Shown piece by piece: positions 1 to 64,000 of a DNA stretch of 64,000 nucleotides. The position numbers were made by a program, and so were the translations under genes. A model generated the notes under the pieces. The model had not been told where the DNA came from, searched no databases, and saw only the letters and a list, made by a program, of their open reading frames with translations. The stretch is taken from assembly GCA_026396515.1 (NCBI GenBank), contig JAPLWQ010000005.1, positions 8,011-72,010 on the forward strand, given 5' to 3'. Numbering within the stretch: position 1 is the first letter of the stretch; every line of letters starts with the position of its first letter. The stretch comes from Candidatus Magasanikiibacteriota bacterium (GTDB lineage: Bacteria > Patescibacteriota > Patescibacteriia > Magasanikbacterales > GWA2-37-8).

Positions 1-1
1 T

Positions 2-3000
2 GGCCCGATTAAAGTCGTGCGCGCGGACGCGCCGACCGATGGTTCAGATGATACCATCAGAAAATATACTGATGTCACCGATACTGACGGCTGGGGTATT
101 GACGAAGACTACACTGTCACCAATGTTTTAAAACCCGGTCTTTGCGCGCTTATACCAAATTATGGCGCTCCGTATGTCACTACCACATTGATCGGTGAAA
201 ATTTTGGCGCCACCAACAATTCGGCGCAGGACAAAGTAATGTTCAGTTCTTCCACCGCGCTAATTCGCAGTTGGGCAAGCCGTTCTGTTGGGGCACGCGT
301 ACCGGCGCTTGGCACTGGGCCGGTGGCAGTAAAAATATATAATGAAGGAGAAGGCAGTAACGCCGTTCGTTTTGATGTGCGCGAATCGCTGGATAAGGAC
401 GCGCCGGTGATTGAAAGCATTAACCCGGAAAAAGGCGCCAAGGGCGAATACATTACCATCATCGGCAAAAATTTTGGAAATAATTTAGGAAAAGTTTTAT
501 TTAAACTTGATGGCGGTGGAGAAGCAAAATATGGCAGTTTCAGTTTTCCGGCTGATTGCGAGGGCTCAACCTGGTCAAATAATCAGATAATCGTAAAATT
601 TCCCGAAGATGATGCGATCGCGGTTAATCATAAATATACCGTTCAGATTCAACGTTCCAGTGATGCGAAAATTGGTCCGATCGGCGCGGAGTTTGCCCTG
701 CAAACCGGCGATCCGGCTCCGGGCATTTGTAAATTAGATCCCAGCTCCGGTCCGGTTCCATTTAATCCGAGCAGTTCAATGAAAATTTATGGTGAGTATT
801 ATCAGCGCGGCGGTGCGTCTTCAACCCCGTATTTCTGGCAACTGGAAGCCTCAACCACCACAATAGAAAATCGCGCTCAAACTACCGACATTGTTCAGGA
901 GACCGATCAACAGGCCGAATTTAGACCGCCAAATGGTTCGCAAACCGGCCCAGTGGTGATGTACCGCGACAAAATGGGAAATAGTTTGCCATTCACTGTT
1001 TATAATTGTTTGGAGAATAACAAAACCTGCTATACGGCGGGCACACATTGTTGCCCGAGTGGCGCCACCGATGCCGGAGCGTGCAAAGAATTATGCGCCG
1101 GAGAAACCAGAGCCACCGGTTATATGTGGCGCTTTAGTACCGGGCCATTTCCTCCGGTACCGAAGGTTTTAGAGCGCTGCGATGCGGGGACCGATGCCGG
1201 AGCCAATTTGCCGTCTCCTTCGCCGGATATTCGTTGGACCGGGCTCGGCAACTTTGACCATTTTAACGCCTGTCGGACCGCCCTCGTGAATATTGAGTTT
1301 ACCATGAAGATGGATCCGCTCACGGTCAATGCAAGTAATATTCAAATATATAAATGCGTCAGCTCGAGTGTTACCACCACCTTTGCCAATGACAATAATA
1401 TTTGCACGCACGAAGGCGACTCTCTTCTTTTAGCCGATGGCAGTTATGACCTTGAGTCGGCGTCCGGTGGTGAGTTCAGTGACACCAGTTTCATGCAGCT
1501 TTTTCCTTCCGCTTTGAAATGGGCGGACAATACTTGGTATCAGGTTGTTTTGAAAAAAGGAATCAAATCATTGGCGAGCCAATATGAATACAAAGGTGAA
1601 ATAAAAACACTGCCATCGCAAAATCTTGTCACCAATAATCCGTGCGGTACTGATACGGCTTATTGTTTTCTTTTTAAAACTAATGCCCGCGACTGTAAAT
1701 TAAACAAGGTGGTTGTTACGCCGTATTCATACTGGACTTCCATTTTGGAGTCGCCGGTTAAATATAGAACCATAAAAAGCAATGCCGATGACTTGGGGTC
1801 GGATTTATATTACAAAGGAAACGGTTTGAGCGATCAGCATTGTATCATGATGGATATGCGCAGTTTCAATTGGAGTTGGGATACGGAACTGCATCCTTAT
1901 TCCACAATCTACGGCACAACCACTTTGCAGAAAGCGCAAGTAACCGCTTTAGCCAATACAGTAGCGGTTGGGCTGACCACTCCGGACAACGCAGTGGCGA
2001 TTCAAGCACGCGCGTATAGAGATGGGAGCAGTGCGCCGACGCCACCCCCGGCAGAAGAGAGTGGAGTTGTTGACGTAACGGAAGGCCTGGTTGCTTGGTG
2101 GAATTTTGATGGGGATGTTGATAGCAATGCGGATGGAAAAAGGGAAACAATAATTGACAGCATTGGTGGCCATAATGGAAATGCGTCTGCGAGCGGTGTG
2201 GAGGACATTGAAGATGGAAAAATTGGGAGAGCATTGAAATTGGATGGAATTAGCGGAAAAATTAACTTGGGCTCTCCGGAAGGTTACCCCAGCGGAACCA
2301 GCCCACGCACTATGTGTGGTTGGGGGAGACCGGAAAGTATAATCGATGGTTATGGCTGGCGCTGGATAATGGCATATGGTAACGGCGCACAAGGGGAAGC
2401 CATGTTTATTGGAATGGATGGCGCCATATTAGACGGTGGCGCTTATGGAGCCGACTATGATCTTACTGTAAATAATTTTTGGACAGCTGGTGTTTGGCAC
2501 CACGTTTGTTTGGTGTATGATGGTGCAAAAGCGATACTATATGGAGACGGGTCAAATAGAAAGGAGATGACTGTAGCTTGGAATCTGCAACCGGTCGCAT
2601 CATTTATAGGCGCACAAGCATCAGGCATCGAATTTTGGAAGGGTGCAGTAGATGATATTAGAATTTATAATCGCGCTTTATCTGCTGAAGAAGTATCGAG
2701 GGTGTATCAGTTTGGTAATTCCGGCGGGAGCGGTGGTTCGGAACCGGAAGGTGGCGGAACTATCACACCTGAAGACAAAACCGGCCAAAGCCCTCTCACT
2801 ATTGATTTATCGCATCCGAAAGTGGTTGATTATTGGCCGAAATGTCTGGAAGCGTGCACCAACGCGGAAATTGGCGCCAAGTTTAATGTGATAATGGCAA
2901 ATGCACATATTAATGAAGGAGTGGTTAAGTTAGCAAGGTGCCTGGACGAAAACTGTACAAGTCTTGAGTATATTACATCAGATTTGAGCAGAGAACTTGA

Positions 3001-6000
3001 TCCGTCTGACCGCCGCTATTTAAAGATGAGTTTTGGCATAGCGGGGGGTGAGCTTGCAACAGATACGGTGTATCAAGTCACTTTGTCGACGACAGGCAGC
3101 AGTACGGCGATGTCAGATATTCAACTCTGGTCCGGTGCCAGCTCAACCAACGAATATGTAAAGGCAAAGCCAATGCAGGAGGCTTTTACTTGGCGTTTTA
3201 GAACAAAAAAAGAAAAATGCGTTCTTGATACGGTAAATATTATCCCGACTCTTTTCCAATCGGTGTTCATCCACGACCGCCATGTTTATTCCGCGGAAGC
3301 GCGGTCGGCGCCCGATGCCTGCGATCCAAAAGGTCAGCGGCTGGATACGTGGTCAATTGATTGGCGCTGGCAATCAAGCTCAACCAGCACTGCCGTGGTA
3401 CAAGAATTTAAAACAAAAGGACGCAGTCCGCTCTGTAATGACAATTGCACCAGGAAAGGAAGCGATGTAACTTCCGATGCCTTGATGTTTGAACCGCTCT
3501 GTGGAAATAATATTATTGAAGCGGGTGAAGACTGCGACCCGCCGTTTATCAGTGTTACCGGAGCTGTGACCACTACTGTGTGTACCTTAAATTGTTTACG
3601 ATTGGGAAATACTAATACTACCAATACAATTCAGACCTCCGATATTGGTTTATGCGGTGATGGATTTGTTAACACTTTAACGCGCAGTGAAGAGTGCGAT
3701 CCGAATAATACGGCGACAAAAGCCGGGTGTTCAAAAAATTGTCTGCATATTGGTTCAATTCCGACTACCGGTGCGGAAGACGTAGCCGCCTCAATTTGCG
3801 GCAACGGAAAGATTGGTATAGGTGAAGAGTGCGATTTGGGCGTGGAGGTGGATTATACAAAAACAAGCTCATCTTTGAAATGCTCACCGACCTGTTTGCA
3901 TTTGGGCACGAGCTTATCGGCCGGGTGGTGCGCGGGAAATACTTCCACGCTGTTTAATGCGGTTGAATACAAGGCCGCCTGCGCTAAATCAAAAAGCCAG
4001 TGCGGAGATGGAATCAGAAGTCCGTCGGAAGATGCCGGTTGTGATTGTGGATTTGCCACCCAAACTCCTCATGGGACTGCACCGTTTGACCACATGTGTT
4101 ATTGCGGTGATTATCTCCATGAAATTTCCGCTGACGCGCTGAATCACTGTCCTAGAGTGAATCCGGCCTGTTCCTCAAATTGTCTCGGCAATTCGCGCTT
4201 GTTGTCTGAATGCGACCCGCGTACCACAACCACTATAGGAGGAATAGATATTGTCACGGCGAGAGAAGGCTGCGGTGAAAATAATCAGTATCTGGGATCG
4301 TCGCTTATGTATTCAGAGCCGTCTCTTTGCGGTGATACTATTGTTGGAATAGGGGAGGAAGCAGACTGCGAGGCGGGCTTTCTATTTACCCATCCTTTCT
4401 TTGATCCGTGGACTTTGGCGACCGGTGTCGGGCTCGGCGCAGTTGCCACAAATTCAAGCGGTATCCCGTCACAAATAGCCGACATTCAAGGCACCGGTTC
4501 CTCAACGGTTAATAATAAAACATACAGAAAATCAGATATCGGGAAATTTGAAATTATCTGCGGATTTAGCCAGGATGTTGAATGTAAAGATTTGCTCGGG
4601 GATGACTATGGTTTAGCCAGCAATTCCTGTTGCATGCCGCGTCCGTGGCTTATCAGCACTTACCCTATCAAAAATGACGCCCATCCGCCGTCTGACATTT
4701 GTCCGAATACATATATTGAAGCCAAATTTAATCACCTGATAGATGAAGCGTCTTTGGCCAATCATATATATGTGGCCCGTGGATATGATACCACCACTTC
4801 TTGTCCGGCCGGTTCTACCAACGTGTCGCCGTTAGTATTAGACGTTAAGACGTTGGGGCTCGATAGCGGGCCGTGGTATAAGCGCTTGTGGCATGGCATC
4901 GTCAATTGGTTTGCCCGAATTTTTGGCGACGAAACCAAAGCCGCGCCGTTTGTGATAAATTCCACAGTATATTGTTCGGAAGATGGTTTGCTTGCTCCGG
5001 CAAAAGTGTTTGTGGAAGGTCAAATGATCGGCGTGGGCACCACTTCCACCGTTATGATCCGTTTGCAGAGGCCATTAGCGACCAGCAGTGATTATGTGGT
5101 TATTCTCGGCCATGGTGTCAGAGATATACAGGGGGTTAGCATAGCCACTTCAACCTTGCAGTGGAAATTTATCACCGGCGATAAAATTTGTGAGTTGAAT
5201 AAAGTGGCGATTACTCCTGATAATTACATGTATAATAGGGCCGGTACTTCAAATAATTTTATTGCCAGTTCAACCGCGGTAAATGGACAAGTAATTCAGC
5301 CGGTAGACGGCTACAGGTGGGAATATGAATGGAGCCCGATGCAAAGCGAGTACGTTTCTTTAACCAACACCACCGACACGATCAATTTGGTGACCGCAAA
5401 AAACAGAAATGGCGAACTCGATTTATTGGCTACCACCAAATTTACCGAAAATTTATTTTTCCCCGACTCGCCGTCTCTAAGCGGCAAATCGCGCATTACG
5501 GTTTTCATCTGCGAAAACCCGTGGCCGTCTTCTTCCACGGTTCAGTTTCCATTTAAAGATATTCAATACGATTTTTCTTCTTATTATTGCATGGATAAAG
5601 GCAGTCCGGGTTTTGCCGATGATATGCCATTCGTAACTTCTTCGCGTGTTTGGATCCAAGAAGCGAACCCGTTCAAAAAACGATATTTGTTTACCAATTC
5701 TGATAATAAGGATGCCATTGGCATGCAAGTGTTTTACAACACAAGACACCTGTCAGTTAATGATTGGTATTTGGCACAGGGCTTCAGCGGTAATATGAAT
5801 TCGCTGAAGATTGACGGTTATGACGCGATTAGTGATAACAATAATTATTATATTGATGCTTTGGATTATTCTCAACCAGAGGAAGGTCTTTATTCCAACA
5901 TTTATCAATTTAGCATAAATAATGATGCTACGGCGGACGGCAAAGAAATATTCAAGCAGATGATGGAAAATTTGAAGTTTAACATGGGGTTGAAGAATGA

Positions 6001-9000
6001 CAAATATTGCGCCGCCGGGTACGGCTTGCTGGATACGGTCAATTTCAATTTGACCTGTGAAAATGATTTGGATTGTCTGGCGAAAATGGAAGCGCTTAAA
6101 AAAGTTGAACCGGGGGCAGCGGACACTTATAGCTGTTTAAATCAAAAAGACAAACTGCAAAGAAACTACCAGCGTCTTAAGGACTTACGCCAGACGATTG
6201 GCATATTAAATTATGGCAGAGGCATGATTGCGTATTGGCCGTTGGATAGTATCTCAAACAGTTCCACTCCGGATACGACCGGCAGAGGGTTTGTCGGAGC
6301 AGCCATGAATGGCGTTGGCGGCAGCATCCAGACAACATACGGCTCGGAAAGCGGGGCGATTCAAATAAAATCGCCGGCATATGTTGAAATTGGAAAACCG
6401 ACCGACATTGGCGACCGATCATTCACTATCGCGCATTGGATAAAAACAACCTCTTCGCAGTACCAGGCATATACTGTTTCCAATTGTAATCTCGGTGACG
6501 GATATCGTATGGGAATTTCACAGGGTAAAATGGTTGCTTTGATTGGCAATGCGACAGATTATAAATTGGCTTTTAATTGTTCTTCTAGCACGGTTAACGA
6601 TGGAAAATGGCATCACATTGCCGCGGTTTTTGATCGGGGCAATTCCATAAAATGTTATGTTGATGGAGTGCTAGACGGAACGGTAAGTTTATCAGGCAGG
6701 AAATTCCTAGGGATGAAAGAGGATACTACCCACAAGACGCGCATTGGAACACCGCAGTGTATTTCAGATAGATGTATGAAATGCACGACGAATGGCTTGC
6801 CATCCGGCCCGCTTATTCCCGGCTGTGACAGTGTTTTCATCGGAGAGTTTGACGATGTTCGTATATATAGCCGGATTTTGCCCGATGCGGAACTTTACGA
6901 TTTAGCGCAGGGAGGCATTCACCAATATAAAGGCAATTATCCGATAGTAAAAGAAAATTCTTATCTAAACGGCCAGGCCCTAAGTGTTTGGGGCAATTCA
7001 TGGACTCAACTTGGGACAGAAGCGGGTGCTACACTGCCGGTCGACCCGATAAATAAATTGGTTCAAAGCGGAACTTGTTTTCAGAAAACGGGCCTTGCCT
7101 ATTTGCCTTGCTATAAAGATTCTGACTGTGCCACGCCGCCGCAACTTGGCAGTAGACAAAGTTATTGGTCGGCTGATTATGAAACAGCAGATGAAGGTAT
7201 TTTGAAAAATAATGCCGCCATTGAGGGTTCTGTTGACTATGACACGGGCAAAGGGCATGGTATGGCCTTTCTGTTTGCCGGTGATGCCTCCGCTGAAGTG
7301 ATGGCGGCGCATAAAGCAGAATATAATAGCACCCAGTTCACATTATCCGCCTGGATATATCCGACCAAAAAGAATACCGCCACTATTATTAAACACGGCG
7401 GTACTGATGCAAATGGTATTAGCCAGGGCGGTTTTGTGCTTGAGTATAGCGGCTTTTGGTCGGGTTTGGTCGGGCCAAGTATTGTTTCCAGGTTTAATAA
7501 TGGAACCGTGCGGTTTGCAGTCTTTACGACTTCAACTTCAGAAAATAAATATTATGCCCTGGATTCCAATGGCACTCCGCTGGCACTAAATCAATGGCAT
7601 CAGGTGGTAGTTACCGTTGATAGAGACAATAAGACAATGGATATGTACATTGACGGGGTTCACCAGACAAATCAGGCAAGGCGCCCCGATGGACAATTGG
7701 CGGATTTCAGCACCGGTTTCCCGATGGAGACGAATATTGCCAATATTGAAATTGGTCAAAGCTTTAACGGCAAAATTGATAATATTGCCTATTATGATTC
7801 TGCATTTGACGCGACCGAGACTCTTGACCTCTATAAAGGGTTGTGCATATTGCATGACCCGACAACCGGCTGGAGCGCTGAAGACCGCCGGTTTAGTTTT
7901 GCCTGTAATACCACCTCCTATGCTTATCGGTATCAATATGTAAGTTCAACCAACTCATTTTTACTGCGCGCGAACATGGAACGCTTTGAAAATATTCCGC
8001 CTGCCATTAGCAGTGCTTTTTATAAAGATTTTTATGGTGACTACGCGAATTTGTCGACTGGCATCTGCATCGGAACCAACGAGATTTCTTCGCCTTACAA
8101 TTTAGTGTGCGGTGATGGAGTGCTCGGCGGATCCGAAGTGTGCGACCCGCCTGGAAAAATTGAAATTGATTCATCTCCTTGCCCGACTGGCCAAGCAAAA
8201 AAGAGAATATGTTCCGCGGGTTGCGCTTCTTGGGGTGCATGGACAGATGTAGGTTGCTATTCTGTCACCGGCGGTTCTTGTGGAGATGGTAAAGTGCAAA
8301 CGCTTGCCGGAGAGAAGTGTGATGACGGCGCTTTGAACGGCCAGAGCGGGCGGTGCGCGCTTGGGTGTCAGGGTGTGGCAAATACGTGTGGTAATGGACT
8401 CCTTGATTACGGGGAATTTTGCGATACGGTAACAGCAACAGGCCAATGCGAATTTATATCTGGCGCTGAATATACTATTGACCCAAAAAGTGAGCCCATA
8501 TTCTACTTTTTGGTAGATTTGACCGGGACGATGAATACCGGATTTCCCGGTGCTCCGCCCCCGGGGAATAGAGTGGCTATGGTAAAGTATTCGTTACCCC
8601 TTATTGCTGAACGTTTTAGCGACCCTGATTCCAAAGCCAAAATAGGAGTCGGATCGTATAATTGCCCTGTCAATTCTTTCCATAATAAAAATTGGCTGTC
8701 AGGCACAAAGGGGTATTTTACTTCTTCTCAGGTGACGACAGCCATCTCGACCATGGATCACCAGAACGGTCAAAATACTGACAGTGTTTTTGATTGGTTT
8801 AGGGATACAATTTATCCGATATTAAATAGTGGAGCGGACGCGGGTAAACCAATTAATCTGGTTTATATTACCGACGGGGGCGCTTCGGGGTCGTGCACGC
8901 CTTACGGCGCTGCATGCCCAACTGCCAAAATTACCGCTTTGGCTGCTGAGCCCTACAAAGTAGTTACGCATATCATCGGAGTCGGCGCTGCGTCGGGATG

Positions 9001-9838
9001 TAATCTCGCAGCCATGGCGGCCGCGGGCGGTGGCCAATATCATCAGATTACTACGGGCGCTGATGCGTTAGCTGATGCAATGGTTGAAATATACAAAAAA
9101 CCCTGCGAACAATACGCACAATATAATGCCTATTCCTGCCGTTGGGATTGTAAGGCATATGGGGAATATTGCGGAGATGGTATTGTACAAACAGAAAGCG
9201 GCGAAGAATGCGAGGCGGATAAAAATTGCACTCTCACGAGCGGCGAGGCAGGAAAACAAAAATGCGATATGTGTAAGCTCGGAGACTGTGAAGCTGTTGT
9301 GGAAGTGACAGTACCCGGCCAATGCGGAAATGACGTGGTAGAAGAAGACGAGGCCTGTGATCGCGGAGATTATAATGGAATAGCCTGCGACCCGCTGTAT
9401 CCGCAGAAAAATTGTACCTATTGTTCGTCAGATTGTCGTAATGTGATAACCGTGGATAACTTATGCGGGAACGGAGTACCGGACTTCACAGCAGGAGAAA
9501 TGTGCGATCCTGAAGGGCCGACAAAAGGTTTTCTGCGCTTACTTTATACTTATATTGATAAATGTTTTCCGTGTAAAAATGATTGTTCCGGGTGGGATGT
9601 TGCCCTGGGTGTAACCAATAGCTCGGGAAGCGGATGCGCAGGTACCACCTATGGTTATTGTGGTGACGGCAATAAAGATACGGTGCTTTTACCGACCGGG
9701 GCTTCTTCAGGTTATGAACAATGCGATGGAGACGATGGTGTTGAAGCTTGTACGAACAGTTGTCCATCTGGTCAAGTACGCGTGTGTTCGGCCGGGTGTA
9801 TGTGTAGTTGTGGATATATGACCGTTGGGCCATTATAG
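2..9838 (+). CDS. Giant secreted adhesin-like multidomain protein, 5'-truncated at the window edge. It carries IPT/TIG-like N-terminal repeats, three LamG (concanavalin-like) domains, about 20 Cys-rich CGDG..E.CD repeats and a VWA domain
   Basis: The 3273-aa ORF (track: 17..9838) has a reading frame open back to nt 2, so the true start lies upstream. IPT-like motifs are visible (ITIIGKNFG). Three LamG-like blocks end in DDIRIYNRALSAEEV, DDVRIYSRILPDAELYDL and NIAYYDSAFDATETLDLY. Repeats such as CGDGIVQTESGEECD and CGNGKIGIGEECD recur. A VWA-like block reads FYFLVDLTGTMN...ITDGGASG...IIGVGAA. Confidence 0.8.
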   Translation, partial: GPIKVVRADAPTDGSDDTIRKYTDVTDTDGWGIDEDYTVTNVLKPGLCALIPNYGAPYVTTTLIGENFGATNNSAQDKVMFSSSTALIRSWASRSVGARVPALGTGPVAVKIYNEGEGSNAVRFDVRESLDKDAPVIESINPEKGAKGEYITIIGKNFGNNLGKVLFKLDGGGEAKYGSFSFPADCEGSTWSNNQIIVKFPEDDAIAVNHKYTVQIQRSSDAKIGPIGAEFALQTGDPAPGICKLDPSSGPVPFNPSSSMKIYGEYYQRGGASSTPYFWQLEASTTTIENRAQTTDIVQETDQQAEFRPPNGSQTGPVVMYRDKMGNSLPFTVYNCLENNKTCYTAGTHCCPSGATDAGACKELCAGETRATGYMWRFSTGPFPPVPKVLERCDAGTDAGANLPSPSPDIRWTGLGNFDHFNACRTALVNIEFTMKMDPLTVNASNIQIYKCVSSSVTTTFANDNNICTHEGDSLLLADGSYDLESASGGEFSDTSFMQLFPSALKWADNTWYQVVLKKGIKSLASQYEYKGEIKTLPSQNLVTNNPCGTDTAYCFLFKTNARDCKLNKVVVTPYSYWTSILESPVKYRTIKSNADDLGSDLYYKGNGLSDQHCIMMDMRSFNWSWDTELHPYSTIYGTTTLQKAQVTALANTVAVGLTTPDNAVAIQARAYRDGSSAPTPPPAEESGVVDVTEGLVAWWNFDGDVDSNADGKRETIIDSIGGHNGNASASGVEDIEDGKIGRALKLDGISGKINLGSPEGYPSGTSPRTMCGWGRPESIIDGYGWRWIMAYGNGAQGEAMFIGMDGAILDGGAYGADYDLTVNNFWTAGVWHHVCLVYDGAKAILYGDGSNRKEMTVAWNLQPVASFIGAQASGIEFWKGAVDDIRIYNRALSAEEVSRVYQFGNSGGSGGSEPEGGGTITPEDKTGQSPLTIDLSHPKVVDYWPKCLEACTNAEIGAKFNVIMANAHINEGVVKLARCLDENCTSLEYITSDLSRELDPSDRRYLKMSFGIAGGELATDTVYQVTLSTTGSSTAMSDIQLWSGASSTNEYVKAKPMQEAFTWRFRTKKEKCVLDTVNIIPTLFQSVFIHDRHVYSAEARSAPDACDPKGQRLDTWSIDWRWQSSSTSTAVVQEFKTKGRSPLCNDNCTRKGSDVTSDALMFEPLCGNNIIEAGEDCDPPFISVTGAVTTTVCTLNCLRLGNTNTTNTIQTSDIGLCGDGFVNTLTRSEECDPNNTATKAGCSKNCLHIGSIPTTGAEDVAASICGNGKIGIGEECDLGVEVDYTKTSSSLKCSPTCLHLGTSLSAGWCAGNTSTLFNAVEYKAACAKSKSQCGDGIRSPSEDAGCDCGFATQTPHGTAPFDHMCYCGDYLHEISADALNHCPRVNPACSSNCLGNSRLLSECDPRTTTTIGGIDIVTAREGCGENNQYLGSSLMYSEPSLCGDTIVGIGEEADCEAGFLFTHPFFDPWTLATGVGLGAVATNSSGIPSQIADIQGTGSSTVNNKTYRKSDIGKFEIICGFSQDVECKDLLGDDYGLASNSCCMPRPWLISTYPIKNDAHPPSDICPNTYIEAKFNHLIDEASLANHIYVARGYDTTTSCPAGSTNVSPLVLDVKTLGLDSGPWYKRLWHGIVNWFARIFGDETKAAPFVINSTVYCSEDGLLAPAKVFVEGQMIGVGTTSTVMIRLQRPLATSSDYVVILGHGVRDIQGVSIATSTLQWKFITGDKICELNKVAITPDNYMYNRAGTSNNFIASSTAVNGQVIQPVDGYRWEYEWSPMQSEYVSLTNTTDTINLVTAKNRNGELDLLATTKFTENLFFPDSPSLSGKSRITVFICENPWPSSSTVQFPFKDIQYDFSSYYCMDKGSPGFADDMPFVTSSRVWIQEANPFKKRYLFTNSDNKDAIGMQVFYNTRHLSVNDWYLAQGFSGNMNSLKIDGYDAISDNNNYYIDALDYSQPEEGLYSNIYQFSINNDATADGKEIFKQMMENLKFNMGLKNDKYCAAGYGLLDTVNFNLTCENDLDCLAKMEALKKVEPGAADTYSCLNQKDKLQRNYQRLKDLRQTIGILNYGRGMIAYWPLDSISNSSTPDTTGRGFVGAAMNGVGGSIQTTYGSESGAIQIKSPAYVEIGKPTDIGDRSFTIAHWIKTTSSQYQAYTVSNCNLGDGYRMGISQGKMVALIGNATDYKLAFNCSSSTVNDGKWHHIAAVFDRGNSIKCYVDGVLDGTVSLSGRKFLGMKEDTTHKTRIGTPQCISDRCMKCTTNGLPSGPLIPGCDSVFIGEFDDVRIYSRILPDAELYDLAQGGIHQYKGNYPIVKENSYLNGQALSVWGNSWTQLGTEAGATLPVDPINKLVQSGTCFQKTGLAYLPCYKDSDCATPPQLGSRQSYWSADYETADEGILKNNAAIEGSVDYDTGKGHGMAFLFAGDASAEVMAAHKAEYNSTQFTLSAWIYPTKKNTATIIKHGGTDANGISQGGFVLEYSGFWSGLVGPSIVSRFNNGTVRFAVFTTSTSENKYYALDSNGTPLALNQWHQVVVTVDRDNKTMDMYIDGVHQTNQARRPDGQLADFSTGFPMETNIANIEIGQSFNGKIDNIAYYDSAFDATETLDLYKGLCILHDPTTGWSAEDRRFSFACNTTSYAYRYQYVSSTNSFLLRANMERFENIPPAISSAFYKDFYGDYANLSTGICIGTNEISSPYNLVCGDGVLGGSEVCDPPGKIEIDSSPCPTGQAKKRICSAGCASWGAWTDVGCYSVTGGSCGDGKVQTLAGEKCDDGALNGQSGRCALGCQGVANTCGNGLLDYGEFCDTVTATGQCEFISGAEYTIDPKSEPIFYFLVDLTGTMNTGFPGAPPPGNRVAMVKYSLPLIAERFSDPDSKAKIGVGSYNCPVNSFHNKNWLSGTKGYFTSSQVTTAISTMDHQNGQNTDSVFDWFRDTIYPILNSGADAGKPINLVYITDGGASGSCTPYGAACPTAKITALAAEPYKVVTHIIGVGAASGCNLAAMAAAGGGQYHQITTGADALADAMVEIYKKPCEQYAQYNAYSCRWDCKAYGEYCGDGIVQTESGEECEADKNCTLTSGEAGKQKCDMCKLGDCEAVVEVTVPGQCGNDVVEEDEACDRGDYNGIACDPLYPQKNCTYCSSDCRNVITVDNLCGNGVPDFTAGEMCDPEGPTKGFLRLLYTYIDKCFPCKNDCSGWDVALGVTNSSGSGCAGTTYGYCGDGNKDTVLLPTGASSGYEQCDGDDGVEACTNSCPSGQVRVCSAGCMCSCGYMTVGPL

Positions 9839-9866
9839 AAAATAATAATATAACGTAATTTATAAT

Positions 9867-10685
9867 ATGTTTGACGACATCCCAACCAAAAATTCCACGC
9901 CGCCGCAAAATTTACCAACCGAACCGGTGGATATGTTTGCCGGTGTAGCAGAAGATACTGAAGGCCCATCGGCTCTTGACGCCGGCATACTGCGAAAAAA
10001 ATCTGCGGGCGTGCAAGTGCCGCCGGCTGAAATGGCACAAGGCGGAGAACCCGTAGTTTATTCCGTAAAGGAGCCGGTCTTAGGCAAAGTCATTGGTTTT
10101 TTCATCTTTCTGGTTGTGGCCGCAGTAGTTGGTTATGGCGGTTGGCGGCTATATGCATATTTCACCCAAAAAAGCGCTACCACACCGTCGGTTGATGCCA
10201 ATATTCCCGCTGAAGAACAGCAGCCCATTACAGAAACCGAAGAGCCGTCTGAGGTGCCTTTAGACGCAGAATCAGGTATGACACCCGATACAGGCAACGA
10301 ATCAGCGACTACGAGCAGCGGTACAGCAAACTACCAGATTCAATTTGGCGAGCCGGTGGACACTGATAAAGACGGGTTGGATGATACAAAAGAGGAGGAA
10401 GCAAAAACAGATATGAATAACCCTGATACGGATGCCGATGGTTTGACGGACGGTGATGAAGTGATTATCTGGAAAACCAATCCATTAAATCCGGATACGG
10501 ATGGCGATAGCTACTTGGATGGCGATGAAGTCAGGCACGGATACAATCCGTTGGGCGATGGGAAGTTATTTAACGGACAGAATTCTGTAACCAGCTCTAA
10601 CGGCGGATCAGATGTTACAACTTCAACCGCCACAACAACCGCTTCAACCTCAACTGATGAAAATAATGGCAATGTGGACCTATAA
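9867..10685 (+). CDS. Membrane-anchored protein with thrombospondin type-3-like Ca-binding repeats
   Basis: 272-aa ORF with a TM helix (VIGFFIFLVVAAVVGYGGW) and repeated DTDKDGLDD / DTDADGLTDGDE / DTDGDSYLDGDE motifs. Confidence 0.6.
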   Translation: MFDDIPTKNSTPPQNLPTEPVDMFAGVAEDTEGPSALDAGILRKKSAGVQVPPAEMAQGGEPVVYSVKEPVLGKVIGFFIFLVVAAVVGYGGWRLYAYFTQKSATTPSVDANIPAEEQQPITETEEPSEVPLDAESGMTPDTGNESATTSSGTANYQIQFGEPVDTDKDGLDDTKEEEAKTDMNNPDTDADGLTDGDEVIIWKTNPLNPDTDGDSYLDGDEVRHGYNPLGDGKLFNGQNSVTSSNGGSDVTTSTATTTASTSTDENNGNVDL

Positions 10686-10687
10686 AT

Positions 10688-11905
10688 ATGTTCGGTAAAA
10701 AAGAAGAAAAAATTGTGAGCTCGCCAGAGGCGAGTATTAAGGTGGTGACAATGCCGCACGATTTTTATGCGGGCGCTAACCCTACGGTTAAGTTTAAGGA
10801 AGTGGAACAAACCATTGACTTGAATAAGCTGGCCGGTATAAAAGAGCATGAAAAAAAAGCTCTGCACGCGGCCACAGCGGCGCAGGGCGCGGCGAACACT
10901 CTTTCTTCAAAGCGGTGGGTTTGGGTGGTGGGAAGTATTGTTTTATTTCTTATTTTCGCCGGCGGAGCCGGAATATATTATTGGTGGCAGGGGCGTTCAA
11001 AAATTATCGCCCAAACGCCGGTTTTGCCGCCTATAACCACGCCACCGGTAAATCAAGAGCCGGTAGTACCGACAACACCGGTTGAACCGGCCACAACAAC
11101 GCCTGAGCCGGAACTGCCGGTTATCACTGAGGCGGGTTTGGAATTTCCGTCAAAACTTCTGGCTGAAAGCGTGGATTTTGATGCGGATAAAGTGAGCGAC
11201 GTGGCCGAGGAATTGTTTGCCACCGATCCGTCAAATGCTGATACTGATAAAGATGGTTATCAGGATGGGCATGAACTATATTATCTCTATAACCCAAACG
11301 GTGCAGAACCGAAAAAATTGATTGACTCGGGTTTTGTTCGCAATTATATTAGCCCCGGTTTTGGCTATGAATTATATTATCCGAATAATTGGGCAATCGG
11401 CGCGGTTGATGTCGCCGGCAGGCAAATGCTTTTCAGCACTTTAACCGGAGAAAATATTGAAGTGAGGGTATTTGATTTATTGCCAGGGCAGACATTCGCC
11501 GAATGGTTTGCTTTGAACGCTCCTCAAGAAAATCTGGGCGATTATACGGATATGCAAAGCAGGTTCAACGCCAACGCGAAAATGCGCAGCGACGGTTTGG
11601 TTTATATCTTTTATGACAGCACTCATGTCTTTGCCCTGCTATATCACACTACGGAATCAAATACAGTAAATTATAAAGTGGTTATTCAGACCATGGCGCG
11701 CAGTTTCAAAATTGGCGAGCCAATGCCGCCGGAGATGCGGCCGGTTGGAGAACCGGAAATGATATTTGAAGCAGGTGCGCCTGAAACGATGTCAACCGGC
11801 AGCGCCGGTTCTGCGGAGGGTGAAAGCACCACGACTTCCACTGAAACGGCGACCACAACCGGAGAAGAAATACCTTCCGAGTTGATGTCCGAAGCCGAGT
11901 TATGA
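10688..11905 (+). CDS. Membrane-anchored protein with a Pro/Thr-rich linker and a TSP3-like repeat, paralogous in architecture to the upstream gene
   Basis: 405-aa ORF with a TM helix (WVWVVGSIVLFLIFAGGAGIYYW), a PPITTPPVNQEPVVPTTPVEP linker and a DTDKDGYQDGHE motif. Confidence 0.55.
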   Translation: MFGKKEEKIVSSPEASIKVVTMPHDFYAGANPTVKFKEVEQTIDLNKLAGIKEHEKKALHAATAAQGAANTLSSKRWVWVVGSIVLFLIFAGGAGIYYWWQGRSKIIAQTPVLPPITTPPVNQEPVVPTTPVEPATTTPEPELPVITEAGLEFPSKLLAESVDFDADKVSDVAEELFATDPSNADTDKDGYQDGHELYYLYNPNGAEPKKLIDSGFVRNYISPGFGYELYYPNNWAIGAVDVAGRQMLFSTLTGENIEVRVFDLLPGQTFAEWFALNAPQENLGDYTDMQSRFNANAKMRSDGLVYIFYDSTHVFALLYHTTESNTVNYKVVIQTMARSFKIGEPMPPEMRPVGEPEMIFEAGAPETMSTGSAGSAEGESTTTSTETATTTGEEIPSELMSEAEL

Positions 11906-12327
11906 TAAAAGTTTTATTTTTTAATGAGAATAAATATCCTGTCGAGGAAAAGTTTGTAAAAAAAATTACTGCGGTTGCGTCTGGGCATGAGAAAAAAATA
12001 TGTGGAATAGTTGAAATAGCATTAGTGGATAATAAAGACATTTGTAAGTTAAATCGGATTTGGCGGGGAAAGAATTCGGCCACGGATGTTTTGTCCTTTG
12101 CCTGGTCGGAAGAAAAATCAATTAAGGCGCCAATGCTCGGGCAAATATTCGTGTCTTATCCTAAGATTATTAAACAGGCGAACGAGAATGAAATTCCAGT
12201 TAAAGAAGAGCTTGGGAGAATGATAGTACACGGGCTGCTGCATATTTCCGGATATGGCCACGGCAGCGCAAAACAGGCGAAAAAAATGTTCGCTTTACAG
12301 GAAAAAATATTAAAGCACTTGTTTTAA
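11902..12327 (+). CDS. ybeY: Endoribonuclease YbeY (rRNA maturation factor)
   Basis: 141 aa with the zinc-binding H-x3-H-x5-H signature (VHGLLHISGYGH). It overlaps the upstream stop by 4 nt. Confidence 0.85.
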   Translation: MIKVLFFNENKYPVEEKFVKKITAVASGHEKKICGIVEIALVDNKDICKLNRIWRGKNSATDVLSFAWSEEKSIKAPMLGQIFVSYPKIIKQANENEIPVKEELGRMIVHGLLHISGYGHGSAKQAKKMFALQEKILKHLF

Positions 12328-12330
12328 CCT

Positions 12331-12696
12331 ATGTCCGTCAAAAGATTTGCTCAAAGTTTTAAAGATGCCATGAACGGTATACGCCATGCGTTTGAAAACG
12401 AGCAGAATTTTCGCGTTCAGATGATAACCGGGCTGATTGTGATGTTTTTTGCAGTCTGGCTGCCGATTCGCGACTCCGAGCGCCTACTCGTCGTCATCAT
12501 GGTTTTTATGGTGCTTATTGTAGAATTACTGAATACCGCCATTGAGCTGTTTATTGACCTGCTTAAGCCTCGTCTGCATCATTATGCGAAAGCGGTAAAG
12601 GATATTATGGCCGGAGCGGTATTTTTAACATCATTTGCCGCCTTGATTGTAGGAATAATTATTTTCGGTCCGTATTTATTTTCGCTAATTAAATAG
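12331..12696 (+). CDS. dgkA: Diacylglycerol/undecaprenol kinase DgkA
   Basis: 121-aa three-TM protein with the DgkA motifs AFRVQ and ELLNTAIE...D...AK.KD, in the conserved ybeY-dgkA arrangement. Confidence 0.8.
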   Translation: MSVKRFAQSFKDAMNGIRHAFENEQNFRVQMITGLIVMFFAVWLPIRDSERLLVVIMVFMVLIVELLNTAIELFIDLLKPRLHHYAKAVKDIMAGAVFLTSFAALIVGIIIFGPYLFSLIK

Positions 12697-12733
12697 AGGT
12701 ACAGCTTTTGATAAAAAATGAATTTTTGCAGCT

Positions 12734-14008
12734 ATGTCAAGAAGAGATGAAAATATAATCGCCGGTTTGGATATCGGATCATCAAATGTCCGGATGGCAG
12801 TAGGGAAAATTATTGATCCGGGCTCTGAAGATGAAGCACTTCAGATTTTAGGTTTGGTGGAAGTGCCGGCTGAAGGCGTATCAAAAGGGGTGGTGACAAG
12901 CATTGAGGATGTTGTATCTTCTGTTTCATCGTGTCTTGAAAATGCCGAAAGATCCATTGGCGTGCCGATTGAAAGTGTTTGGTTGGGTATTTCCGGAACT
13001 CAAACCATGATTCAAAATAGCCGCGGTTTTGCGGCAGTGGCAAAATCTGACAATGAAATAACGCCGGCTGATGTTGAAAGAGCGCTTGAATCGTCGCGTT
13101 CAGTTTCAACCCCCCTTAATTATGAGATACTGCATGTTACTCCGCGCAGCTACAATGTTGACGGGCAGAGCGGTATAAAAGATCCGGTTGGTATGACCGG
13201 TATGCGTTTGGAGGTGGATACAAAAATTATTCTCGGCCAATCTTCTCAAATTAAAAATTTAACCCGGGCTGTTTATCGCGCCGGTTTGGAAATTAATGAT
13301 CTGGTTCTTTCTCCGCTGGCCGTCTCAAATTTATTGTTAACGTCAAGGCAGAAAGACCTTGGCGTCGTCATGGCCAATATCGGCGGTCAGACAACGAGCA
13401 TTTCAGTTTATGAAGAAGGGGATTTGCTCCATACCATATCTTTGCCCATTGGTTCAGCTCATATTACGAATGATTTGGCGGTTGGTTTGCGCGCGTCTGT
13501 TGACGTAGTGGAAAAATTGAAGGTTGAATACGGCGATTGTTCAGCCGAGTCATATGGTCGGGGAGATGAAGTGGATTTATTTGAGGTTGGTTCCCCGGAG
13601 CATGAACTTTTTAAACTTAAAGATGTCAGCTCAATTATTGAAGCCAGAGTGGAGGAAATATTCTATCTGGTCGATCAGGAATTGAAAAAAATTCACCGAA
13701 GCGGTTTGTTGCCAGCCGGAGTGGTTCTAACCGGCGGTGGCGCCAAATTGCGCGGTATGGTTGAAGAAGCAAAAAGAAATTTGCGTTTGCCCGCTATTAT
13801 GGGCTATCCGCTTGGCCTGGTTGGATCAATAGACCAGGCGAACGACCCCGGTTATTCAGCCGCGATCGGCCTGGTAAAATGGGGGAGTGAAATGCTGTTT
13901 CAAACTACGCGCGGAAGGACCGGCAAGGGTGATTTTTGGGGATCGCTGAAAAAAACTTTGGGTTTTAAGGGACGGCTAAAAAAGACAATTAGCTCGCTTA
14001 TACCATAA
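12734..14008 (+). CDS. ftsA: Cell division protein FtsA
   Basis: 424 aa with an actin-like ATPase N-terminus (IAGLDIGSSNVRMAVGK), located upstream of ftsZ. Confidence 0.9.
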   Translation: MSRRDENIIAGLDIGSSNVRMAVGKIIDPGSEDEALQILGLVEVPAEGVSKGVVTSIEDVVSSVSSCLENAERSIGVPIESVWLGISGTQTMIQNSRGFAAVAKSDNEITPADVERALESSRSVSTPLNYEILHVTPRSYNVDGQSGIKDPVGMTGMRLEVDTKIILGQSSQIKNLTRAVYRAGLEINDLVLSPLAVSNLLLTSRQKDLGVVMANIGGQTTSISVYEEGDLLHTISLPIGSAHITNDLAVGLRASVDVVEKLKVEYGDCSAESYGRGDEVDLFEVGSPEHELFKLKDVSSIIEARVEEIFYLVDQELKKIHRSGLLPAGVVLTGGGAKLRGMVEEAKRNLRLPAIMGYPLGLVGSIDQANDPGYSAAIGLVKWGSEMLFQTTRGRTGKGDFWGSLKKTLGFKGRLKKTISSLIP

Positions 14009-14029
14009 ATTTGAGCGATTTTCTGCGTA

Positions 14030-14085
14030 TTGACACTTGAGTCGATAAATATGTACAATACATAGCGAAGATCGTCTTCGCTATT
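14030..14085 (+). promoter_or_regulatory. Predicted sigma-70 promoter (TTGACA-18-TACAAT) and 5'UTR hairpin upstream of ftsZ
   Basis: TTGACA lies at 14030-14035 and TACAAT at 14054-14059. A palindrome (atagcgaagatcgtcttcgctat) sits at 14062-14085. Confidence 0.5.
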
Positions 14086-14128
14086 TTTCATTAATACATT
14101 GAATACATAAATTGTTCAACTCAAATAT

Positions 14129-15382
14129 ATGCCACAAGTAAAACCGGACATTGAAACATTTGCGAAAATTAAAGTCGTTGGCGTGGGCGGGTCGGGCGGG
14201 TCGGCTGTCAATCGAATGATGGCTGCCAGAATTCGCGGTGTTGATTTTGTGGTTATGAATACCGATGTTCAGGATCTGCACCATAATTTGGCGCCGCATA
14301 AACTGCACATCGGGAAATCGGTTACCCGGGGCTTGGGAGCCGGCATGGATCCGGAGCTTGGTCGTCGAGCGGCTGAAGAATCTCAAAATGAAATCAGAGA
14401 AATTTTGAAAGACGCGGATATGGTTTTTGTCACCTGCGGTTTGGGCGGCGGCACCGGTTCAGGCGCTTCGCCGGTGGTGGCGGAAGTGGCTCGCGAACTC
14501 GGCGCATTGACTGTCGCGGTGGTTACCAAACCGTTTGCCTTTGAGGGTCAGAAGAGACGCGAGATAGCCGATAAGGCGTGGGAGAATTTGGTCAAGCACG
14601 TTGATACTATTATCACCATTCCTAATGATAGGATTAATCAGGTAATTGATAAGAAAACATCAATGCTTGATGCTTTTAGAATTGCCGACGATGTTCTGCG
14701 CCAAGGCGTGCAGGGCATTTCAGAATTAATAACCATGCACGGCGTAATCAACGTGGATTTTGCCGATATTAAAACTATCATGAAAGACACCGGTTCCGCG
14801 CTAATGGGTATCGGTATAGGTTCGGGAGAAAATAGAGCGGTTGACGCGGCAAAGTCGGCCATCTCCAGCCCACTCCTCGAACTTTCTATTGATGGCGCGC
14901 GCGGCATCCTATTTACTGTTACGGGCGGTCAGGATTTGGCAATGAGCGAAGTTGAAGATGCGGCCAAGATTATTACTTCGTCAGCTGCTGAAGACGCCAA
15001 AGTTATTTTTGGCGCAATTATAGATGAGACCATGAATGATAGTGTAAAGATTACGGTTATTGCCACCGGCTTTGACGATCGTCGCCCTGTTTCCGAAGAA
15101 GAAACCCTGACCAGGTATTCGCCTTTCGGCACGGTCTCTTTGGCCTCCAAATTTAAACAAAGGGGAGAAGAAACAGAAGATAAAAAGTTTTTTAATGATT
15201 TAACCAGCACCAAAAAAAGCGGTGCCCGTTCTTCAACGCAAGCTGAACCCACGGTAATGCGCGAACAAAAAAATGATGTGTTGGCGCAGAACCAGCAGAA
15301 TGCGGCTCCTGCCGGGAATGCAAATATTACCGATGACGACCTTGAAATCCCGGCTTTTATCCGCCGAAAAATGGGTGTATAA
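14129..15382 (+). CDS. ftsZ: Cell division GTPase FtsZ
   Basis: The tubulin signature GGGTGSG is present, along with [14 protein letters not shown]. Confidence 0.95.
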
Positions 15383-15391
15383 AAATATTTT

Positions 15392-15853
15392 ATGCGTTGT
15401 CCTGTTTGTAATAATCAGGAAACTAGTGTTGTTGATACCCGCTCTTCGTCAGACGGTCTAACAATCCGTCGGAGGCGCGAGTGCGACAAATGTTCATATC
15501 GTTTTTCTACTGTGGAGGAAATCGAGCTTTTGGATATTGTAGTGGTAAAGAGCGACGGCCACCGGGAAAGCTACATGCGTGAAAAAATAGAACGCGGCAT
15601 AAAGCAATCGCTTTCAAAGCGGCCTTATACAGCGGAAAAATTTAACCGACTGCTTCATTCAATTGAGCGTGATATTCAAAAAAGAAAAAAACGTGAGATA
15701 TCAAGCAAGGACATTGGTGAAATTGTTATGAAGCATCTGCGAAATTTTGATAAAGTCGCCTATATTCGTTTTGCCAGCGTCTACCGTGATTTTAGAGATG
15801 TAAAAACATTTGAAAAAGAACTCAAAAAAATCGGCAAAGGCCGCAGCGCCTAA
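15392..15853 (+). CDS. nrdR: Transcriptional repressor NrdR
   Basis: An N-terminal Zn ribbon (CPVCNNQETSVVDTR...CDKC) is followed by an ATP-cone domain. Confidence 0.9.
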   Translation: MRCPVCNNQETSVVDTRSSSDGLTIRRRRECDKCSYRFSTVEEIELLDIVVVKSDGHRESYMREKIERGIKQSLSKRPYTAEKFNRLLHSIERDIQKRKKREISSKDIGEIVMKHLRNFDKVAYIRFASVYRDFRDVKTFEKELKKIGKGRSA

Positions 15854-16294
15854 TTGTTAACCACTATATATATGACAGAGGAGGAAAAAAAAATTGAAGC
15901 GCCGTCCACAGAGCCGGAAAACGCGGCTTCGCCGTTTATCGGTTTGAAAAAAAATGAAGACCCTGTTCCCTCGGAAGAAGTTAAACTTCGCGACTTGTTG
16001 GAAAAAAATCTTAAATGGTCGCAGATTATTTATGAACAAAATCGCCGTATCAGCCGGCGACTGCTTTGGTCATCAATTTTTTCCTGGTTTAAATGGATTA
16101 TATTTATCGGCGCGCTTGTTTGGGGCACTTGGTATGTTTGGCCGATGGCCCGCAATCTAATGGCCCAGTATGAAGCCTTAACAAGCGGCGTGTCTTCCGG
16201 CCAAAAGCTCGATCAGCCAACTTTAGATAAAATTTTAAAAATGATCCCGCTCACTGACACGGAAAAAGAGCAGATAAAAGCGATGAATAAGTAA
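15854..16294 (+). CDS. Hypothetical small membrane protein
   Basis: 146-aa ORF with an acidic N-terminus and one TM helix (FSWFKWIIFIGALVWGTWYVW). Confidence 0.5.
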   Translation: MLTTIYMTEEEKKIEAPSTEPENAASPFIGLKKNEDPVPSEEVKLRDLLEKNLKWSQIIYEQNRRISRRLLWSSIFSWFKWIIFIGALVWGTWYVWPMARNLMAQYEALTSGVSSGQKLDQPTLDKILKMIPLTDTEKEQIKAMNK

Positions 16295-16299
16295 TTATG

Positions 16300-16402
16300 C
16301 CCCGTAGAGAAATTTTTAATGATTTTTGGGGAGTTAAAAAATTGATAAAAAAATGATTGTATATTTATTTGATATAGAATAATTCAAAATTCTTCTACGG
16401 GG
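16300..16402. repeat. Empty (ORF-less) copy of the inverted-repeat unit that flanks the GIY-YIG gene at 41832-42139
   Basis: IR-L ccccgtagagaaattttt (16300-16317) and IR-R ttcaaaattcttctacgggg (16383-16402) enclose 65 bp of AT-rich DNA. Both copies share the same GAGAAA versus GAAGAA asymmetry between their arms. Confidence 0.6.
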
Positions 16403-16403
16403 T

Positions 16404-17843
16404 ATGCATAAAAGTACAAAAATCGTGGCCACTCTCGGCCCGGCATCAGAGTCGTATGGAAAAATTAAAGCGATGATAAAAGCGGGTGTAAATGTCGCCC
16501 GCCTTAATTTTTCGCACGGCTCATATGAAAATCATGCGTCGCTGATACGCAATATCCGGCGTGCGGAAAAAGAGCTCGGCGTACCGGTGGGTATTATGCA
16601 AGATATTCAGGGCCCGAAGATTCGGCTGGGTGATATGCCGGCAGCTGGCGTAGCGGTGAAAACCGGCCAGGAGGCCGTTATTAATACGACCCTGAATAAT
16701 TACACAGGCAATGATATACCGTTGTATTTTCCCAGTCTGGAAAAATATGTTAAAGCCGGAGACCGTCTGCTCATTGATGATGGTCATGCTGAATTTAAAA
16801 TAAAAAAGGTGGCCGGTTGCAGGATTGTCTGCAAAGTGGTGGAAGGTTATCTGTTAAAGAGCCATAAAGGCGTGAATTTTCCGGATAGCTATTTAAAAAT
16901 TCCAATAATGAGCGATAAAGACCGCAAGGATTTGCGTTTTGGAATAAAAATGAATGTTGATATTATCGCTTTGTCTTTTGTGCATACGGCTCAGGATATT
17001 AAGAAAGCCAGAGTATTGATAAGAAAGTATCAGAAAGAATCAAAAATTAAATCGCCGCCCCCTGTTTTTATTGTGGCAAAAATTGAACGCAATGAGGCGG
17101 TAAAAAATATTGATGAGATATTAAAAGAAGCTGATGGCGTAATGGTGGCGAGAGGGGATTTGGCGATGGAGACAGCGATGTCAGGAATGCCGTTATTGCA
17201 GAAAATGATAATTGAAAAAGCCAATCATCTGGTAAAGCCGGTTATTGTTGCCACCCAAATGCTTGATTCAATGCAGACAAGCCGCCGTCCAACCAGAGCG
17301 GAAATCACCGATGTGGCCAATGCGGTGATTGATCACGCTGATGCTTTGATGCTTTCCAATGAAACAGCTACCGGCAAATATCCGGTGGAAGCGGTGAAAA
17401 CAATGTCGGAAATTATTTTAACCACTGAAGAGTCAAAATACGATGATATTGATCCGTTCAAAGAGATGCACCCGCACAAATCAATCAGCAAGGCGATCGC
17501 CGGGTTATCCGGCGTGGTGGCCATGCAAGTTGGGGCGAAAGCCATTTTAGTGGCTTCGGCGACCGGCGCCACCGGCCGGCTGGTTAGCCGTGTCAGGCCG
17601 CAGTACCCGGTTTATGTAGGGGTAAAGTCAGTTGTTGCCGGCCGTCAGCTTTGTCTTTCATGGGGGTTGCGCCCATTTCTTTTAACTGCCAAACACACAG
17701 TTGAAGATTTGGTGTCCGCTTTTCTTGCGTATGTTAAGAAAACTAAATTGGTAAAAAAAGGGGATAAAATTGTTTTGATTACCGGCGAGCCGGTAGGCAA
17801 ATCGGGAAGCACCAACATGCTCGAAGTGAAGGAAGTAAAATAA
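16404..17843 (+). CDS. pyk: Pyruvate kinase
   Basis: The N-terminus reads KIVATLGPASESYGKIKAMIKAGVNVARLNFSHG. The ORF is 479 aa. Confidence 0.95.
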   Translation: MHKSTKIVATLGPASESYGKIKAMIKAGVNVARLNFSHGSYENHASLIRNIRRAEKELGVPVGIMQDIQGPKIRLGDMPAAGVAVKTGQEAVINTTLNNYTGNDIPLYFPSLEKYVKAGDRLLIDDGHAEFKIKKVAGCRIVCKVVEGYLLKSHKGVNFPDSYLKIPIMSDKDRKDLRFGIKMNVDIIALSFVHTAQDIKKARVLIRKYQKESKIKSPPPVFIVAKIERNEAVKNIDEILKEADGVMVARGDLAMETAMSGMPLLQKMIIEKANHLVKPVIVATQMLDSMQTSRRPTRAEITDVANAVIDHADALMLSNETATGKYPVEAVKTMSEIILTTEESKYDDIDPFKEMHPHKSISKAIAGLSGVVAMQVGAKAILVASATGATGRLVSRVRPQYPVYVGVKSVVAGRQLCLSWGLRPFLLTAKHTVEDLVSAFLAYVKKTKLVKKGDKIVLITGEPVGKSGSTNMLEVKEVK

Positions 17844-17868
17844 CCCCGCTCAACGGGGTTATTTATTA
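17844..17868 (+). terminator. Rho-independent terminator after pyk
   Basis: A ccccg-ctcaa-cgggg hairpin is followed by a T-rich run. Confidence 0.6.
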
Positions 17869-18001
17869 CTAACGCATTTTATTATTCAGCAAGCTTCTCG
17901 CAAACAGCGTCGCCAGCCTTGGGCTGACGCGCTTCGATCTCGACCAGCTCCGAGCGGGTCTGCGATATGTTGCTCAAAGCATGCTGGATAATAAAATTAC
18001 A

Positions 18002-19240
18002 TTACACGTAAAGAGGGAATTTTTTTGTCAGTTCCACGACTTGTGATCGAATGGCCGCAAGTTTTTCTTTATCCGTGTGATTAATTACCGCTTCGTTGAT
18101 CCACTCGGCGATTTGACGCATTTCAGTTTCCTTCATTCCGCGGGTGGTGAGCGCAGGCGTGCCTAGCCGGATACCGGAAGGATCCATCGGGGAGCGAGGA
18201 TCATTTGGCACCATATTTTTATTTACAGTTATTCCGGCTTCGTCCAAAGCAATTTGCGCCTCCTTGCCGGAAATATTTTTATTTGTTAGATCAATCAGCA
18301 GCAAATGATTATCGGTTTGGCCGAAACAAATTTTATAATCGCGTTTTTTTAATTCTTCTTCAAGTATTTTTGCGTTTTTAATAACTTGTACAGCATATTC
18401 TTTGAATTCCGGTTCGAGCGCTTCTTTGAACGCCACCGCTTTGGCTGCGATATTATTTTCATGCGGGCCGCCCTGGAAACCGGGGAACACGGATTTATCT
18501 ATCGCCTTGGCGAATTTTTCTTTGCACATAATCATGCCGCCGCGCGGCCCGCGCAGTGTCTTATGCGTCGTGGTCGTAACGATATCAAAAAATGGCACTG
18601 GGCTTTCCATGGCACCGCCGGCAATCAGTCCGGCGATGTGGGCGATGTCAGCCATTGTCACTGCGCCGACCTCGTCGGCGATTTCTTTAATTTTTTTCCA
18701 ATCGATCAGGCGGGAATAGGCGCTGTATCCGACAAGAATGATCTTCGGTTTGTGTTCGAGCGCCATGGCGCGAAGATTATTCAAATCAATCAGACCGTCA
18801 GCGCCGGTTTGGTAGCGGACGAAATTAAATAATTTTGCCATGTAGGTGACCGGATGGCCGTGCGTCAGGTGCCCGCCGTGGGCGAGGTCCATTCCGAGTA
18901 CAGTATCACCCGGTTGAAGCAAAGCAAAATATACGGCGATATTGGCCGGCGCGCCGGATAACGGCTGGACATTCACATGTTCAGCGCCAAATATTTTTTT
19001 AGCGCGTTCAATCGCCAGTGTTTCCACCTCGTCAATATATTCGCAGCCGCCGTAATAGCGTTTGCCCGGGTAGCCCTCGGAATATTTATTTGTAGCGACC
19101 GAACCGAGCGCATCCAAAACTGCCGGTGAAACAAAATTTTCCGAAGGGATCATTTCCAGGCCGTTTTCTTGCCGCTGTTTTTCTTTGGCAATAGCCGTGG
19201 AAATTTCAGAGTCGTATTGTTCTAAGTTTTGTTTATGCAT
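18002..19240 (-). CDS. glyA: Serine hydroxymethyltransferase
   Basis: 412 aa, beginning [37 protein letters not shown]. Confidence 0.95.
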
Positions 19241-21027
19241 AAATCCTTAATCATGTAAGTATTATTTAATTTGTATCCGAGTTTTCGGTAATAATCGCGA
19301 ACGCCAACACCGGAAATTACGGCGATTTTAGAGGCCTTTGATTTGGCGGCCAGTTTCTCCGCTTCCTTAACTAATTTTACGCCCATACCTTTGTGTTGTG
19401 AAGCGCGGGTATTTCTTGCTCCAATTTTGAGCATTTGGCCGTAGGTATGAAGTTCGCGGATAAAGGCCTGACGAGTGTCATTGCGAGCGAAGCGAAGCAA
19501 TCCCGCGGTTTTCTGAACTGACAAGAGATTGCTTCGTCGGCCTTCGACCTCCTCGCAATGACAAATCCTCAAACGGCAAAAAGCGTAAGCTACCTGTCGC
19601 TTGGCGTCTTCATAACTTAAAAAATATTCCGTGCCGCCGGAGGCCTGGTATTTATCGACAAAAAGCTTTGGCCGGCCGAGATTGCCGCGTCGTCGCTCTA
19701 CTCCTCCTCGCAATGACAATGGAGAAGCGTGACCCACTTCGCGGCAGCGTAGACAATTGCAGCGCAAATTGCGGCGTTTCATTTCTGCTTGGATCACTTG
19801 GCGCAAATTGGTTACGCGATTGCCGGCAATGATGTGATGACCCGGAATATCCCGAATAAGGCGCGATATCCGAACGTAGCGGGGAACAGTAGTTTTAAAA
19901 TTTATCAGGAGTTCAACTAATTTTTTATCGCTATAGGGTTTAAATTTTCCGGATTTAACCCATTTGAAAAGAGGAGATTTTTTTACCACTGTGCAAGGAT
20001 AAATTTTTATCATATCCGGTCGATATGACGGATTAGAAAAAATTTTCGTAAGCATTTGTGCGTCTTTGGCCGGTGTTGCGCCGGGCAGCTGCGGCATTAG
20101 ATGATAATCAACCTTAAAGCCGTAATTTTTTAAAAGCTCGGTGGCGCGTTTTGTCTCCGCCGTATCGTGCCCGCGCCTTATAATTTTTAAAATTTTGTCA
20201 TCTGTTGTTTGCACACCCAGTTCAATTCTGGTACAGCCAAGTTCGCGCATCGTAAGAATATTTTTTTCGGTGATATGGTCGGGACGCGTTTCCAGAGTCA
20301 CGCCGATAATTCGGTGTTTTGCAATTTCATTTTTCTTTTGGGCCAAATATAATTGATGTTGAAGTTTTTTTAGTGTGTCATGCTGAACTTGTTTCAGCAT
20401 TTTGACGTGGTTGGTGATAGATCCTGAAACAAGTTCAGGATGACTTTTTGAATTGTTTGCCGCTTCAAAACATCGCAAGATAAACCAATACTGATAGGCG
20501 AGGGGATAGGCATTCCAAGTTCCCCCTTTGACAATTAATTCAATTTTGTCGGTCGGGTGGCCGTTGCTAGTTAAAGTTTTTATGCGCTCGCATACTTGCC
20601 GGTGCGGATCAAATTGCAGTGACAGAGCACGTGCAGCCGCCGGTTCGTCGCTGATATAACTTTTTGGCATCTCGGGTTCATCCGGACAATAAATACATTG
20701 CCCCGGGCATTTGTATGGTTTGGTCAAAACAGTAATAATCGCTACGCCGGACATTGTTCGCACGGCGCGCTTGGTCAGCAAATATTCCAGAGCCGGAGAT
20801 TTTTTTATCTTGCCTTTCGCGAGCATGGCGTGATATACTCGGAGCAAATCGGTTTTGCGCGACAAATCCTCATGAATTTTTGAACCGCGCATTTCCGAGC
20901 GTAATACAGCCGAAAAATCGTCCGCTGTTTTAGGGATTTTTTTTAGCAGTTTATATATAATTTTTTCGTGTAGATCAGCCATATGGATAAGCGTAAAGCT
21001 CAAGAAATTGTACGTCAAATGAGGCAA
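19222..21027 (-). CDS. Elp3-like radical-SAM plus GNAT enzyme (tRNA wobble-uridine modification family). It carries an in-frame palindromic repeat insertion
   Basis: The radical-SAM cluster [12 protein letters not shown] is followed by a C-terminal GNAT-like block ([37 protein letters not shown]). The start may instead be the ATG at 20982, which lies back-to-back with the ATG of the divergent gene. Confidence 0.75.
19477..19563. repeat. 87-bp nested palindromic element inserted in frame in the Elp3-like CDS, with a partial second copy at 19680-19718
   Basis: The termini tgtcattgcgag and ctcgcaatgaca form a perfect 12-bp inverted repeat. An internal inverted repeat (gaagcaatc / gattgcttc) is nested within. 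The length, 87 bp, equals 29 codons. The 16-nt string cctcctcgcaatgaca recurs at 19548 and 19703. Confidence 0.65.
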
Positions 21028-21708
21028 ATTTACAATACCGTAGCCAAGGAGTGGGATGCCAGCCGCGGTACGCCAACGCGTATCAAAATGAAGGTAATAA
21101 GACCCGTAAAAAAGGGAATGCGGGTTTTGGATTTAGGATGCGGTAACGGGCTAATGGCCGGAGCGATTATCGGTCGCGGAGGTCGATATATTGGAGTAGA
21201 TATCTCCGGTAAATTCATATCCTTATGCAAAAAGAAATACTCCTCATATATTAAAACAAATGAAGCGGAATTTGTGACAGCCGATGCTGTAAAGTTGCCG
21301 TTTAAAAATAATTATTTTGATTTCGCGGTTTCTATTGCAGTGATGCACCACATACCATCGGCTGAATTACGTTTGAAATTTTTGCAGGAATTACATCGTG
21401 TTCTAAAATCGGGGGCGGTTGCAAAATTGGATAATTGGAATTTGCTTGAAGATTGGGGAAGAAAAAAATTTAATATCAGCAGGCAATTGGCAAATCCGCC
21501 GGCGGGGTATGACAAGGGCGATGTTTTCGTTTCTTGGAAAGCTACCGGCAAAAAAGATTATCCCAGATTTATTCACATATTTTCCGACCGGGAATTGCGC
21601 TCACTTGCGCGTGATGCCGGATTCAAAAAAATAAAAATTGAATATTACAATCGGGCGGGAAAGAAATTAAAAAATGGCGAAGCGCAGATACTTACCATAA
21701 TGAAATAA
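20983..21708 (+). CDS. Class I SAM-dependent methyltransferase
   Basis: SAM-binding motif I (VLDLGCGNG) is present. The 241-aa ORF diverges from the Elp3-like gene. Confidence 0.7.
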   Translation: MDKRKAQEIVRQMRQIYNTVAKEWDASRGTPTRIKMKVIRPVKKGMRVLDLGCGNGLMAGAIIGRGGRYIGVDISGKFISLCKKKYSSYIKTNEAEFVTADAVKLPFKNNYFDFAVSIAVMHHIPSAELRLKFLQELHRVLKSGAVAKLDNWNLLEDWGRKKFNISRQLANPPAGYDKGDVFVSWKATGKKDYPRFIHIFSDRELRSLARDAGFKKIKIEYYNRAGKKLKNGEAQILTIMK

Positions 21709-21737
21709 AAAAGCCCGGCAGTTGCCGGGTTTTTTTA
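21709..21737. terminator. Bidirectional rho-independent terminator between the methyltransferase (+) and the glycosyltransferase (-)
   Basis: aaaaagcccggcagttgccgggttttttt. Confidence 0.6.
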
Positions 21738-21740
21738 TGT

Positions 21741-22895
21741 TTAAGCAATTTGAGGTTCCTCGCAAAGCAACGGTTCGTGCTTGCGATAAATATCAAGCGT
21801 TCGTCTGGCGATGTCCTCCCATTGATAATCGCGGATCACGGTTTCCTTGTTTTGGATGCCAGCCGAAGCAAGCAACTCCGGATTGGATACTAAGTCAATA
21901 ATTTTTTTAGCCAGCGTAAACACAGAAGCGTTAGCAGACCAGAAGCGTCCGTCGGTAATAACCTCCTGATGTTCCGGAATGTTGGAGACAAGAGCCGGGC
22001 GTCCATATGACATGGCTTGAAGCACGGTGATCGGCAGGCCTTCATTTTCCGAAGGGTGCACGAGCATTAAGCAATTTGCATATAACGCGTGCAGAGCGTC
22101 GCCGCTTTGCCAGTCGGTAAATATAATAGAGGTGTCGCCGTCAGCCATTTGTTTCAGGCGGCGGACATAATCATCGGTAAACGAACTGCCGCCGACAATG
22201 GCCAGTTTTATATTTCCAAGCAAATCCGGACGGTCGCGGCGGGCTTTTTGCCACGCCTCAATCAAATAGTGTGCGCCTTTATGTCGAACCAGGCGCGAAA
22301 CCATCAGAAGATAATTGCCGGTTTTAAGATCCCATTTACCAATCGGTTCATCACCCGGGTTTTCTTCAACATTAACACCGTTCGGGTTGAAGACCGTAGT
22401 ATGATGATATTCGTTTAAGCAGTAGCTTTGAATAGTCTTGGAAACTGCAATGGTCTGGTGCGGAAAAGCGCAGGCGGCGCGTTCGCCGAGAAGAAGCATC
22501 ATGCGCGCGAATACACCCCATTTTTGGTGATAACGGTCAATGCAGTGAAAAGTTGAAATCACACGAATCCTCGGCGCAAAAACGCGCGGAATCCAAGAAA
22601 GCAAAGACGGGCCAACGCCGTGATAATGAATCACATCCGGTTTTTGGCGGATGGCGTGAATAGTGGAAACAAAAGTGTGGATGATCGCATCCAAATGTTT
22701 GGTGCGAACCGTCGGGGTATGAATAATTTTAATCCCGCAATGTTCGGTAATTTTTTCCGGAGTAAACCAGCGGCGCGCATACAATAAAACCTCGTGACCG
22801 TTTTTCACAAGTTCTTTGGACAGCTCCTCCACGTGGCGTTCGATGCCGCCGTAGAGTGCCGGAGCGCCTTTTTGTCCGATCATTGCGATCTTCAT
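21741..22895 (-). CDS. GT4-family glycosyltransferase
   Basis: 384 aa with the EX7E-type motif ENEGLPITVLQAMSYGRPALVSN. Confidence 0.75.
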   Translation of the reverse strand: MKIAMIGQKGAPALYGGIERHVEELSKELVKNGHEVLLYARRWFTPEKITEHCGIKIIHTPTVRTKHLDAIIHTFVSTIHAIRQKPDVIHYHGVGPSLLSWIPRVFAPRIRVISTFHCIDRYHQKWGVFARMMLLLGERAACAFPHQTIAVSKTIQSYCLNEYHHTTVFNPNGVNVEENPGDEPIGKWDLKTGNYLLMVSRLVRHKGAHYLIEAWQKARRDRPDLLGNIKLAIVGGSSFTDDYVRRLKQMADGDTSIIFTDWQSGDALHALYANCLMLVHPSENEGLPITVLQAMSYGRPALVSNIPEHQEVITDGRFWSANASVFTLAKKIIDLVSNPELLASAGIQNKETVIRDYQWEDIARRTLDIYRKHEPLLCEEPQIA

Positions 22896-22906
22896 ATACT
22901 TTGATT

Positions 22907-23011
22907 ATGGCAATTGCTCTATATCGGCCGTGCTTTCATAATGCGTCTGAATTTTGCCCCGTAGCGCCCGCCACAGGCGATCTGCTACCAGGGTCATTGC
23001 AATCTTCATAG
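22907..23011 (-). other. 34-codon upstream ORF that duplicates the first codons of the glycosyltransferase (MKIAM...)
   Basis: The minus-strand string atgaagattgcaatgacc at 23011 mirrors the real start atgaagatcgcaatgatc at 22895. The uORF stops 13 nt before the real start. Confidence 0.35.
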
Positions 23012-23131
23012 ATTCAAGCCGTATTTTTTAGAACCGAGTAATATAGCACGTTTTGGCGCTTTTGTCAAGAGATGGTAATGGCTATTTTCAGCTAAAAAAT
23101 GGCATAAATTATTTGTCAGAATTAGCCATAT

Positions 23132-23998
23132 ATGATAATATATATGCGTTTTATGATAATTGACGGAAAAAAAATTGCCGATAAAATCAATTTGGCCACC
23201 GCGTTGATGGTCAAAAAAATCAAGAAAGACGGCTATGATCCGAAAATAGCTGTTTTTTTGGTAGGTCAGCGCCCGGAATCGGAAATATATGTCCGGCAAA
23301 AAGAAAAGCTGGCAATTAAATTGGGATTTGGTTTTGAGTTGAAACGCTTCCCCAAATCAATCAGACAAAATGATCTATCAAGGGCGATTCTCCGCGAACA
23401 CGCAAAAATGAACACTTCTGGCATTATTTTGCAGCTGCCTTTGCCTAAACACATCAATACCTATGCCATGTTGTCCTGTTTGTTGCCGGAAACAGATATC
23501 GACTGTTTGTCCGATATCAGTTTGGGCAGATTGATTTTGCAGAATAATTTAGTTGTGCCTCCAACGGCCGGAGCAATAATGGAAATTTTGAAAGATCAGA
23601 AGGTAAATTTAGGCGGAAAAAAAATCGTGGTGATCGGCTCGGGATTATTGGTGGGGAAACCGCTGGTGATGATTTTAATGAATGCAAAAGCGACCGTCAC
23701 AGTCTGTAATTCAGAAACAAAAAATTTGGCAAAAATTTGCGTCGATGCAGATATAATAATTTCCGGCGCCGGACAAAAAAAATTAATTACCGCGAAAATG
23801 GCAAAAAAGAGCGCCATTGTTATTGACGCCGGATTTTCTTTTATAAATGGAAAGGCGTTCGGCGACGCAGATGTTTCAGGTTTGCATAAAAAAGGGATAA
23901 AAGTGACTCCGACACCCGGCGGTGTGGGGCCAGTGACCGTGGCGTGCTTAATGCGTAATGCGGCCATTTGCGCCAAAAATAAATATCATAATAAATAA
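23132..23998 (+). CDS. folD: Bifunctional methylene-THF dehydrogenase/cyclohydrolase FolD. The true start is probably MIIDGKK near 23153
   Basis: The N-terminus reads IIDGKKIADKI...KIAVFLVGQRPESEIYVRQK and the C-terminus carries GGVGPVTVACLMRN. Confidence 0.9.
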   Translation: MIIYMRFMIIDGKKIADKINLATALMVKKIKKDGYDPKIAVFLVGQRPESEIYVRQKEKLAIKLGFGFELKRFPKSIRQNDLSRAILREHAKMNTSGIILQLPLPKHINTYAMLSCLLPETDIDCLSDISLGRLILQNNLVVPPTAGAIMEILKDQKVNLGGKKIVVIGSGLLVGKPLVMILMNAKATVTVCNSETKNLAKICVDADIIISGAGQKKLITAKMAKKSAIVIDAGFSFINGKAFGDADVSGLHKKGIKVTPTPGGVGPVTVACLMRNAAICAKNKYHNK

Positions 23999-24004
23999 TT
24001 TTTT

Positions 24005-24901
24005 ATGTGGCTTCTCGTCGGATTATGCGGTTATGCAGTAAATAGTGTTGTAAGCATTTTGGATAAGTATGTTTTAGATAAGGCCGTTGGAAAGCCGGCA
24101 GTCTTTACATTCCTTACCTGCATACCGGCGGCATTAGCACTTCTTCTTGTTCCGTGGTCCGGTTTTCTTGCCATGCAAACCGATTATTGGGTTGCCCTGT
24201 TGGCCGGCGTCGCCATGGTGCTTGGCTTATGGGCTTCATATATTGGAATCCAAAAAAGTGAGATTAGCCATATCGGACCGCTCATCGGAGCGACCGTGCC
24301 GGTATTTATTTTCTTATGGGGTCGGTTATTTCTTGGAGAGTATTATCAGCCGGTGCAGATAATGGCGATTATTTTTTTGGTTTGCGGGTCTCTGTTTATC
24401 GCCGGAGAAAAAAGTTCCGCGCATCAAGGGTTTCACTCCGGCATCGCTTGGGGCATCCTCGGCGGATTTTTGTGGTCAATATTCGGCGCGTCATCGAAGT
24501 ATCTATATGTACATAATGATTTTTTTAGCGGTTTTGTCTGGAGCCAGGGTATCGCCGGGCTGGTGGCAATGCTATTAATCTTTTTGCCGGCCGTCCGCCG
24601 CGCATTAAAAAAATCAAAAAATCCCGCGGAAAGCGTACGCGGGAAAAAATTGACCCTTGTCATTGTGGACAAAGTGCTCGGCGTGATTGGCCTGACGCTG
24701 GTTCAATATGCGGTTGCCCTCGGCAGCGCGACGCTGGTTTACGCCTTAGCCGGGGTGCAGTACGCGATACTGGTTATTGCAGTTGCCCTGCTAAGTAAAT
24801 TCCATTCCAAATTGTATCGTGAAACTTATGAAAAGGGTGAGTTAATTCAGGAAGTGCTGGCGGTAATATTTATCGCCGGCGGTCTTGCTTTGCTTGTATA
24901 A
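24005..24901 (+). CDS. Polytopic membrane protein, about 10 TM helices, DMT/EamA-like
   Basis: 298 aa, strongly hydrophobic with two similar halves. Confidence 0.45.
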   Translation: MWLLVGLCGYAVNSVVSILDKYVLDKAVGKPAVFTFLTCIPAALALLLVPWSGFLAMQTDYWVALLAGVAMVLGLWASYIGIQKSEISHIGPLIGATVPVFIFLWGRLFLGEYYQPVQIMAIIFLVCGSLFIAGEKSSAHQGFHSGIAWGILGGFLWSIFGASSKYLYVHNDFFSGFVWSQGIAGLVAMLLIFLPAVRRALKKSKNPAESVRGKKLTLVIVDKVLGVIGLTLVQYAVALGSATLVYALAGVQYAILVIAVALLSKFHSKLYRETYEKGELIQEVLAVIFIAGGLALLV

Positions 24902-24906
24902 AAAAT

Positions 24907-25908
24907 ATGCCACACAGGAAGAAAATAATTATGATTATCTCAACCGTTGTTTTGGCGCTTGTTATCGTGGTTTTTATTTGCCATTTCTTTTCCAGCAAGC
25001 GGAACCAAAATCAAATATACGGCGCCAGTTTTAATGCCGAGTATGCTACCTATCTTGAACTTGACCCGCTCACGGTATTCACTTCAATGATGGATGATTT
25101 AGGTTTTAAATTTTTGCGTATTTCAGCGCAGTGGGAAGAAATTGAAAAAACACCGGGTGTATATGATTTTTCATTTTTAAATAAATTGATGGATGAAGCG
25201 GCAAAGAGAGGGGTAAAAATAACATTGGTTGTCGGGCAAAAAATTCCGCGTTGGCCGGAATGCCACGCGCCGAAGTGGACCGTGAGTTTATCCGACAATG
25301 AATACCGCGCCGCCATTAAGCGTTTTATCATAACGACTGTTGATCAATATAGAGATCATCCGGCGTTGGAAATCTGGCAAGTGGAAAATGAACCGCTGTT
25401 AAAGTTCGGGGAGTGCCGTTTTTTTGAAAAAGATATGCTCGCCTCTGAAATAGATATTGTCAGGCAAAGCGATCCCGACCATAAAATAATGATTACCGAT
25501 AGCGGTGAGTTAAGCAGTTGGCGGGATACGGCGAAAGCAGGGGATTTGTTTGGCACAACTTTGTACCGCGTAGTTTGGCATAAGCGCTGGGGTTATTTTT
25601 CCTATGATTGGATCTCTCCGCTTTTTTATCGTGCAAAATTATGGCTGACGGGGCAGAGCAAGGAAAATGCTTTTATTTCCGAGCTTCAAGCTGAACCGTG
25701 GATTCCGGATCACGACGTAAAATTGTTGGCGCTCGATGAACAGTATAAATCTATGAGCTTGGCGCGGTTTGAAAAAAATGTAGTGTATTCACAGCGCGTT
25801 GGTTTTCCGCGCGCCTATTTATGGGGGGCGGAGTGGTGGTATTGGATAAAACAGGCAAAGGGCGTGTCCGGATTTTTTGATTTTGCGAAAACGCTGAAGA
25901 AAGAATGA
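24907..25908 (+). CDS. Membrane-anchored putative glycoside hydrolase (TIM-barrel, GH42/GH5-like)
   Basis: An N-terminal TM helix is followed by WEEIEKTPGVYDFSFLNKLMDEAAKRGVKITLVVG. Confidence 0.4.
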   Translation: MPHRKKIIMIISTVVLALVIVVFICHFFSSKRNQNQIYGASFNAEYATYLELDPLTVFTSMMDDLGFKFLRISAQWEEIEKTPGVYDFSFLNKLMDEAAKRGVKITLVVGQKIPRWPECHAPKWTVSLSDNEYRAAIKRFIITTVDQYRDHPALEIWQVENEPLLKFGECRFFEKDMLASEIDIVRQSDPDHKIMITDSGELSSWRDTAKAGDLFGTTLYRVVWHKRWGYFSYDWISPLFYRAKLWLTGQSKENAFISELQAEPWIPDHDVKLLALDEQYKSMSLARFEKNVVYSQRVGFPRAYLWGAEWWYWIKQAKGVSGFFDFAKTLKKE

Positions 25909-25919
25909 TGCTGAAAAGT

Positions 25920-26036
25920 TGAAAACGAATCGGATATTTGTCTTGGACACGGGTCTCCTCGCCTGTGGGCTCGTCACCCTAATGCTCATTCCGGCTATAA
26001 CGCCGGAATTCCGCGATTGTCCAAAACAAAAATCCG
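25920..26036. repeat. MITE-like hairpin element with 29-bp terminal inverted repeats
   Basis: gaaaacgaatcggatatttgtcttggaca (25920-25948) pairs with tgtccaaaacaaaaatccgattcgttttc (26008-26036), matching at 27 of 29 positions. Confidence 0.6.
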
Positions 26037-26093
26037 ATTCGTTTTCGTATTATTGACTATATAGGAATTAAGTGTTAGAATTGTCAAAATTTT

Positions 26094-26163
26094 GGGTGTT
26101 TAGCTCAGTTGGTTACCCGCCCGAACGACTGACGTCGTTCAGTCGGGCGGGGAGCGACTCGTT
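26094..26163 (+). repeat. Partial duplicate of the tRNA-Val 5' half (acceptor, D-arm and anticodon 5' stem) interrupted by a 36-nt hairpin
   Basis: gggtgtttagctcagttggtta, then a hairpin (cccgcccgaacgactgacgtcgttcagtcgggcggg), then gagcgactcgtt. The flanking strings are identical to nt 1-22 and 23-34 of the intact tRNA at 26405. Confidence 0.7.
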
Positions 26164-26171
26164 ATATACTT

Positions 26172-26414
26172 ATGGAATATTTCGTTTATATTTTAGAAGA
26201 TGAGAGTGGAAAGAAATACAAAGGCATGACAAATGATTTAAATAGACGTTTCCATGAACATCTTCGAGGCAAAACCAAAACAACGAAACGGATGAAGGAT
26301 TTAAGATTGGTCTATTCTGAAGAATTTAACACATTTGAGGAGGCGAGAAAGAGAGAATTATATTTTAAGACAGCCGCAGGTCGTAAATTCATAAAGAAGA
26401 CTTTGGGTGTTTAG
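26172..26414 (+). CDS. GIY-YIG nuclease-domain protein (YhbQ/COG2827-like)
   Basis: 80 aa, reading YFVYILEDESGKKYKGMTNDLNRRFHEH...RE. Its stop codon overlaps the 5' end of tRNA-Val by 10 nt. Confidence 0.75.
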   Translation: MEYFVYILEDESGKKYKGMTNDLNRRFHEHLRGKTKTTKRMKDLRLVYSEEFNTFEEARKRELYFKTAAGRKFIKKTLGV

Positions 26415-26478
26415 CTCAGTTGGTTAGAGCGACTCGTTTACACCGAGTAGGCCAGGGGTTCGAATCCCTTAACACCCA
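26405..26478 (+). tRNA. tRNA-Val (anticodon TAC)
   Basis: A manual cloverleaf fits: acceptor GGGTGTT/AACACCC, D-stem GCTC/GAGC, anticodon stem ACTCG/CGAGT with loop TTTACAC, and a T-loop TTCGAAT. Confidence 0.85.
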
Positions 26479-26480
26479 CA

Positions 26481-26608
26481 CGAGCGACTCTTTAGAGTCG
26501 CGACGGGATTCGAACGCCGGAGCGTTGCCGAGCGAGGCCGCGAGGCGGTGGCCAGCCCGAGGAGGCGGAAGCCGACAAGAGGCGAGGCCGAATCCCTTAA
26601 CACCCACA
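26481..26608. repeat. ~110-nt module homologous to the right end of the tRNA-Asp island, followed by a 20-nt duplicate of the tRNA-Val 3' end. It is an att-like scar or a miniature element
   Basis: The direct repeat cgaatcccttaacacccaca occurs at 26461-26480 and 26589-26608. The internal string gaacgccggagcg...ccgcgaggcggtggc matches 62697-62757. Confidence 0.6.
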
Positions 26609-28422
26609 TGTCTTCAAAGGAAAAAAAGCCGGCATTTAGTTGGCGTCTAATTACCGATACCGTTAAAAACGCGCGTCGCGTTTATACCGTTATCTGGCCC
26701 GAGAAAAAAATAAAAGTTATTGTCGGGTATTTTTGCGTTATCATCACATCATCAGGTGATTTTTTGAAATCAGGCGCCCTGGCTCTTTTGGTTAACGAGC
26801 TGACTGCGGGTGGCGACATAAATCGTTTAATATATTTGGTGGTGCTTGCGGTACTGGCCATTCTTATACCAGCATTACTGTTTCAAGTCGAAGAGTTTAA
26901 CAACAGCACATTGTACATGTATCTGGAAAAGAAATTCGATATACTGATTAATCAAAAAAAGTCTGTATTGGAAATCGCAGCGCACGAGGATCCGCCGTTG
27001 AGAGATTTGATCACCCGGGTGGTTGAAAACGGTATATGGCGCGTACAAAGTTTTGTTGACCGCTGGTTTTATGTGATACAAGCGTTTTCCGGATTAGTTA
27101 TTTCCGCTGTCGTATTGCTTATATTAAATTATTGGGTATTTATTATTGTTTTTGTTACGGCAATCCCACTATTGTTTGTTGAACTGCGCTACAGCCACAA
27201 TGTTTGGACGATTAACGCGGAGAATTCCCAGCGTCGCAGACGATATTGGGATGCGCGTAATTTATTGGACACGAAAGAAGCTGTTGCCGAATTGAAGATT
27301 TTTCAGAATGCCGGTTTTTTTCTGCGCATTATCGAGGATATACTGACTTCATGGCAGAAAGACCGTCTGATAAATGAAAGAAAACGGTTTGTCTGGCGTT
27401 TTTTTGCCGCATTGGCCGGATTGGTCGCGATTGCCGCTTCGCTCGCGATTTTTGTTAGAAGTGCAGTCATCGGCGATATACAGCCCGGTACTTTGATATT
27501 CGCCCTATCTTCCGTTTTTTCTTTTCAGAGCTCGGTATCCGGATTCTTTGGGTTTCTTTCCCGACAATATCAGGATTCGTTGTTTGTTACGGATGTTTTC
27601 AAATTTCTTGATATACCACAAGCGCTGCCAATGGCGGCAGCCGGCCGGCGTTTAGAGAAAAATTCAGTCCCGGAAATTGTTTTTGAAAACGTTTCGTTTA
27701 GTTATCCGCAAGCCCCGGCCAATATGGTGATTAGGAATTTTTCATTTACAATAAAACCCGGCGAGAAGCTCGCGATAATCGGCGTGAACGGCGCCGGTAA
27801 AACCACCTTGGTAAAACTGTTGTGCAGATTTTACGACCCGACGAAGGGCCGGATTCTTATTGACGGAGTTGATTTAAAAGAAATTGATCTGGACAGCTGG
27901 TATAATAAACTTGGTGCAATTTTTCAGGATTTTTCACGCTACTATTTTAAAGTCAAGGATTTAATTAGTTTGGGACGATCGGATATTAAGGCATCAAAAC
28001 AAAAAGTGGTGGCCGCCGCGGAAAAAAGCGAGTCGGATGATTTTATCCGTGATTGGACCATGGAGTATGAACAAATGCTCGGCAGTCATTATTCCGGCGG
28101 TATTGATCCTTCGGTCGGACAGTGGCAGAAGCTGGCATTGGCCCGCACCTTTTATCGCGATCCGGATGTTTTTATTCTTGATGAGCCAACTTCGTCTATA
28201 GATGCCGAGGCCGAAGAAAAAATATTTGAAAGATTGGGAAACGTGGCAGCGGGAAAAACTGTAATTTTGATTTCTCATCGGTTTTCCACCGTCCGCCGGG
28301 CGGATAAAATTATTGTGATTGAAAATGGGGTAATAGGCGAGTATGGTACGCACGAAGAGCTTTTGGCCAACAAAAAAACTTATGAACGGTTGTTCCGTTT
28401 ACAGGCAAAGGGATACCGATAG
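26608..28422 (+). CDS. Fused permease/ATPase ABC exporter (ABCB/MsbA-like)
   Basis: Six N-terminal TM helices precede Walker A (GVNGAGKTT) and Walker B (IFILDEPTSSID). The probable start ATG at 26608 lies directly after the tRNA-derived repeat; the track ORF begins at 26548 inside the repeat region. Confidence 0.8.
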   Translation: MSSKEKKPAFSWRLITDTVKNARRVYTVIWPEKKIKVIVGYFCVIITSSGDFLKSGALALLVNELTAGGDINRLIYLVVLAVLAILIPALLFQVEEFNNSTLYMYLEKKFDILINQKKSVLEIAAHEDPPLRDLITRVVENGIWRVQSFVDRWFYVIQAFSGLVISAVVLLILNYWVFIIVFVTAIPLLFVELRYSHNVWTINAENSQRRRRYWDARNLLDTKEAVAELKIFQNAGFFLRIIEDILTSWQKDRLINERKRFVWRFFAALAGLVAIAASLAIFVRSAVIGDIQPGTLIFALSSVFSFQSSVSGFFGFLSRQYQDSLFVTDVFKFLDIPQALPMAAAGRRLEKNSVPEIVFENVSFSYPQAPANMVIRNFSFTIKPGEKLAIIGVNGAGKTTLVKLLCRFYDPTKGRILIDGVDLKEIDLDSWYNKLGAIFQDFSRYYFKVKDLISLGRSDIKASKQKVVAAAEKSESDDFIRDWTMEYEQMLGSHYSGGIDPSVGQWQKLALARTFYRDPDVFILDEPTSSIDAEAEEKIFERLGNVAAGKTVILISHRFSTVRRADKIIVIENGVIGEYGTHEELLANKKTYERLFRLQAKGYR

Positions 28423-28551
28423 AATAGCCGGATGAAAAATTATCCTTCACGAGCGGTTAAATAGTTTCAGCGGAGATCACAGCCGGATTTTTAACGCCCC
28501 AAAAAGGGCGTTTTATGGTATAATAAAAATATAAATAATAACAATGTAATT

Positions 28552-29724
28552 ATGAGGCAACCTGAATTGCCCGTTGTTTTGCACGGAGGCGTGTTTAAAA
28601 AAACGGCCACAGTAAGCGAAGCGGTCTTCATTATTACCGGTATGACAATTGGCGCCGGTATTTTGGGCTTGCCGTATGTTATAGCCCGCTCAGGGCTCGC
28701 TTTAGGGCTCATATTAATCGCTCTGTGGGGTTTGGTAGTGCTTTTGCTCAATCTTATGCTTGGCGACATTGCCGTGCGTACCAGGCAGAATTTTCAGCTT
28801 CCTGGTTTTGCCGGTAAATACCTGGGAAAATGGGCAAAACACCTGCTTAGTGTGATCATAATATTCAGCGGTTTTGGCACCTTGCTTGCCTATATAATTG
28901 GCGAGGGACAGGCGCTTTCGGAAATATTTGGCGGCACGCCATTTTGGTGGAGTGTTTTCTTTTGGTCGCTGGGCAGTTTTTTTATCTGGCAAGGCCTGCA
29001 AACGGTAAAAACCATTGATCGTGTTTTGAGCTTAACAGTCATCGTTCTAATCGTGGCCTTATCAACGTTTTTATTGCCGAAAATAAATATTGAATATGTG
29101 CATTATTCAAATTTGGCAAACTTCTTTTTGCCGTTCGGCGTGATATTGTTTGCCATGCACGCCACTCCGGCTATTGCTGAAGCGCACGCGCTGTTGCCCG
29201 GTTCGGAAAAAAGATTTAAAAAAGCCATTATTATCGGCACGCTAATTCCTATCGCCGTGTATCTTTTGTTTGCTTTGGCAGTAGTCGGATATTTTGGCCT
29301 GTCAGTTACTGAAGTGGCAACCATCGGATTTGGCCGGGCATTTGGCCCGGGGTTTATTATTATGGCCAACGCGTTCGCGGTGCTGGCCATGGGAACATGT
29401 TTTATGGGTATGGGGTTGGCTTTAAAACAAACATTTGTTTGGGATCATAAACTGAATCCGTATCTCGCTGAATTTGCCGTAGTAGTTGTGCCGTTATTAT
29501 TATTTTTATTCGGTTTCAGAAGCTTTGTGGAAGTTTTGGATGTCGTCGGCGGTTTGTTTATCGGTCTGGAATCACTTCTTATCGTGCTGATATGTTATGT
29601 GGCGCGAAAAAAAGGAGACCTGGACGGGTCTCGCTATGCTTTTAAGAATTTTTGGCTGGCAGCCGTGCCGGTGTTGATATTTTTCTTGGTCGCCACGGTT
29701 TATTCAGTGACTAAGATTTTTTAG
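28552..29724 (+). CDS. Amino acid permease (aromatic/Trp-Tyr permease-like family)
   Basis: 390 aa with about 11 TM helices, including GMTIGAGILGLPYVIARSG. Confidence 0.6.
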   Translation: MRQPELPVVLHGGVFKKTATVSEAVFIITGMTIGAGILGLPYVIARSGLALGLILIALWGLVVLLLNLMLGDIAVRTRQNFQLPGFAGKYLGKWAKHLLSVIIIFSGFGTLLAYIIGEGQALSEIFGGTPFWWSVFFWSLGSFFIWQGLQTVKTIDRVLSLTVIVLIVALSTFLLPKINIEYVHYSNLANFFLPFGVILFAMHATPAIAEAHALLPGSEKRFKKAIIIGTLIPIAVYLLFALAVVGYFGLSVTEVATIGFGRAFGPGFIIMANAFAVLAMGTCFMGMGLALKQTFVWDHKLNPYLAEFAVVVVPLLLFLFGFRSFVEVLDVVGGLFIGLESLLIVLICYVARKKGDLDGSRYAFKNFWLAAVPVLIFFLVATVYSVTKIF

Positions 29725-29770
29725 TATAATTAAAAAATCGGCCCGCTTAGCGAGCCGATTTTTTTGTTTT

Positions 29771-31516
29771 TTATTCAACCACTTCCGGTTTGGCGGCAGA
29801 ACCTTGATCATCATCAGTTAGGGCATTGTCAATTATTCCGCGCGTCAAATTAAGCGATTTTCCCACCACATCATCTTTGGCCGAATAGGCTGCGCTTTTT
29901 ATCAGCGCAATTTTTTTGCCGACCTGTGACGAGTTCGGTGTTACCGCCACTTCAAAGTTAAGGCCGATGCTGCCGCCCGCCGGAGCCAGGTTATAGTTCC
30001 AACTCACGATATTGTTTGTTTGGTCGTGTTTCAATTCCGGTCCGATGCTTACACTTTGTTTCCCGGTGAATTCCACGCCATCGCCAAGGGTTAGTTTTAG
30101 TGAATTTTCTGCGATTGCGTTTACTCCGTTTGATATCTCAACCAATATCCAATATTTTGTGGTTTCGCCGACCGTCGGTGGTAGCGGCCCCCGGCCAAGC
30201 TGATCGCCGTCATTGGTGTAATATACCGGGCGAATATTCCAGCTTATCTGCGTGGACAGCGGAAGCCGGGCGGTTTCACCGCTTTCAACAACAAATTTTT
30301 GTCCGGGGACATCACTTAACTCAGCCTCGGCTTTTATTTTTATTTCCAATTGAGTTTGTCCTTCTGTCTTGAAAAACGACAAAAGTTTTACATTTATTAC
30401 AAATTCATCAGAACTGCCCGGCGATCCGTCTGTTAAAGCGGTTCGGGTTTTTTTATCCGCAATCAGATCATTGCCCTCGACTGTCATATTATTCGCTCTG
30501 GCTGTTGCTTTCAGATCAACTATGCCAGGTGTTGGTGTGATGCGTAAACGAATATTCTTGAGTGAGTATGCGCTGGAGTTATTCCAATATACTCGAATAG
30601 GTAAAGTGTCTCCGCCGTCGGCAAATGCCATCTGTTCTGTAAGCCGAATCCCGCTTTTCATTTCAGGATAGAAAACAGCCAGTTTTTTTTCTAAAGCAAC
30701 TTGTTTTATCGGTGTATTATTTACCATTACCGATATTTCGAAGTTCTCTGTGTATTCTCCGGATTTATCAGGAGCTGTGAGAGCTCCGGCGATAGCCTTG
30801 GTTTCACCCGGTGTAAGATAAATGTTTTTTAATAATTTTTCATCAGCGAACTTACTGCCCACAGGCGGTTCAATAAAAATATTTTCCAGCGGTTTTGAGC
30901 CGGTATTTTTCAGGATAATGTTAACCGGCAATTCTCGTCCTGGGAATGAAGTGCTGGCCATGGAAAGTTCGGCCTCAAGAACCGAACCGGCCGGCCTGAA
31001 AAGTGCCGATCCGGTTTTCTGGTCCTTTGCGTTTGCTCCATCCGGCAGGTAGGTTAGAAAAGCGGATACTTTTTCTTCTTTGTTTGGTTCGCCATATATG
31101 GTGCCATAAATTTCCACCTGACCCGCTCCCCCTGTCTCAATTTTTCCAAGATTAAAAGTGGAGTTGGCCGAAAAGATACTTTCAGGCGTCTTGATCCTGT
31201 CAATTACAAATCCGGGCGGCATGTGTACTCCCATAACCGCTTGATCTAAATTCTTTTTGCTTCTATTTTTGAAGTTAATGGTTAAATGAATTTCATCTCC
31301 GCTTTCTATGCGTTCAGAGCCAAAGGAAAAAGTAAGATCTATTTGGCCGGCGATTGAAGGTTTCCAGAAAAAAAAGAATATGCTTGCGATAAGCATGACA
31401 AATGCCATGCCGAGAAGGGCTAAATCAAAAACAAACAGCTTTTTAGCGTGGCGGTATATTCCGTGATAGCGCTTGTGATAGTGCGCGTGAAAAAATTTGT
31501 AAATTGCTTTAAACAT
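29771..31516 (-). CDS. Hypothetical membrane-anchored extracytoplasmic beta-rich protein
   Basis: 581 aa with an N-terminal TM helix (LALLGMAFVMLIASIFFFFW). No motif was recognised. Confidence 0.5.
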   Translation of the reverse strand: MFKAIYKFFHAHYHKRYHGIYRHAKKLFVFDLALLGMAFVMLIASIFFFFWKPSIAGQIDLTFSFGSERIESGDEIHLTINFKNRSKKNLDQAVMGVHMPPGFVIDRIKTPESIFSANSTFNLGKIETGGAGQVEIYGTIYGEPNKEEKVSAFLTYLPDGANAKDQKTGSALFRPAGSVLEAELSMASTSFPGRELPVNIILKNTGSKPLENIFIEPPVGSKFADEKLLKNIYLTPGETKAIAGALTAPDKSGEYTENFEISVMVNNTPIKQVALEKKLAVFYPEMKSGIRLTEQMAFADGGDTLPIRVYWNNSSAYSLKNIRLRITPTPGIVDLKATARANNMTVEGNDLIADKKTRTALTDGSPGSSDEFVINVKLLSFFKTEGQTQLEIKIKAEAELSDVPGQKFVVESGETARLPLSTQISWNIRPVYYTNDGDQLGRGPLPPTVGETTKYWILVEISNGVNAIAENSLKLTLGDGVEFTGKQSVSIGPELKHDQTNNIVSWNYNLAPAGGSIGLNFEVAVTPNSSQVGKKIALIKSAAYSAKDDVVGKSLNLTRGIIDNALTDDDQGSAAKPEVVE

Positions 31517-31675
31517 ACCCGGTATATCAGCTAATGTAGGTTTGGATTTAAGATTGTAAAAAATGACATATTCTGCCCAAAAATTCCATGAAAATCCGAA
31601 GCTGTATTACTGGGCACAAGTCAATTATATCATCAAAAATTGCCAAAAACAAATAATCCCCGAAAAAGGGGATTA

Positions 31676-32011
31676 TTAATTACTCACATTCTTCGGAGCC
31701 GGTTCTATTGGCCTATTTTTGATAGTTTTCGGATTTGGGCTGTAAAGAGGGTTCCGTATGCGCCATCTTTCCACATATTGGCCGATTCCGCGTTCTGCCA
31801 GCTTATTTCTGACCGTAGTATGCCTCTGTGACCACTTGACAAGACTTTCAAAGTTGATTTTATAACGGCCGGCTACCACAGCATAAGTAACTTCCTGATT
31901 AGCAATGGCGCGCCTAACCGTAAGGGAACTAACGCCGAAAAGCTTAGCCGCTTCAGATACTGAAAGCCGGATTAGCTCTTTTTGGGTCTTATTGTCAGTT
32001 TGTTCAACCAT
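31676..32011 (-). CDS. Excisionase/MerR-like helix-turn-helix DNA-binding protein
   Basis: 111 aa containing LSVSEAAKLFGVSSLTVRRAIANQEV (HTH_17-like). Confidence 0.6.
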   Translation of the reverse strand: MVEQTDNKTQKELIRLSVSEAAKLFGVSSLTVRRAIANQEVTYAVVAGRYKINFESLVKWSQRHTTVRNKLAERGIGQYVERWRIRNPLYSPNPKTIKNRPIEPAPKNVSN

Positions 32012-32033
32012 ATTTCTCTTTTGGGCTAAAATT

Positions 32034-32238
32034 TGTGTACGCTAGTGTATACAAATCATAGCAAATAGGTTGGTTTTGTCAAGGGTAGGGGAGAGATAAT
32101 AGAAATTTTTTGGTATTTCATCATATACAGCTATCTGTTTGTGTACGCTAGTGTATACAAAATTTATATAGGTTTGCTAAAATTAGCCATTATTGTTATG
32201 TCGCTTTACATCTATTTTTGTGTACGCTAGCGTACACA
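32034..32238. promoter_or_regulatory. Three 20-bp palindromic operator-like repeats between the divergent HTH gene and the ECF sigma gene
   Basis: tgtgtacgctagtgtataca occurs at 32034 and 32140. tgtgtacgctagcgtacaca at 32219 is a perfect palindrome. Copy 1 lies 23 bp upstream of the HTH start codon. Confidence 0.6.
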
Positions 32239-32485
32239 AAAATATGTCTTGTATTTTTTGATTTATAACGAACGATGGTGCAAATCGAAATCATAATTTA
32301 GAGAGATATTTTAGAAATATTTCTTTATATAATGCACACATCCATTATTTGACACAGGCCCATATGGCTGTTATCATTATATCTATCTCATTCTTGTTTT
32401 GGCCGGTGAAACGGTCATTTTTAATAGAACAAGAAAGACGCCGTTTGCGAAGTGTAACAATTATTAACTTTATTCGTCTACTAAG

Positions 32486-33040
32486 ATGCCAGGTAAATTA
32501 AGCGAAAAAATACTGCTTTACCGGTTGCAGACGAAGCAAGATCCTGAAGCTTTTACCGAACTATACGACTCATATGTAAAACGAATTTACCGCTTCGTTT
32601 TTTTTAAGGTACCCGGGCACGAAGAGGCGGAAGACATTACATCCGAGGTATTTTTAAAAGTTTGGAATCACATTGCGGAAAACAAAGAAATAAAAAGTTT
32701 TAGCGGCCTTCTGTATCGGGTTGCCAGAAATTGTATCATTGATCTTTACCGCTCAAAGTCATATCAGCCAAATCCATTGTTGCTTTCCGAACTGCCCGAG
32801 GGTATTGAACCGAGTGATAAGGGAATTGCAGTAGAGAAAATTTCCGTTTCATCTGAAGCGGAGGAGATGATCAAGGCGATCAAAAAGTTGAAACAAGAAT
32901 ATCAGGAAGTGCTGACGCTAAAATATGTGGACGAATTAAACGTCGACGAAATTGCGGAAATAACAGGTAAAGGACAAATTGCAGTGCGGGTGACTCTACA
33001 CCGGGCGATGAAGAAATTAAAAATAATGGTGGAAAAATAA
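32486..33040 (+). CDS. ECF-type sigma-70 family RNA polymerase sigma factor
   Basis: Region 2 (YRFVFFKVPGHEEAEDITSEVFLKVW) and region 4 (LTLKYVDELNVDEIAEITGKGQIAVRVTLHRAMKKL) are both present. Confidence 0.8.
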   Translation: MPGKLSEKILLYRLQTKQDPEAFTELYDSYVKRIYRFVFFKVPGHEEAEDITSEVFLKVWNHIAENKEIKSFSGLLYRVARNCIIDLYRSKSYQPNPLLLSELPEGIEPSDKGIAVEKISVSSEAEEMIKAIKKLKQEYQEVLTLKYVDELNVDEIAEITGKGQIAVRVTLHRAMKKLKIMVEK

Positions 33041-33043
33041 TTT

Positions 33044-34360
33044 ATGTCGCGCGATCTGAAAGAACAACTCAAAAATCTGAAACACTCCGAAGTGAGTCCG
33101 AGACCCGAGTGGCTAAGCGCCAGTCGGGCGAGTTTGCTGTCTCAGATCAGGAATACGATTCCGGCGGAAAAGCCAAATGTGCTGGACAGCGTCTGGCGCG
33201 GCATGGCAATATTTTTACCGCAGAAGTTTGTATATAATGTTGTGCGACCGGTGGCTATCCTATTGATCGTAGCCATGGTCGGCACCAGCGGCTGGATCGC
33301 TACAGTGGATGCTTCCTATGAAGCTCTGCCGGGCGATTGGCTGTATCCGGCCAAACGGGCAATGGAAAAAACGCAGGTTACCGCCGCCTCTATTATGGGT
33401 GCGAAAAACACCGAGACAAAATTGCATGCCGAATTTGCCAAGCGCCGCGCCGCTGAAATTAAAAAAGTGGTGCAGAGTGATGATCCGGACAAACAGGCCA
33501 AGGTCACGGAGACAGTAGGCGATTTAAAAATGGAAATGAAATCCGTAGACACCAAGCTTGAAGCAATGAAAACCTCAAATGAAACCGGTGATACGGAAAC
33601 AGCAAAAGAAATTCAAAAAAATTCCGAACAAATTAAAACTGTGCTTAAAGAAGTAAAAGACGATTTGAGCATTAGCACCTCTACCGAAGAAAAAGCGATG
33701 GCAAAAGAAATCGGCGAAGCCAAGGATATGGCCAAAGATACTTCCGTGAAAGCGGTCGAGGCTTTGGTTGCCAATCATCTTTCCGGCGGCGCTACCACGG
33801 CTGATGAGGTAAAAGAAGCAATCGGGAAAACTATGCAGAGCGTGGTGAATGATATGGCGGAAACAAAACAAAATGTTGAAACAATGAAAAATGCCGTTGA
33901 AGCGGTGACTGATGTGAAAAATAGCATTTCTTCAACCACACCGGAAGCATCAGCGGTGATAGATAATGTGGCTGAAAAAACCGCCGCGGCCGTGGTTAAA
34001 ACAACTGAAGCGGGGGTTGAAATGGATAAAAAGGTAAGCGAGACAAACAGTTTAATGCAAAGCGGAAATTTGTCTGACGCGGTTAGTATGATGAAAGAAG
34101 CCAGTGAAACCACCAAGGCAGCGGAAAAGATTCAGGATACGGCCATCATCTCGGCGCAGCAGGTTTTGCCAACGCCGGTCATTACCTCGGTTAAAGAACA
34201 GGTAATTGAAGCGTCGCAAAATGTCAGCTCAACCGAGATAAAAATGATTGCCACCACTACTGTGCAAGCTATTGAGCCGGGTAAATTGCCGGTGACAGTG
34301 ATTGTGACAACCACGGCAGTAAAGCCGGCCACCACCAGCGTGACAACAATTAAAAAATAA
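33044..34360 (+). CDS. Putative anti-sigma factor: single-pass membrane protein with a long low-complexity Lys/Glu/Thr-rich extracytoplasmic domain
   Basis: Its start lies 4 nt after the sigma factor stop. A TM helix (VAILLIVAMVGTSGWIATV) follows a short cytoplasmic N-terminus. Confidence 0.5.
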   Translation: MSRDLKEQLKNLKHSEVSPRPEWLSASRASLLSQIRNTIPAEKPNVLDSVWRGMAIFLPQKFVYNVVRPVAILLIVAMVGTSGWIATVDASYEALPGDWLYPAKRAMEKTQVTAASIMGAKNTETKLHAEFAKRRAAEIKKVVQSDDPDKQAKVTETVGDLKMEMKSVDTKLEAMKTSNETGDTETAKEIQKNSEQIKTVLKEVKDDLSISTSTEEKAMAKEIGEAKDMAKDTSVKAVEALVANHLSGGATTADEVKEAIGKTMQSVVNDMAETKQNVETMKNAVEAVTDVKNSISSTTPEASAVIDNVAEKTAAAVVKTTEAGVEMDKKVSETNSLMQSGNLSDAVSMMKEASETTKAAEKIQDTAIISAQQVLPTPVITSVKEQVIEASQNVSSTEIKMIATTTVQAIEPGKLPVTVIVTTTAVKPATTSVTTIKK

Positions 34361-34371
34361 ATAAATCGCCG

Positions 34372-34410
34372 CCCTCTCCTTTTTAAGGAGAGGGAAGGGG
34401 TGAGGTAAGG
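34372..34410. terminator. Terminator hairpin plus ggggtgaggtaagg box. It is copy A of a repeated terminator element
   Basis: A ccctctcc-tttttaa-ggagaggg hairpin. The element at 44102-44138 is its reverse complement. Confidence 0.55.
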
Positions 34411-34710
34411 AATATAGATTTTATCTCTCCGCGTGAACGCAATCGCTTGTGTTTATGCGGAGAGAGGAAATATTTGTTTATTAGCGAAGCGCAGTGAAGA
34501 AATGAATGAATTTGTCTTTCATTTCAGAGCCAGCAAGCTAATACACAATGAAATTGTTTATTAGGTCTTTGCCAAAAGTCGAGGGACCATACGGTCTCGT
34601 AAAGATCATTGTACGGCAGGAAAGCTTTGGCTAACCTGCTACACCCTATTTTCTTTGACGCTCTGGCTTATGCCGGGGTGCGCAACAGAGTAGGGTATAT
34701 ATCATTAATT

Positions 34711-37700
34711 ATGTACAACGTTATCAAGAGAGCTTTCACTTTCAGCGTTGTTGCCACGACCATGATGTGGTCGATCGGCGTTGCCGCTTTGATCCCGTCT
34801 GTGGCTCAAGGTGCAACTTGTCCGACATTGGCAGCTGGTGACATGATAAAAGTCACCGGCAAGGCGGCTATTTATTCCGTCAACAATGATTTGAAAGTTT
34901 TGTATTTCCCTTCCGGTGATGAATTCAAGTCATGGAGACCGACCTATGGTGGTTATACCTCCATCACTCAGGCCTGCTTTGATTCTCTTAGCGTGCCGAG
35001 CACCTATCCAGGTGGCGTGAACTATCATCCTGGTTCTTACCTCGTGAAGCGTCCGTCTTCCGACCAGCTTTATGTTGTCCTCCCGGGCAACAGCCTGTCG
35101 AAGATTGACACAGCTGTGGCGACATCTCTTTACGGCACCTCCACCTATACCGGTGGTGTTGGCGCAAAAGTGATGACCGTCGCAGATACTTTCTGGCCGC
35201 ATTATGTTTATCGCGGTGCAGATATTACCACTGTTAAAGCGCATCCGGGCATGCTGGTCAAAGTGAGCGGCATTACCTATTTAGTAGATGCGGATAACAA
35301 ACTGCGCGAAGTTACAACCACTGGCTTTACTGCCAATGGTTTCCAGGAGAGATTTGTTCGCACTGTTACCGCTGATGCAATTTCTGGTTTGGCCACTGGC
35401 ACAACCATTAATGCAGAAGTTTTATCTTTAACTGATAAAACACAGAGCGGCGGCGTGACTCCTTCTCCGATTTCATCCGGCAATGTGACTGTGGCTTTAG
35501 CCGCATCCACTCCGGGCGCGCAGGATATTCCGGAAAACGCTTCTGTTGAATTCTTGAAGCTTACCCTTACCAACACCGGTTCAACCGATGCCAGCTTAAC
35601 TGGTATCAAATTGTCCGCCTATGGTTTGGGTGATGCCTCTCAAATTGATCAGGTGAGCGTGTACAGCAATAATCAGCGCTATGGCAATGCCAAAGACGTT
35701 GATTCCAACAAACAAGCTCAAATTAACTTCACCACATCTCTGACGATTGCCAAAGGCGCAACTGAGACCCTGGTTGTTAAAGCCCAGGTCACAGGCACTG
35801 GTCATTACGCATTGGGCGTGGCCGCTGCAGCCGATGTTTTGGGCGTGACTGCCGGAGGCAGTTTCCCGATTCAGGGCAATACCATGAGTGGCGTTGCAGT
35901 AGCAGTTGGTCAGCTTACAATTGAAAACGATGGCACCACCTTGGCCTCCATTAATCTTGGCGACAAGGCTGCTACCATTGCCAAATTCAAAGTTACCAAC
36001 GACAACGTGGAAGATATCTCCTTCAAGAGTATTAACTTGAAGCGCGATTCCGCCAGCACTGCTAATGACACTGCGGTGGAAAATCTGAAGTTGTATGTTG
36101 ACGGCGCTGAAGTGGCATCCGCTTCGGCGATTGTCGGAAAATATGTTTCCTTCACCCTCACTTCTCCGATTACCATCCTTAAAAATGGTATGAAGAGATT
36201 CACTGTTAAAGGTGACGCGGTTGACGGAGCTGGCAAATTCATCAAATTGATGCTTGACGCCAATTCCGATGTTTCAGCCATTGGTTCGCACTATGGCTTC
36301 TCAGCCATTATTGTGAACACCTTTACTGGCGCTGATTTAACCATCAATGCCGGCGCGGTGAGTATCGAGAAGATTAATGCCGCCAACACGAAATTGTTGA
36401 AGAGCACTACCGATGTTGAGTTTGGCACCTTCAAGATTACCGCCAACAGTGGAAAAACCGTTGAGCTTTCAACTTTGAAACTCAAAGTTGTTTCCGTCAA
36501 CGATGCGGTTGGCGCACAGTTTGAGACATTTGAGATCTTCGACAAATACAACAACACTGTATATGACATGACCTCAACAACCGGTGACGGTGTTTACAAG
36601 AACACCAGCATGGGCTTGATTTTGAACAGCGGTATTACCCACGAACTCGTGGTCCGCGCCGATATCAAATCCACTGCGACCAACGGTGATTACACAGTGT
36701 CCATTTTAGATGCCGCCGGTGGTGATGTGGTCTTGAAAGAGACCGGCAATGATACTCTTATCACTGACATCACTCCGAATTCCGTATCTTTGAACAAGGT
36801 GCAAGTTGAAGGCGCTACTGCGACTTTCTCCTTGAATGCCTTGTCCGCCGCATATAGCGCGGTGGTTGGTTCTTCTGACCACGAGCTGTTGACCTTCAAC
36901 ATCAAAGCGGGTCAGGCCGGCCAGATCAAGGTAACCGAGTTGAAATTCTTGGATTCCTTGAGCACCTCTACCAAGTATGTTGTCTCCGAATTCAAGCTCT
37001 ACAAGGGCACTGATTTGGTGAAGACCGTTTCCGGTTCTCAACTGACAACAGCTTATGAGATCGCTTTCACTGATTTGATGCAGACCATTGAACCGAATGA
37101 GTCCATCAAATACACATTGAAAGCATCTCTCGTCAATGACAGCAACAACGGAACCAAACAGATGCGCTGGCGCTTGAGTGGTTACTCTGCAGAAGAGACC
37201 AACAAGGGCACAGTCGTCTATGACAGCGTAGCGGATAATACGACACAGGATGGTATTATCAATGGCGCTGAAGTTGGTATGACCAGTTTGAAATCCGCCA
37301 GAACGTTGACTATCGTTGGTTACGGAATGTTGAACGCCGCCGTGGATAACACTGTTACCCTGACCAAGTATGATACTTGGCAACTTGCGGGTACCAATGA
37401 GGTCCCGGTTGCGACCTTCAAATTCCGCGCTGACAATGAGTCGATAAAAGTCACCTCATTCAAGGTGGTCGGCAACTTGACCGAGACCTTGAGCAATAAC
37501 ATTACTGAGCTTGCGTTGTATGATGGCACTTCCAAGGTTGCTTATGCGACCACGATTGGCGCCGTCACCACCACGCTTGACCAGGACTTTATTGTTGACA
37601 GCACTGAAAAGGTTTACACCTTGAAAGCCAGCTTGGCTAAAATTGGTCTCAATGAACCGGGCAATTTAAACGTGTCAACCACATTTAAATTGAACGGTAT

Positions 37701-38382
37701 TGAAGCCGAAGGCGTGAACTCTGGACATACATTGGTTGCCGATGCAAACAATGCATGTATTGCCGGTGAAATCTGCTATGAGAGCGGTACTGTATTAAAT
37801 TACACTTCTGCCTCAAAGCAAGCCGGAATCGTGGCATCCAAAGCTCAAACTGTGAGCTTGGTGTCCAGCTATAGCGGTTATTCATTAGCCACTTCAATCG
37901 TTAGCACTTCATCCGCTAACGCGGCTATTATCGCTATAACTGTTCCAGCCACCAATAACAACAATGCAGATGGTACTACATTAAAGTACAACATCAGCCG
38001 CATTAAAGTGAACGTTGCCAACAACGTAACTTCTTATACGGCCACTCTGCAGAGAATTGGCGGTGTGGATCCTGCCGTTACCAGCTCTGTGAGCGGTGCT
38101 TACACTGAATTTAATACCTCTCACTTTGCCACCACTGACGATGATATTACTCCGGGCGAAACCGCGTATTTCATAGTAAAGATTACGCCGGTCTTCACCG
38201 CGACTCTCGCCGGTGAGAAGTTCATCAAGGTCAACCTTGATAAGCTTGATGGCACTGCAGTCACTAACGATGCCAGTGGTACCAACTTTACTTGGACTGA
38301 TCGCGCCGCAGGTGCGAACAACAAGATATCAATTCGTATGCCGGGTGTTTCTAACATCGATGGCACACAGATTGTGAACTAA
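34711..38382 (+). CDS. Large secreted surface protein of ~1,220 aa with tandem Ig-like/beta-sandwich repeats
   Basis: The track ORF is 34609..38382. The probable start MYNVIKRAFTFSVVATTMMWSIGVAALIPSVAQG is a signal peptide. The body is rich in T/S/V/A with about 100-aa periodic blocks. Confidence 0.6.
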   Translation: MYNVIKRAFTFSVVATTMMWSIGVAALIPSVAQGATCPTLAAGDMIKVTGKAAIYSVNNDLKVLYFPSGDEFKSWRPTYGGYTSITQACFDSLSVPSTYPGGVNYHPGSYLVKRPSSDQLYVVLPGNSLSKIDTAVATSLYGTSTYTGGVGAKVMTVADTFWPHYVYRGADITTVKAHPGMLVKVSGITYLVDADNKLREVTTTGFTANGFQERFVRTVTADAISGLATGTTINAEVLSLTDKTQSGGVTPSPISSGNVTVALAASTPGAQDIPENASVEFLKLTLTNTGSTDASLTGIKLSAYGLGDASQIDQVSVYSNNQRYGNAKDVDSNKQAQINFTTSLTIAKGATETLVVKAQVTGTGHYALGVAAAADVLGVTAGGSFPIQGNTMSGVAVAVGQLTIENDGTTLASINLGDKAATIAKFKVTNDNVEDISFKSINLKRDSASTANDTAVENLKLYVDGAEVASASAIVGKYVSFTLTSPITILKNGMKRFTVKGDAVDGAGKFIKLMLDANSDVSAIGSHYGFSAIIVNTFTGADLTINAGAVSIEKINAANTKLLKSTTDVEFGTFKITANSGKTVELSTLKLKVVSVNDAVGAQFETFEIFDKYNNTVYDMTSTTGDGVYKNTSMGLILNSGITHELVVRADIKSTATNGDYTVSILDAAGGDVVLKETGNDTLITDITPNSVSLNKVQVEGATATFSLNALSAAYSAVVGSSDHELLTFNIKAGQAGQIKVTELKFLDSLSTSTKYVVSEFKLYKGTDLVKTVSGSQLTTAYEIAFTDLMQTIEPNESIKYTLKASLVNDSNNGTKQMRWRLSGYSAEETNKGTVVYDSVADNTTQDGIINGAEVGMTSLKSARTLTIVGYGMLNAAVDNTVTLTKYDTWQLAGTNEVPVATFKFRADNESIKVTSFKVVGNLTETLSNNITELALYDGTSKVAYATTIGAVTTTLDQDFIVDSTEKVYTLKASLAKIGLNEPGNLNVSTTFKLNGIEAEGVNSGHTLVADANNACIAGEICYESGTVLNYTSASKQAGIVASKAQTVSLVSSYSGYSLATSIVSTSSANAAIIAITVPATNNNNADGTTLKYNISRIKVNVANNVTSYTATLQRIGGVDPAVTSSVSGAYTEFNTSHFATTDDDITPGETAYFIVKITPVFTATLAGEKFIKVNLDKLDGTAVTNDASGTNFTWTDRAAGANNKISIRMPGVSNIDGTQIVN

Positions 38383-38429
38383 TATAGTTCGTTGGTAAAA
38401 GTTTCTCGAAACTCTAAATCGAAAACAAA

Positions 38430-38462
38430 AACCCCGCCAATGCATTGGCGGGGTTTTTGTTT
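38430..38462 (+). terminator. Rho-independent terminator after the surface protein gene
   Basis: aaaaaccccgccaatgcattggcggggttttt. Confidence 0.7.
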
Positions 38463-38872
38463 TATCTACCATTATATTCTGTCATCCCGAGTGGAGCGCA
38501 GCGGAGTCGAGGGATCCCTCTCCGGCAATGTTCAAGGGATCCTTCGGCTCACCGCTTTGACGCGGTTCGCTCAGGATAAAACCGAATCGTCTGTGGACGT
38601 TTTGGTTTTAGTTATCCACAGGTGAAAGGAAAAATTTTCTAAATAATTGTGCTATAATATTTACATTGAAGGAGGAGGGGGAGAAACAATCCTTTAGAGT
38701 GGGATTGTTTTTTATTTAAAAAATTTCATTGATGTATCTTGAATAAAAAAATTGTCAAATTTTTTTACGTTCCATTATCAACCGGCGCGTTAGATAAATA
38801 GGTGCTCCATTATGGCTAAAATAAGCCAAAAATTACCCATATACACATAGGTGAAAAAGAGGTATAATATAG

Positions 38873-39064
38873 ATGTTTCTGACAAGCGGCAAAAACTGTT
38901 CTACAAAACAACATGTGTCGGTTCGCCAACATTTGCTAAGCCCGTGGGTTTAGCGTGAGGCTTACCACTTAGGGCTCGTTGCTTTGCAGCGGCCCATACA
39001 TTCAGGGACATGTTGAGCCCTTATCAGAAACTCTAAAAAACCCAGCTGTGAGCGGGGTTTTTTA
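38873..39064 (+). ncRNA. Candidate ~190-nt structured RNA with its own TATAAT and a terminator. It has a rod-like fold with pairing ends, resembling 6S RNA
   Basis: The -10 element TATAAT lies at 38863-38868. The 5' end gtttctgacaag (38876) is complementary to the 3' end cttatcagaaac (39020). Inner pairing joins caacatgt and acatgttg. A terminator (cccagctgtgagcgggg plus a T run) closes the RNA. No ORF is present. Confidence 0.35.
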
Positions 39065-39088
39065 ATTGCAAATAAATTGTAGATGCTG

Positions 39089-39670
39089 TTATTCAATGCA
39101 GCAATCAATCGCTTTTTTTACCAGCGCGCCGAGCTTGCCGAGAAATCCTTTTTTTTCAGTATCGTGCCGGTTCATTGCTCCGTCATCAATTTTTTTTACA
39201 TCGTCGGTTTTTATCAGTTTCATGTTGATGCCCCAGAATAGGGAATAGAGGTCAAATGATTTTTTAAATAAATCCTCGGCCTCTTCTTTGTTTCCCATTT
39301 TGTGTTGTTTGGTGCCTACTTCCATTAGGCGCATTGAAGCGGCGAGCAAGTGTTTGGAAATGCACCAGACCTCGCCTTCGTATTCCTTGATTATTTTTTT
39401 GAGTAATTCACCGCGCATTTTCCGCACTTCCTGAAGCAGATCATAATATTCGCTCTTGCCGGTTTTTTGAGCCGTAAAGAAAAAATGTTCCTCAATGCTC
39501 ACCAGGTTCATAATGGCGATGGAGAGATCCTGGTCTGAAGACAAATCCATTTTGTCCTGCTTTTTCATTTGGTCAACCTTGTCCACCAATTCCTGATAGT
39601 TATTCAATTCGTTTGGCATATTAACGGGTGATAAAATAAAATATTGCGGAAAGCACTGCCAGCGCAACAA
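39089..39670 (-). CDS. Hypothetical cytoplasmic protein (probable start MPNELNNYQ at 39619)
   Basis: 193-aa ORF, third gene of a minus-strand operon. No recognised motif. Confidence 0.45.
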   Translation of the reverse strand: MLRWQCFPQYFILSPVNMPNELNNYQELVDKVDQMKKQDKMDLSSDQDLSIAIMNLVSIEEHFFFTAQKTGKSEYYDLLQEVRKMRGELLKKIIKEYEGEVWCISKHLLAASMRLMEVGTKQHKMGNKEEAEDLFKKSFDLYSLFWGINMKLIKTDDVKKIDDGAMNRHDTEKKGFLGKLGALVKKAIDCCIE

Positions 39671-40124
39671 CCGGTATCACAACTTTTTCATATGGGAAGT
39701 GCGCCTTGCCGTGATTCTTTTCTTTTATATAATCGTAGATTTTTGAAGCTATGGCGAATACGATACTGCCGATAATCACTCCCAAAACAAATTTATCCAT
39801 ACCCCAAAGTTTATTATACGGATGGCCTGTAATTCCCATATAATATAATGGAACAAAGGTTAAGCCATACCAGAAAATTGCAACCAGTATTTTTCGTCCG
39901 TAAAATTTTATATTTTTCTTGTTTAGCCAGTTGATGGTCCAAAAAGTGACAGAAGCGACTAATGCACCCGCCCATAGTCCGGTGATGGTATCGTCAATGC
40001 CAAGCCAGCGAGAAAGCCCCAGCCCACCTGCTACAGCGACTGTGCAGACAGGACAGACGGCTTTGGCCGGCAATGCCCAGAGCAGGGCGCCGGCGGAGAT
40101 TAGTAGAGGGGCTATTCTTTTCAT
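39621..40124 (-). CDS. Polytopic membrane protein with a single CxxC (CPVC) motif. It is the putative membrane redox partner of the adjacent thioredoxin-like protein
   Basis: 167 aa with a signal or TM segment, CPVCTVAVAGG and about four TM helices. It overlaps the upstream gene by 4 nt. Confidence 0.4.
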   Translation of the reverse strand: MKRIAPLLISAGALLWALPAKAVCPVCTVAVAGGLGLSRWLGIDDTITGLWAGALVASVTFWTINWLNKKNIKFYGRKILVAIFWYGLTFVPLYYMGITGHPYNKLWGMDKFVLGVIIGSIVFAIASKIYDYIKEKNHGKAHFPYEKVVIPVVALAVLSAIFYFITR

Positions 40125-40513
40125 AATCGGCTTTGAAAATAATTAATAATATCCGTGTCTCCACTATAGCACGTTCCTTTGTCGTAAAGCATGGGAACGC
40201 CTACGTTAGCCAGATCAAGCCCGCAAAGGGCGGCACGGGTCATTAGTTCATTCTGATTTTTTATATTTGAAGTCACTTCTTTATGTTCAATTTTAATTTT
40301 TTCCTCAACCTTGTTTTCAAACAGATATGTTTCCACATTTTTACAGTGCGGGCATTCCTCACGATAGTAAAGCGACAGGGTGCTTGAAGTATCAACAAAA
40401 CCATCCCCCGTGTTTTGCCTGGTATCTCTGGTGATAAGCCAAACCAAAATCAGCGCTACCAGCGTTACGGCAAGGATTAGTAATACATTTTGAGAAGTAG
40501 TAGGTTTTTTCAT
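40121..40513 (-). CDS. Membrane-anchored thioredoxin/glutaredoxin-fold protein (CPHC active site)
   Basis: 130 aa with an N-terminal TM helix and the sequence YYREECPHCKNVETYLFENKVEEKIKI. Confidence 0.6.
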   Translation of the reverse strand: MKKPTTSQNVLLILAVTLVALILVWLITRDTRQNTGDGFVDTSSTLSLYYREECPHCKNVETYLFENKVEEKIKIEHKEVTSNIKNQNELMTRAALCGLDLANVGVPMLYDKGTCYSGDTDIINYFQSRL

Positions 40514-40571
40514 GTTTTAAAGCTAAATACGGGAATATTTTAACATATATACCCCGTTTTGTATAGAGGAT

Positions 40572-40600
40572 AAAAAACCTCAGCCCGAGGCTGAGGTCTT
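40572..40600 (-). terminator. Orphan minus-strand intrinsic terminator in a 330-bp intergenic region, possibly the 3' end of a small RNA
   Basis: On the minus strand, gacctcagcctcgggctgaggtttttt. No minus-strand CDS lies upstream of it. Confidence 0.4.
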
Positions 40601-40852
40601 AATTATGCGGCTAGTTTCTTGTTGAGAGTTCTACGGCATGTAGTGCAGGCCTTCACCTTAGATCCGGACATTTTCACTATTTGCAGGTTTGGTTTTTGAT
40701 GTCGCGGGATTTTGATGTTGGAATGTGATACATGGTTGGCCCTGGCCGCTGTTTTTCCGCAGAGATTGCAGGTTCGGCTCATATTGAATTGATAGCTAAA
40801 GTAAGTTATAATGTAAGCATTGTAGTCGTTTTTTGTTTAATTGTCAAGGGTT

Positions 40853-41458
40853 ATGAATCCACTTCAACTTGTCTTCTATTTTCTTATAATTGTACCATCG
40901 GCCATTATCCACGAATATGCCCATGGTTGGATGGCCGACCGGCTGGGAGACCCGACCGCCCGATATGCCGGCCGGCTTACTTTGAACCCCGTAGCGCATA
41001 TTGATATTTGGGGCACCATACTAATGCCGCTGATGTTGTTTGCGTTATCCAACGGCAGTTTTTTGTTCGCCTATGCCAAACCGGTGCCTTACAATCCGTA
41101 TAATTTAAAAAACCATAAATGGGGGCCAGCAATGGTGGCTATTGCCGGTCCGATGGCAAACCTGCTATTAGCCGTTGCTTTTGCGGCAGTGATTCGTATT
41201 TTTCCAACCGCGCCGGCAGTGGATTTTTTCTATATTATCGCCTACGCCAATGTTTTGCTTTTGGTATTCAATCTGGTGCCGATTCCTCCGCTCGACGGCT
41301 CTAAAATTTTGTACGCAATTCTGCCGGATTCGGCGCGCGGAGTACGCGATTTTTTAGAGCGTTACAGTTTTTTTCTTCTCATGATTTTCGTATTCTTTTT
41401 GTTTGAACTGATTGTGCCGGTGATTCAGTGGATAATGCAATTATTAATTGGTATTTAA
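40853..41458 (+). CDS. M50-family (site-2 protease-like) zinc metalloprotease
   Basis: The HExxH motif occurs in a TM helix (IIHEYAHGWMADRLGD), and a second motif (LVPIPPLDGSKIL) is present. The track start 40841 is a TTG; the ATG at 40853 is the likely start. Confidence 0.7.
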   Translation: MNPLQLVFYFLIIVPSAIIHEYAHGWMADRLGDPTARYAGRLTLNPVAHIDIWGTILMPLMLFALSNGSFLFAYAKPVPYNPYNLKNHKWGPAMVAIAGPMANLLLAVAFAAVIRIFPTAPAVDFFYIIAYANVLLLVFNLVPIPPLDGSKILYAILPDSARGVRDFLERYSFFLLMIFVFFLFELIVPVIQWIMQLLIGI

Positions 41459-41476
41459 TTATTTAACGGGGTAAAT

Positions 41477-41824
41477 ATGAAACTCATTCTTCGCTGGTTA
41501 ATCAGCGCCGCGGCGCTGATGCTCATCGCCATGTACGTGCCGGGTATCGGCATGGCAAGTTTTTACAGCGCACTTATTGCAGCTTTGATTTTCGGATTAA
41601 TTAACGCGCTCATCCGGCCATTGGCGTTATTGTTAACATTGCCGGTCAATATTTTGACGCTCGGACTGTTCACATTGATAATCAACGCGGCCATGTTTTG
41701 GCTCGCTTCTACCATTGTAAAGGGGTTTTATGTGGCGGGTTTTTGGCCGGCATTTTGGGGCGCACTGATTATGTGGCTGGTTGCCTGGCTTACCAATATG
41801 ATGTTGAAGAATAAGGCGTATTAA
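41477..41824 (+). CDS. Phage-holin-family 4-TM membrane protein (DUF360 / Phage_holin_4_2-like)
   Basis: 115 aa containing ALIFGLINALIRPLALLLTLPVNILTLGLFTLIINAAMFWLAS. Confidence 0.6.
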   Translation: MKLILRWLISAAALMLIAMYVPGIGMASFYSALIAALIFGLINALIRPLALLLTLPVNILTLGLFTLIINAAMFWLASTIVKGFYVAGFWPAFWGALIMWLVAWLTNMMLKNKAY

Positions 41825-41831
41825 GATGAAT

Positions 41832-42139
41832 CCTGTAGAGAAATTTTGAATCGTTATGTTCTACAATTATGTGTTGCAGAGTAAAAAGAATGGTAGTTTG
41901 TATATCGGATTTACGAAGGACTTACGTAAACGACTTGTAGAACACAACGAAGGATTAAATTTTTCTACAAAACGCTATCGTCCGTGGCAACTTATATATT
42001 TTGAAGCATGTGTTGAACAATCAGACGCAGTGAGAAGAGAGGGGTATCTCAAAACAACCCAAGGCGGCAGATTGCTTAAGCGCAGGTTAAAAGATTATAT
42101 TTATAAACAGAAAAATTTAATTCAAAATTCTTCTACAGG
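41832..42139 (+). mobile_element. Inverted-repeat-bounded unit carrying a GIY-YIG nuclease gene
   Basis: IR-L cctgtagagaaattttgaa (41832-41850) matches the reverse complement of IR-R ttcaaaattcttctacagg (42121-42139) at 17 of 19 positions. The unit encloses only the GIY-YIG ORF. An empty copy lies at 16300-16402. Confidence 0.6.
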
Positions 42140-42143
42140 ATGA
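41856..42143 (+). CDS. GIY-YIG nuclease-domain protein (YhbQ/COG2827-like), paralogous to 26172..26414
   Basis: 95 aa, reading YNYVLQSKKNGSLYIGFTKDLRKRLVEHNEG...RRE. Its C-terminus and stop lie inside IR-R. Confidence 0.75.
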   Translation: MFYNYVLQSKKNGSLYIGFTKDLRKRLVEHNEGLNFSTKRYRPWQLIYFEACVEQSDAVRREGYLKTTQGGRLLKRRLKDYIYKQKNLIQNSSTG

Positions 42144-42281
42144 AGAACTATTCATCCAACAGAGCGCAAAAGGGAAAGACGGCTTACCGCACGCCGAGCT
42201 TGTTTAAGGCAAATAAAAGTATTAATTATGCGGATATAAAAAGCCGGGTTAAGAGCGACCGTTGGACTAAAAAGAATAATA

Positions 42282-42977
42282 ATGATTATGCCAAATAAAA
42301 TTATTGTACTTTCGCTTGGCGGATCTCTTATTATTCCTAAAACCGGATTTGATTTGAAGTTCCTCAAGGGTTTCAAACAGATGATTTCGGTTTTCATTAA
42401 AAAAGGAATGAGGTTTGTGATTGTCTGCGGCGGGGGAGCGACTTGTCGGCAGTATCAGGCAGCGGCCAAAGGCGTGGGCAAGATGACGGCAAAGGACTTG
42501 GATTTAATCGGCATTAAGACCACTCGATTCAACGCCTTTTTTATTAAAACAATTTTTGGCAAACTGGCGCATCCCGAACTGACCAAAGCGCCGGAACAGA
42601 AATACAATTGGAAAGAAAAAATATTGGTCGGTGCTGGTTGGGACCCGGGCTGGTCGAGTGATTATGATGCAGTGGCCTTGGCCAAAACCTACGGGGCGAA
42701 AACGGTGATAAATCTTTCCAATATTGAATACGTTTATGACAGTGACCCGCGGAAACATCCCAAAGCGAAAAAGCTGGTGAATATTTCCTGGAAAGATTTC
42801 AGAAAAATTGTGGGTAATAAATGGGTGCCGGGCGCCAATTTGCCGTTTGATCCGATTGCGAGCCGACTTGCCGATAAAAATAACATAAAAGTGATTGTGA
42901 TGAATGGGGCGAACTTGCCGGAAGTGAAGAAGGCGATTGAGGGGAAGAAATTCAGGGGGACAACAATAGGGGGTTGA
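42282..42977 (+). CDS. pyrH: UMP kinase (archaeal-type PyrH, amino-acid-kinase fold)
   Basis: 231 aa with IIVLSLGGSLI and VIVCGGGATCRQY...DLIGIKTTRFNA. Confidence 0.65.
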   Translation: MIMPNKIIVLSLGGSLIIPKTGFDLKFLKGFKQMISVFIKKGMRFVIVCGGGATCRQYQAAAKGVGKMTAKDLDLIGIKTTRFNAFFIKTIFGKLAHPELTKAPEQKYNWKEKILVGAGWDPGWSSDYDAVALAKTYGAKTVINLSNIEYVYDSDPRKHPKAKKLVNISWKDFRKIVGNKWVPGANLPFDPIASRLADKNNIKVIVMNGANLPEVKKAIEGKKFRGTTIGG

Positions 42978-43161
42978 CACCGGTTCCGGTATTTGATATT
43001 ATCTAGCAAGCCATAGACAGCAGGCGCCCTTACGGGCTTAATCTCCTGCCGAGGCAATCTTACCCGCAAAAATGCGGTTTTCAGGTCGAAGATTGTTAAA
43101 TGTCTGTGGTTTAAAGCCACAGTTTTATTTTTTAAATAAATTGCGGCTGTAAACCATTATT
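42974..43161 (+). promoter_or_regulatory. rplJ promoter (TTGACA-18-TATTAT) and L10 leader region
   Basis: TTGACA at 42974-42979 overlaps the pyrH stop codon. TATTAT lies at 42998-43003. The ~150-nt leader carries a hairpin (ctgtggtttaaagccacag) and is known to be bound autogenously by L10(L12)n. Confidence 0.55.
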
Positions 43162-43683
43162 ATGCCAAAATCAAGACAGCAAAAAGAAGCAACATTATCG
43201 TCTTTGGGTGACGGCTTGAAAGCCGCGAAAGCGTCTGTTTTCGCCAACTTTCAGGGTTTAACCGTGGCCGAAGCCGATGAATTGCGCAACCTTTGCCGCA
43301 AAGAAGGCATCAAAGTATTGGTTGCCAAAAAAACACTGGTCCGGAAGGCCTTTGACGAACTCGGTTTTCAAATCGATCCCAAGGCGTATCAGGGCGGTGT
43401 GGCAACTTTCTTTGGTACAACCGACGAAGTGGCACCGGCGAGAATTGTGAACGACTTTGCCAAAAAGCATGAAGTCGTGGCGATCTTCGGCGGAACTTTG
43501 GACGGTAAATATATTGACGCGATGTTTGTGAAAAATCTGGCCTCTCTGCCGAGCAAGCAACAACTGCTCGCTCAATTGGTCGGCACGCTCAACGCTCCGG
43601 TTTCCGGATTTGTCAATGTACTGGCCGGCAATTTGCGCGGGTTGGTATCAGTTCTAAATAACATTAAAGAAGCGAAAGCTTAA
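43162..43683 (+). CDS. rplJ: 50S ribosomal protein L10
   Basis: 173 aa. It lies upstream of rplL. Confidence 0.9.
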
Positions 43684-43694
43684 TCTATAATTTT

Positions 43695-44096
43695 ATGTCA
43701 GAAGAAAAAAAGGAAGTAATCGTGCCCGAGAAATTTAAAAAGCTCGTGGAAGAGGTAGAAAAAATGTCCGTCCTTGACCTTTCCGAATTGGTGAAGGTTT
43801 TGGAAGATAAATTCGGCGTTTCCGCCGCCGCTCCGGCCATGATGATGGCCGCCGCTCCGGCCGCTGCCGCTGCCGTTGAAGAAAAATCAGAATTCAATGT
43901 GGAACTGGCTGATTTCGGTGCCAACAAGATCAATGTGATCAAGGCGGTGAAAGAAATCACCGGTTTGGGTCTGGCCGAAGCAAAAGCTTTGGTTGATGCC
44001 GCTCCGAAGATGATAAAAGAAGGCGTGAAGAAAGACGAAGCCGAGACAATGAAAAAGAAAATTGAAGAAGCCGGTGGTAAGGTGAATTTGAAATAA
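43695..44096 (+). CDS. rplL: 50S ribosomal protein L7/L12
   Basis: An Ala/Pro-rich hinge is followed by the C-terminal domain [39 protein letters not shown]. Confidence 0.95.
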
Positions 44097-44101
44097 CAAG
44101 T

Positions 44102-44138
44102 TTACCTCACCCCAGCCCTCTCCTTGGTAAGGAGAGGG
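44102..44138. terminator. Terminator hairpin plus ttacctcacccc box. It is copy B of the repeated terminator element, in reverse orientation to copy A
   Basis: A ccctctcc-ttggtaa-ggagaggg hairpin. A second hairpin at 44145-44170 terminates cysS. The element is the reverse complement of 34372-34410. Confidence 0.55.
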
Positions 44139-44161
44139 AGAATAAAAAACTGGCCTCTCGG

Positions 44162-45550
44162 TCAGTTTTTTGTTATCTTTGTTCCTTTTGGCGTGTCCAT
44201 TACCGTATAGCCGAGCTTGATAAGTTCGTCGCGCAACTCATCGCTTTTTTTCCAATTTTTTGCCGCGCGGGCGGTATCGCGTTCATCAATGAGCGCTCGT
44301 GCTGATATTGGTATGGATTGAACCGGTTTGTCCATGTTCTCCTTGATTTTTAACCCCAATACTTTATCAAATTCAAACAGTATTTTTTGACTTATTTTCT
44401 TTTCCTTTACCGCCTCCCAAACAATCGCCAAAGCAGCCGGCGTATCCATATCATCACTTATCGCTTTGAGAAATTTTTCCTTAATTTTTTCCTCAATTTC
44501 AACGCTGTGCATCGATAACGAAGATTTTTTATCCAATGAGGCGGCGGCTAAGCACAAATGATCCAATCCATTTTGTGCCGCTTCCAGCGCCATCCAGCTG
44601 AAGGTGAGTTGTTTGCGATAGTGCGTCTGCAGAATAAAAAAGCGGTAGGCGAGGGGAGAAATATTTTTTTCTTTTAGCGTGTCCAAGGTTATAAAGTTGC
44701 CGGCTGATTTCGCCATCTTTTCTTCCCCCATGTTCAAAAATTCATTATGCACCCAGTAGCGCGCCGGTACCACCCCTTCAGCCGCTTCGGTTTGAGCGAT
44801 TTCATTGGTGTGATGCACCGGAATGTGATCAATGCCGCCGCAGTGGATATCAAAAGGCAGGCCAAGATATTTTGCGGACATGGCCGAGCATTCAATGTGC
44901 CAGCCCGGAAAGCCAACGCCCCATGGACTGTTCCATTCCATTTGTCGTTTTTTCAGTTTTGGCGAGAATTTCCAAAGCGCAAAATCGGCATTATGTCTTT
45001 TACCTCCGATTGCTACGCGGATGCCGGAGCGCAAATCCTGATTTTTCAGGCCGGCCAGTTCGCCATAATCCGGCAGTTTAGACGTGTCAAAATAAACCCC
45101 CTCGGCGTTGATGTAGGTGAAACCCTTTTTTTCCAGTTTTTTTATCAGTTTAATTTGTTCTTTAATGTGGCCGGTAGCGCGGCAGATGACGTCGGGCTTG
45201 TGGATGTTCAGCTCCGCCATGTTTTTCATAAAGGCCTTGGTGTAAAAATCGGCGATTTCCCATGCGCTTTTGTGTTCGCGGGCGGCGCCTTTTTCAATTT
45301 TATCTTCGCCTTCGTCCGCGTTGCTGGTTAAATGTCCGACATCGGTGATATTCATTACATGCTTCACTTTATAGCCGTTATATTCCAGGGTGCGGTGTAA
45401 AATATCCCAAATAATATATGAGCGCAAATTGCCGATATGCGCGTAATCATAAACTGTCGGCCCGCAAGCGTAGAGGCCGACTTTTTTATCTTTGAGCGGT
45501 TTGAACGATTCCAGCCGCCGGGTGAGGGTGTTAAATAGTTGGAGAGGCAT
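44162..45550 (-). CDS. cysS: Cysteinyl-tRNA synthetase
   Basis: The HIGH-region motif ([15 protein letters not shown]) and the KMSKS motif (KMAKSAGNF) are both present. Confidence 0.95.
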
Positions 45551-45718
45551 AATGTTTATTGTATTTTATCGCATATTGACGCATCTTTCAATACAGATAT
45601 ACCCATGCATGGCATTTTTTGATATAATACGATAAAGATAACAAAACTGCGATCCGGGGTTAAAACCCTGAATATTTAAGGCAAATTTTTTCAATAATAA
45701 CTTATTACCCTTTATAAT

Positions 45719-46870
45719 ATGGGATTGTTTTCAAAACCAAAAGCATTTTTAGGCGTGGATTTGGGCGCCGGCGGCGTAAAAATAGTTGAATTGCGGCAAG
45801 AAAAAAACCGGCCGGTGCTTTTTACCTATGGGCTCACCTCCGTACCGCAGGACGTTCACAAATTGCTTGCCGAACAAAGAGTGGCGCCGGATCAAATTAG
45901 GCTTGAGCAAAAAGAAAATATTCGCCTGGAAAAAAAGGACACGCCGCCGGTTGATGCTTCTGACGAGCGGGTTAACCGCTACGCCGAAACTCTTAAAGCG
46001 GTGTGCAGAGCGGCAAAAACCATGTCGAAAACAGCGGTGGTCAGTTTGCCTGTGTCAGCCGTTTTTAATTCAATCGTCACCATGCCCAAGGTGGATCAGA
46101 AAGAATTTTTGGGTGTTTTAAAAGCCGAGGTTAAGAAACTTCTACCGTATTCAATCGATGAAATGGTACTGGATTATCAGATATTGGAAAATTTTTCGAC
46201 TGATAAGGTTAAAAAAATATTGGTCAACGCCGTGCCGAGAAAAATAGTTGATTTCTATTCACGGGTTTTCAAGCGCGCCGGACTGATTCTGGAATCGCTG
46301 GAACCGGAATCCGCTTCGCTTGAGAGGTCGCTTATCGGGCGCGACAAGGCGGTGACCATGCTTTTGGATATGGGCGCAGAACGCACAAACTTTTTTATAA
46401 TTGACCAGTCGATACCGATTACCAACCATACAATTGAGTCGGGCGGAAACAAAATTAATCGCCTGCTGGTGAATGCGCTTGGCGCGAGTGAAAACGAAAT
46501 TGCTGAAATAAAGCACGACTTGTTCAAGCGCTCTTTGAGCGGGTCGGTAAAGCTGGATAAAAAGGTATTTCTTGACTATATCATGCCGGTGATTGACCCG
46601 ATTGTGAAGCAAATTGAGTACAGTTTTGGCCTGTATCTTAACCAAACCGGAAATGAAAAAAAGCGGCCGGAAAAAATTGTTTTAACCGGCGGCGGTTCCA
46701 TGGTGCCGTATTTGGCCGAGCACTTGTCTGATACATTTAAGATCAAATGTTATCTTGGCGACCCGTGGGCGCGGGTGGTTTATCAGGATAAGCTCAAACC
46801 GCTTCTCAATGAAATTGGGCCAAGAATGTCAGTGGCTATCGGCCTGGCTCTGAAGAATTTATCACAATAA
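45719..46870 (+). CDS. pilM: Type IV pilus assembly ATPase-like protein PilM
   Basis: 383 aa with an FtsA/actin-like fold (FLGVDLGAGGVKIVEL). Confidence 0.8.
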   Translation: MGLFSKPKAFLGVDLGAGGVKIVELRQEKNRPVLFTYGLTSVPQDVHKLLAEQRVAPDQIRLEQKENIRLEKKDTPPVDASDERVNRYAETLKAVCRAAKTMSKTAVVSLPVSAVFNSIVTMPKVDQKEFLGVLKAEVKKLLPYSIDEMVLDYQILENFSTDKVKKILVNAVPRKIVDFYSRVFKRAGLILESLEPESASLERSLIGRDKAVTMLLDMGAERTNFFIIDQSIPITNHTIESGGNKINRLLVNALGASENEIAEIKHDLFKRSLSGSVKLDKKVFLDYIMPVIDPIVKQIEYSFGLYLNQTGNEKKRPEKIVLTGGGSMVPYLAEHLSDTFKIKCYLGDPWARVVYQDKLKPLLNEIGPRMSVAIGLALKNLSQ

Positions 46871-46879
46871 TTTCTGTTT

Positions 46880-47284
46880 ATGCTTAGGCAAAGAAAGCCG
46901 GACGGAAATCAGCCGAATATCCTTTTGGTGGAAAGTGATGCTTTTTTGGCTGATATCTATGAAAAGAATTTGTTGATGGAAGATTTCAAAGTGAGCAAAG
47001 CAACGAACGGGGAGAGGGCGATAAAAATGCTGGAGAGCAAGGGCGCGGATTTGGTATTGCTTGCAGTGGTTTTGCCGAAGATGAATGGTTTTGAAGTGCT
47101 TTCGGCGATAAGAAGTAATGTAAAAACAGCTACTATTCCTGTATTAATGCTTTCCAAACTGGGCACGGTTGATGATGTCAGAAAATCAAGAGAATTGGGC
47201 GCTACGGGGTATATTATCAAGACGCATTTCATGCCTTCAGAGATTGTGGAAAAGATAAAAAGGGTCTTGTATAATAAAAAATAG
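46880..47284 (+). CDS. Stand-alone CheY-like response regulator receiver protein
   Basis: 134 aa with ILLVESD...DLVLLAVVLPKMNG...ATGYIIK and no output domain. Confidence 0.75.
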   Translation: MLRQRKPDGNQPNILLVESDAFLADIYEKNLLMEDFKVSKATNGERAIKMLESKGADLVLLAVVLPKMNGFEVLSAIRSNVKTATIPVLMLSKLGTVDDVRKSRELGATGYIIKTHFMPSEIVEKIKRVLYNKK

Positions 47285-47336
47285 ATATGTGGTATAATAT
47301 GCGCAATGAAAAATACAACCGAAAGGGGGTGAATTT

Positions 47337-47768
47337 ATGAACAAAAAAGGTTTTACTTTGATCGAACTCTTGGTCGTAATCGCCATCATCGGTTTGTTGT
47401 CCACATTGGCGGTCGTCGCGTTGGGCTCTGCTCGGCAGAAAGCTCGCGACTCCAAGCGTCTATCAGATCTTAAACAGACCCAAACAGCTTTGGAACTGTT
47501 TTTCACCGACAATAACACTTACCCGGTCCAAACTGTGACGCTCGGTGATGTTGCAGCTGCTAAATGTCTCGGATCCAGCGGATTCGCAGCTACTTGTGCA
47601 AGTGGCACCATCTATATGGGCTTAGTACCGTCAGAACCGCAGCCAGGAACAGCGGGGTATTCGTATATTGGCGCTTCCACCTCTTACGCTATTAGTGCGA
47701 CATTGGAGGGCAAGATCAATGATTTAGGTCCGGGAGCAATCACCGCTTCGCAAAATGGTATTCAATAA
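47337..47768 (+). CDS. Type IV pilin (prepilin with class III signal)
   Basis: The N-terminus reads MNKKGFTLIELLVVIAIIGLL. The extended -10 tggtataat at 47293 and an RBS (aaagggggtg) lie upstream. Confidence 0.9.
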   Translation: MNKKGFTLIELLVVIAIIGLLSTLAVVALGSARQKARDSKRLSDLKQTQTALELFFTDNNTYPVQTVTLGDVAAAKCLGSSGFAATCASGTIYMGLVPSEPQPGTAGYSYIGASTSYAISATLEGKINDLGPGAITASQNGIQ

Positions 47769-47874
47769 TCAGCTGATTATACATAAAGCAGACCTGAAAA
47801 ATTGGGTCTGTTTTTGTTTTATTACCCTTTCTTTATCGCATAATCGTGATATAATATATTGGCAAAAATGAGTT

Positions 47875-50704
<2,830 letters not shown>

Positions 50705-50719
50705 TATAATAAGGAGGAT

Positions 50720-53215
50720 ATGCAGGAACGAAAATATATTCGCTGGTTCGGCGAATTAAAAATCAAGGATATTCCGCTGGTGGGCGGCAAGAACGCTTCG
50801 CTTGGCGAAATGTATTCAACTCTGACAAAAAAGGGCATTATTGTGCCAAACGGTTTTGCTATTGCAGCCGATGCGTATTGGTATTTTTTAAAGCACAACA
50901 CTCTGGATAAAAAAATAAAAGATTTGCTTAAGAATTTGGATTCAAAAAATGTCAGATTACTGCGCTTGGCCGGATTAAAAATAAGAGAATTGATTTTGGG
51001 CGGCGAAATGCCCTGGGAGATGGTGCGCGAGATTCATGGCGCATATAAGGAATTGGCAATGCGGACAGGAGAAAAAAATTTGGCGGTTGCGGTGCGTTCA
51101 AGCGCTACGGCCGAAGACCTGCCTACGGCCAGCTTTGCCGGCCAGCAGGAAACATATTTAAATGTACGCGGTGAAAAAGAGCTGGTTTTTGCCGTAAAAA
51201 AATGTCTGGCGTCGTTATTTACCGACCGGGCCATTTCTTATCGCGAGGACAAAGGTTTTGACCATTTAAGTATCGCGCTTTCTGTGGCGGTTCAGCAAAT
51301 GGTGCGTTCCGACATCGGCACGTCCGGCGTGATGTTCACTCTGGATACTGAATCCGGTTTTAAAGGGGTGGTACTTATAAACGCCACTTATGGGCTTGGT
51401 GAATATGTGGTAAAGGGCCGGGTTGTACCGGATCAATTTTATGTTTTTAAAGCCGGCGTAAAAAATGGGTATAAGGCCATTATCAGCCGACGCCTGGGAA
51501 GCAAAGAAGTGCAGCTCGTATATAATGATAAACAAGGAACAAAACAATTGCCTGTGCCGGCCGCGGAGAGGGAAAAATATTGCCTTTCTGATGAAGACGC
51601 ACTTAAATTGGCCCGTTGGGGAATAATAATTGAGGAGCACTATGGACGGCCGATGGATATTGAGTGGGCGAAAGACGGAAAAACCGGAAAAATGTATATT
51701 GTTCAAGCGCGGTCTGAAACCGTAAAATCGCAAGAGCAGGTCAACGCCATTGAAACATATCGTTTGAAAAAGAAAGGCGAAATTCTTGTCGAGGGCTTAA
51801 GTATTGGCCAAAGAATCGGCACCGGAAAAGTGCGGGTGATTGAAACGCCGAAGCAAATGCAGAGTTTTAAAAAAGGGGAAGTGCTGGTAACCAGAATTAC
51901 CGACCCGGATTGGGAACCGGTGATGCGTTTAGCCGGAGCTATTGTTACGGAGCAGGGAGGGAAAACATCGCATGCGGCGATAGTGTCTCGCGAGCTCGGC
52001 ACGCCGTGCGTAGTGGGAGCGGCCGGGGCGAGAAAAGTTCTGAAAAATCAACAGCCGGTGACGGTGTCCTGCGCCGAAGGAGAAACAGGTTTTATTTATA
52101 AGGGCATATTGCCGTTTTCAGTTGAGCGCACGGTGGTGAAGGCGCAGAAGAAAACGCGCACGAAAATCATGATGAATGTCGGCGATCCAAACGGCGCGTT
52201 TGCTTTAGCCGCTATTCCAAATGACGGGGTAGGGCTCGCGCGCGAAGAGTTTATTTTTACCGATTTCATTAAAATTCATCCTTTGGCTCTGGTTAATTTT
52301 GACAAAATAAAAGATAAAGAGGTTAAAGAAAAAATAAATAAACTAACTGTCGGGTATAAAGACAAAAAACAATATTGCGTTGATAAATTGGCTGAGGGGA
52401 TCGGCTTTATAGCCGCCGCTTTTCATCCGAATGATGTAATAGTGCGTTTATCCGATTTCAAGACCAATGAATATGCCACTTTAATAGGCGGGGCGGAATT
52501 TGAACCGCACGAAGAGAATCCGATGCTGGGCTGGCGTGGTGCGTCGCGATATTATGACCCAAAATATAAAGCCGGATTCGCTTTGGAGTGCGCGGCCATA
52601 AAAAAAGCGCGCGAGAAATGGGGGTTAAAAAATATTATTGTGATGATTCCGTTTTGCCGTACGCCAGAGGAGGGAAAACAGGTTATCGCCACGATGAAAG
52701 AATTCGGCTTGGAGCGCGGGAAAGACGGGCTTAAAATATATGTGATGTGCGAGATTCCCTCAAACGTCATTCTGGCAAAAGAATTTGCCAAGATCTTCGA
52801 CGGTTTTAGCATTGGCTCCAACGACCTAACACAGTTGACCCTTGGCGTTGACCGTGACTCATCGCTGGTGGCGCATATTTATGATGAGAATAATCCGGCG
52901 GTAAAAAAATTAATAAGCGAAGTGATTAAAGTCGCCCATAAAAATAAATGCAAGGTGGGTATCTGCGGGCAGGCGCCGAGCGATTATCCTAAGTTTGCCG
53001 AGTTTTTAGTGGGGGAGAGGGTTGATAGTATTTCGCTAAATCCTGATACGGTTTTAAAAACACGCCAGAATATTCTTGCCATGGAAAAGAGAATGTTTAA
53101 AAGAACTTCCGGCGCCGTGGTAATGTCTAAGGCGTTTGCCTTCATCGCATTCGGTCTTTTGGTTGTCGCTTCTGCGGGATACGCGTTTGAAGCGGCAAAA
53201 TCGTTTTTACCGTAA
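50720..53215 (+). CDS. ppsA: Phosphoenolpyruvate synthase (pyruvate, water dikinase) with a C-terminal hydrophobic tail
   Basis: The N-terminus reads IRWFGELKIKDIPLVGGKNASLGEMY. The phospho-His region reads GGKTSHAAIVSRELGTPCVVG. Confidence 0.9.
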   Translation: MQERKYIRWFGELKIKDIPLVGGKNASLGEMYSTLTKKGIIVPNGFAIAADAYWYFLKHNTLDKKIKDLLKNLDSKNVRLLRLAGLKIRELILGGEMPWEMVREIHGAYKELAMRTGEKNLAVAVRSSATAEDLPTASFAGQQETYLNVRGEKELVFAVKKCLASLFTDRAISYREDKGFDHLSIALSVAVQQMVRSDIGTSGVMFTLDTESGFKGVVLINATYGLGEYVVKGRVVPDQFYVFKAGVKNGYKAIISRRLGSKEVQLVYNDKQGTKQLPVPAAEREKYCLSDEDALKLARWGIIIEEHYGRPMDIEWAKDGKTGKMYIVQARSETVKSQEQVNAIETYRLKKKGEILVEGLSIGQRIGTGKVRVIETPKQMQSFKKGEVLVTRITDPDWEPVMRLAGAIVTEQGGKTSHAAIVSRELGTPCVVGAAGARKVLKNQQPVTVSCAEGETGFIYKGILPFSVERTVVKAQKKTRTKIMMNVGDPNGAFALAAIPNDGVGLAREEFIFTDFIKIHPLALVNFDKIKDKEVKEKINKLTVGYKDKKQYCVDKLAEGIGFIAAAFHPNDVIVRLSDFKTNEYATLIGGAEFEPHEENPMLGWRGASRYYDPKYKAGFALECAAIKKAREKWGLKNIIVMIPFCRTPEEGKQVIATMKEFGLERGKDGLKIYVMCEIPSNVILAKEFAKIFDGFSIGSNDLTQLTLGVDRDSSLVAHIYDENNPAVKKLISEVIKVAHKNKCKVGICGQAPSDYPKFAEFLVGERVDSISLNPDTVLKTRQNILAMEKRMFKRTSGAVVMSKAFAFIAFGLLVVASAGYAFEAAKSFLP

Positions 53216-53231
53216 AAATATTTAAATTAAA

Positions 53232-53265
53232 ACACCCCGGCGAAATGCCGGGGTGTTTTTTTTAT
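53232..53265 (+). terminator. Rho-independent terminator after ppsA
   Basis: caccccggcgaaatgccggggtg plus an 8-T run. Confidence 0.7.
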
Positions 53266-53341
53266 TCTCTGCTTCTAATCGCGAATAATTCGCGGTTAAA
53301 AGTGGGGACCGGAACAAGGTGTTCCGGATTTTCCCCGCCCA

Positions 53342-53803
53342 TTACATAAGGATGATGGTTGCCGTCTTGAAGCGGTCGATCTGCGCGATGTTCTCCGCCA
53401 CGACGTTGATATTCGGTTTGCGCCTGCTCAGGATTACGCCGATTTTTTCTTCGGGCGGGATGCCGAGCATTTCACAAGCAGTAACGAGCGCTTTCGGTAT
53501 ATCCTCGGTCTCTGCGCACATCACCAGGTGCAAGGTGTGTTTTTTGGGACCTGTCTTGTTGCAACCGAGAGTGAGCTGTTCGGACAAGATGACCCGGCCG
53601 AGCTGTACTTGCTTTTGGGTCAGGTTCAGACGAAACCGCCGGATCATGGCGTAGACGATTCCTCCTGCAATGTCGTATTCGCCTATGACCGGGATGATGG
53701 TATGGGTGTGTCTGAACATTTTGTACTCGGCCTTTTGTTCTACAGGCATGTCGGCACTTCTCCTCGTTTTCCCTATGTTAGGGTGGGTTGATTTGTTTGC
53801 CAA
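53342..53803 (-). CDS. Hypothetical protein in a locally GC-rich segment (start uncertain)
   Basis: 153-aa ORF co-directional with typA. Overlapping plus-strand ORFs are judged spurious. No motif was recognised. Confidence 0.35.
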   Translation of the reverse strand: MANKSTHPNIGKTRRSADMPVEQKAEYKMFRHTHTIIPVIGEYDIAGGIVYAMIRRFRLNLTQKQVQLGRVILSEQLTLGCNKTGPKKHTLHLVMCAETEDIPKALVTACEMLGIPPEEKIGVILSRRKPNINVVAENIAQIDRFKTATIILM

Positions 53804-53870
53804 AATGGCGAAACTAAAAAGAACTTGTGCTATATGATAGCAGATAAAAAAATTGCTGTCAACCCGGTTC

Positions 53871-55664
53871 TTATGAATTTTCCCGCCGGGTGGCGCGGAT
53901 GCGGTCGTTTTCCGTTAAATTTTGCTTTCGCAAACGGATACTCTGAGGAGTAATTTCCAGATATTCGTCCTCGGCTATAACTTCCAGCCCGCGCTCCAAG
54001 GACATTTCCTGCACAGAAGTGAGTTGTATCGCGATGTCAGCGTTGGATGAACGCATGTTTGTCAGTTTTTTCCCTTTGATCGGATTCACCGTCATATCGA
54101 TACCCTTCGATGTGTTGCCAATTACTTGTCCTTCATAAATGTCGGTATTTGCCGGGACATAAAGGGAGCCACGGTCCTGCAAATTAGCGAGCGAATAGGC
54201 GAGTGCTCTTCCGGTTTCACCGGAAATCATTGATCCGGTTGAGCGTTTTTCGATATCGCCGGCGTATGGGCGATAACCGATTACTTCGGAGCATAAAATG
54301 CCTTCACCGCGAGTGTCCACGATAAACTCATTACGGTAGCCGAGAAGACCCCGTGTGGGAATTTCATAAATTAGGCGGGTATGATTTTGTTCGGGATGCA
54401 TGGCCGCCATCCGTCCTTTGCGCTTTGACATTTTTTCTATCACTATACTTACATATTCAGCCGGCACGTCAACAGTGGCTTCTTCAAACGGTTCGTTTTT
54501 TATTCCGTCTATATCTTTTATGATTACTTGCGGTTGGGAAACCTGCAGTTCAAAACCTTCGCGGCGCATATTTTCAAGAAGAATTGCGATGTGCAGTTCG
54601 CCGCGTCCAAAAACTTTATAGTGGTCAACCGGCGAAAAATCAATTTTTAAACCGACGTTTACTTCCAGTTCTTTTTCCAGCCGCTCTCTGATTTGCCGAC
54701 TGGTGACGTATTTACCAACCTGGCCGGCAAAAGGGGAGTTATTAACTAAAAAATTCAGAGAAATAGTCGGTTCGTCTATTTTAATGGCTGGTAATGGTTC
54801 CTGGTTTTGGTCAACGCAAACAGTGTCGCCAATGTAGATGTCGGGCAAACCGGCGAGCATAACAATATCGCCGGCCACGGCCGCAGGCGCCTCCTTTTTC
54901 CCTACGCCTTCAAAAGTATAAATTTTCGTGATTTGTCCGGGAATAATTACTCCTTCCGGTTTTTTTATGAAAACGCGGGCGTTCAATTCGATTGTTCCCT
55001 GCACGACTCGTCCAATACCCATGCGGCCTAAGTAATTGTCGTAGGCCAGATTAAACGGCTGAAACGCAAATGGTTTTGAAGCGTCGGCTTCAGCCGGAGA
55101 TACTTTTTTTAAAATCGTGTCCAAAAGGGGAGTGAGATCAGTTGATTCATCAGACAGATTTATCTTGGCGATGCCTTGTTTGGCGATGGCGTAGACAGTA
55201 GCGAAATTGAGTTGTTCTTCGTTCGCGCCAAGGTCCATAAATAATTCCAGAACTTTTTCATGCGTCCACTCCGGGCGGGCGGCCGGCTTATCAATCTTAT
55301 TTATTACCACGATCGGCTTGATGCCGAGCTCCAATGATTTTTTTAAAACAAATTTTGTTTGTGGCATAGGTCCTTCCTGGGCGTCAACCACCAAAAGTAC
55401 TGAATCAATTGAGCGTAAAATGCGCTCCACCTCAGAGCCAAAATCGGCGTGGCCGGGTGTGTCCACAATATTTATCTTCGTATCCTTATAGAAAAGCGAA
55501 GCGTTTTTTGAATAGATGGTAATACCGCGCTCCAGTTCCAGGGCGTTGGAATCCATGCTGATTGAGTCATCGGTCACCATTCCGGTTTGGCGCATCAAAG
55601 CATCGGTCAGCTTTGTCTTCCCGTGGTCTACATGAGCTATAATAGCAATATTTCTAATCTCCAT
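53871..55664 (-). CDS. typA: Translational GTPase TypA/BipA
   Basis: The G1 motif [17 protein letters not shown] is present. The protein is 597 aa with an EF-G-like domain order. Confidence 0.9.
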
Positions 55665-55862
55665 ATTATTATATTTCGAACCTGCCCCGTAGTGAGCGCG
55701 GAGCGCTCTACTTCGGGGTTTCCATAGTTATGGGTGGAACTGGGCGAGTATATATGAAAAATGGGGTTTTGTCAATGAATTAAATAATATTCTATTAAAT
55801 AATGACAAAATAGTTTGACAAATCCGCGCAAATTGGATATAATCCTGGTCGAATTGCCAAAT

Positions 55863-55936
55863 GGGTCGGTAGTTCAACTGGTTAGAGCACCTCCCTGTCA
55901 CGGAGGAAGTTGCGGGTTCGAGTCCCGTCCGACCCG
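55863..55936 (+). tRNA. tRNA-Asp (anticodon GTC)
   Basis: A manual cloverleaf fits: acceptor GGGTCGG/CCGACCC, anticodon stem CCTCC/GGAGG with loop CTGTCAC, and a T-loop TTCGAGT. Confidence 0.85.
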
Positions 55937-57391
55937 CAAAGTCGCAAAATCTTTATAAATGGGAGCCCTGTCCATAAAGTGATAGGGCTCTTTTAGTTTA
56001 TATGTAGCCAAATTTTGGTTTTCAATTGTCAGGTTCCAAAGTAGGTTTTCTACGACTTGGCGCTTTCCGTATTTGTCCTTATCTAAAAACGTCTTCTTAG
56101 CTTTACTGGCCGTTAAAAAGCATTCTTTGGTAAGTTCCAAAGTGGAATACTCCTCTTTCTTTTTTGATTCCATTATTTTAATTTGCTCCTCGGTAGTAAC
56201 TATCTCATTGCTTATAGCTTGTATTTTTGACTTGTAAACATCTTCCGGCGTCAATCCGTCTAAATAACTGTTTAGGAGGCGCTCCTGCTTGCCAAGCGCA
56301 ATTTTGAGCTGTTCCGAAAGATTTTTAATAGCCACCGAGGCGTATTCTTCATTTATACCAATTTTTTCTTTTGCGGCCTGATACATAATTTCGACGAGCT
56401 CCTCGTCAAATTCGATATGGCCCAAGATATCGGCCACCATATTGTCTATGACCTCCGAACGTAAATATTTCTTGTGTTGTGCACAATCGCCCTTGCCGTT
56501 CGTGCAATAATAATAGTCATGCCCCTTTTTTCTGGTGGCCGTCAAAGTACAACCGCAGACATTACAACGCATGAAACCGCGATGAGTAAAGAATTGTTTT
56601 TTTGGTCGGCTTTTGTAACGACCGGAAATAATATCTTGCACTCTATCAAAAACTTCCTTTGTGATAAGTGGCTCATGTTTGCCGGGATAATAGACACCTT
56701 TTTTCACCATCATGCCATAATAAAAAGGGCTGCTAAGAATAATGTGAATCTTTGTTTTGCCAACCTTATCGCCGCCCTTTGTACGCATACCTTTTTCGTA
56801 CATCATTTTTGAAATTTCTCGAATACCATAACCACCGGTAGCATAAAGACGAAACATCTCGACTACATGAGGAGCGAGTTCTGGATTTACTTCAACTAAA
56901 TGATTGGTTATATTATTACGATAACCAAAAGGCGCGCAATTGGGCCACTCTCCTTTTTCAAGTTTTGCTCGTATTCCACGCTTTACATTTACACTCAATT
57001 CATCGATATATTTTTTGGCTATACCAAAACCCAAATTCATCATGAAGATGTCATCTGAAGTATTGTAAAACGTTTTTTCGTGGGTGCGTATCTCGCTTAT
57101 CTTGCCCTGATCCATCTTCCATTGAATCTCTCCGCCGTCTTTCGGATTTCTGGCTATGCGGTCCAATTTCCAGGCATAAATAACACAAGGATATTTTTCG
57201 ACATAACTTAACACTTCCTTGAAAACAGGACGCCCGGGGGCTTTGGCCGACATGCTTTCAGTAAAAATCTTTTCTAACGCTACCCCGTCTCTCTCAGCAA
57301 GTCGCCTCATTTCGTTAATTTGAGAATCAATAGAAAGAACCTGTCTATCTTCGGATTCTGTGGATTTGCGACAATAGGCAATATATTTCAT
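55898..57391 (-). CDS. Large serine recombinase (resolvase/invertase catalytic domain, recombinase domain and Zn-ribbon)
   Basis: The N-terminus reads [19 protein letters not shown]...DRIARN. A Zn ribbon ([28 protein letters not shown]) is present. The C-terminal 13 codons overlap tRNA-Asp in antisense. Confidence 0.8.
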
Positions 57392-57419
57392 AAATTTACG
57401 TTAATACGATTTCCCCATT

Positions 57420-58400
57420 TTAAACATTACCAGCAAGAAAAGCAAGAACATTTTTTCGTATCAACGGGTACTCCTTGAGATTATAACGAGTGTAATCCAT
57501 TGAACCGAGATAATGAATTGGGATATTCTGCCCTTGCTTTTCAATAGCGAAAACTGGTAGCTGCTTAACTACCGGCAAAATTAATTCGTCATAATAAGTA
57601 ATAATCGGTTTTAGCAAATCTCTCGAAGCAAAATATAACTTTTGACCTTTTTCAAGCTTTGAGCACCCAAATCCTTTATAGATATATTTGCTAATATAGC
57701 GACCAGTATTCTGAGCACTAGCAACGGCCTCGACGTGGAATATATGGGGCCAGATTTTTTTAATCTCATCGATTATACGATCGATGTAGGGCAGGTTAAA
57801 TATAATAATATGAAAATGTACGGCTCCGCGTTTCTGAAATTCAATAACCGCGACATATTTGAGTTCACTACTTTTTTTGCCCCACGCAAGATAATTCAAG
57901 CGGCGAACAAATTTTGTAAATTCGTAATTAGCGGCAGTAACATCAATTAAATTATGAGCAAAAGTCAGGGTTAAAAATACTGGACGGTACAGCCGACCGC
58001 TCTCGTCTTTCCACGCAAAAGCATTGCAATTGATATGATCAATTAGCTTATTACGAGCGCGACGAGACGAAGCTTCCTTAATTTCTTCTTCTGTTAGCCT
58101 TGGCTTTTCATTTAAGTAATCACTCTTAACAAAATTAGTTTTAATCCTCGAACCAACACCGAAATTTTTTTCATACTCACGATACTCTATGATGTTTCCG
58201 CAAATTTTTAATTTTTTGTTAGCATAATAACGATAATCGACCTCTTTCTTATCGACAAACTCCTGCTTCTCCAAAAGCTTAGATACTTCAGGGTCAGATT
58301 CTCCAGAATTATCGGGAATCAAAGGATCGCGATAATGCCGAATTGTTTTAGATATTTTCTTTATGTATGCTGGCTTGGTTTTCATATCATTTCTAATCAA
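57420..58400 (-). CDS. Rolling-circle replication initiator (HUH endonuclease, two-tyrosine superfamily I; phiX gpA/IS91-like motifs)
   Basis: Motif I is VFLTLTF, motif II is HFHIIIF and motif III is YISKYIYK. Confidence 0.7.
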   Translation of the reverse strand: MIRNDMKTKPAYIKKISKTIRHYRDPLIPDNSGESDPEVSKLLEKQEFVDKKEVDYRYYANKKLKICGNIIEYREYEKNFGVGSRIKTNFVKSDYLNEKPRLTEEEIKEASSRRARNKLIDHINCNAFAWKDESGRLYRPVFLTLTFAHNLIDVTAANYEFTKFVRRLNYLAWGKKSSELKYVAVIEFQKRGAVHFHIIIFNLPYIDRIIDEIKKIWPHIFHVEAVASAQNTGRYISKYIYKGFGCSKLEKGQKLYFASRDLLKPIITYYDELILPVVKQLPVFAIEKQGQNIPIHYLGSMDYTRYNLKEYPLIRKNVLAFLAGNV

Positions 58401-58675
58401 GTGTTAGGTAAGTCAAGAGTAACTACCGCCGACCCCTCCCCAAACGCTCGTTCCGGCCCCTGCGGGGCACGGAACGCACCGTTTGGGGTACGGCCGAGGT
58501 GCTCCGCTAATGACGCGGGACATTCAAATTCCGCGCCATTGACGCCGAAAGTCCTGTAGAGGGAGGCCAACTCAAGCAAGTACACTTCGGCCTGCTCAGC
58601 AGTAAGACAAACGCCGTGCCTATTACCCCAATAGCTTATTAGTCGTTCCGTAAGTTGTTGACTGAAATTAAACAT
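58397..58675 (-). CDS. Hypothetical small protein (island cargo)
   Basis: 92-aa ORF overlapping the Rep start by 4 nt. Confidence 0.4.
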   Translation of the reverse strand: MFNFSQQLTERLISYWGNRHGVCLTAEQAEVYLLELASLYRTFGVNGAEFECPASLAEHLGRTPNGAFRAPQGPERAFGEGSAVVTLDLPNT

Positions 58676-58748
58676 AAAAAAAGCCCTACATTATTTTGTA
58701 GAACTATTTTATATTTTTGCCCTTGAGAAACCTTTACCTAAAATTTAC

Positions 58749-59603
58749 CTAATAAGCGGATATGTATTTTGAATTTACCTTAACCCAGCCATTCTTGCCT
58801 GTTGAAAAATCAAGAAAATCATCAATTTTAAGCGCGGTATTCTTGCGAATCTTATCGTTAATTGATCTGCAGGCAGTTAAACAACTGGTACATTTATAAT
58901 CGTTTTCATCGACCTTAAACGCACTTACCGATATATCATAATAATTGGTTTGTTGGTAAGGACCATTAGAAATCAAATACTCGAATAGCATGGCCTGTTT
59001 GGTCGCGCTTCTCAATTTAGAAATCTTTACTCTTTCATTGCCTATAGATAATATTTTTGTCTCTTCGTTGTAGCTCCATTGGTTACTGGGAATTCCCTCG
59101 CTTTCTTTTTGTCCAACATCATCGTTGGCGCCATCTACTTGACTAAACTCCAACTTGTTCAAAAAGGACATAATTTTATTATGAACCACCATGAAATCGT
59201 CTATGTGCAATTGTTTGCGGTATGGGGCTAAAGGAATTTCTAAATCGATAGGACGTATGGGCAGCTGCATTACGATGTCATTTTTGGGGTCGTCCATTAT
59301 TCTTTTCAGGGCCTCAAAGTATCCGTAATTAAACCAAATATTAGTCATCAGATTACGCTGATGCAAAATATGCATTTGTTCTTTAGAAATCTTTTTAGTA
59401 TTGTAATCCTCAAGCATCTTCGAATGAAGTTTATCATATTTGCTGCCCTCATTTTTTAGCATTTCTTTAATCTCCGGCTGCTTTTCGATAATACTCACAT
59501 AATCGTAAAAGACATGGAACATGTCGAAAATATTGTCATTTATAGAATGCAACTGTTTTACGAGTCGCTCAAGCTCAATTTTGAACAAAATGATATTTGA
59601 CAT
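58749..59603 (-). CDS. Hypothetical protein (island cargo)
   Basis: 284-aa ORF, AT-rich, with no recognised motif. Confidence 0.45.
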   Translation of the reverse strand: MSNIILFKIELERLVKQLHSINDNIFDMFHVFYDYVSIIEKQPEIKEMLKNEGSKYDKLHSKMLEDYNTKKISKEQMHILHQRNLMTNIWFNYGYFEALKRIMDDPKNDIVMQLPIRPIDLEIPLAPYRKQLHIDDFMVVHNKIMSFLNKLEFSQVDGANDDVGQKESEGIPSNQWSYNEETKILSIGNERVKISKLRSATKQAMLFEYLISNGPYQQTNYYDISVSAFKVDENDYKCTSCLTACRSINDKIRKNTALKIDDFLDFSTGKNGWVKVNSKYISAY

Positions 59604-59686
59604 ATTGGCTTAATCTAAACAAAATAACTGAAATATGTCAACATTGCGAAATAAAGCGAAAAAGGCTATAATTTATATAATTTAAT

Positions 59687-60907
59687 ATGTACAAAAGAAC
59701 GCGAAAGCCCGAACTTTCATACCCGGGCGAAAAACTTATCAGGGGTCGACACAAAATTCACCCTTATCCGGCCATGCTCCACCCCCTTCTTGTTGATTAC
59801 CTTCTTCATAAATACGGAAAGAAGGGAAATGTTGTATTTGACCCATTTTGTGGAAGCGGTGTTACTTTGTTTGAGTCGGCAGTCCATGGGCACGCGTCAG
59901 TCGGCTTCGAAATTAACCCCCTAGCCTTATTAATAGCAAAAACAAAAGTAGAACATTACGATATAGCTCGATTGAAATCCGAATATGCTGACTTTAAAAA
60001 AACGATCTTAAACGGAAAAAAAATCGATGTCCCCCAAATTAATAATATCGATTATTGGTACACAAGAGATATTATCAAAGATTTAGGGAAAATTAGAGAA
60101 GTATTAAAACGAAAGAAGTACAAATATAAAGATTTTTTTATTACAAATTTTGCCTATATTTGCAGAAAACAATCGTTAACGCGCGCTGGAGAATTCAAAA
60201 GATATAGAATTAAAAAGGAAAAAATCGACTCATTTCAAAACAAGGTATTTGAAATGTTATTTAGTCGTATTGAAGAAATGATTGAAATTTATTCAAAAAC
60301 TGACAAACCGCTAAAGCGGTCGAAACTAGTACTGGCAAATTCGGAAAACCCCATTGCCAAGAACATCAAATACGATTTAGTAATCACCTCGCCACCATAC
60401 GGCGATAGCCGGACCACCGTTGCTTACGGCGAATTCTCAAGCTTTGGGGCCGATTGGGTTAGCGACTTAAATCCATACGGAATCAATAAATACAGAGTCG
60501 ACAAAGAAAGCCTTGGAAAAATTAGTGTCGTAAATGGTGAGCTTTCTAAAAATTCAATCTTAAACAACGTGCTAAATAAAATTGCCGCTCAAGACAAGAA
60601 GCGAGCCGACGACGTATTGTATTTCTATAACGGCTACTACAACGCTGTTAAAAATGTTGTGAAAAATCTCAATAAAGATGGAACCGCTTGCTTTATCGTT
60701 GGTAATCGTACCGTAAAAGGTATCAATATACCCATGGACCAAATAACAGCATCATTTCTAGAGGACATGAAGCTAAAATTTGATGGCATTTATGTTAGAG
60801 ACATATTAAACAAAATCATGCCGTCAAAGAACTCGCCTTCAAATATAACCGGGATAAAGTCGCAGACTATGCTTCATGAATATATAGTAATTTTTCATAA
60901 AAATTAA
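59687..60907 (+). CDS. Type II DNA methyltransferase (amino-MTase with SPPY catalytic motif; possibly N4-cytosine)
   Basis: Motif I is VVFDPFCGSGVT and motif IV is VITSPPYGDSRT. The FxGxG...TRD...SPPY order matches the alpha class. Confidence 0.75.
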   Translation: MYKRTRKPELSYPGEKLIRGRHKIHPYPAMLHPLLVDYLLHKYGKKGNVVFDPFCGSGVTLFESAVHGHASVGFEINPLALLIAKTKVEHYDIARLKSEYADFKKTILNGKKIDVPQINNIDYWYTRDIIKDLGKIREVLKRKKYKYKDFFITNFAYICRKQSLTRAGEFKRYRIKKEKIDSFQNKVFEMLFSRIEEMIEIYSKTDKPLKRSKLVLANSENPIAKNIKYDLVITSPPYGDSRTTVAYGEFSSFGADWVSDLNPYGINKYRVDKESLGKISVVNGELSKNSILNNVLNKIAAQDKKRADDVLYFYNGYYNAVKNVVKNLNKDGTACFIVGNRTVKGINIPMDQITASFLEDMKLKFDGIYVRDILNKIMPSKNSPSNITGIKSQTMLHEYIVIFHKN

Positions 60908-60909
60908 AT

Positions 60910-61608
60910 ATGCCAGTACCAGAACTACGAGATATTATTAGAAAACTGTCAATAATTAAACACAGGGGATATATACAGAGTTTAAGAAGGGGCCCGACAG
61001 GTATCGGATTTACTCTAGAAACACTATTAGATATCGAGGAAAATAACATAAGTGCTCCAGATTTAGGAACCATCGAACTAAAAGCCCAACGAGAGAACCA
61101 CGCAGGCATGACAACACTATTTACATTTAATAATAAAGCGTGGCAAATTAATCCGTTAGAGGCAATTAGAAGATATGGTAGCCCCGATAAAGACGGTAGA
61201 ATGGGTATGTACTATACAATGAGTGCGGTACCCAATAGCGCGGGTTTGTTATTAGTGATTGATGACGAACTTGTGTCGATCAGACATATAGACGGCACTA
61301 TTATTGCGACATGGAAACTAGCCGACATTGAAAAGCGCTTCGATGCCAAAGTTAAAAACGTTTTATTAGTTAAAGCAAAAACGGAGGAAAGGGACGGGGT
61401 CGAATATTTTCTTTATGACCGCGCTCGTCTTTTATCCGGCGGAACAACAAAAAATATTCTAAAAAGTCAATTTGAAAATGGCCAATTGCTTATTGACCTT
61501 AGGCTACACGACAAAGGGACCACGGCCAGAAATCACGGAACAGGCTTCCGTGTATATGAAAGCAACTTAGAAAACCTTTACGAACGTATAGAAGAAATTG
61601 ATTTTTAA
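60910..61608 (+). CDS. Putative cognate Type II restriction endonuclease (possibly MvaI/BcnI-like)
   Basis: 232-aa ORF starting 3 nt after the MTase stop. It contains APDLGTIELK, a PD-ExK-like segment. Confidence 0.45.
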   Translation: MPVPELRDIIRKLSIIKHRGYIQSLRRGPTGIGFTLETLLDIEENNISAPDLGTIELKAQRENHAGMTTLFTFNNKAWQINPLEAIRRYGSPDKDGRMGMYYTMSAVPNSAGLLLVIDDELVSIRHIDGTIIATWKLADIEKRFDAKVKNVLLVKAKTEERDGVEYFLYDRARLLSGGTTKNILKSQFENGQLLIDLRLHDKGTTARNHGTGFRVYESNLENLYERIEEIDF

Positions 61609-61630
61609 TATCCGGATGCATCAAAATAAA

Positions 61631-61661
61631 TTAAGACACCTCAAAATATGAGGTGTCTTAA
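61631..61661. terminator. Bidirectional terminator hairpin between the REase (+) and the HEPN module (-)
   Basis: ttaagacacctcaaaatatgaggtgtcttaa, with A/T runs on both sides. Confidence 0.55.
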
Positions 61662-61681
61662 TCGTTCAAAAAAAACTGCGC

Positions 61682-62050
61682 TTAATTGCCATGTGGCTTT
61701 TTCGATGAAATCACATAACCCTCATAAATCATATTGCCATTAATCTTTCTATCTTTAATTTCGGCTCCGCTCCCGATGTCGAGCAACCCAACTATAAGGT
61801 GTTCATCGATCGGTAATATGCCGACTCTAGCAATAGTATTTAGCTCTTCGTCGGTAAAGTACTTCTTCATTAGAGCCAAAAAACTAGTAAATATATCTCC
61901 ACTGTTTTTTTCGTTCACCCAGCTCGCTGACAAAATAATAGACCATTTATCTATAAGCTCATCCATTTTCATGATAGCCAAAACATTAACACTGTTTTTC
62001 TGTGCTTTTTCAAAGTCAACTAAAATTGATTGTAACTTCTTGTCTAGCAT
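61682..62050 (-). CDS. Hypothetical protein, downstream partner of the HEPN-like gene
   Basis: 122 aa, overlapping the upstream gene by 7 nt. No nucleotidyltransferase motif is present. Confidence 0.4.
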   Translation of the reverse strand: MLDKKLQSILVDFEKAQKNSVNVLAIMKMDELIDKWSIILSASWVNEKNSGDIFTSFLALMKKYFTDEELNTIARVGILPIDEHLIVGLLDIGSGAEIKDRKINGNMIYEGYVISSKKPHGN

Positions 62051-62493
62051 TTTTTTTGCCTATTAATTATTGTCATAATACCATATTTACCCGGCTTCTT
62101 ACAAATCAAACTATCGAGTAATTGGGGTACGTTCGTTTCGTTGAAGGTATTAAGCCTTGCCATGTCATACCTCATGGAAATCCAGTCACCCTGATAATAC
62201 TTAGTAAAATCAGACCACACTTGGAACCCAATACCGCGAGGACCAAAGATATGTCCAAGCCCGGAAAGTCTCAAAAGTCTATCAAAACTATGCGTTAAAA
62301 ACCACGCATCATCTTTGGGATGGTCCGGGTATTTCTCAAGATGTAGTGTTTTACAAATAACTGATTTTAAAATGCATTCAAGCGCATTGCCCATTATATA
62401 GCCCGAACCCTGCCAGTCATGCGCGTTCATTAAAACAATCGCAGACTTTATGCGCGCCTTACAAATTAACTTTAGTTCGTGTCCATTTGCCAT
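62044..62493 (-). CDS. HEPN-like domain protein
   Basis: 149 aa with a helical N-terminus (AIVLMNAHDWQGSGYIMGNALECILKSVI) and an R-x5-H motif (RLSGLGH). Confidence 0.4.
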   Translation of the reverse strand: MANGHELKLICKARIKSAIVLMNAHDWQGSGYIMGNALECILKSVICKTLHLEKYPDHPKDDAWFLTHSFDRLLRLSGLGHIFGPRGIGFQVWSDFTKYYQGDWISMRYDMARLNTFNETNVPQLLDSLICKKPGKYGIMTIINRQKKC

Positions 62494-62993
62494 CTAATTG
62501 ACAATTACATTACCAAAGCGCCCCGTTTTCAGTTTGGATAGCATACCGTATCAGCAGATTATTAGCAAGACATGTTTGCATAAAGAAATGTTCCCACTTC
62601 GTCCCATACACCCCGCAAAAATCCGGCTGCCTTATTGGCAACCGGATTTTTGTTGGGGCGGAAGCGAGCAAATAGTTTTGCTCGCGTCGGGACGAGAACG
62701 CCGGAGCGATGTCGCGCGACGCATTCTGGCGAGCGCGACCGCGAGGCGGTGGCTAGGCAAAATTTTCGGAAGAAAATTTTAGCCGAAGCCGAGTCCCGTC
62801 CGACCCGCTCCGCATTAATGCTTTTCAATTGAGAGGCGTTATTTTTTTTACAAAAAAAGGCTCCGAGTGCGTTCGGTGTAAGAGAAGAATCAAAGGAGGG
62901 GGTGATTCCACCATACACCAAACACATTCGGAGCCCTTAAATTTTTACATTTTTAATTTAGCACTATTTCGGTTCCTTGTCAAGGGTCGCTGC

Positions 62994-63341
62994 CTATTTT
63001 TTTGCGGCTGCGATAATCGCTTCAAACGCTTTTGGCATTTTTTCAGCAATTTCCACCAAAACCTTGCGGTTCAGACCGATACCTTTCTTTTTGAGCAGTC
63101 CGATAAACTTGCTGTAGCTTAAATCATAAGCGCGAACCGCAGCGTTGATATTCACATTCCAGTTGGCGCGGAAAAGACGCTTCTTTAATCGGCGTCCGAC
63201 AAAAGCATGAGCGCCGGCTTTCATTTTTGCCACTTTGGCCACTTTGATTTTTGATTTTCTACCCCAGCGATAACCCTTGGTGTGTTTTAGGATGCCGCGG
63301 CGATGCTTGGTGTGTGTAAGGCCGCCTTTAATTCTTGCCAT
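62994..63341 (-). CDS. rplT: 50S ribosomal protein L20
   Basis: The sequence begins MARIKGGLTHTKHRRGILKHTKGYRWGRK. Confidence 0.95.
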   Translation of the reverse strand: MARIKGGLTHTKHRRGILKHTKGYRWGRKSKIKVAKVAKMKAGAHAFVGRRLKKRLFRANWNVNINAAVRAYDLSYSKFIGLLKKKGIGLNRKVLVEIAEKMPKAFEAIIAAAKK

Positions 63342-63342
63342 A

Positions 63343-63537
63343 TTATTTTGCGATATTATCTTTTACAAAATGATGCATTGTTTTGCTAAGCACAAGGTCC
63401 GAGCGCTTGTTACGGCGCACATTGCCGGTCTCGCGGCTGTTATAGTGCGCTTGACCACTGGTGCGCTTTATTACTTTTCCGGTTTTGGTTACGCGGAAGC
63501 GCTTGCTGATTGATTTTTTTGTCTTCATTTTTCCCAT
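63343..63537 (-). CDS. rpmI: 50S ribosomal protein L35
   Basis: 64 aa, beginning MGKMKTKKSISKRFRVTKTGKV. Confidence 0.9.
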   Translation of the reverse strand: MGKMKTKKSISKRFRVTKTGKVIKRTSGQAHYNSRETGNVRRNKRSDLVLSKTMHHFVKDNIAK

Positions 63538-63568
63538 ATCTTTGAATTAATTTTTTGTATAAAAGGAT

Positions 63569-64000
63569 TTATGATTTAAAAATCGTGGCAGTAATGGTGT
63601 TGCCCTGGCGTTCGCTTTCCTGATCGAATTTAACGGATACCTCGGCCGTGATAGTGGCAAGGAATTTTCGCAAAAGATCAAAGGCGAGCGCGGCCTGCTG
63701 CATTTCACGTCCGCGCAAGACAACATCTATCTTCACTTTGTCGCCGCTATTTAAGAATTCAATAATCTGTTTTCGGCGGATTTCCATATCATGCGCCCCA
63801 ATGCGCAGAGATAGTCGCGAACATTTTGTTTTGGAAACGTGTTGATGCGCCTTGCGGATGCGCGAGGCCTTTTCCTGCTGGTACTGATACTGCCCGAAAT
63901 TCATGATTTTAGCAACCGGCGGATCAGTTTTCGGATTTATTTCCACCAGGTCAAGCTCTTGCTCGCGGGCGGCTCGGATCGCTTCACCCGTATTCATTTC
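63569..64000 (-). CDS. infC: Translation initiation factor IF-3 (5' end lies beyond the window)
   Basis: Contains EAIRAAREQELDLVEINPKTDPPVAKIMNFGQYQYQ and sits in the infC-rpmI-rplT operon order. Confidence 0.9.
   Translation of the reverse strand, partial: EMNTGEAIRAAREQELDLVEINPKTDPPVAKIMNFGQYQYQQEKASRIRKAHQHVSKTKCSRLSLRIGAHDMEIRRKQIIEFLNSGDKVKIDVVLRGREMQQAALAFDLLRKFLATITAEVSVKFDQESERQGNTITATIFKS

Follow-up and report, generated by a model that had tools for sequence, protein, structure and literature searches.

Why does the gene of a tRNA-modifying enzyme contain palindromic DNA within its reading frame, and where did that DNA come from? The question arose at a locus in the genome of an ultra-small bacterium of the Patescibacteria (CPR), of which we analysed 64 kb. 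This whole stretch, and not any element within it, is referred to here as the window. A preliminary description of the locus had likened one palindrome to the Rickettsia palindromic elements, which colonise ORFs and add peptide loops to the host protein.

Palindromic elements in the Elp3 gene

The coding region had been called Elp3-like, and this identification holds. The region is one ORF of 601 aa with a score of 527 bits for the NCBIfam model TIGR01211 (Elp3). It matches the Pfam families Radical_SAM, Radical_SAM_C and GNAT, and is matched by PDB structures of Elp3 with E values down to 2e-118. A protein of 586 aa in an NCBI MAG record (P0001) is 100% identical to the window Elp3, and the true start is likely the ATG at 20982, which gives these 586 aa. 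The Elp3 motifs Cx4Cx2C (aa 107-115), CNCLRCRE (aa 423-430) and QHKGMG (aa 544-549) are intact, and the catalytic motifs are untouched by all three inserts that we find in the gene (Table 1).

Table 1. Elp3 gene of the window with its tagged elements and their parts (positions are those of the window)
Feature	Positions	Strand	Description
Elp3 gene	19222-21027	-	tRNA U34 cm5 radical-SAM/GNAT enzyme; ORF as listed 601 aa
E3	19476-19563	.	head-to-head dimer of two TGTC-tagged units, 88 bp; encodes aa 489-517, CHCEE...FARND
E3 unit A	19476-19504	+	TGTC tag, ATTGC stem, 12-nt loop GAGCGAAGCGAA, GCAAT stem, CCC tail
E3 spacer	19505-19524	.	20 nt, separates units A and B
E3 unit B	19525-19563	-	TGTC tag, ATTGC stem, 22-nt loop with GTCG/CGAC mini-hairpin, GCAAT stem, CTC tail
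E2	19678-19718	-	single TGTC-tagged unit, 41 nt, E3 subfamily; 5-bp basal stem, long loop (24 nt), CTC tail; encodes aa 437-450
E1	20376-20445	.	two canonical tagged REP units arranged head-to-head, 70 bp; encodes aa 195-217
E1 unit A	20376-20403	+	TGTC tag, 8-bp stem ATGCTGAA/TTCAGCAT, 5-nt loop CTTGT, TTT tail
E1 unit B	20418-20445	-	AGTC tag, 8-bp stem ATCCTGAA/TTCAGGAT, 5-nt loop CTTGT, CTA tail

The palindrome originally reported, E3, has the perfect 12-nt terminal inverted repeat claimed for it, with TGTCATTGCGAG at 19476-19487 and the exact complement at 19552-19563, as well as the nested inner repeat, whose arms are 10 nt long (19493-19502 and 19527-19536). The peptide segments had also been quoted correctly (30 and 14 residues). 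Its length was a different matter, having been put at 87 bp and thus at exactly 29 codons. We measure 88 bp from the outer T to the outer A, or 86 bp from GTC to GAC, and therefore the element's own length does not preserve the frame. Instead, the frame is kept across E3 because the net change relative to orthologues with an empty site is a multiple of three. E3 is a heterodimer, since the loops of its two units differ, and E3-type copies at the matching site in two related loci (L128 and L132) have entirely different spacers.

A third copy of the terminal 12-mer, at 19707-19718, lies within E2 and is part of a 17-nt exact direct repeat (19548-19564 and 19703-19719), the copies of which are spaced by the 155 bp given previously. 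E2 had been taken for a partial copy of 40 nt; it is a complete single unit. The other dimer, E1, lies in the same gene and had been overlooked. Its inverted repeat has 24-nt arms that are 92% complementary, and a spacer of 14 nt separates the tails of its two units. With up to one mismatch, the 12-mer occurs three times in the 64-kb window, always in Elp3, compared to about 0.27 occurrences expected by chance. No further copies were found in the window, all five units (the dimers E1 and E3 and the singleton E2) being in this one gene.

As RNA, E1 has a predicted fold of -29 kcal/mol (z = -8.05), and the E3 region has a minimum free energy of -42.7 kcal/mol (z = -3.9 versus shuffles). When single units were folded as DNA, the values for E1 were -6.8 kcal/mol (z = -4.15) for unit A and -6.1 kcal/mol (z = -4.12) for unit B. 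The basal 5-bp stem of E3 unit A is present in the predicted DNA fold; alone this unit is weak (z = -0.5), and folded singly the units of the E3 and E2 type are no better than shuffles (z = -0.5 and +1.0).

Alignment with orthologues identifies all three segments as lineage-specific inserts, because each of the three loops is short in the closest Elp3 orthologues (19, 8 and 8 aa, versus 37, 20 and 33 aa in the window), with 81-85% identity in the rest of the protein. E1 is missing in the orthologues L001, L124, L125 and L126, and E2 is missing in these four and in L002. E3 is missing in L001, L124 and L125, where the 8-aa loop IDKNGLYP is present instead of the 33-aa loop of the window. An orthologous E2 is present in L003 (P0002) and is 90% identical. 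This conservation is above the gene average (90% versus 73% of nucleotides, within the top 4% of windows) and could reflect constraint instead of neutrality.

An AlphaFold model places the inserts in loops of low confidence that link secondary-structure elements. Values of pLDDT under 50 are seen at aa 436-449 and 493-513, both between strands, and the block means in the E1 region are 55-63. The loops had been placed between the radical-SAM and acetyltransferase domains, which is correct for E2, located at the radical-SAM/KAT junction right after the Cys motif CNCLRCRE, but not for E3. The latter is within the KAT domain, between model strands 479-490 and 519-528 and just before the ELH motif (E525/H527). 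A position of E3 in the acetyl-CoA blocking loop was considered and rejected, because by motif alignment the blocking loop is the next one (aa ~529-546), past E525/H527.

Could the segments be ordinary lineage-specific loops that are palindromic by chance, or the result of an assembly or inversion artefact? The loops are variable in all CPR Elp3 genes, which fits the first idea. Nevertheless, we regard either origin as scarcely credible given the chance expectation for the 12-mer and the z scores of -3.9 and -8.05, the identical protein in an NCBI MAG record, and the presence of inserts of this kind at these very sites in independent assemblies. Furthermore, this DNA also occurs between genes, in genes unrelated to Elp3 and in other phyla, as described below. 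Orthologues with the same segment but no palindromic DNA, or a palindrome absent elsewhere that arose by local inversion or misassembly, would have spoken against the preliminary reading; neither was encountered.

Unit anatomy and distribution

We surveyed the anatomy of the units in 108 dimers (216 arms) from about 200 loci in many phyla. The stem starts exactly at the A after GTC in 82% of the 216 arms, compared to 12% of shuffled arms, and in 171 of 178 such arms it closes with AT followed by C. Across many phyla, position -1 of the GTC is C or T (210 of 213 arms), and the closure ATTGC...GCAAT-C is present in 113 arms. Stem variants (ATTGC, ATCCT, ATTCCCGC, ATCCTGAA and ATCCCGAT) are often compensatory.

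Copies are present elsewhere, both in the intergenic DNA of related genomes and in distant ones. The exact 11-nt ends of E3 occur in at least 120 species, which belong to the Alpha- and Gammaproteobacteria, Bacteroidota, Chloroflexi, Planctomycetota, Cyanobacteria and Patescibacteria. On related CPR contigs, about 58 units are intergenic or at gene ends, and in-frame copies in other genes were observed in GuaA, UvrA, a Mur ligase and a PLP enzyme. Because long spurious ORFs are abundant at high GC, where the cross-phylum test for spanning ORFs is unreliable, we trust only those cases at low GC that Pfam backs up (GuaA, UvrA and a transglycosylase). One size-limited protein search with the E3 and E2 peptide together yielded no candidate. 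A HMMER search with the 30-aa E3 peptide against 1.84 billion representatives gave 10 matches, all of them ORFs running through tandem REP arrays, and so host genes were not surveyed by that search.

Given this anatomy, it is very probable that the units belong to the superfamily of CGTC/TGTC-tagged REPs, with its families CGTC-1 to CGTC-4 (Di Nocera, De Gregorio and Rocco 2013, BMC Genomics 14:522; PMC3733652), and that Elp3 has five of them, arranged as two dimers and a singleton. The likeness to Rickettsia palindromic elements is supported because this superfamily includes Rickettsia RPE-4 and RPE-6. It is also supported by the architecture of the elements, their status as lineage-specific inserts, the copies elsewhere and the location in loops.

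The perfect 12-nt terminal inverted repeats of E3, its small size and its lack of coding capacity would also suit a classical MITE, that is, a deletion derivative of an IS whose ends are recognised by a DDE transposase, and in-frame intragenic MITEs are known (PMC10969869). We consider this origin very unlikely. The conserved entity is the single tagged hairpin rather than the long palindrome, and singletons exist. In E1, a C:G to G:C swap preserves the hairpin of each unit while weakening the long palindrome. The same ends are found across phyla. No target-site duplication was seen at about 40 junctions inspected, and no single target sequence was found there, only the invariant flanks T/GTCAT...ATGAC/A (slashes mark the junctions). 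Finally, a Pfam scan of 20 window ORFs of 111-284 aa detected no transposase, Y1 type included.

Reading frame and recurrence at the Elp3 loops

Each of the 84 CPR Elp3 genes examined is a single frame that stays open across 96% or more of the match. Among them the tag is read in all three frames (CH.., SL.. and VI..), giving unrelated peptides, and the frame of the ATGACA end that contains a stop is never used among the Elp3 copies inspected. These observations bear on the idea that the elements are excised from the message or the protein, as an intron, a bulge-helix-bulge intron or a mini-intein, for which the very stable RNA hairpins might be cited. Keeping the frame and avoiding stops through the inserts, as all 84 genes do, would be needless if the inserts were removed from the RNA. 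The segments of 14-30 aa are without any intein motif, and a scan of the Elp3 gene against Rfam gave only noise at E values up to 10. We consider excision extremely improbable.

The tagged REPs are small, non-autonomous and probably mobile DNA elements that normally lie between genes. Each unit consists of an unpaired 4-nt tag (TGTC), a hairpin whose stem starts with A-T, and a short tail beginning with C. In the model that we favour, copies would have landed in three structurally permissive loops of Elp3, moving perhaps as single-stranded hairpin DNA with an enzyme acting in trans, and would have persisted because the net insertion was in-frame and free of stops. The inserts would then be translated as extra loops of 14-30 residues, probably disordered, and would be passengers of nearly neutral effect, not functional components of the enzyme. 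Polymorphism between filled and empty sites within one population was not seen.

Units deep in the ORF are present in 22 of the 84 Elp3 genes versus at most 8 of 790 neighbouring ORFs of at least 150 aa (odds ratio ~35, p ~1e-17, both inflated by the shared ancestry of the genes and by the ranking of loci on their similarity to a query that itself carries REPs). The density of units in Elp3, about 0.35 per kb, comes close to the value for intergenic DNA (about 0.45 per kb) and exceeds that of other coding DNA about 50-fold. Under Fitch parsimony, the three sites require 11, 9 and 10 changes of state, although the count at site 2 includes two doubtful calls and 7-9 is safer. By parsimony, then, the three loops acquired or lost units repeatedly, in roughly 25-30 gains or losses. 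The passenger model leaves the ~35-fold per-gene excess of Elp3 over its neighbours unexplained.

An alternative is that the inserts are not neutral. The loops might be targeted by the mobilising machinery, or they might be kept by selection, either as basic flexible peptides in a tRNA-binding enzyme or as strong mRNA hairpins near domain boundaries. Consistent with this are the excess and density of units in Elp3, the repeated state changes and the conservation of E2 above the gene average. In addition, close relatives have different REP subfamilies at the same site, site 2 adjoins a natural tag-like GGTCAY (Gly-His codons), and intragenic REPs show an unexplained bias to DNA-repair and tRNA/RNA-modifying genes (PMC3733652). 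On the other hand, the insertion points are spread over 2-30 nt within each loop, and therefore there is no single target nucleotide. The use of all three frames, with unrelated peptides, also speaks against this alternative. These same loops gather unrelated repeats as well and, where no REP is present, range from 0 to 72 aa, which suggests plain permissiveness, and most Elp3 genes, closest relatives included, are without any insert. Taking into account the inflation of the statistics, we think a non-neutral role is rather unlikely, and it seems doubtful that TGTC-tagged REPs truly land in, or are retained by, CPR Elp3 in preference to other sites. If targeting or selection were true, the Elp3 loops would provide a natural assay for how CGTC REPs move, and selfish hairpins would be repeatedly remodelling one enzyme. 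Targeting could be based on recognition of tag-like or hairpin-prone DNA in Elp3, and selection on the tuning of a tRNA-modifying enzyme by REP-encoded basic loops or mRNA hairpins.

The element is not new in kind, because in-frame palindromes have been known since the Rickettsia work and tagged REPs were catalogued in 2013. What is new is that Elp3 took units at three loops many independent times while its neighbours were spared. The ATTGCGAG-type unit, with its short basal stem and long structured loop, is found in many phyla and was apparently overlooked. Also new is the apparent activity of the superfamily, present or recent, in Patescibacteria, a phylum with streamlined genomes that are usually regarded as repeat-poor. 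With many independent and datable filled and empty sites, Elp3 is a good place to study the movement of CGTC REPs as well as to test the neutrality of inserts for the host protein. For DmcElp3 and MinElp3, tRNA binding and tRNA-induced acetyl-CoA hydrolysis have been measured (PMC6367351).

Comparison with known repeat families

The tag of CGTC REPs is often TGTC, with CCTC also accepted, and the stem begins with complementary A-T (PMC3733652). In the window, the tag is TGTC in four of the five units and AGTC in the other, and all stems begin in this way (ATTGC/GCAAT, ATCCTGAA/TTCAGGAT and ATGCTGAA/TTCAGCAT). The described families have a stem of 8-9 bp, a loop of 4-5 nt and an unpaired 3-nt tail with the consensus CCA (PMC3733652). 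Both E1 units have this geometry (8 bp and 5 nt, z ~-4.1), whereas in E3 and E2 the basal stem is 5 bp long and the loops are structured and span 12-24 nt; the tails (CCC, CTC, CTC, CTA and TTT) do not match the full CCA consensus. CGTC REPs occur mostly as head-to-head dimers with spacers mainly of 20-100 bp, and also as singletons (PMC3733652). Similarly, the tags are outermost in E1 and E3, with spacers of 14 and 20 nt, and E2 is a singleton. Heterodimers and, sometimes, two or more in-frame copies per gene are seen in both cases. Neither a dedicated transposase nor a flanking RAYT gene is known for the superfamily (PMC3733652), and in the window no transposase family was detected among the 20 ORFs scanned. 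Because E3 and E2 depart from the CGTC stem and loop geometry, while the survey allows for varied loops ('loops of different length' in Bradyrhizobium CGTC-1) and for bulged units that may have evaded detection (PMC3733652), we place them in a variant subfamily outside the four described families.

Intragenic in-frame CGTC REPs encode 20-30 aa, and the peptides given include VIPAKAGI, SFPRKRES and RHSELVSGS (PMC3733652). These peptides are also present in CPR Elp3 loops and flanks, and the E1 unit B peptide ..ELVSGS matches RHSELVSGS from an intragenic CGTC-2 unit of Sulfurovum (PMC3733652, Additional file 3). Peptides of the E3 type (HCE, SLRG, LAMT) are not in the intragenic list of that survey. 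Judged by its text and supplements, the survey includes neither Patescibacteria as a host phylum nor Elp3 as a host gene, and it does not describe one gene family that is hit again and again at three fixed loops. Full-text literature searches returned only unrelated primers for the literal 11-mers and nothing specific for CPR together with palindromic element.

Intragenic MITEs (ERIC, Coxiella QMITE1 and Anabaena MITEs) are short repeats without coding capacity that are able to form in-frame fusions with ORFs of the host (PMC10969869). They differ in combining terminal inverted repeats with target-site duplications and an IS parent; neither a duplication at the junctions inspected nor a parent in the loci covered was found here. 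GTAG-tagged REPs and REPINs, which RAYT tyrosine transposases mobilise, resemble the window units in having a conserved unpaired tetranucleotide and a variable hairpin. REPINs are likewise inverted doublets that can form one long or two short hairpins, and they too are without target-site duplication. The REPIN/RAYT system differs in its tag, GT(A/G)G versus (C/T)GTC here, and no Y1 transposase was detected among the ORFs scanned. REPINs are almost wholly extragenic.

Neisseria dRS3 consists of CGTC-1 units (PMC3733652). Its ATTCCC..GGGAAT type of stem is found in CPR Elp3 loops too, as VIPAKAGI; dRS3 differs in being intergenic and in forming large clusters. Copies of dRS3 are integration sites for filamentous prophages via an IS110/Piv-type recombinase, which for the mobilising enzyme is a lead only.

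Like the window elements, the Rickettsia palindromic elements (Ogata et al. 2000, 2002) are palindromic, lie in-frame in housekeeping genes and add surface peptide segments, and in-frame insertion in segments compatible with the fold is seen in both. RPE-6 of R. conorii corresponds to CGTC-1 and RPE-4 to CGTC-4 (PMC3733652), and the window units are linked to the Rickettsia elements via these equations. RPE-1 is longer (~150 bp, PMC10969869) and occurs only in Rickettsia. RPEs of R. conorii are spread over many unrelated genes, whereas at the CPR loci most copies within ORFs belong to one gene family.

Three tagged-hairpin elements within the Elp3 gene

The palindrome of the preliminary description (E3) lies in a minus-strand gene whose product reached 527 bits with the Elp3 model of NCBIfam and matched solved Elp3 structures with E = 2e-118. 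The same protein, 100% identical, carries an Elp3 annotation in a metagenome-assembled genome at NCBI; its database neighbours are Patescibacteria (CPR). Both the perfect 12-bp terminal inverted repeats (TGTCATTGCGAG and its exact reverse complement) and the nested inner repeat were recovered, the latter as 10 nt; the palindrome measured 88 bp rather than 87 bp. The further copy that had been reported is confirmed: the 12-mer recurs a third time within an exact direct repeat of 17 nt, the two repeat copies having a spacing of 155 bp. The element to which it belongs (E2) had been called partial and is in fact a complete single unit, that is, a tag, a hairpin and a tail. At up to one mismatch, the 64 kb contain the 12-mer three times, each time in this gene, against a chance expectation of ~0.27. 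The predicted RNA fold of the E3 region has an energy of -42.7 kcal/mol (z = -3.9).

A whole-window inverted-repeat scan revealed a second palindrome in the gene (E1), which the first reading had missed. Its 24-nt arms are 92% complementary (RNA fold -29 kcal/mol, z = -8.05), and it encodes a 23-residue peptide. Apart from E1 and E3, no GTCAT...ATGAC palindromes were found in the 64-kb window. One open frame encloses all three elements, and the Elp3 catalytic motifs are intact.

Coordinates of the elements and of other features in the window
Feature	Position	Strand
Elp3 ORF	19222-21027	minus
Likely Elp3 start (ATG)	20982	minus
Methyltransferase start (ATG)	20983	plus
E3	19476-19563	
E3 terminal 12-mer	19476-19487	
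E3 12-mer, reverse complement	19552-19563	
E3 inner inverted repeat	19493-19502 / 19527-19536	
E2	19678-19718	
Third 12-mer copy	19707-19718	
E1	20376-20445	
Giant ORF	17-9838	
Inverted repeat	25921-26046	
tRNA-Val(TAC)	26405-26479	
HTH_17 gene	31676-32011	minus
TTTGTGTACGCTAG motif copies	32032-32055, 32133-32162, 32213-32245	
Sigma-70 family gene	32486-33040	plus
Low-GC stretch	56000-62000	
MvaI/BcnI-type endonuclease ORF	60910-61608	

The likely Elp3 start abuts that of a divergent methyltransferase gene with a spacer of 0, as it does in the orthologous locus L001 (10000/10001); the promoters of the two genes would have to lie each inside the other's coding sequence. The giant ORF, cut off by the window start, spans at least 3273 aa; it lacks repetitive extragenic palindrome (REP) units and is syntenic with a 3730-aa gene of L001. 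Three copies of the palindromic motif TTTGTGTACGCTAG(T/C)GTA(T/C)ACAAA separate the HTH_17 and sigma-70 family genes and look like a putative operator of the HTH protein. The low-GC stretch (0.37-0.39 versus about 0.45 elsewhere), which contains the endonuclease gene, is probably an acquired restriction-modification island. An inverted repeat that is not of TGTC type (29-nt arms, 93% complementary, 68 nt apart) lies ~360 bp upstream of the tRNA-Val gene.

Insertion, translation and place in the protein

The Elp3 gene was aligned with its orthologues and their fetched DNA. In the closest relatives (L001, L124 and L125; 81-85% identical outside the loops), the three loops that hold E1, E2 and E3 (sites 1 to 3) comprise 19, 8 and 8 residues, versus 37, 20 and 33 in the window gene; the segments are lineage-specific, as had been suggested. 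At the E3 site, ICHCEE...ARNDTRQ stands in place of the conserved turn IDKNGLYP, and because the net gain is 25 codons, the old loop was partly lost. E2 is common to the window and the related locus L003, with the same junction and 90% identity, and is absent in the other relatives compared.

A single frame stays open in each of the 84 CPR Elp3 genes examined, and the tag is read in all three frames, depending on the gene. We therefore conclude that the elements are translated, not removed. Excision from RNA or protein is contradicted by this retention of frame and by the lack of any RNA family match for the gene. Ribosomes would have to unwind the mRNA hairpins of E1 and E3 (-29 and -43 kcal/mol, respectively).

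In an AlphaFold model from 25 sequences (mean pLDDT 71, pTM 0.75), E2 is predicted as a low-confidence loop (aa 436-449) after the Cys motif of the central linker, and E3 as another (aa 493-513) between KAT-domain strands 479-490 and 519-528; the E1 region has a block-mean pLDDT of 55-63. The earlier placement of the loops between the radical-SAM and acetyltransferase domains holds for E2 only, E3 being inside the KAT domain. Location of E3 in the acetyl-CoA blocking loop was considered and rejected: the strand after E3 bears E525/H527, which by motif are E386/H388 of the Dehalococcoides enzyme, and the blocking loop is therefore the next one (PMC6367351).

Recurrence in Elp3 loops and in other genomes

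We compared 138.5 kb inside Elp3 with 980 kb outside, at 84 CPR loci (80 metagenomic with flanks of up to 10 kb, three fetched orthologues and the window). Strict dimers, two units head-to-head, numbered 13 inside Elp3 and 21 outside, and every one of the 21 was intergenic, at a gene end, or false. Elp3 held 52 tagged units, in 22 genes; outside, 58 were intergenic or terminal and 12 lay deep in other ORFs. Control tags gave 2-9 matches deep in other ORFs, so some of these 12 are background. Per gene, a unit deep in the ORF was present in 22 of 84 Elp3 genes and in at most 8 of 790 neighbouring ORFs (odds ratio ~35), in a sample of genes of common ancestry, from loci ordered by how closely they resembled a query that itself bears REPs, with each neighbouring family sampled far less than Elp3. 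These caveats notwithstanding, plain tolerance does not explain the near-absence of units in the ~790 neighbouring ORFs. We propose that the inserts would be tolerated passengers; targeting or selection acting in Elp3 seems unlikely.

Fitch parsimony on a neighbour-joining tree gave 11, 9 and 10 state changes at the three sites (site 2 with two doubtful calls), and close relatives differ in the subfamily found at a given site. The same loops, which range from 0 to 72 residues, also house unrelated repeats. Only this recurrent colonisation of three loops in Elp3 goes beyond the literature searchable here.

Runs of the heptamers GTGAACT / AGTTCAC, in frame (FTVHSSQFT, VNCELRTVNC), at L002 site 2 and L003 site 3 and also in P0019, represent a second repeat type that has colonised the REP-taking loops. 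A further recurrent inserted peptide, SPLLPEEGARGRW / SPLLHRGEGRVRS, found at site 2 of L135, L181, L183, L163, L164 and L187 without the GTCAT tag, probably represents a different repeat family.

Matches to the exact 11-nt E3 ends, with 45-75 nt between them, come from at least 120 species genomes. Among the matches listed, hosts include Bradyrhizobium, sphingomonads, Micavibrio, Mucilaginibacter, Pedobacter, Chloroflexi, Planctomycetota, Microcoleus and Patescibacteria, and the copies are mostly intergenic or at gene ends. Well-supported in-frame copies lie in GMP synthase and UvrA of low-GC Gammaproteobacteria; in CPR, a Mur ligase gene and one for a PLP-dependent enzyme carry in-frame copies in addition to Elp3. 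Chance or artefact is excluded by these copies elsewhere and by independent assemblies.

In the metagenome proteins P0121-P0130, ORFs run through tandem E3-type dimers with identical spacers and periods of 33-58 aa; such dimers can therefore amplify in tandem elsewhere. Two homologous small CPR proteins (L140:14853-15359 and L183:17360-17839; common motif ..KNLKWSQIIYE..) each have a TGTC REP unit in a Lys/Glu-rich N-terminal part; like Elp3, this family may take up in-frame units recurrently.

Unit anatomy and the CGTC-tagged REP superfamily

In the window gene, each arm is a tagged hairpin: a TGTC tag (AGTC in one of the five units) precedes a stem that opens with A-T pairs and encloses a loop, and a tail follows whose first base is C in four of the five. 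We also surveyed 108 dimers out of about 200 loci, with shuffled arms as control. The stem begins exactly after GTC in 82% of arms versus 12% of shuffled arms, and C directly follows it in 171 of the 178 arms whose stem begins there. Stem differences among subfamilies are compensatory, and the junction flanks are invariant (T/GTCAT...ATGAC/A, slashes marking the junctions). Both E1 units have an 8-bp stem and a 5-nt loop (single-stranded DNA fold z ~ -4.1 each). A compensating change from C:G to G:C sets one unit apart from the other; it keeps the small hairpins and weakens the long palindrome. This arrangement also occurs in two other CPR contigs. The E3 and E2 units share a 5-bp basal stem, ATTGC/GCAAT, have loops of 12-24 nt with small GC-rich hairpins inside, and fold weakly as single units.

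A classical MITE is unlikely, given that the conserved entity is the unit, that singletons occur and that no target-site duplication was present at the inspected flanks. On the model of GTAG REPs and their RAYT transposases, the units would instead be mobilised in single-stranded hairpin form by an enzyme acting in trans; no such enzyme was found among 20 small window ORFs scanned.

The CGTC-tagged REP superfamily was defined by Di Nocera, De Gregorio and Rocco in 2013 (PMC3733652). Its tag is frequently TGTC, complementary A-T residues begin nearly every stem, the tail is short, and most units form head-to-head dimers with spacers of 20-100 bp; a dedicated transposase is not known (PMC3733652). 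In-frame intragenic units encode 20-30 residues, at times two per gene, and the listed peptides include VIPAKAGI, SFPRKRES, SFLRKQES...DSRFRGND and RHSELVSGS (PMC3733652). These peptides recur in CPR Elp3 loops and flanks. E1, which RHSELVSGS matches, is a canonical member. By the architecture of their sequences, we assign the units here to this superfamily. E3 and E2 share its tag, A-T start, C tail and dimer organisation, but their stem and loop dimensions fall outside those of its described families, and the 2013 list of intragenic units has no peptides of their type (PMC3733652); we treat them as a widespread variant subfamily. A passage of that paper describes Bradyrhizobium units "with loops of different length" (PMC3733652), and from that wording the E3/E2 variant may be the same. 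R. conorii RPE-6 and RPE-4 are the CGTC-1 and CGTC-4 families (PMC3733652), and the original likening to Rickettsia palindromic elements (RPEs) is borne out at the level of the superfamily to which RPE-6 and RPE-4 belong. What is new is the host phylum, Patescibacteria, and the host gene, Elp3, for a known superfamily.

Follow-up and report, generated by a model that had tools for sequence, protein, structure and literature searches.

Two short stretches in the genome of a Candidatus Magasanikiibacteriota bacterium, both lying in a window of 64,000 nucleotides (the whole stretch of DNA that was analysed), belong to a large family of elements that is widespread in the Patescibacteria (CPR). One of them, copy A, contains a gene for a small GIY-YIG nuclease and the other, copy B, contains no gene; the two are probably autonomous-type and gene-less members of one small mobile family, which the nuclease would mobilise. 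The elements insert with a 4-bp duplication of the target, and their presence is polymorphic among close relatives. A first-pass annotation of the window had proposed a mobile unit in gene-containing and gene-less forms, and searches for the arms in related genomes, counts of full and empty copies, the target-site duplications and the state of the site upstream of the pyruvate kinase gene (pyk) in relatives all favoured that reading. Full-text searches of the literature found no description of the family, which is apparently undescribed so far.

The ends of both copies are made of one kind of arm. The 19-mer CCTGTAGAGAAATTTTGAA, with up to three mismatches allowed, occurs at only four places in the window, 16301-16319 (+), 16383-16401 (-), 41832-41850 (+) and 42121-42139 (-), and shuffled sequence gave a mean of 0.03 matches, with none of 100 shuffles reaching four. 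These are the two pairs of inverted repeats of about 19 bp that had been reported at first; both pairs are present where they were placed, but every arm extends one base further outward, to 20 nt. Chance or a shared operator as the origin of the arms was ruled out by the shuffles and by relatives that lack the inserts. With two copies in 64 kb, the copy number in the window is low. The features of both copies are collected in Table 1.

Table 1. Coordinates of the gene-containing element (copy A), the gene-less element (copy B) and their flanking features in the window.
Feature	Position	Strand	Basis
Gene-containing element copy A, 310 nt, TCCTGTAG...CTACAGGA	41831..42140	+	Hairpin scan; site empty in relative L107
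Copy A left arm TCCTGTAGAGAAATTTTGAA	41831..41850	+	Sequence, 19-mer search and arm alignment
Copy A right arm TTCAAAATTCTTCTACAGGA	42121..42140	+	Sequence, 19-mer search and arm alignment
Copy A left target-site duplication TGAA	41827..41830	+	Identical to 42141-42144; family statistics
Copy A right target-site duplication TGAA	42141..42144	+	Sequence; family statistics
GIY-YIG nuclease ORF, single-domain, 95 aa	41856..42143	+	Pfam PF01541, E=4e-17
Downstream 52-aa ORF, start codon abutting copy A	42140..42298	+	Conserved in relatives without the element
Gene-less (non-autonomous) element copy B, 103 nt, CCCCGTAG...CTACGGGG	16300..16402	+	Arms; absent from L103 and L106
Copy B left arm CCCCGTAGAGAAATTTTTAA	16300..16319	+	Sequence and 19-mer search
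Copy B right arm TTCAAAATTCTTCTACGGGG	16383..16402	+	Its 19 nt TAATTCAAAATTCTTCTAC identical to copy A
Copy B left target-site duplication TATG	16296..16299	+	Sequence; family statistics
Copy B right target-site duplication TATG, includes pyk start codon 16404-16406	16403..16406	+	Pyruvate kinase, Pfam PK, E=4e-109

In copy A the two 20-nt arms are complementary at 18 of 20 positions by our own count, and the GIY-YIG ORF that they were said to enclose is indeed there, beginning 5 nt past the left arm. The right arm lies inside the 3' end of this ORF and encodes the last seven residues of the protein, IQNSSTG. The left TGAA and the A before it (ATGAA) mark where the start codon of the downstream 52-aa ORF formerly lay; at the other end, the terminal A of the element is joined by the first two bases of the duplication (TG) to restore the ATG of that ORF, and the TGA stop of the nuclease overlaps it (ATGA). 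A predicted RNA fold of copy A is closed by the stem between the arms (z = -3.8). An asymmetric element with a 5-bp ATGNA duplication was also considered for copy A, and the symmetric model with T...A termini and a 4-bp duplication was preferred, as it fits two further loci (L030 and L068) too.

Copy B has 63 nt of AT-rich interior between its two 20-nt arms, of which 17 of 20 positions are complementary, again by our own count, and its predicted single-strand DNA fold is closed by the arm stem (z = -4.8). Its right end stands directly before the T of TATG, the last three bases of which are the start codon of pyk.

The sites of both copies are found unoccupied in relatives. The closest relative (L103), which has the same synteny and a pyk that is 89% identical, has no insert at the pyk site and reads TAAttATG (...aatTAAttATGATGCAC), so that the presence/absence polymorphism to be looked for at this place is real. 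Another relative (L106, 77%) has no insert either and reads TAAaaggaggtATG, and in a third (L104, 77%) the place is taken by a different insert, which has inverted repeats at its ends and the same TATG as its flanks. The site of copy A is empty in L107, whose UMP kinase is 93% identical and whose 52-aa ORF is near-identical; no GIY-YIG element lies upstream of that ORF, and the order there is a holin-like gene, an unrelated spacer of 58 nt and then ATGAAGAAC.

The flanks of the whole family tell of the same kind of insertion. The boundary of the element was placed 4 nt beyond GTAG and CTAC, and on this definition 49 of the 70 elements of the first set had an exact direct repeat there of 4 nt or more (4 nt in 46 of them, 5 nt in three), which is 70% against 12% in a control that paired left and right flanks across different loci. 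In an independent set of 144 elements from metagenomes, a direct repeat of at least 4 bp was seen in 66%, compared with 3.8% in the control. The modal target duplication is 4 bp, and both copies in the window have one, which had gone unmentioned in the first-pass annotation. The duplicated sequences are diverse (TATG, TGAA, TGGA, TGCA, TGTA, TTGA, TAAA, CTTG and others) and, because they vary, the duplications can be taken to derive from the target, with preferences that belong to sub-families. This correlation of duplications with sub-family was also the reason to consider spread by template switching through microhomology of the flanks, which the variable third base of TGNA within one sub-family argues against. 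There was no sign of very recent movement, as each protein cluster examined occurs in a single context across many samples and two copies found in one metagenome-assembled genome (MAG) are already 20% diverged; an exact-sequence look-up of the window protein matched the source organism only, and thus gave no evidence for very recent spread of copy A.

The search for the arms in related genomes, which the first-pass annotation had recommended, revealed the same architecture round homologous GIY-YIG genes in dozens of CPR lineages and in unrelated contexts. There are 339 homologues of the window protein, the best of them 66-78% identical, in many lineages of the Patescibacteria (among them Nomurabacteria, Paceibacterota, Zambryskibacteria and Minisyncoccia), and one scan of representative genomes gave at least 576 genomic relatives. 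The genes on either side vary with the lineage, as in TIM|GIY|PGK, ABC ATPase|GIY|BipA and RuvX|GIY|tRNA-binding protein; the arms, all of one kind, bracket the GIY-YIG gene at nearly all loci. The geometry is fixed, with the left arm ending around 5 nt before the ATG and the right arm placed just after the 3' end of the ORF or inside it, and it is this latter placement that makes some homologues end in ...NSSTG or ...NFTTG. Most homologues are 88 amino acids long, in a family range of 85-98.

When the loci were scanned for GTAG...CTAC stems, 84 elements were recovered in two size classes: around 50 of about 300 nt contain the gene, and around 32 of 50-150 nt do not, their non-coding interior being 10-100 nt long. 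The gene-less form is abundant in metagenomes, where a pattern search of the JGI collection for short gene-less copies returned at least 120 loci, which gave 145 elements in the scan. Across 1.95 Mb of loci the GIY-YIG gene was the sole type of gene found inside arms, and no longer element of insertion-sequence size was bounded by them. Likewise, no transposase of a known class (DDE, HUH, serine or tyrosine) was found inside the arms, the only ORF being the GIY-YIG one. Nor did a larger parent element that carries a conventional transposase turn up in this sequence; the long-range pairs of arms were cross-pairings between separate elements. A phage origin was rejected, as 2.9 million viral contigs contained no more than two distant relatives (46% and 38% identity); PHROG and PADLOC gave no matches. 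The window has another GIY-YIG gene (26173-26415, 35% identity), which is flanked by a duplicated 5' half of tRNA-Val and is not bounded by the arms of copies A and B. The presence of two paralogues had been thought to reinforce the selfish-element reading, but this gene has a different arrangement and stands outside the element family.

The arms themselves are best understood from an alignment of both arms of 64 distinct elements, in which the first 20 positions pair with the last 20 and the consensus is (T/C)CNNGTAG-WRR-AWTT... paired with ...AAWT-YYW-CTACNN(G/A). Compensatory changes were seen in 15 of the 22 stem pairs tested. Paired cells made up 89%, against 73% when shuffled and at most 49% when the register was slid, a percentage that is partly built in, as the hairpin scan had demanded complementarity; the flank statistics, the compensatory changes at each pair and the fixed mismatch are unaffected by that demand. 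The mismatch in question is at stem positions 10-11, where no element has two Watson-Crick pairs; one G·U(T) and one A·C are always present, and which arm bears the G·T and which the A·C, relative to the ORF, varies between elements. The asymmetry of GAGAAA against GAAGAA that had been noticed in both copies of the window is a rare variant of this family-wide tandem mismatch, with an AGA/AAG centre that is common to copies A and B and occurs in 5 of 69 elements. The covariation of the arms and the fixed G·T/A·C indicate that an intra-strand hairpin or cruciform is a selected form, rather than only two ends bound by a protein. The constraint bears on the shape that the arms take once paired with one another, and this points to a folded single strand or cruciform as a functional form of the ends.

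The arms are also linked to the gene. The arms of gene-less elements are more like those of a gene-containing copy at the same locus (identity 0.83) than those at other loci (0.70), and none of 5000 permutations reached as high a value. Two gene-containing copies at different sites in one MAG (L038 and L051) allow the parts of the element to be compared directly: the ORFs share 80% of their nucleotides and differ at 28 codons synonymously and at 13 non-synonymously, while the arms and the bases adjacent to them are 100% identical and the homology ends exactly at the predicted ends of the element. This pattern of divergence implies that the protein is under purifying selection and that the ends are more strongly constrained than the gene.

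In the window protein, the Pfam GIY-YIG domain covers residues 2-69 and no other domain was found. The residues that are invariant in its homologues include Y3, Y5, Y16, G18, R26, E29, H30, N35 and E62, and conservation amounts to about 70% identity across CPR classes, under purifying selection. An AlphaFold model (pLDDT 85) has the GIY-YIG core and one long basic C-terminal helix, and the structures that match it best are those of UPF0213 proteins, of Slx1 and of the I-TevI catalytic domain; the NCBIfam model for group I intron endonucleases gives 21 bits, against a cut-off of 56. A closer relationship was found with the Ssn proteins, 94-aa single-domain GIY-YIG nucleases that cut only single-stranded DNA beside a hairpin repeat called NTS or SRM, and whose definition includes inactivity on dsDNA and RNA (PMC11893778). 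For the comparison, the N. gonorrhoeae orthologue of SsnA was used, a protein surrounded by NTS in L102 (a chromosome mislabelled as a plasmid), to which the window protein is 40% identical over 63 of 94 residues (67% coverage, 45 bits), with an hhalign probability of 97%; Ssn membership as published is defined by E<1e-10 and at least 75% coverage against N. meningitidis SsnA, or by a top CDD hit to cd10448 (PMC11893778). Scored with a profile of the CPR family, Ssn-type proteins reach 39-45 bits, UPF0213 (YhbQ-type) proteins 27-30 and Slx1 22, which makes "Ssn-like" a more apt label than the "YhbQ-like" given at first. On sequence comparison, then, Ssn is the nearest characterised family and the CPR proteins form a group of their own. 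True Ssn-type genes with GTCATT-type repeats are also present in relatives of this organism (L112), as a separate system.

In the mechanism that we propose, the nuclease, as a distant relative of Ssn, would recognise the folded stem and cut at its base, and would mobilise its own copy as well as gene-less copies in trans, with host repair and ligation completing the insertion. In the compact operons of CPR bacteria, the surviving copies would be ones with the downstream start codon preserved; these would be co-transcribed, and an ATGA overlap like that of copy A would lead to translational coupling. That the nuclease itself moves the element is something we infer from an association between arms and nuclease that is purely genomic. 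To our knowledge, GIY-YIG enzymes are hydrolytic nucleases with no strand-transfer activity, and integration would for that reason need other factors. A further point against the nuclease as the mobilising enzyme is the 4-bp duplication, for which a staggered cut in duplex target DNA is the simplest explanation, whereas Ssn cuts only single strands. The lack of any sign of very recent movement and the low copy number in the window also count against the proposal. In its full form, the proposal is of a new class of transposon, with a GIY-YIG transposase of about 90 amino acids, recognition of a hairpin or cruciform with the tandem G·T/A·C, a cut at the base of the stem, a 4-bp duplication and a preference for start codons, and we put it forward tentatively, at somewhat less than an even chance.

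In a first alternative, the hairpins are MITE-like and owe their movement to a conventional transposase (DDE or similar) that is encoded elsewhere and acts in trans, with the GIY-YIG gene as a passenger or an independent selfish gene that settled in the loop. Terminal inverted repeats with a fixed 4-bp duplication are, from general knowledge of insertion sequences, the classical signature of DDE-type enzymes, and the GIY-YIG nucleases have no known strand-transfer chemistry. The reading is weakened, however, by the 1.95 Mb of loci with their two size classes only and no gene but GIY-YIG inside the arms, by the fixed geometry of ORF and arms across dozens of lineages, and by the way in which the arms track the co-resident GIY-YIG copy. 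A tandem mismatch that can stand in either orientation would, moreover, be unexpected for two ends bound as duplex by one transposase, and we regard a transposase acting in trans as unlikely.

A second alternative has the nuclease as a domesticated, Ssn-like system of the host, with the hairpins as marks that are cut in incoming or replicating single-stranded DNA, for example in the control of transformation as in Neisseria, and with the look of a mobile element as a relic. The protein is homologous to SsnA, and the Ssn study showed both hairpin-guided cutting of single-stranded DNA and an effect on transformation, and proposed the domestication of an IS-like NTS-ssnA-NTS unit (PMC11893778). 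Purifying selection, the roughly 70% identity across CPR classes and the stability of each copy in one context across many samples would also suit a host function. Set against this are the two hairpins in 64 kb, compared with hundreds per genome for NTS, the location of the gene inside a single hairpin and not between independent ones, and the arms, which are not of the Ssn repeat type: the SRM motif (HGTCWY...RNCYNB) has no match in the window and nine in a 3.2-kb Neisseria ssnA locus that served as control. Domestication is compatible with the spread by insertion that the duplications and site polymorphism record, but does not explain it, and as an account of the family it seems improbable.

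In 32 of 45 gene-containing elements and in 8 of 24 nearby gene-less ones, the right end lies within one base of an ATG from which an ORF of 60 codons or more begins, against 3% of random positions; copy A abuts an ORF of 52 codons and so falls below the threshold of this count. On the left side, such a start was seen in none of the 45 gene-containing elements, which means that the nuclease gene is co-oriented with the gene that it abuts. The association is weaker in the short gene-less copies from metagenomes (10% against 1.6%). The downstream start codon is kept intact by the duplication or by the terminal A of the element, and the positions would probably reflect both a target preference (TATG, TGNA) and the survival, in compact operons, of insertions that spare the downstream start.

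At the level of RNA, Rfam recognises only two tRNAs and an L10 leader in the window, so that a known RNA family can be set aside, and there is no promoter-like site on the + strand of gene-less copy B and no terminator-like site inside copy A or copy B. That the stems are regulatory RNA structures (processing sites, terminators or translational couplers) kept for expression and not for mobility is highly improbable. In its favour are the orientation that gene-containing copies share with their neighbours, the start codon of the next gene at their edge, the stop of copy A that overlaps the next ATG, and the stem, which closes the predicted RNA fold and would place the upstream stop beside the downstream start. 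Against it, the orthologous junctions of close relatives work without any stem, insertion is evident from the 4-bp duplications and the many unrelated contexts, a start codon adjoins only 10% of the gene-less copies from metagenomes, and the searches gave neither an Rfam family nor a signal resembling a terminator or a promoter. The stem could still have a role in RNA as a secondary property, one that limits the harm done by an insertion.

The known DNA transposons use DDE/RNase-H-like, HUH, serine, tyrosine or Cas1-type enzymes, and a GIY-YIG nuclease is otherwise known only from homing genes and as the endonuclease module of Penelope-like retroelements. If the nuclease of the CPR elements is their transposase, GIY-YIG would be a further catalytic family that drives DNA transposition, and it would be suggested that the Ssn hairpin repeats of other bacteria have spread likewise. 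The CPR family supplies evidence of mobility that has been missing for Ssn, in the form of 4-bp duplications, unoccupied sites and gene-less derivatives with matching arms, and does so with a simpler architecture in which the gene is inside a single hairpin. With about 300 nt and one 88-aa protein, it offers a minimal system in which to test how folded DNA is recognised without a DNA-binding domain, and whether a nuclease of this kind can move DNA. The elements are also a common class of unannotated repeat in CPR genomes that affects gene calling, through duplicated start codons and extensions of ORFs from the arms, and they bear on the persistence of selfish DNA in genomes that leave next to no room between genes.

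Among known systems, homing-endonuclease or IStron-like cassettes were the analogues named in the first-pass annotation, and these have given way to the Ssn nuclease with its hairpin repeats as the closest system, with REP/RAYT as an analogy. The GIY-YIG homing endonucleases, such as I-TevI and the Seg proteins of T4, have the same catalytic fold and are likewise small selfish genes between conserved genes. However, they have a separate DNA-binding domain, spread by break repair into the cognate allele and lack terminal inverted repeats and duplications, whereas the CPR protein is the catalytic domain alone and its element has both inverted repeats and duplications.

With the classical insertion sequences and MITEs, the CPR elements share terminal inverted repeats, a target duplication of fixed length and unoccupied sites. 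The gene-less copies are like bacterial MITEs such as the Correia elements of Neisseria, RUP and Nezha, in that they are intergenic, 50-150 nt long, bounded by terminal inverted repeats and short target duplications, and form hairpins when transcribed. The known bacterial MITEs derive from, or have been attributed to, insertion sequences of the DDE type; the only cognate gene-containing form of the CPR element, in contrast, encodes a GIY-YIG nuclease. The IS200/IS605 family is again minimal, and in both cases a folded DNA hairpin appears to be recognised and an imperfection of the stem looks like a feature of that recognition. In IS608 it is an extrahelical base in imperfect palindromes, and in the CPR elements it is the conserved tandem G·T/A·C. 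The IS200/IS605 elements have an HUH transposase and a subterminal hairpin at either end, and lack both terminal inverted repeats and a target duplication; the CPR elements form a single stem from their two ends, make a 4-bp duplication and encode a GIY-YIG nuclease.

In the REPIN/RAYT system, as in the CPR family, one protein gene is flanked by inverted copies of a palindromic repeat, and gene-less inverted doublets occur as intergenic hairpins that match the flanks of the co-resident gene. The RAYTs are HUH/Y1 proteins related to the TnpA of IS200/IS605, whereas the CPR protein is of the GIY-YIG type, and REPINs lack the target duplications that the CPR elements make. For Ssn, the proteins on both sides are homologous single-domain GIY-YIG nucleases of around 90 amino acids without a DNA-binding domain, and the gene is physically associated with hairpin-forming repeats that are also found elsewhere in the genome. 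The Ssn repeat flanks its own gene and reaches hundreds of copies per genome, and its authors (Chenal et al. 2025, Nat Commun) noted that NTS-ssnA-NTS looks IS-like and drew the comparison with REP/RAYT, with mobility as speculation; their study reports no target duplications and makes no mention of CPR or Patescibacteria (PMC11893778). The differences begin with the protein, the C-terminal third of which is KTTQGGRLLKRRLK in CPR and KxWxRxxKxxLIxxxNxxWxDL in Ssn. They extend to the layout, as the CPR gene lies inside one long-range hairpin with arms about 270 nt apart and flanks that pair with each other, whereas an ssn gene lies between independent hairpins of 20-50 nt and each SRM flank forms a hairpin of its own. 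The CPR elements, finally, have 4-bp duplications, unoccupied sites and a start-codon preference, none of which has been reported for Ssn. The family resembles systems of the Ssn/SRM and REPIN/RAYT kinds, and differs from them in its architecture, in the sequence of its arms and in its clear transposon hallmarks.

The gene-less elements bounded by GTAG-type arms, the inverted arms (GTAG...CTAC) that enclose both copy A, with its gene for a 95-aa GIY-YIG nuclease, and the gene-less copy B, come in two shapes (L061, L086, L076, L082, L054, L071, L039, L051 and L035, all loci used for comparison). The short shape, of 60-95 nt, has an outer stem and, inside it, small GC-rich hairpins (one or two), while the longer shape, of about 130-145 nt, carries a small hairpin beside one arm followed by around 80 nt of AT-rich DNA, and it is this longer shape that copy B resembles. 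Elements of the family are also found in tandem, with neighbours having one 4-bp repeat in common (L036 10250-10400, L046 6340-6447, L088 10270-10330, L058 and L097), as in the arrangement ...CTACGGGG TTGA CCCTGTAG..., which is followed by TTGA once more. At these same loci, some left arms lack a nearby partner. This picture is consistent with re-insertion at a regenerated target and with older copies that are decaying.

The site used by copy B is also occupied in a relative of the window organism. The L104 insert sits exactly at the TATG ahead of pyk, but differs from copy B; its ends are imperfect inverted repeats (CCGCGTTATATAACTTCCAG ... CTGAAAGTTGATATACGGGG) and a copy of TATG flanks each end. 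Either the site before pyk may be a recurrent hot spot, or the insert may represent a related but separate type of hairpin element.

Coordinates of the features discussed here
Feature	Location	Description
Second GIY-YIG gene	window 26173-26415	80 aa; 35% identity to the copy A nuclease
tRNA-Val	window 26405-26479	5' end overlapped by the second GIY-YIG gene
Inverted-repeat pair	window 25921-26046	
Inverted-repeat pair	window 17876-17997	
Inverted-repeat pair	window 20377-20444	
Ribosomal protein L10 leader	window 42993-43138	Rfam RF00557, 63.7 bits
Insert at the pyk site	L104 9795-10000	about 200 nt; pyk of this relative 77% identical

The second GIY-YIG gene of the window is preceded by a duplicate of the 5' half of tRNA-Val (region 26086-26479), in which positions 1-22 of the tRNA recur at 26093-26114; a GC-rich hairpin of 36 nt (CCCGCCCGAACGACTGACGTCGTTCAGTCGGGCGGG) comes next, and after it GAGCGACTCGTT as far as the anticodon. 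GTAG-type arms are absent from this arrangement (26086-26479), which looks like an insertion at the tRNA-Val anticodon loop with the 5' half regenerated.

Other repeats are scattered through the window. A 24-nt palindrome (TTTGTGTACGCTAGTGTATACAAA) occurs three times within 32032-32240, two copies being identical and one matching at 92%. The three lie a short distance upstream of a minus-strand gene (31676-32011) for a 111-aa helix-turn-helix protein and look like operator sites. A 37-nt sequence with a hairpin of its own (CCCTCTCC...GGAGAGGG) lies at 34372-34408 and, in the opposite orientation and 86% complementary, at 44102-44138, each copy shortly past a gene end (34360 and 44096); this is either a terminator-like hairpin present twice or a further family of small repeats. 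As for the three inverted-repeat pairs in the table, all without GTAG-type arms, two have arms of 28-29 nt (93% and 82% complementary) enclosing 66-68 nt shortly downstream of genes, and one has 24-nt arms of GTCATGCTGAAC-type sequence inside an ORF.

The L10 leader, upstream of the L10/L12 genes, is a short way downstream of the UMP kinase gene that neighbours copy A. The intergenic region that holds copy A is orthologous to the interval between a holin-like gene and UMP kinase in L111/L112, where a true Ssn-type GIY-YIG gene (MSSFRKILYIGVTNDLARRVSEHRQELIEGFTKKY...) is found, Ssn being the single-domain GIY-YIG nucleases with hairpin repeats (PMC11893778). Palindromic repeats of the GTCATTGCGAGG/GTCATTCTGA type surround the Ssn-type gene of these relatives (also L108 2542-2567), and when tested in L112 they gave no match to the regular expression of the published repeat motif, SRM. 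More than one kind of nuclease-plus-repeat unit seems to gather in the interval between the holin-like gene and UMP kinase.

Follow-up and report, generated by a model that had tools for sequence, protein, structure and literature searches.

What kind of mobile element occupies the 3′ end of the tRNA-Asp gene in this Magasanikbacteria genome, and does it belong to a lineage that has been described? The element is ~6.9 kb in length and covers positions 55938-62808 of the window, the 64,000-nucleotide stretch of DNA analysed here. The source is a Candidatus Magasanikbacteria MAG and therefore a CPR genome, as the first-pass annotation had supposed from the letters of the sequence. The element is probably a small integrative plasmid of the rolling-circle type or an IME-like element, from a family that is widespread in Patescibacteria.

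The tRNA-Asp(gtc) gene (55863-55937, + strand) is intact (ARAGORN; Rfam tRNA, 66.3 bits) and is the integration target. Its last 19 nucleotides (CGAGTCCCGTCCGACCCGC; 55919-55937, + strand) are the left direct repeat, or attL core, and an exactly matching right copy, the displaced 3′ end of the tRNA gene, is located at 62790-62808 (+ strand). These are the only two exact copies in the window, and shuffled sequences are expected to contain none, so the repeat that had been noticed at the two borders is upheld. The tRNA-Asp region has a sigma-70-like promoter (55815-55843; 12/12), and a terminator-like hairpin, with a 12-pair stem followed by a T-run, is found directly downstream of the gene (55961-55992, + strand). 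On the other strand its sequence forms the 3′ end of the recombinase coding region, and the hairpin may be a terminator that the element supplies to the tRNA. A host terminator (62816-62849) follows the right repeat, and then rplT. The flanking genes are typA (53871-55664) on one side and rplT, rpmI and infC (from 62994 onward) on the other. The G+C content is 0.35-0.41 across 56000-62500, compared to 0.44-0.49 in the flanks. Both the position of the element and its higher AT content are thus as first described.

In a related Magasanikbacteria contig (L076), the TypA of which is 89% identical, a tRNA-Asp gene comes within 14 nt after infC-rpmI-rplT and is 98.9% identical to the target of the element. 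Positions 55941-62835 of the window are missing from this contig, and the flank past the right repeat aligns to the sequence directly after its tRNA-Asp. The site in L076 is an empty site, and the element is an insertion relative to the genome of a close relative. An empty attB was one of the checks proposed by the first-pass annotation. A second, the excised circle, gave a negative result in every collection searched: neither IMG/VR nor the JGI metagenomes yielded a circular contig, an attP junction or an empty site from the same species, and the circular contigs among 160 related loci are all without a large serine recombinase (LSR). Because no excised circle was found, we can only infer that the element is active at present. 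Eight open reading frames, the number originally counted, are located between the repeats, and all of them are intact.

The LSR (55898-57391, − strand; 497 residues) matches the Pfam families Resolvase (1.5e-17), Recombinase (2e-17) and Zn_ribbon_recom (2.9e-7), as well as the PHROG integrase family phrog_95 (1.9e-77). As the first reading had it, its C-terminus runs antisense into the tRNA gene. The overlap is 40 nt, and the final 13 codons are antisense to the T-arm and acceptor. The frame of the RDSNP tail is kept across the family; in silico, tails past 'RDS' vary by +1 to +69 residues, with all domains staying intact. The catalytic residues Arg8 and Ser10 are present, and together with Gln24, Asp77, Arg81 and the Zn-ribbon cysteines Cys279, Cys281, Cys296 and Cys303 they are at least 97% conserved among 66 relatives. 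The nearest phage LSR shares only ~26% identity. A clade of LSRs dedicated to tRNA genes is a notable point, because serine integrases 'are not known to specify' such genes (PMC4383910); tRNA gene targets make up 14 of 297 predicted cases for these enzymes (PMC7192596).

The neighboring gene (57420-58385, − strand) encodes an HUH rolling-circle Rep, with 321 residues from the ATG and a reading frame open back to a TTG at 58400. It matches PF23343 (REP_ORF2-G2P) with an E value of 1.6e-20 and a score of 73.6 bits, against a cut-off of 27.8, and it also has PHROG matches (phrog_3419 and phrog_3584). The HUH motifs that had been picked out by eye are all present: FLTLTF (motif 1), HFH within HFHIIIF, and the two-tyrosine motif YISKYIYK. 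Thr139/Thr141, His190/His192, Tyr230/Tyr234 and Lys237 are invariant across 30 sequences, and the catalytic residues of both enzymes are therefore intact. Relatives of this Rep are the sole gene of the plasmids NC_022994.1 (1540 bp) and NC_004938.1 (1786 bp), and the only gene on circular contigs of 1.5-2.1 kb.

The two proteins that had been listed as unknown are indeed without a family match. The small protein orf92 (58397-58675, − strand) has none in Pfam, PHROG, NCBIfam or PADLOC. It is present in the nearest relative, L161, and the part conserved in the nearest relatives is its N-terminal ~40 residues only; residues 1-40 have tblastn matches upstream of Rep in five further loci (L003, L017, L041, L162 and L163). 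It might be a regulator or a directionality factor. Orf284 (58749-59603, − strand) has no match in Pfam or the PDB, and its AF2 model has a pLDDT of 36. It is a conserved core gene whose homologues, present in many loci, are always placed immediately upstream of Rep, and 176 representative proteins are found at E ≤ 1e-3, mainly over residues ~170-283, such that the conserved part is the C-terminal ~110 residues. The core of the element consists of orf284, orf92, Rep and LSR. It is separated from the cargo by a divergent intergenic region (59604-59686) with promoter-like sites on both strands at 59597-59672. L161 is 89% identical in nucleotide sequence over positions 56148-59651 of the window; its homology stops in this intergenic region, and different cargo follows. 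The core is conserved, and the cargo is swappable.

The cargo is a Type II restriction-modification system plus a two-gene module. The methyltransferase (59687-60907, + strand), with an SPPY motif, matches N6_N4_Mtase (PF01555, 1.4e-17), PADLOC MTase_II (1.8e-86) and phrog_18146 (2.4e-42). The endonuclease (60910-61608, + strand), a putative one in the first-pass annotation, belongs to the MvaI/BcnI family of Type II enzymes (PF15515 MvaI_BcnI, 9e-41 over the full length; PADLOC REase_II, 1.9e-18). A terminator-like hairpin with a 15-pair stem (61629-61663) lies between this gene and the convergent orf122 (61682-62050, − strand), which is preceded by orf149 (62044-62493, − strand) with an overlap of 7 nt. 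This pair had been called HEPN-like, a label that we could not confirm: orf149 has an R-x5-H motif and the two proteins give weak matches (phrog_5737, 3e-6; PDC-M28A, 2.8e-4), with no Pfam HEPN match, an unusable AF2 model (pLDDT 37) and no homologue in any related locus.

The final ~220 bp on the cargo side (62590-62789) are not plain spacer, and contain an att-like motif, a hairpin and a structured module. The motif (TTTGCGGGGTGTATGGGACGAAGTGGGAAC; 62590-62619, − strand) is conserved in the family. Its left half resembles the antisense of the tRNA-Asp acceptor, and its right half is the antisense of the T-loop with five extra nucleotides. Across 53 loci it occurs 88 times, always on the Rep strand and nearly always upstream of Rep. 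The motif is linked to the LSR and is absent from Rep-only plasmids. The left half varies in step with the target tRNA, all 37 of 37 elements have the end of their first cargo gene beside the motif, and in L164 the motif abuts a direct repeat of 20 nt. We consider it a candidate for a P-type half-site (a canonical attR) of the recombinase, and the 5-nt offset agrees with the half-site model for LSRs (PMC3783163). The hairpin (A-run, stem and T-run; CAAAAATCCGG...CCGGATTTTTG; 62616-62652), as read from the letters, is terminator-like in both directions, and relatives have equivalent hairpins ahead of the motif. The remaining segment (62653-62789) is a GC-rich, highly structured non-coding module, with a fold z-score of −7.9 for 62560-62830 (− strand) and no match to an Rfam family. 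Related modules in other loci have compensatory changes in 13 of 26 pairs. The module is a candidate for a single-strand origin, an ncRNA or a nested mini-insertion. It separates the outer exact repeat from the inner conserved motif, both of which are candidate recombination sites; the arms flanking the outer repeat are not significantly palindromic.

The element is one member of a large family of small CPR elements, and we found no description of this family. Of 155 related loci, about 106 have a Rep-then-LSR pair, and nearly all are from Patescibacteria. The end of the LSR gene overlaps the 3′ end of a tRNA gene in 55 of the loci with such a pair, covering 15 anticodons, with serine as the commonest target. 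Across the family, the LSR stop codon is inside the antisense 3′ end of the tRNA gene. Two more loci that seemed to be without a tRNA have tRNAs with group I introns. Four elements of 5.7-10.1 kb (L008, L018, L021 and L023) are bounded by direct repeats of 14-22 bp, and the repeat in L164 is 20 bp. The closest relatives are inserted in tRNA-Asn and tRNA-Trp. The cargo differs between elements and includes many defence genes, and many related loci contain degraded arrays, with incomplete LSRs, motifs in repeated copies and modules that lack core genes. The idea of a lineage was right, because dozens of CPR genomes have Rep-then-LSR beside tRNA genes, with differing cargo; our literature search found no paper describing this lineage.

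In the proposed mechanism, the LSR would recombine a site on the element, the core of which is within the final codons of the LSR gene, with the 3′ end of the tRNA gene. The tRNA stays intact because the element brings its own copy of this 3′ end, and its terminator would be encoded antisense inside the LSR gene. In the cargo-side motif, the outer part repeats the T-loop sequence with an outward shift of 5 bp relative to the tRNA, the geometry expected of an LSR attP half-site compared to attB. Excision would follow, probably with the help of a directionality factor, and the two-tyrosine Rep would then nick an origin and replicate the circle, as its relatives do on 1.5-2 kb plasmids. The restriction-modification cargo may contribute to host defence and to stabilisation of the element, which has no transfer or virion genes.

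The element could instead be an IME in the narrow sense of the term, a mobilizable island in which Rep serves chiefly as a relaxase, nicking an oriT for helper-driven transfer, rather than in autonomous replication. There is precedent in Streptococcus, where 118 of 144 IMEs encode relaxases related to rolling-circle initiators (Rep_2, PHA00330, MobT and Viral_Rep) next to tyrosine or serine integrases, blurring the distinction between Rep and relaxase (PMC5704250), and the lack of transfer genes of its own would fit. However, close relatives of this Rep stand alone on autonomous 1.5-2 kb plasmids, and no gene for a coupling protein or T4SS is found in the element or in the cargo census of the family. 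To our knowledge, no conjugative helper has been reported from CPR. We regard this alternative as possible but unlikely, and the roles of relaxase and replication initiator are not mutually exclusive.

A fixed, decaying remnant, integrated once and no longer mobile, with Rep and LSR kept by chance or for another role, is improbable. The absence of an excised form and the many degraded arrays among related loci would be consistent with it, but all eight reading frames are intact, the catalytic residues are conserved and the 19-bp repeat is still exact. Moreover, the L161 core is 89% identical yet followed by different cargo, and the closest relatives are in different tRNAs. These observations suggest that the lineage has been mobile recently.

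It is highly improbable that the element is an integrated ssDNA phage (plectrovirus or inovirus-like) or a satellite that a helper virus packages. In favor of this reading, PF23343 includes the rep of Spiroplasma plectrovirus SVGII3 and 5-8 kb 'bajarodino' virus records, nine IMG/VR contigs of 4-9 kb carry related Reps, and phiRSM phages integrate into the 3′ end of tRNA-Ser by a serine recombinase (PMC4471427). Against it, no gene among the eight looks like a Zot/pI-type morphogenesis ATPase or a coat protein, the variable region of the family holds defence rather than virion genes, and the IMG/VR relatives lack the LSR. The lack of virion genes speaks against a prophage, and a satellite lifestyle is conceivable.

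For the small integrative rolling-circle plasmid or IME-like element that we favor, the closest described kinds are the Firmicutes IMEs with proteins like rolling-circle initiators and the phiRSM filamentous phages of Ralstonia. Like the former, it is small and integrated, combines an HUH/Rep-type initiator or relaxase with a recombinase (tyrosine or serine in the IMEs), and has variable cargo and no conjugation apparatus. The serine-recombinase IMEs are described as integrating within protein genes with very short repeats (PMC5704250), whereas this element occupies the 3′ end of a tRNA gene, has a 19-bp repeat and leaves the target intact, its Rep is from PF23343, its host is from the CPR phylum, and the att core is inside the recombinase reading frame. 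Like phiRSM, it is a rolling-circle replicon with a serine recombinase and a tRNA gene 3′ end as its site, and the commonest target in this family is likewise serine. The phiRSM attP is the 3′ 13 bp of tRNA-Ser (PMC4471427), but it lies between genes rather than in the recombinase reading frame; the resolvase-like enzyme is of the small resolvase/invertase type, without the Recombinase and Zn-ribbon domains, and phiRSM is a virus with M13-like structural genes.

The first-pass annotation had also invoked the logic of pSAM2 and the AICEs. The functional resemblance stands, in integration into a tRNA gene, excision and replication by a rolling-circle initiator. Membership is rejected: the RepSA models score below their cut-offs (PF20199, 30.7 against 34; NF041486, 19.2 against 700), and the tyrosine Int, the Xis and the FtsK/TraB-type transfer protein of AICEs are all absent.

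The LSR has the three-domain architecture and catalytic residues of the large serine integrases of phages (A118/LI, Bxb1 and phiC31; PMC3783163), and the outer (ZD-like) motif is likewise shifted by 5 bp, the motif relating to the tRNA as an attP to an attB half-site. Unlike these enzymes, it targets tRNA genes, its reading frame ends inside the target gene, and the identical att segments in the family are long (14-22 bp). The SSV-type archaeal integrases (PMC7253208) also have attP within the int reading frame and a tRNA gene as target. In both cases integration alters the end of the gene, because the recombination site is within the integrase reading frame. The SSV enzyme is of the tyrosine family and its int gene is split in two, while only the last few LSR codons change here. 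Finally, the plasmids of Geobacillus sp. 1121 (NC_022994.1, Rep5) and Brevibacillus borstelensis (NC_004938.1) carry Reps of the same family (~36-37% identity over ~77% of the protein), but at 1.5-1.8 kb they are Rep-only, with no recombinase and no link to a tRNA gene.

The element is located at the 3′ end of a tRNA-Asp(gtc) gene (55863-55937, forward strand), which is called by both ARAGORN and Rfam and which the first-pass annotation had proposed as the target. The 64-kb window contains exactly two copies of the 19-bp direct repeat noted there, CGAGTCCCGTCCGACCCGC (55919-55937 and 62790-62808), and none is expected in shuffled sequences. Palindromic arms around the outer copy were also considered; they are no better than those in shuffles, 938 of 2000 of which reached the observed score. 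As described earlier, the interior is more AT-rich than its surroundings (G+C of 0.35-0.41 in 56000-62500 and 0.44-0.49 outside), with typA on one side and rplT-rpmI-infC on the other. A CPR (Patescibacteria) host had been suspected, and NCBI assigns the identical Rep and TypA proteins to a Candidatus Magasanikbacteria MAG.

An empty version of this site is found in L076 (JGI 3300081892), the closest relative by TypA on a long contig (89% identity), which comes from a related species and not from the same population. There, tRNA-Asp lies within 14 nt of infC-rpmI-rplT. The tRNA is 98.9% identical to window 55940-55850 and the infC-rpmI-rplT genes have 77% nucleotide identity to window 63997-62836, while window 55941-62835 has no counterpart. 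The window sequence past the right repeat, including the terminator shared with rplT, aligns to the L076 sequence directly after tRNA-Asp. This comparison shows that the element is an insertion at the 3′ end of tRNA-Asp which leaves the tRNA intact. In L076, three genes are present between tRNA-Asp and typA (6487-9577; a 257-aa unknown protein, a HisKA histidine kinase and a response regulator) that the window does not have. This difference is due to an indel 5′ of the tRNA that is unrelated to the element.

The attL junction reads GGGTTCGAGTCCCGTCCGACCCGC followed by AAAGTCGCAAAATC, and the attR junction TTTTAGCCGAAGC, CGAGTCCCGTCCGACCCGC and TCCGCATTAATGC. The predicted attB is GGGTTCGAGTCCCGTCCGACCCGC joined to TCCGCATTAATGC, and the predicted attP is TTTTAGCCGAAGCCGAGTCCCGTCCGACCCGCAAAGTCGCAAAATC if the outer repeat is used, or GTTCCCACTTCGTCCC...CCGCAAAGTCGCAAAATC if the att-like motif on the cargo side is used (see below). 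The proposed search for a circular or excised form gave no support: degenerate patterns for the attL, attR, attB or attP of this strain had no matches in IMG/VR and the JGI metagenomes. Look-ups of the exact Rep (TTG start) and recombinase proteins found nothing, and those of TypA and RplT found only two Logan contigs, both from the same organism. These contigs (L001 and L002, from two runs) end inside the 3′ half of tRNA-Asp, at 55934 and 55906, and their mutual overlap of about 29 nt represents an assembly-graph branch at the att site. The branch could reflect a tRNA common to other taxa or a mixture of occupied and empty sites. The latter reading was set aside as not decisive, because a branch at k=31 in a conserved tRNA can stem from other organisms.

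Eight ORFs are found in the interior, the number first annotated. The large serine recombinase (LSR; 55898-57391, reverse strand) overlaps the tRNA gene by 40 nt, so that its C-terminus is indeed read antisense into the tRNA. It has the domain order of large serine recombinases, with an N-terminal Resolvase domain (PF00239, 64.5 bits), a Recombinase domain (PF07508, 63.7 bits) and a zinc ribbon (Zn_ribbon_recom, PF13408, 31.2 bits), all scoring above their cut-offs. The catalytic residues Arg8, Ser10, Gln24, Asp77 and Arg81 are conserved at 97% or more in 66 distinct family members, as are four zinc-ribbon cysteines. These active-site residues match the R8/S10/Q22/D81/R85 pattern of Bxb1 (PMC12884075). 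The C-terminal sequence ...R-x-x-RDSNP... is the antisense of the tRNA T-arm, in the same frame throughout the family. The idea that excision would yield a longer, functional LSR was considered and rejected; the in silico extension is 69 codons in the window and ranges from 1 to 69 residues in relatives, and it is not conserved.

The Rep protein (57420-58385, reverse strand) matches PF23343 (REP_ORF2-G2P) with 73.6 bits, against a gathering cut-off of 27.8. The three HUH motifs reported from the sequence (FLTLTF, HFHIIIF and YISKYIYK) are all present, and the catalytic residues, Thr139 and Thr141 in motif 1, His190 and His192 in the HUH motif, and Tyr230, Tyr234 and Lys237, are invariant in 30 aligned homologues. 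The genes of both enzymes, LSR and Rep, are intact. There are 232 detectable relatives of this Rep. Plasmids carrying only such a relative (about 36-37% identity) are as small as 1540 bp (Geobacillus sp. 1121, Rep5) and 1786 bp (Brevibacillus). A related Rep is also the sole gene of seven metagenomic contigs of 1.5-2.1 kb whose ends overlap (L125, L129, L131, L145, L158, L160 and L060), and two longer contigs of this kind (L149, 4961 bp; L067, 7274 bp) have a related Rep and no recombinase. These contigs are probably circular, and the smallest have little room for anything beyond Rep. Remoter relatives are found in viruses, as the rep of Spiroplasma plectrovirus SVGII3 and in small 'bajarodino' virus records. 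Because its relatives are the Rep proteins of tiny plasmids, circular contigs and small virus records, this family genuinely initiates replication of tiny rolling-circle replicons. We infer that Rep initiates replication of the present element after excision; it could also serve here as a relaxase. In five other loci, from MAGs of Clostridia, Parcubacteria and Patescibacteria (L045, L048, L051, L058 and L061), a Rep relative has no adjacent LSR, and a tRNA-Ser gene is located 1.2-2 kb downstream on the opposite strand. These may use another type of integrase at the same kind of target.

Two further reverse-strand genes, orf92 (58397-58675) and orf284 (58749-59603), have no match in any profile library. 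For orf284, profile searches against the PDB and Pfam also gave no match, and structure prediction from three sequences reached a pLDDT of 36. The methyltransferase and putative endonuclease of the first-pass annotation form a Type II restriction-modification pair on the forward strand, 2 nt apart: a Type II DNA methyltransferase with an SPPY motif (59687-60907; PADLOC MTase_II, 1.8e-86) and an endonuclease of the MvaI/BcnI family (60910-61608; MvaI_BcnI, 9e-41). The remaining two cargo genes, orf149 (62044-62493) and orf122 (61682-62050), overlap on the reverse strand and have weak matches only. They had been described as a HEPN-like module. The R-x5-H motif is present in orf149 (RLSGLGH), but there is no HEPN match in Pfam or NCBIfam; the only matches for the module, to phrog_5737 and PDC-M28A, are weak. 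No MNT-type match was found for the partner orf122, and the single-sequence AlphaFold model of orf149 (pLDDT 37) is unusable. None of the four cargo genes in the window recurs in any other related locus.

A search with the Rep alignment through GTDB genomes, JGI metagenomes and IMG/VR gave about 155 loci, some of them duplicated between collections. The suggestion of a distinct lineage is borne out by the recurrence of the Rep-LSR element, with the LSR gene located after Rep on the same strand in 106 of these loci. The stop region of the LSR overlaps the 3′ end of a tRNA gene in antisense in 55 loci (ARAGORN), with 15 target anticodons; tRNA-Ser is the most common target, followed by Gln, Trp, Ile, Val, Arg, Tyr, Asn and Asp. 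Two loci apparently have no tRNA, and here a group I intron (RF00028) starts at the end of the LSR (L128, 12637-12901, and L082, 10745-11141, both reverse strand). The targets in these two loci are intron-bearing tRNAs missed by ARAGORN. A subgroup of LSRs has another C-terminal tail (...VRDYIRT or ...DVRT) without a tRNA (L104, 13545-13651, and L130, 13916-14022, both reverse strand), and a SAM riboswitch lies on the opposite strand about 0.9 kb from its end. This position suggests that the subgroup has changed its target to a SAM-regulated protein gene, again at the 3′ end.

The hosts are almost all Patescibacteria, namely Falkowbacteria, Saccharibacteria, Paceibacterota, Kaiserbacteria, Moraniibacteriota, WWE3 and Magasanikbacteria, and one Falkowbacteria MAG has four copies of the element. 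Nine loci in 'uncultured Gammaproteobacteria' TPA assemblies (L006, L014, L020, L024, L029, L033, L035, L038 and L062) have a layout near-identical to that of Falkowbacteria/Patescibacteria elements, and two other loci are binned as Bathyarchaeia (L036) and Methanoregula (P0242). All of these are probably mis-binned or mislabelled contigs.

The nearest relative of the window's element, L161, has a Rep with 80% identity and is 89% identical in DNA over window 56148-59651, which includes orf284, orf92, Rep and the LSR; a different gene is found at the position of the methyltransferase. The next relatives are located in tRNA-Asn (L163, LSR 56% identical) and tRNA-Trp (L164, LSR 52%). Direct repeats of 14-22 bp bound elements of 5.7-10.1 kb in L008, L018, L021 and L023. 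In 37 non-redundant elements the layout is constant: the att-like motif, one to seven cargo genes on the opposite strand, a divergent region, an orf284-like gene, Rep, the LSR and the tRNA, with 3.9-9.9 kb between the motif and the end of the LSR. Among 144 ORFs between motif and Rep, orf284-like genes included, defence-type families dominate, such as AbiLi/AAA_21/AAA_15 ATPases (OLD-, AriA-, PtuA- or GajA-like), ThsB TIR, Mrr_cat, EcoRI methylase and DUF2726. The loci thus show a family with a conserved core and variable cargo, whose members occupy many tRNAs. In L082, the divergent region upstream of the orf284-like gene contains a LOOT RNA (RF03000, 86.6 bits; 6976-7100, reverse strand).

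On the cargo side of the window's element, the order on the Rep strand is the exact repeat (62808-62790), a GC-rich stretch, a hairpin of an A-run and a T-run (62652-62616), and the att-like motif TTTGCGGGGTGTATGGGACGAAGTGGGAAC (62619-62590). The motif, with the consensus ...GGGACGNANT[GT][GA]GAAC, is found in 88 copies in 53 loci, all on the Rep strand. It directly adjoins the end of the first cargo gene. Nearly all copies are upstream of Rep, and the exceptions (L097-L099) are past the tRNA. A role as the Rep origin was considered and rejected, as the motif is absent from circular plasmids that have only Rep and its left half varies with the target tRNA; the motif is therefore attributed to the recombinase. 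The left half is the antisense of the acceptor stem of the occupied tRNA in 11 of 11 tRNA-Ile cases, and Ser, Gln, Trp and Asp also match. The right half has GGGA, five nucleotides and T[TG]GGAAC (for example GGGA-NNNNN-TTGGAAC), compared with GGGA directly followed by TTCGAAC in the T-loop antisense. This 5-nt offset is present in every motif/tRNA pairing examined, on the one arm analysed. In LSR sites generally, the motif for the zinc-ribbon domain is 5 bp nearer the centre in attB than in attP (PMC3783163). Given this agreement, the motif resembles a P-type half-site, and the T-loop of the tRNA resembles its B-type counterpart. A 20-bp direct repeat directly abuts the motif in L164, and the borders of this element are a clean attR (B′-core-P) and attL (P′-core-B).

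In five elements (the window's own and those of L008, L018, L021 and L157), the motif is separated from the outer exact repeat of the tRNA end by a hairpin and a GC-rich module. L110, L016 and L116 have a module of this kind between the LSR and the tRNA instead. Removal of about 192 bp (approximately 62606-62797) from the window would leave a canonical attR, and we read this arrangement as suggesting that the module may be a separable unit inserted into the att core. The module is strongly structured (z = -7.9) and has no Rfam family. Across 12 related copies, compensatory changes are observed in 13 of the 26 predicted pairs, including a long-range stem. It is about 150-200 nt long, falls into at least two sequence subfamilies, and can be present in multiple copies per locus. 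Besides the window copy (62606-62797), copies are located in L157 (7798-7943), L088 (1371-1516 and 4550-4695), L093 (2640-2785), L094 (4104-4261), L097 (5566-5719, 16364-16517 and 18441-18594), L110 (13109-13257), L116 (4582-4732), L133 (3814-3957) and L021 (742-888 and 1638-1783). Possible identities for the module are a single-strand origin, an RNA and a small mobile unit.

Some loci have arrays of the motif. In L005/L087 (motifs at 1282, 3104, 3505, 4647 and 6408), up to five hairpin-motif-cargo units follow each other without core genes, and three to five same-strand copies are also found in L014, L023, L086, L142, L153 and L156. A terminator-like hairpin comes before each motif and one or two cargo genes after it; Rep and LSR are absent in between. 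These arrays look like stacks of cassettes beside the element. Tandem or partial elements are present in L021 and L091/L093, and together with the arrays they fit a history in which elements repeatedly integrated and decayed at a single tRNA. L091 and L093 overlap perfectly and were considered as a circular form; the ends do not close, and they represent a tandem or remnant array.

The element had been likened to the actinomycete integrative elements (AICEs) of the pSAM2 type. The combination of a rolling-circle initiator and a site-specific recombinase without transfer genes stands. On the other hand, membership in the AICEs does not, as the defining genes are not found: the RepSA models score below their cut-offs against Rep (PF20199, 30.7 bits, cut-off 34; NF041486, 19.2 bits, cut-off 700), and none of the eight proteins matches a tyrosine Int, Xis or FtsK/TraB-like transfer gene. 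A second comparison is with phiRSM, in which a serine recombinase integrates a rolling-circle replicon into the 3′ end of tRNA-Ser (PMC4471427). However, phiRSM has a small resolvase-type enzyme and is a virus, and the eight ORFs here contain no domains of an inovirus/plectrovirus morphogenesis ATPase (pI/Zot) or coat protein. The integrative mobilizable elements (IMEs) of Firmicutes also combine a rolling-circle initiator with a site-specific recombinase and have no transfer apparatus (PMC5704250), and the present element has the same gene logic. It has an integration/excision module and defined att borders as well, in the form of the LSR, the 19-bp repeats and the empty site.

In the proposed mechanism, the LSR would catalyze integration between attP and attB, with the core inside its own last codons. 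The element would supply a new 3′ end to the tRNA, and also the tRNA terminator (55961-55992), which would be encoded antisense in the LSR gene. Excision would need a directionality factor, for which orf92 and orf284 are the only conserved candidates. The excised circle would then be replicated by Rep through the rolling-circle mechanism, and the restriction-modification cargo would serve both as defence and as an addiction module.

A joint reading of all these features is possible, and we put it forward tentatively, as less than an even bet. A CPR-wide LSR clade would take the T-arm/acceptor end of tRNAs as attB, keep the att core in its own last codons, and move without restriction between tRNA species, at least 15 of them, with an occasional switch to other genes. 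With Rep, it would drive plasmid-like elements that stack motif-marked defence cassettes into arrays beside tRNAs, an integron-like accretion by a serine recombinase, and a covarying, previously unclassified module of about 150 nt would be able to nest in the att site.

According to surveys, tRNA genes are not known as targets of serine integrases (PMC4383910), and a later survey lists tRNA targets in 14 of 297 predicted cases, 'requiring experimental proof' (PMC7192596). In open-access full text, we found no description of a tRNA-dedicated LSR clade, of an att core embedded in the end of the LSR's own ORF, of a CPR-wide Rep-LSR element family, or of the conserved motif and module, although earlier accounts of any of these may exist. 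The repertoire of serine integrases would be widened, as an LSR clade centred on the 3′ ends of tRNAs is seen in dozens of independent loci, and the readable half-site logic of attB and attP makes target recognition and target switching directly testable. Mobile elements of CPR/Patescibacteria are poorly described. An element of 4-10 kb at conserved tRNA sites, probably replicating as a circle and carrying defence genes, would give these reduced genomes a main path for gene flow and for defence against phages. The compact, CPR-native set of LSR, att site and Rep could be an obvious starting point for integration or shuttle vectors, of which these organisms have almost none.

Elsewhere in the window, a tRNA-Val(tac) gene (26405-26479) and an L10 leader (RF00557; 42993-43138) are ordinary chromosomal features.
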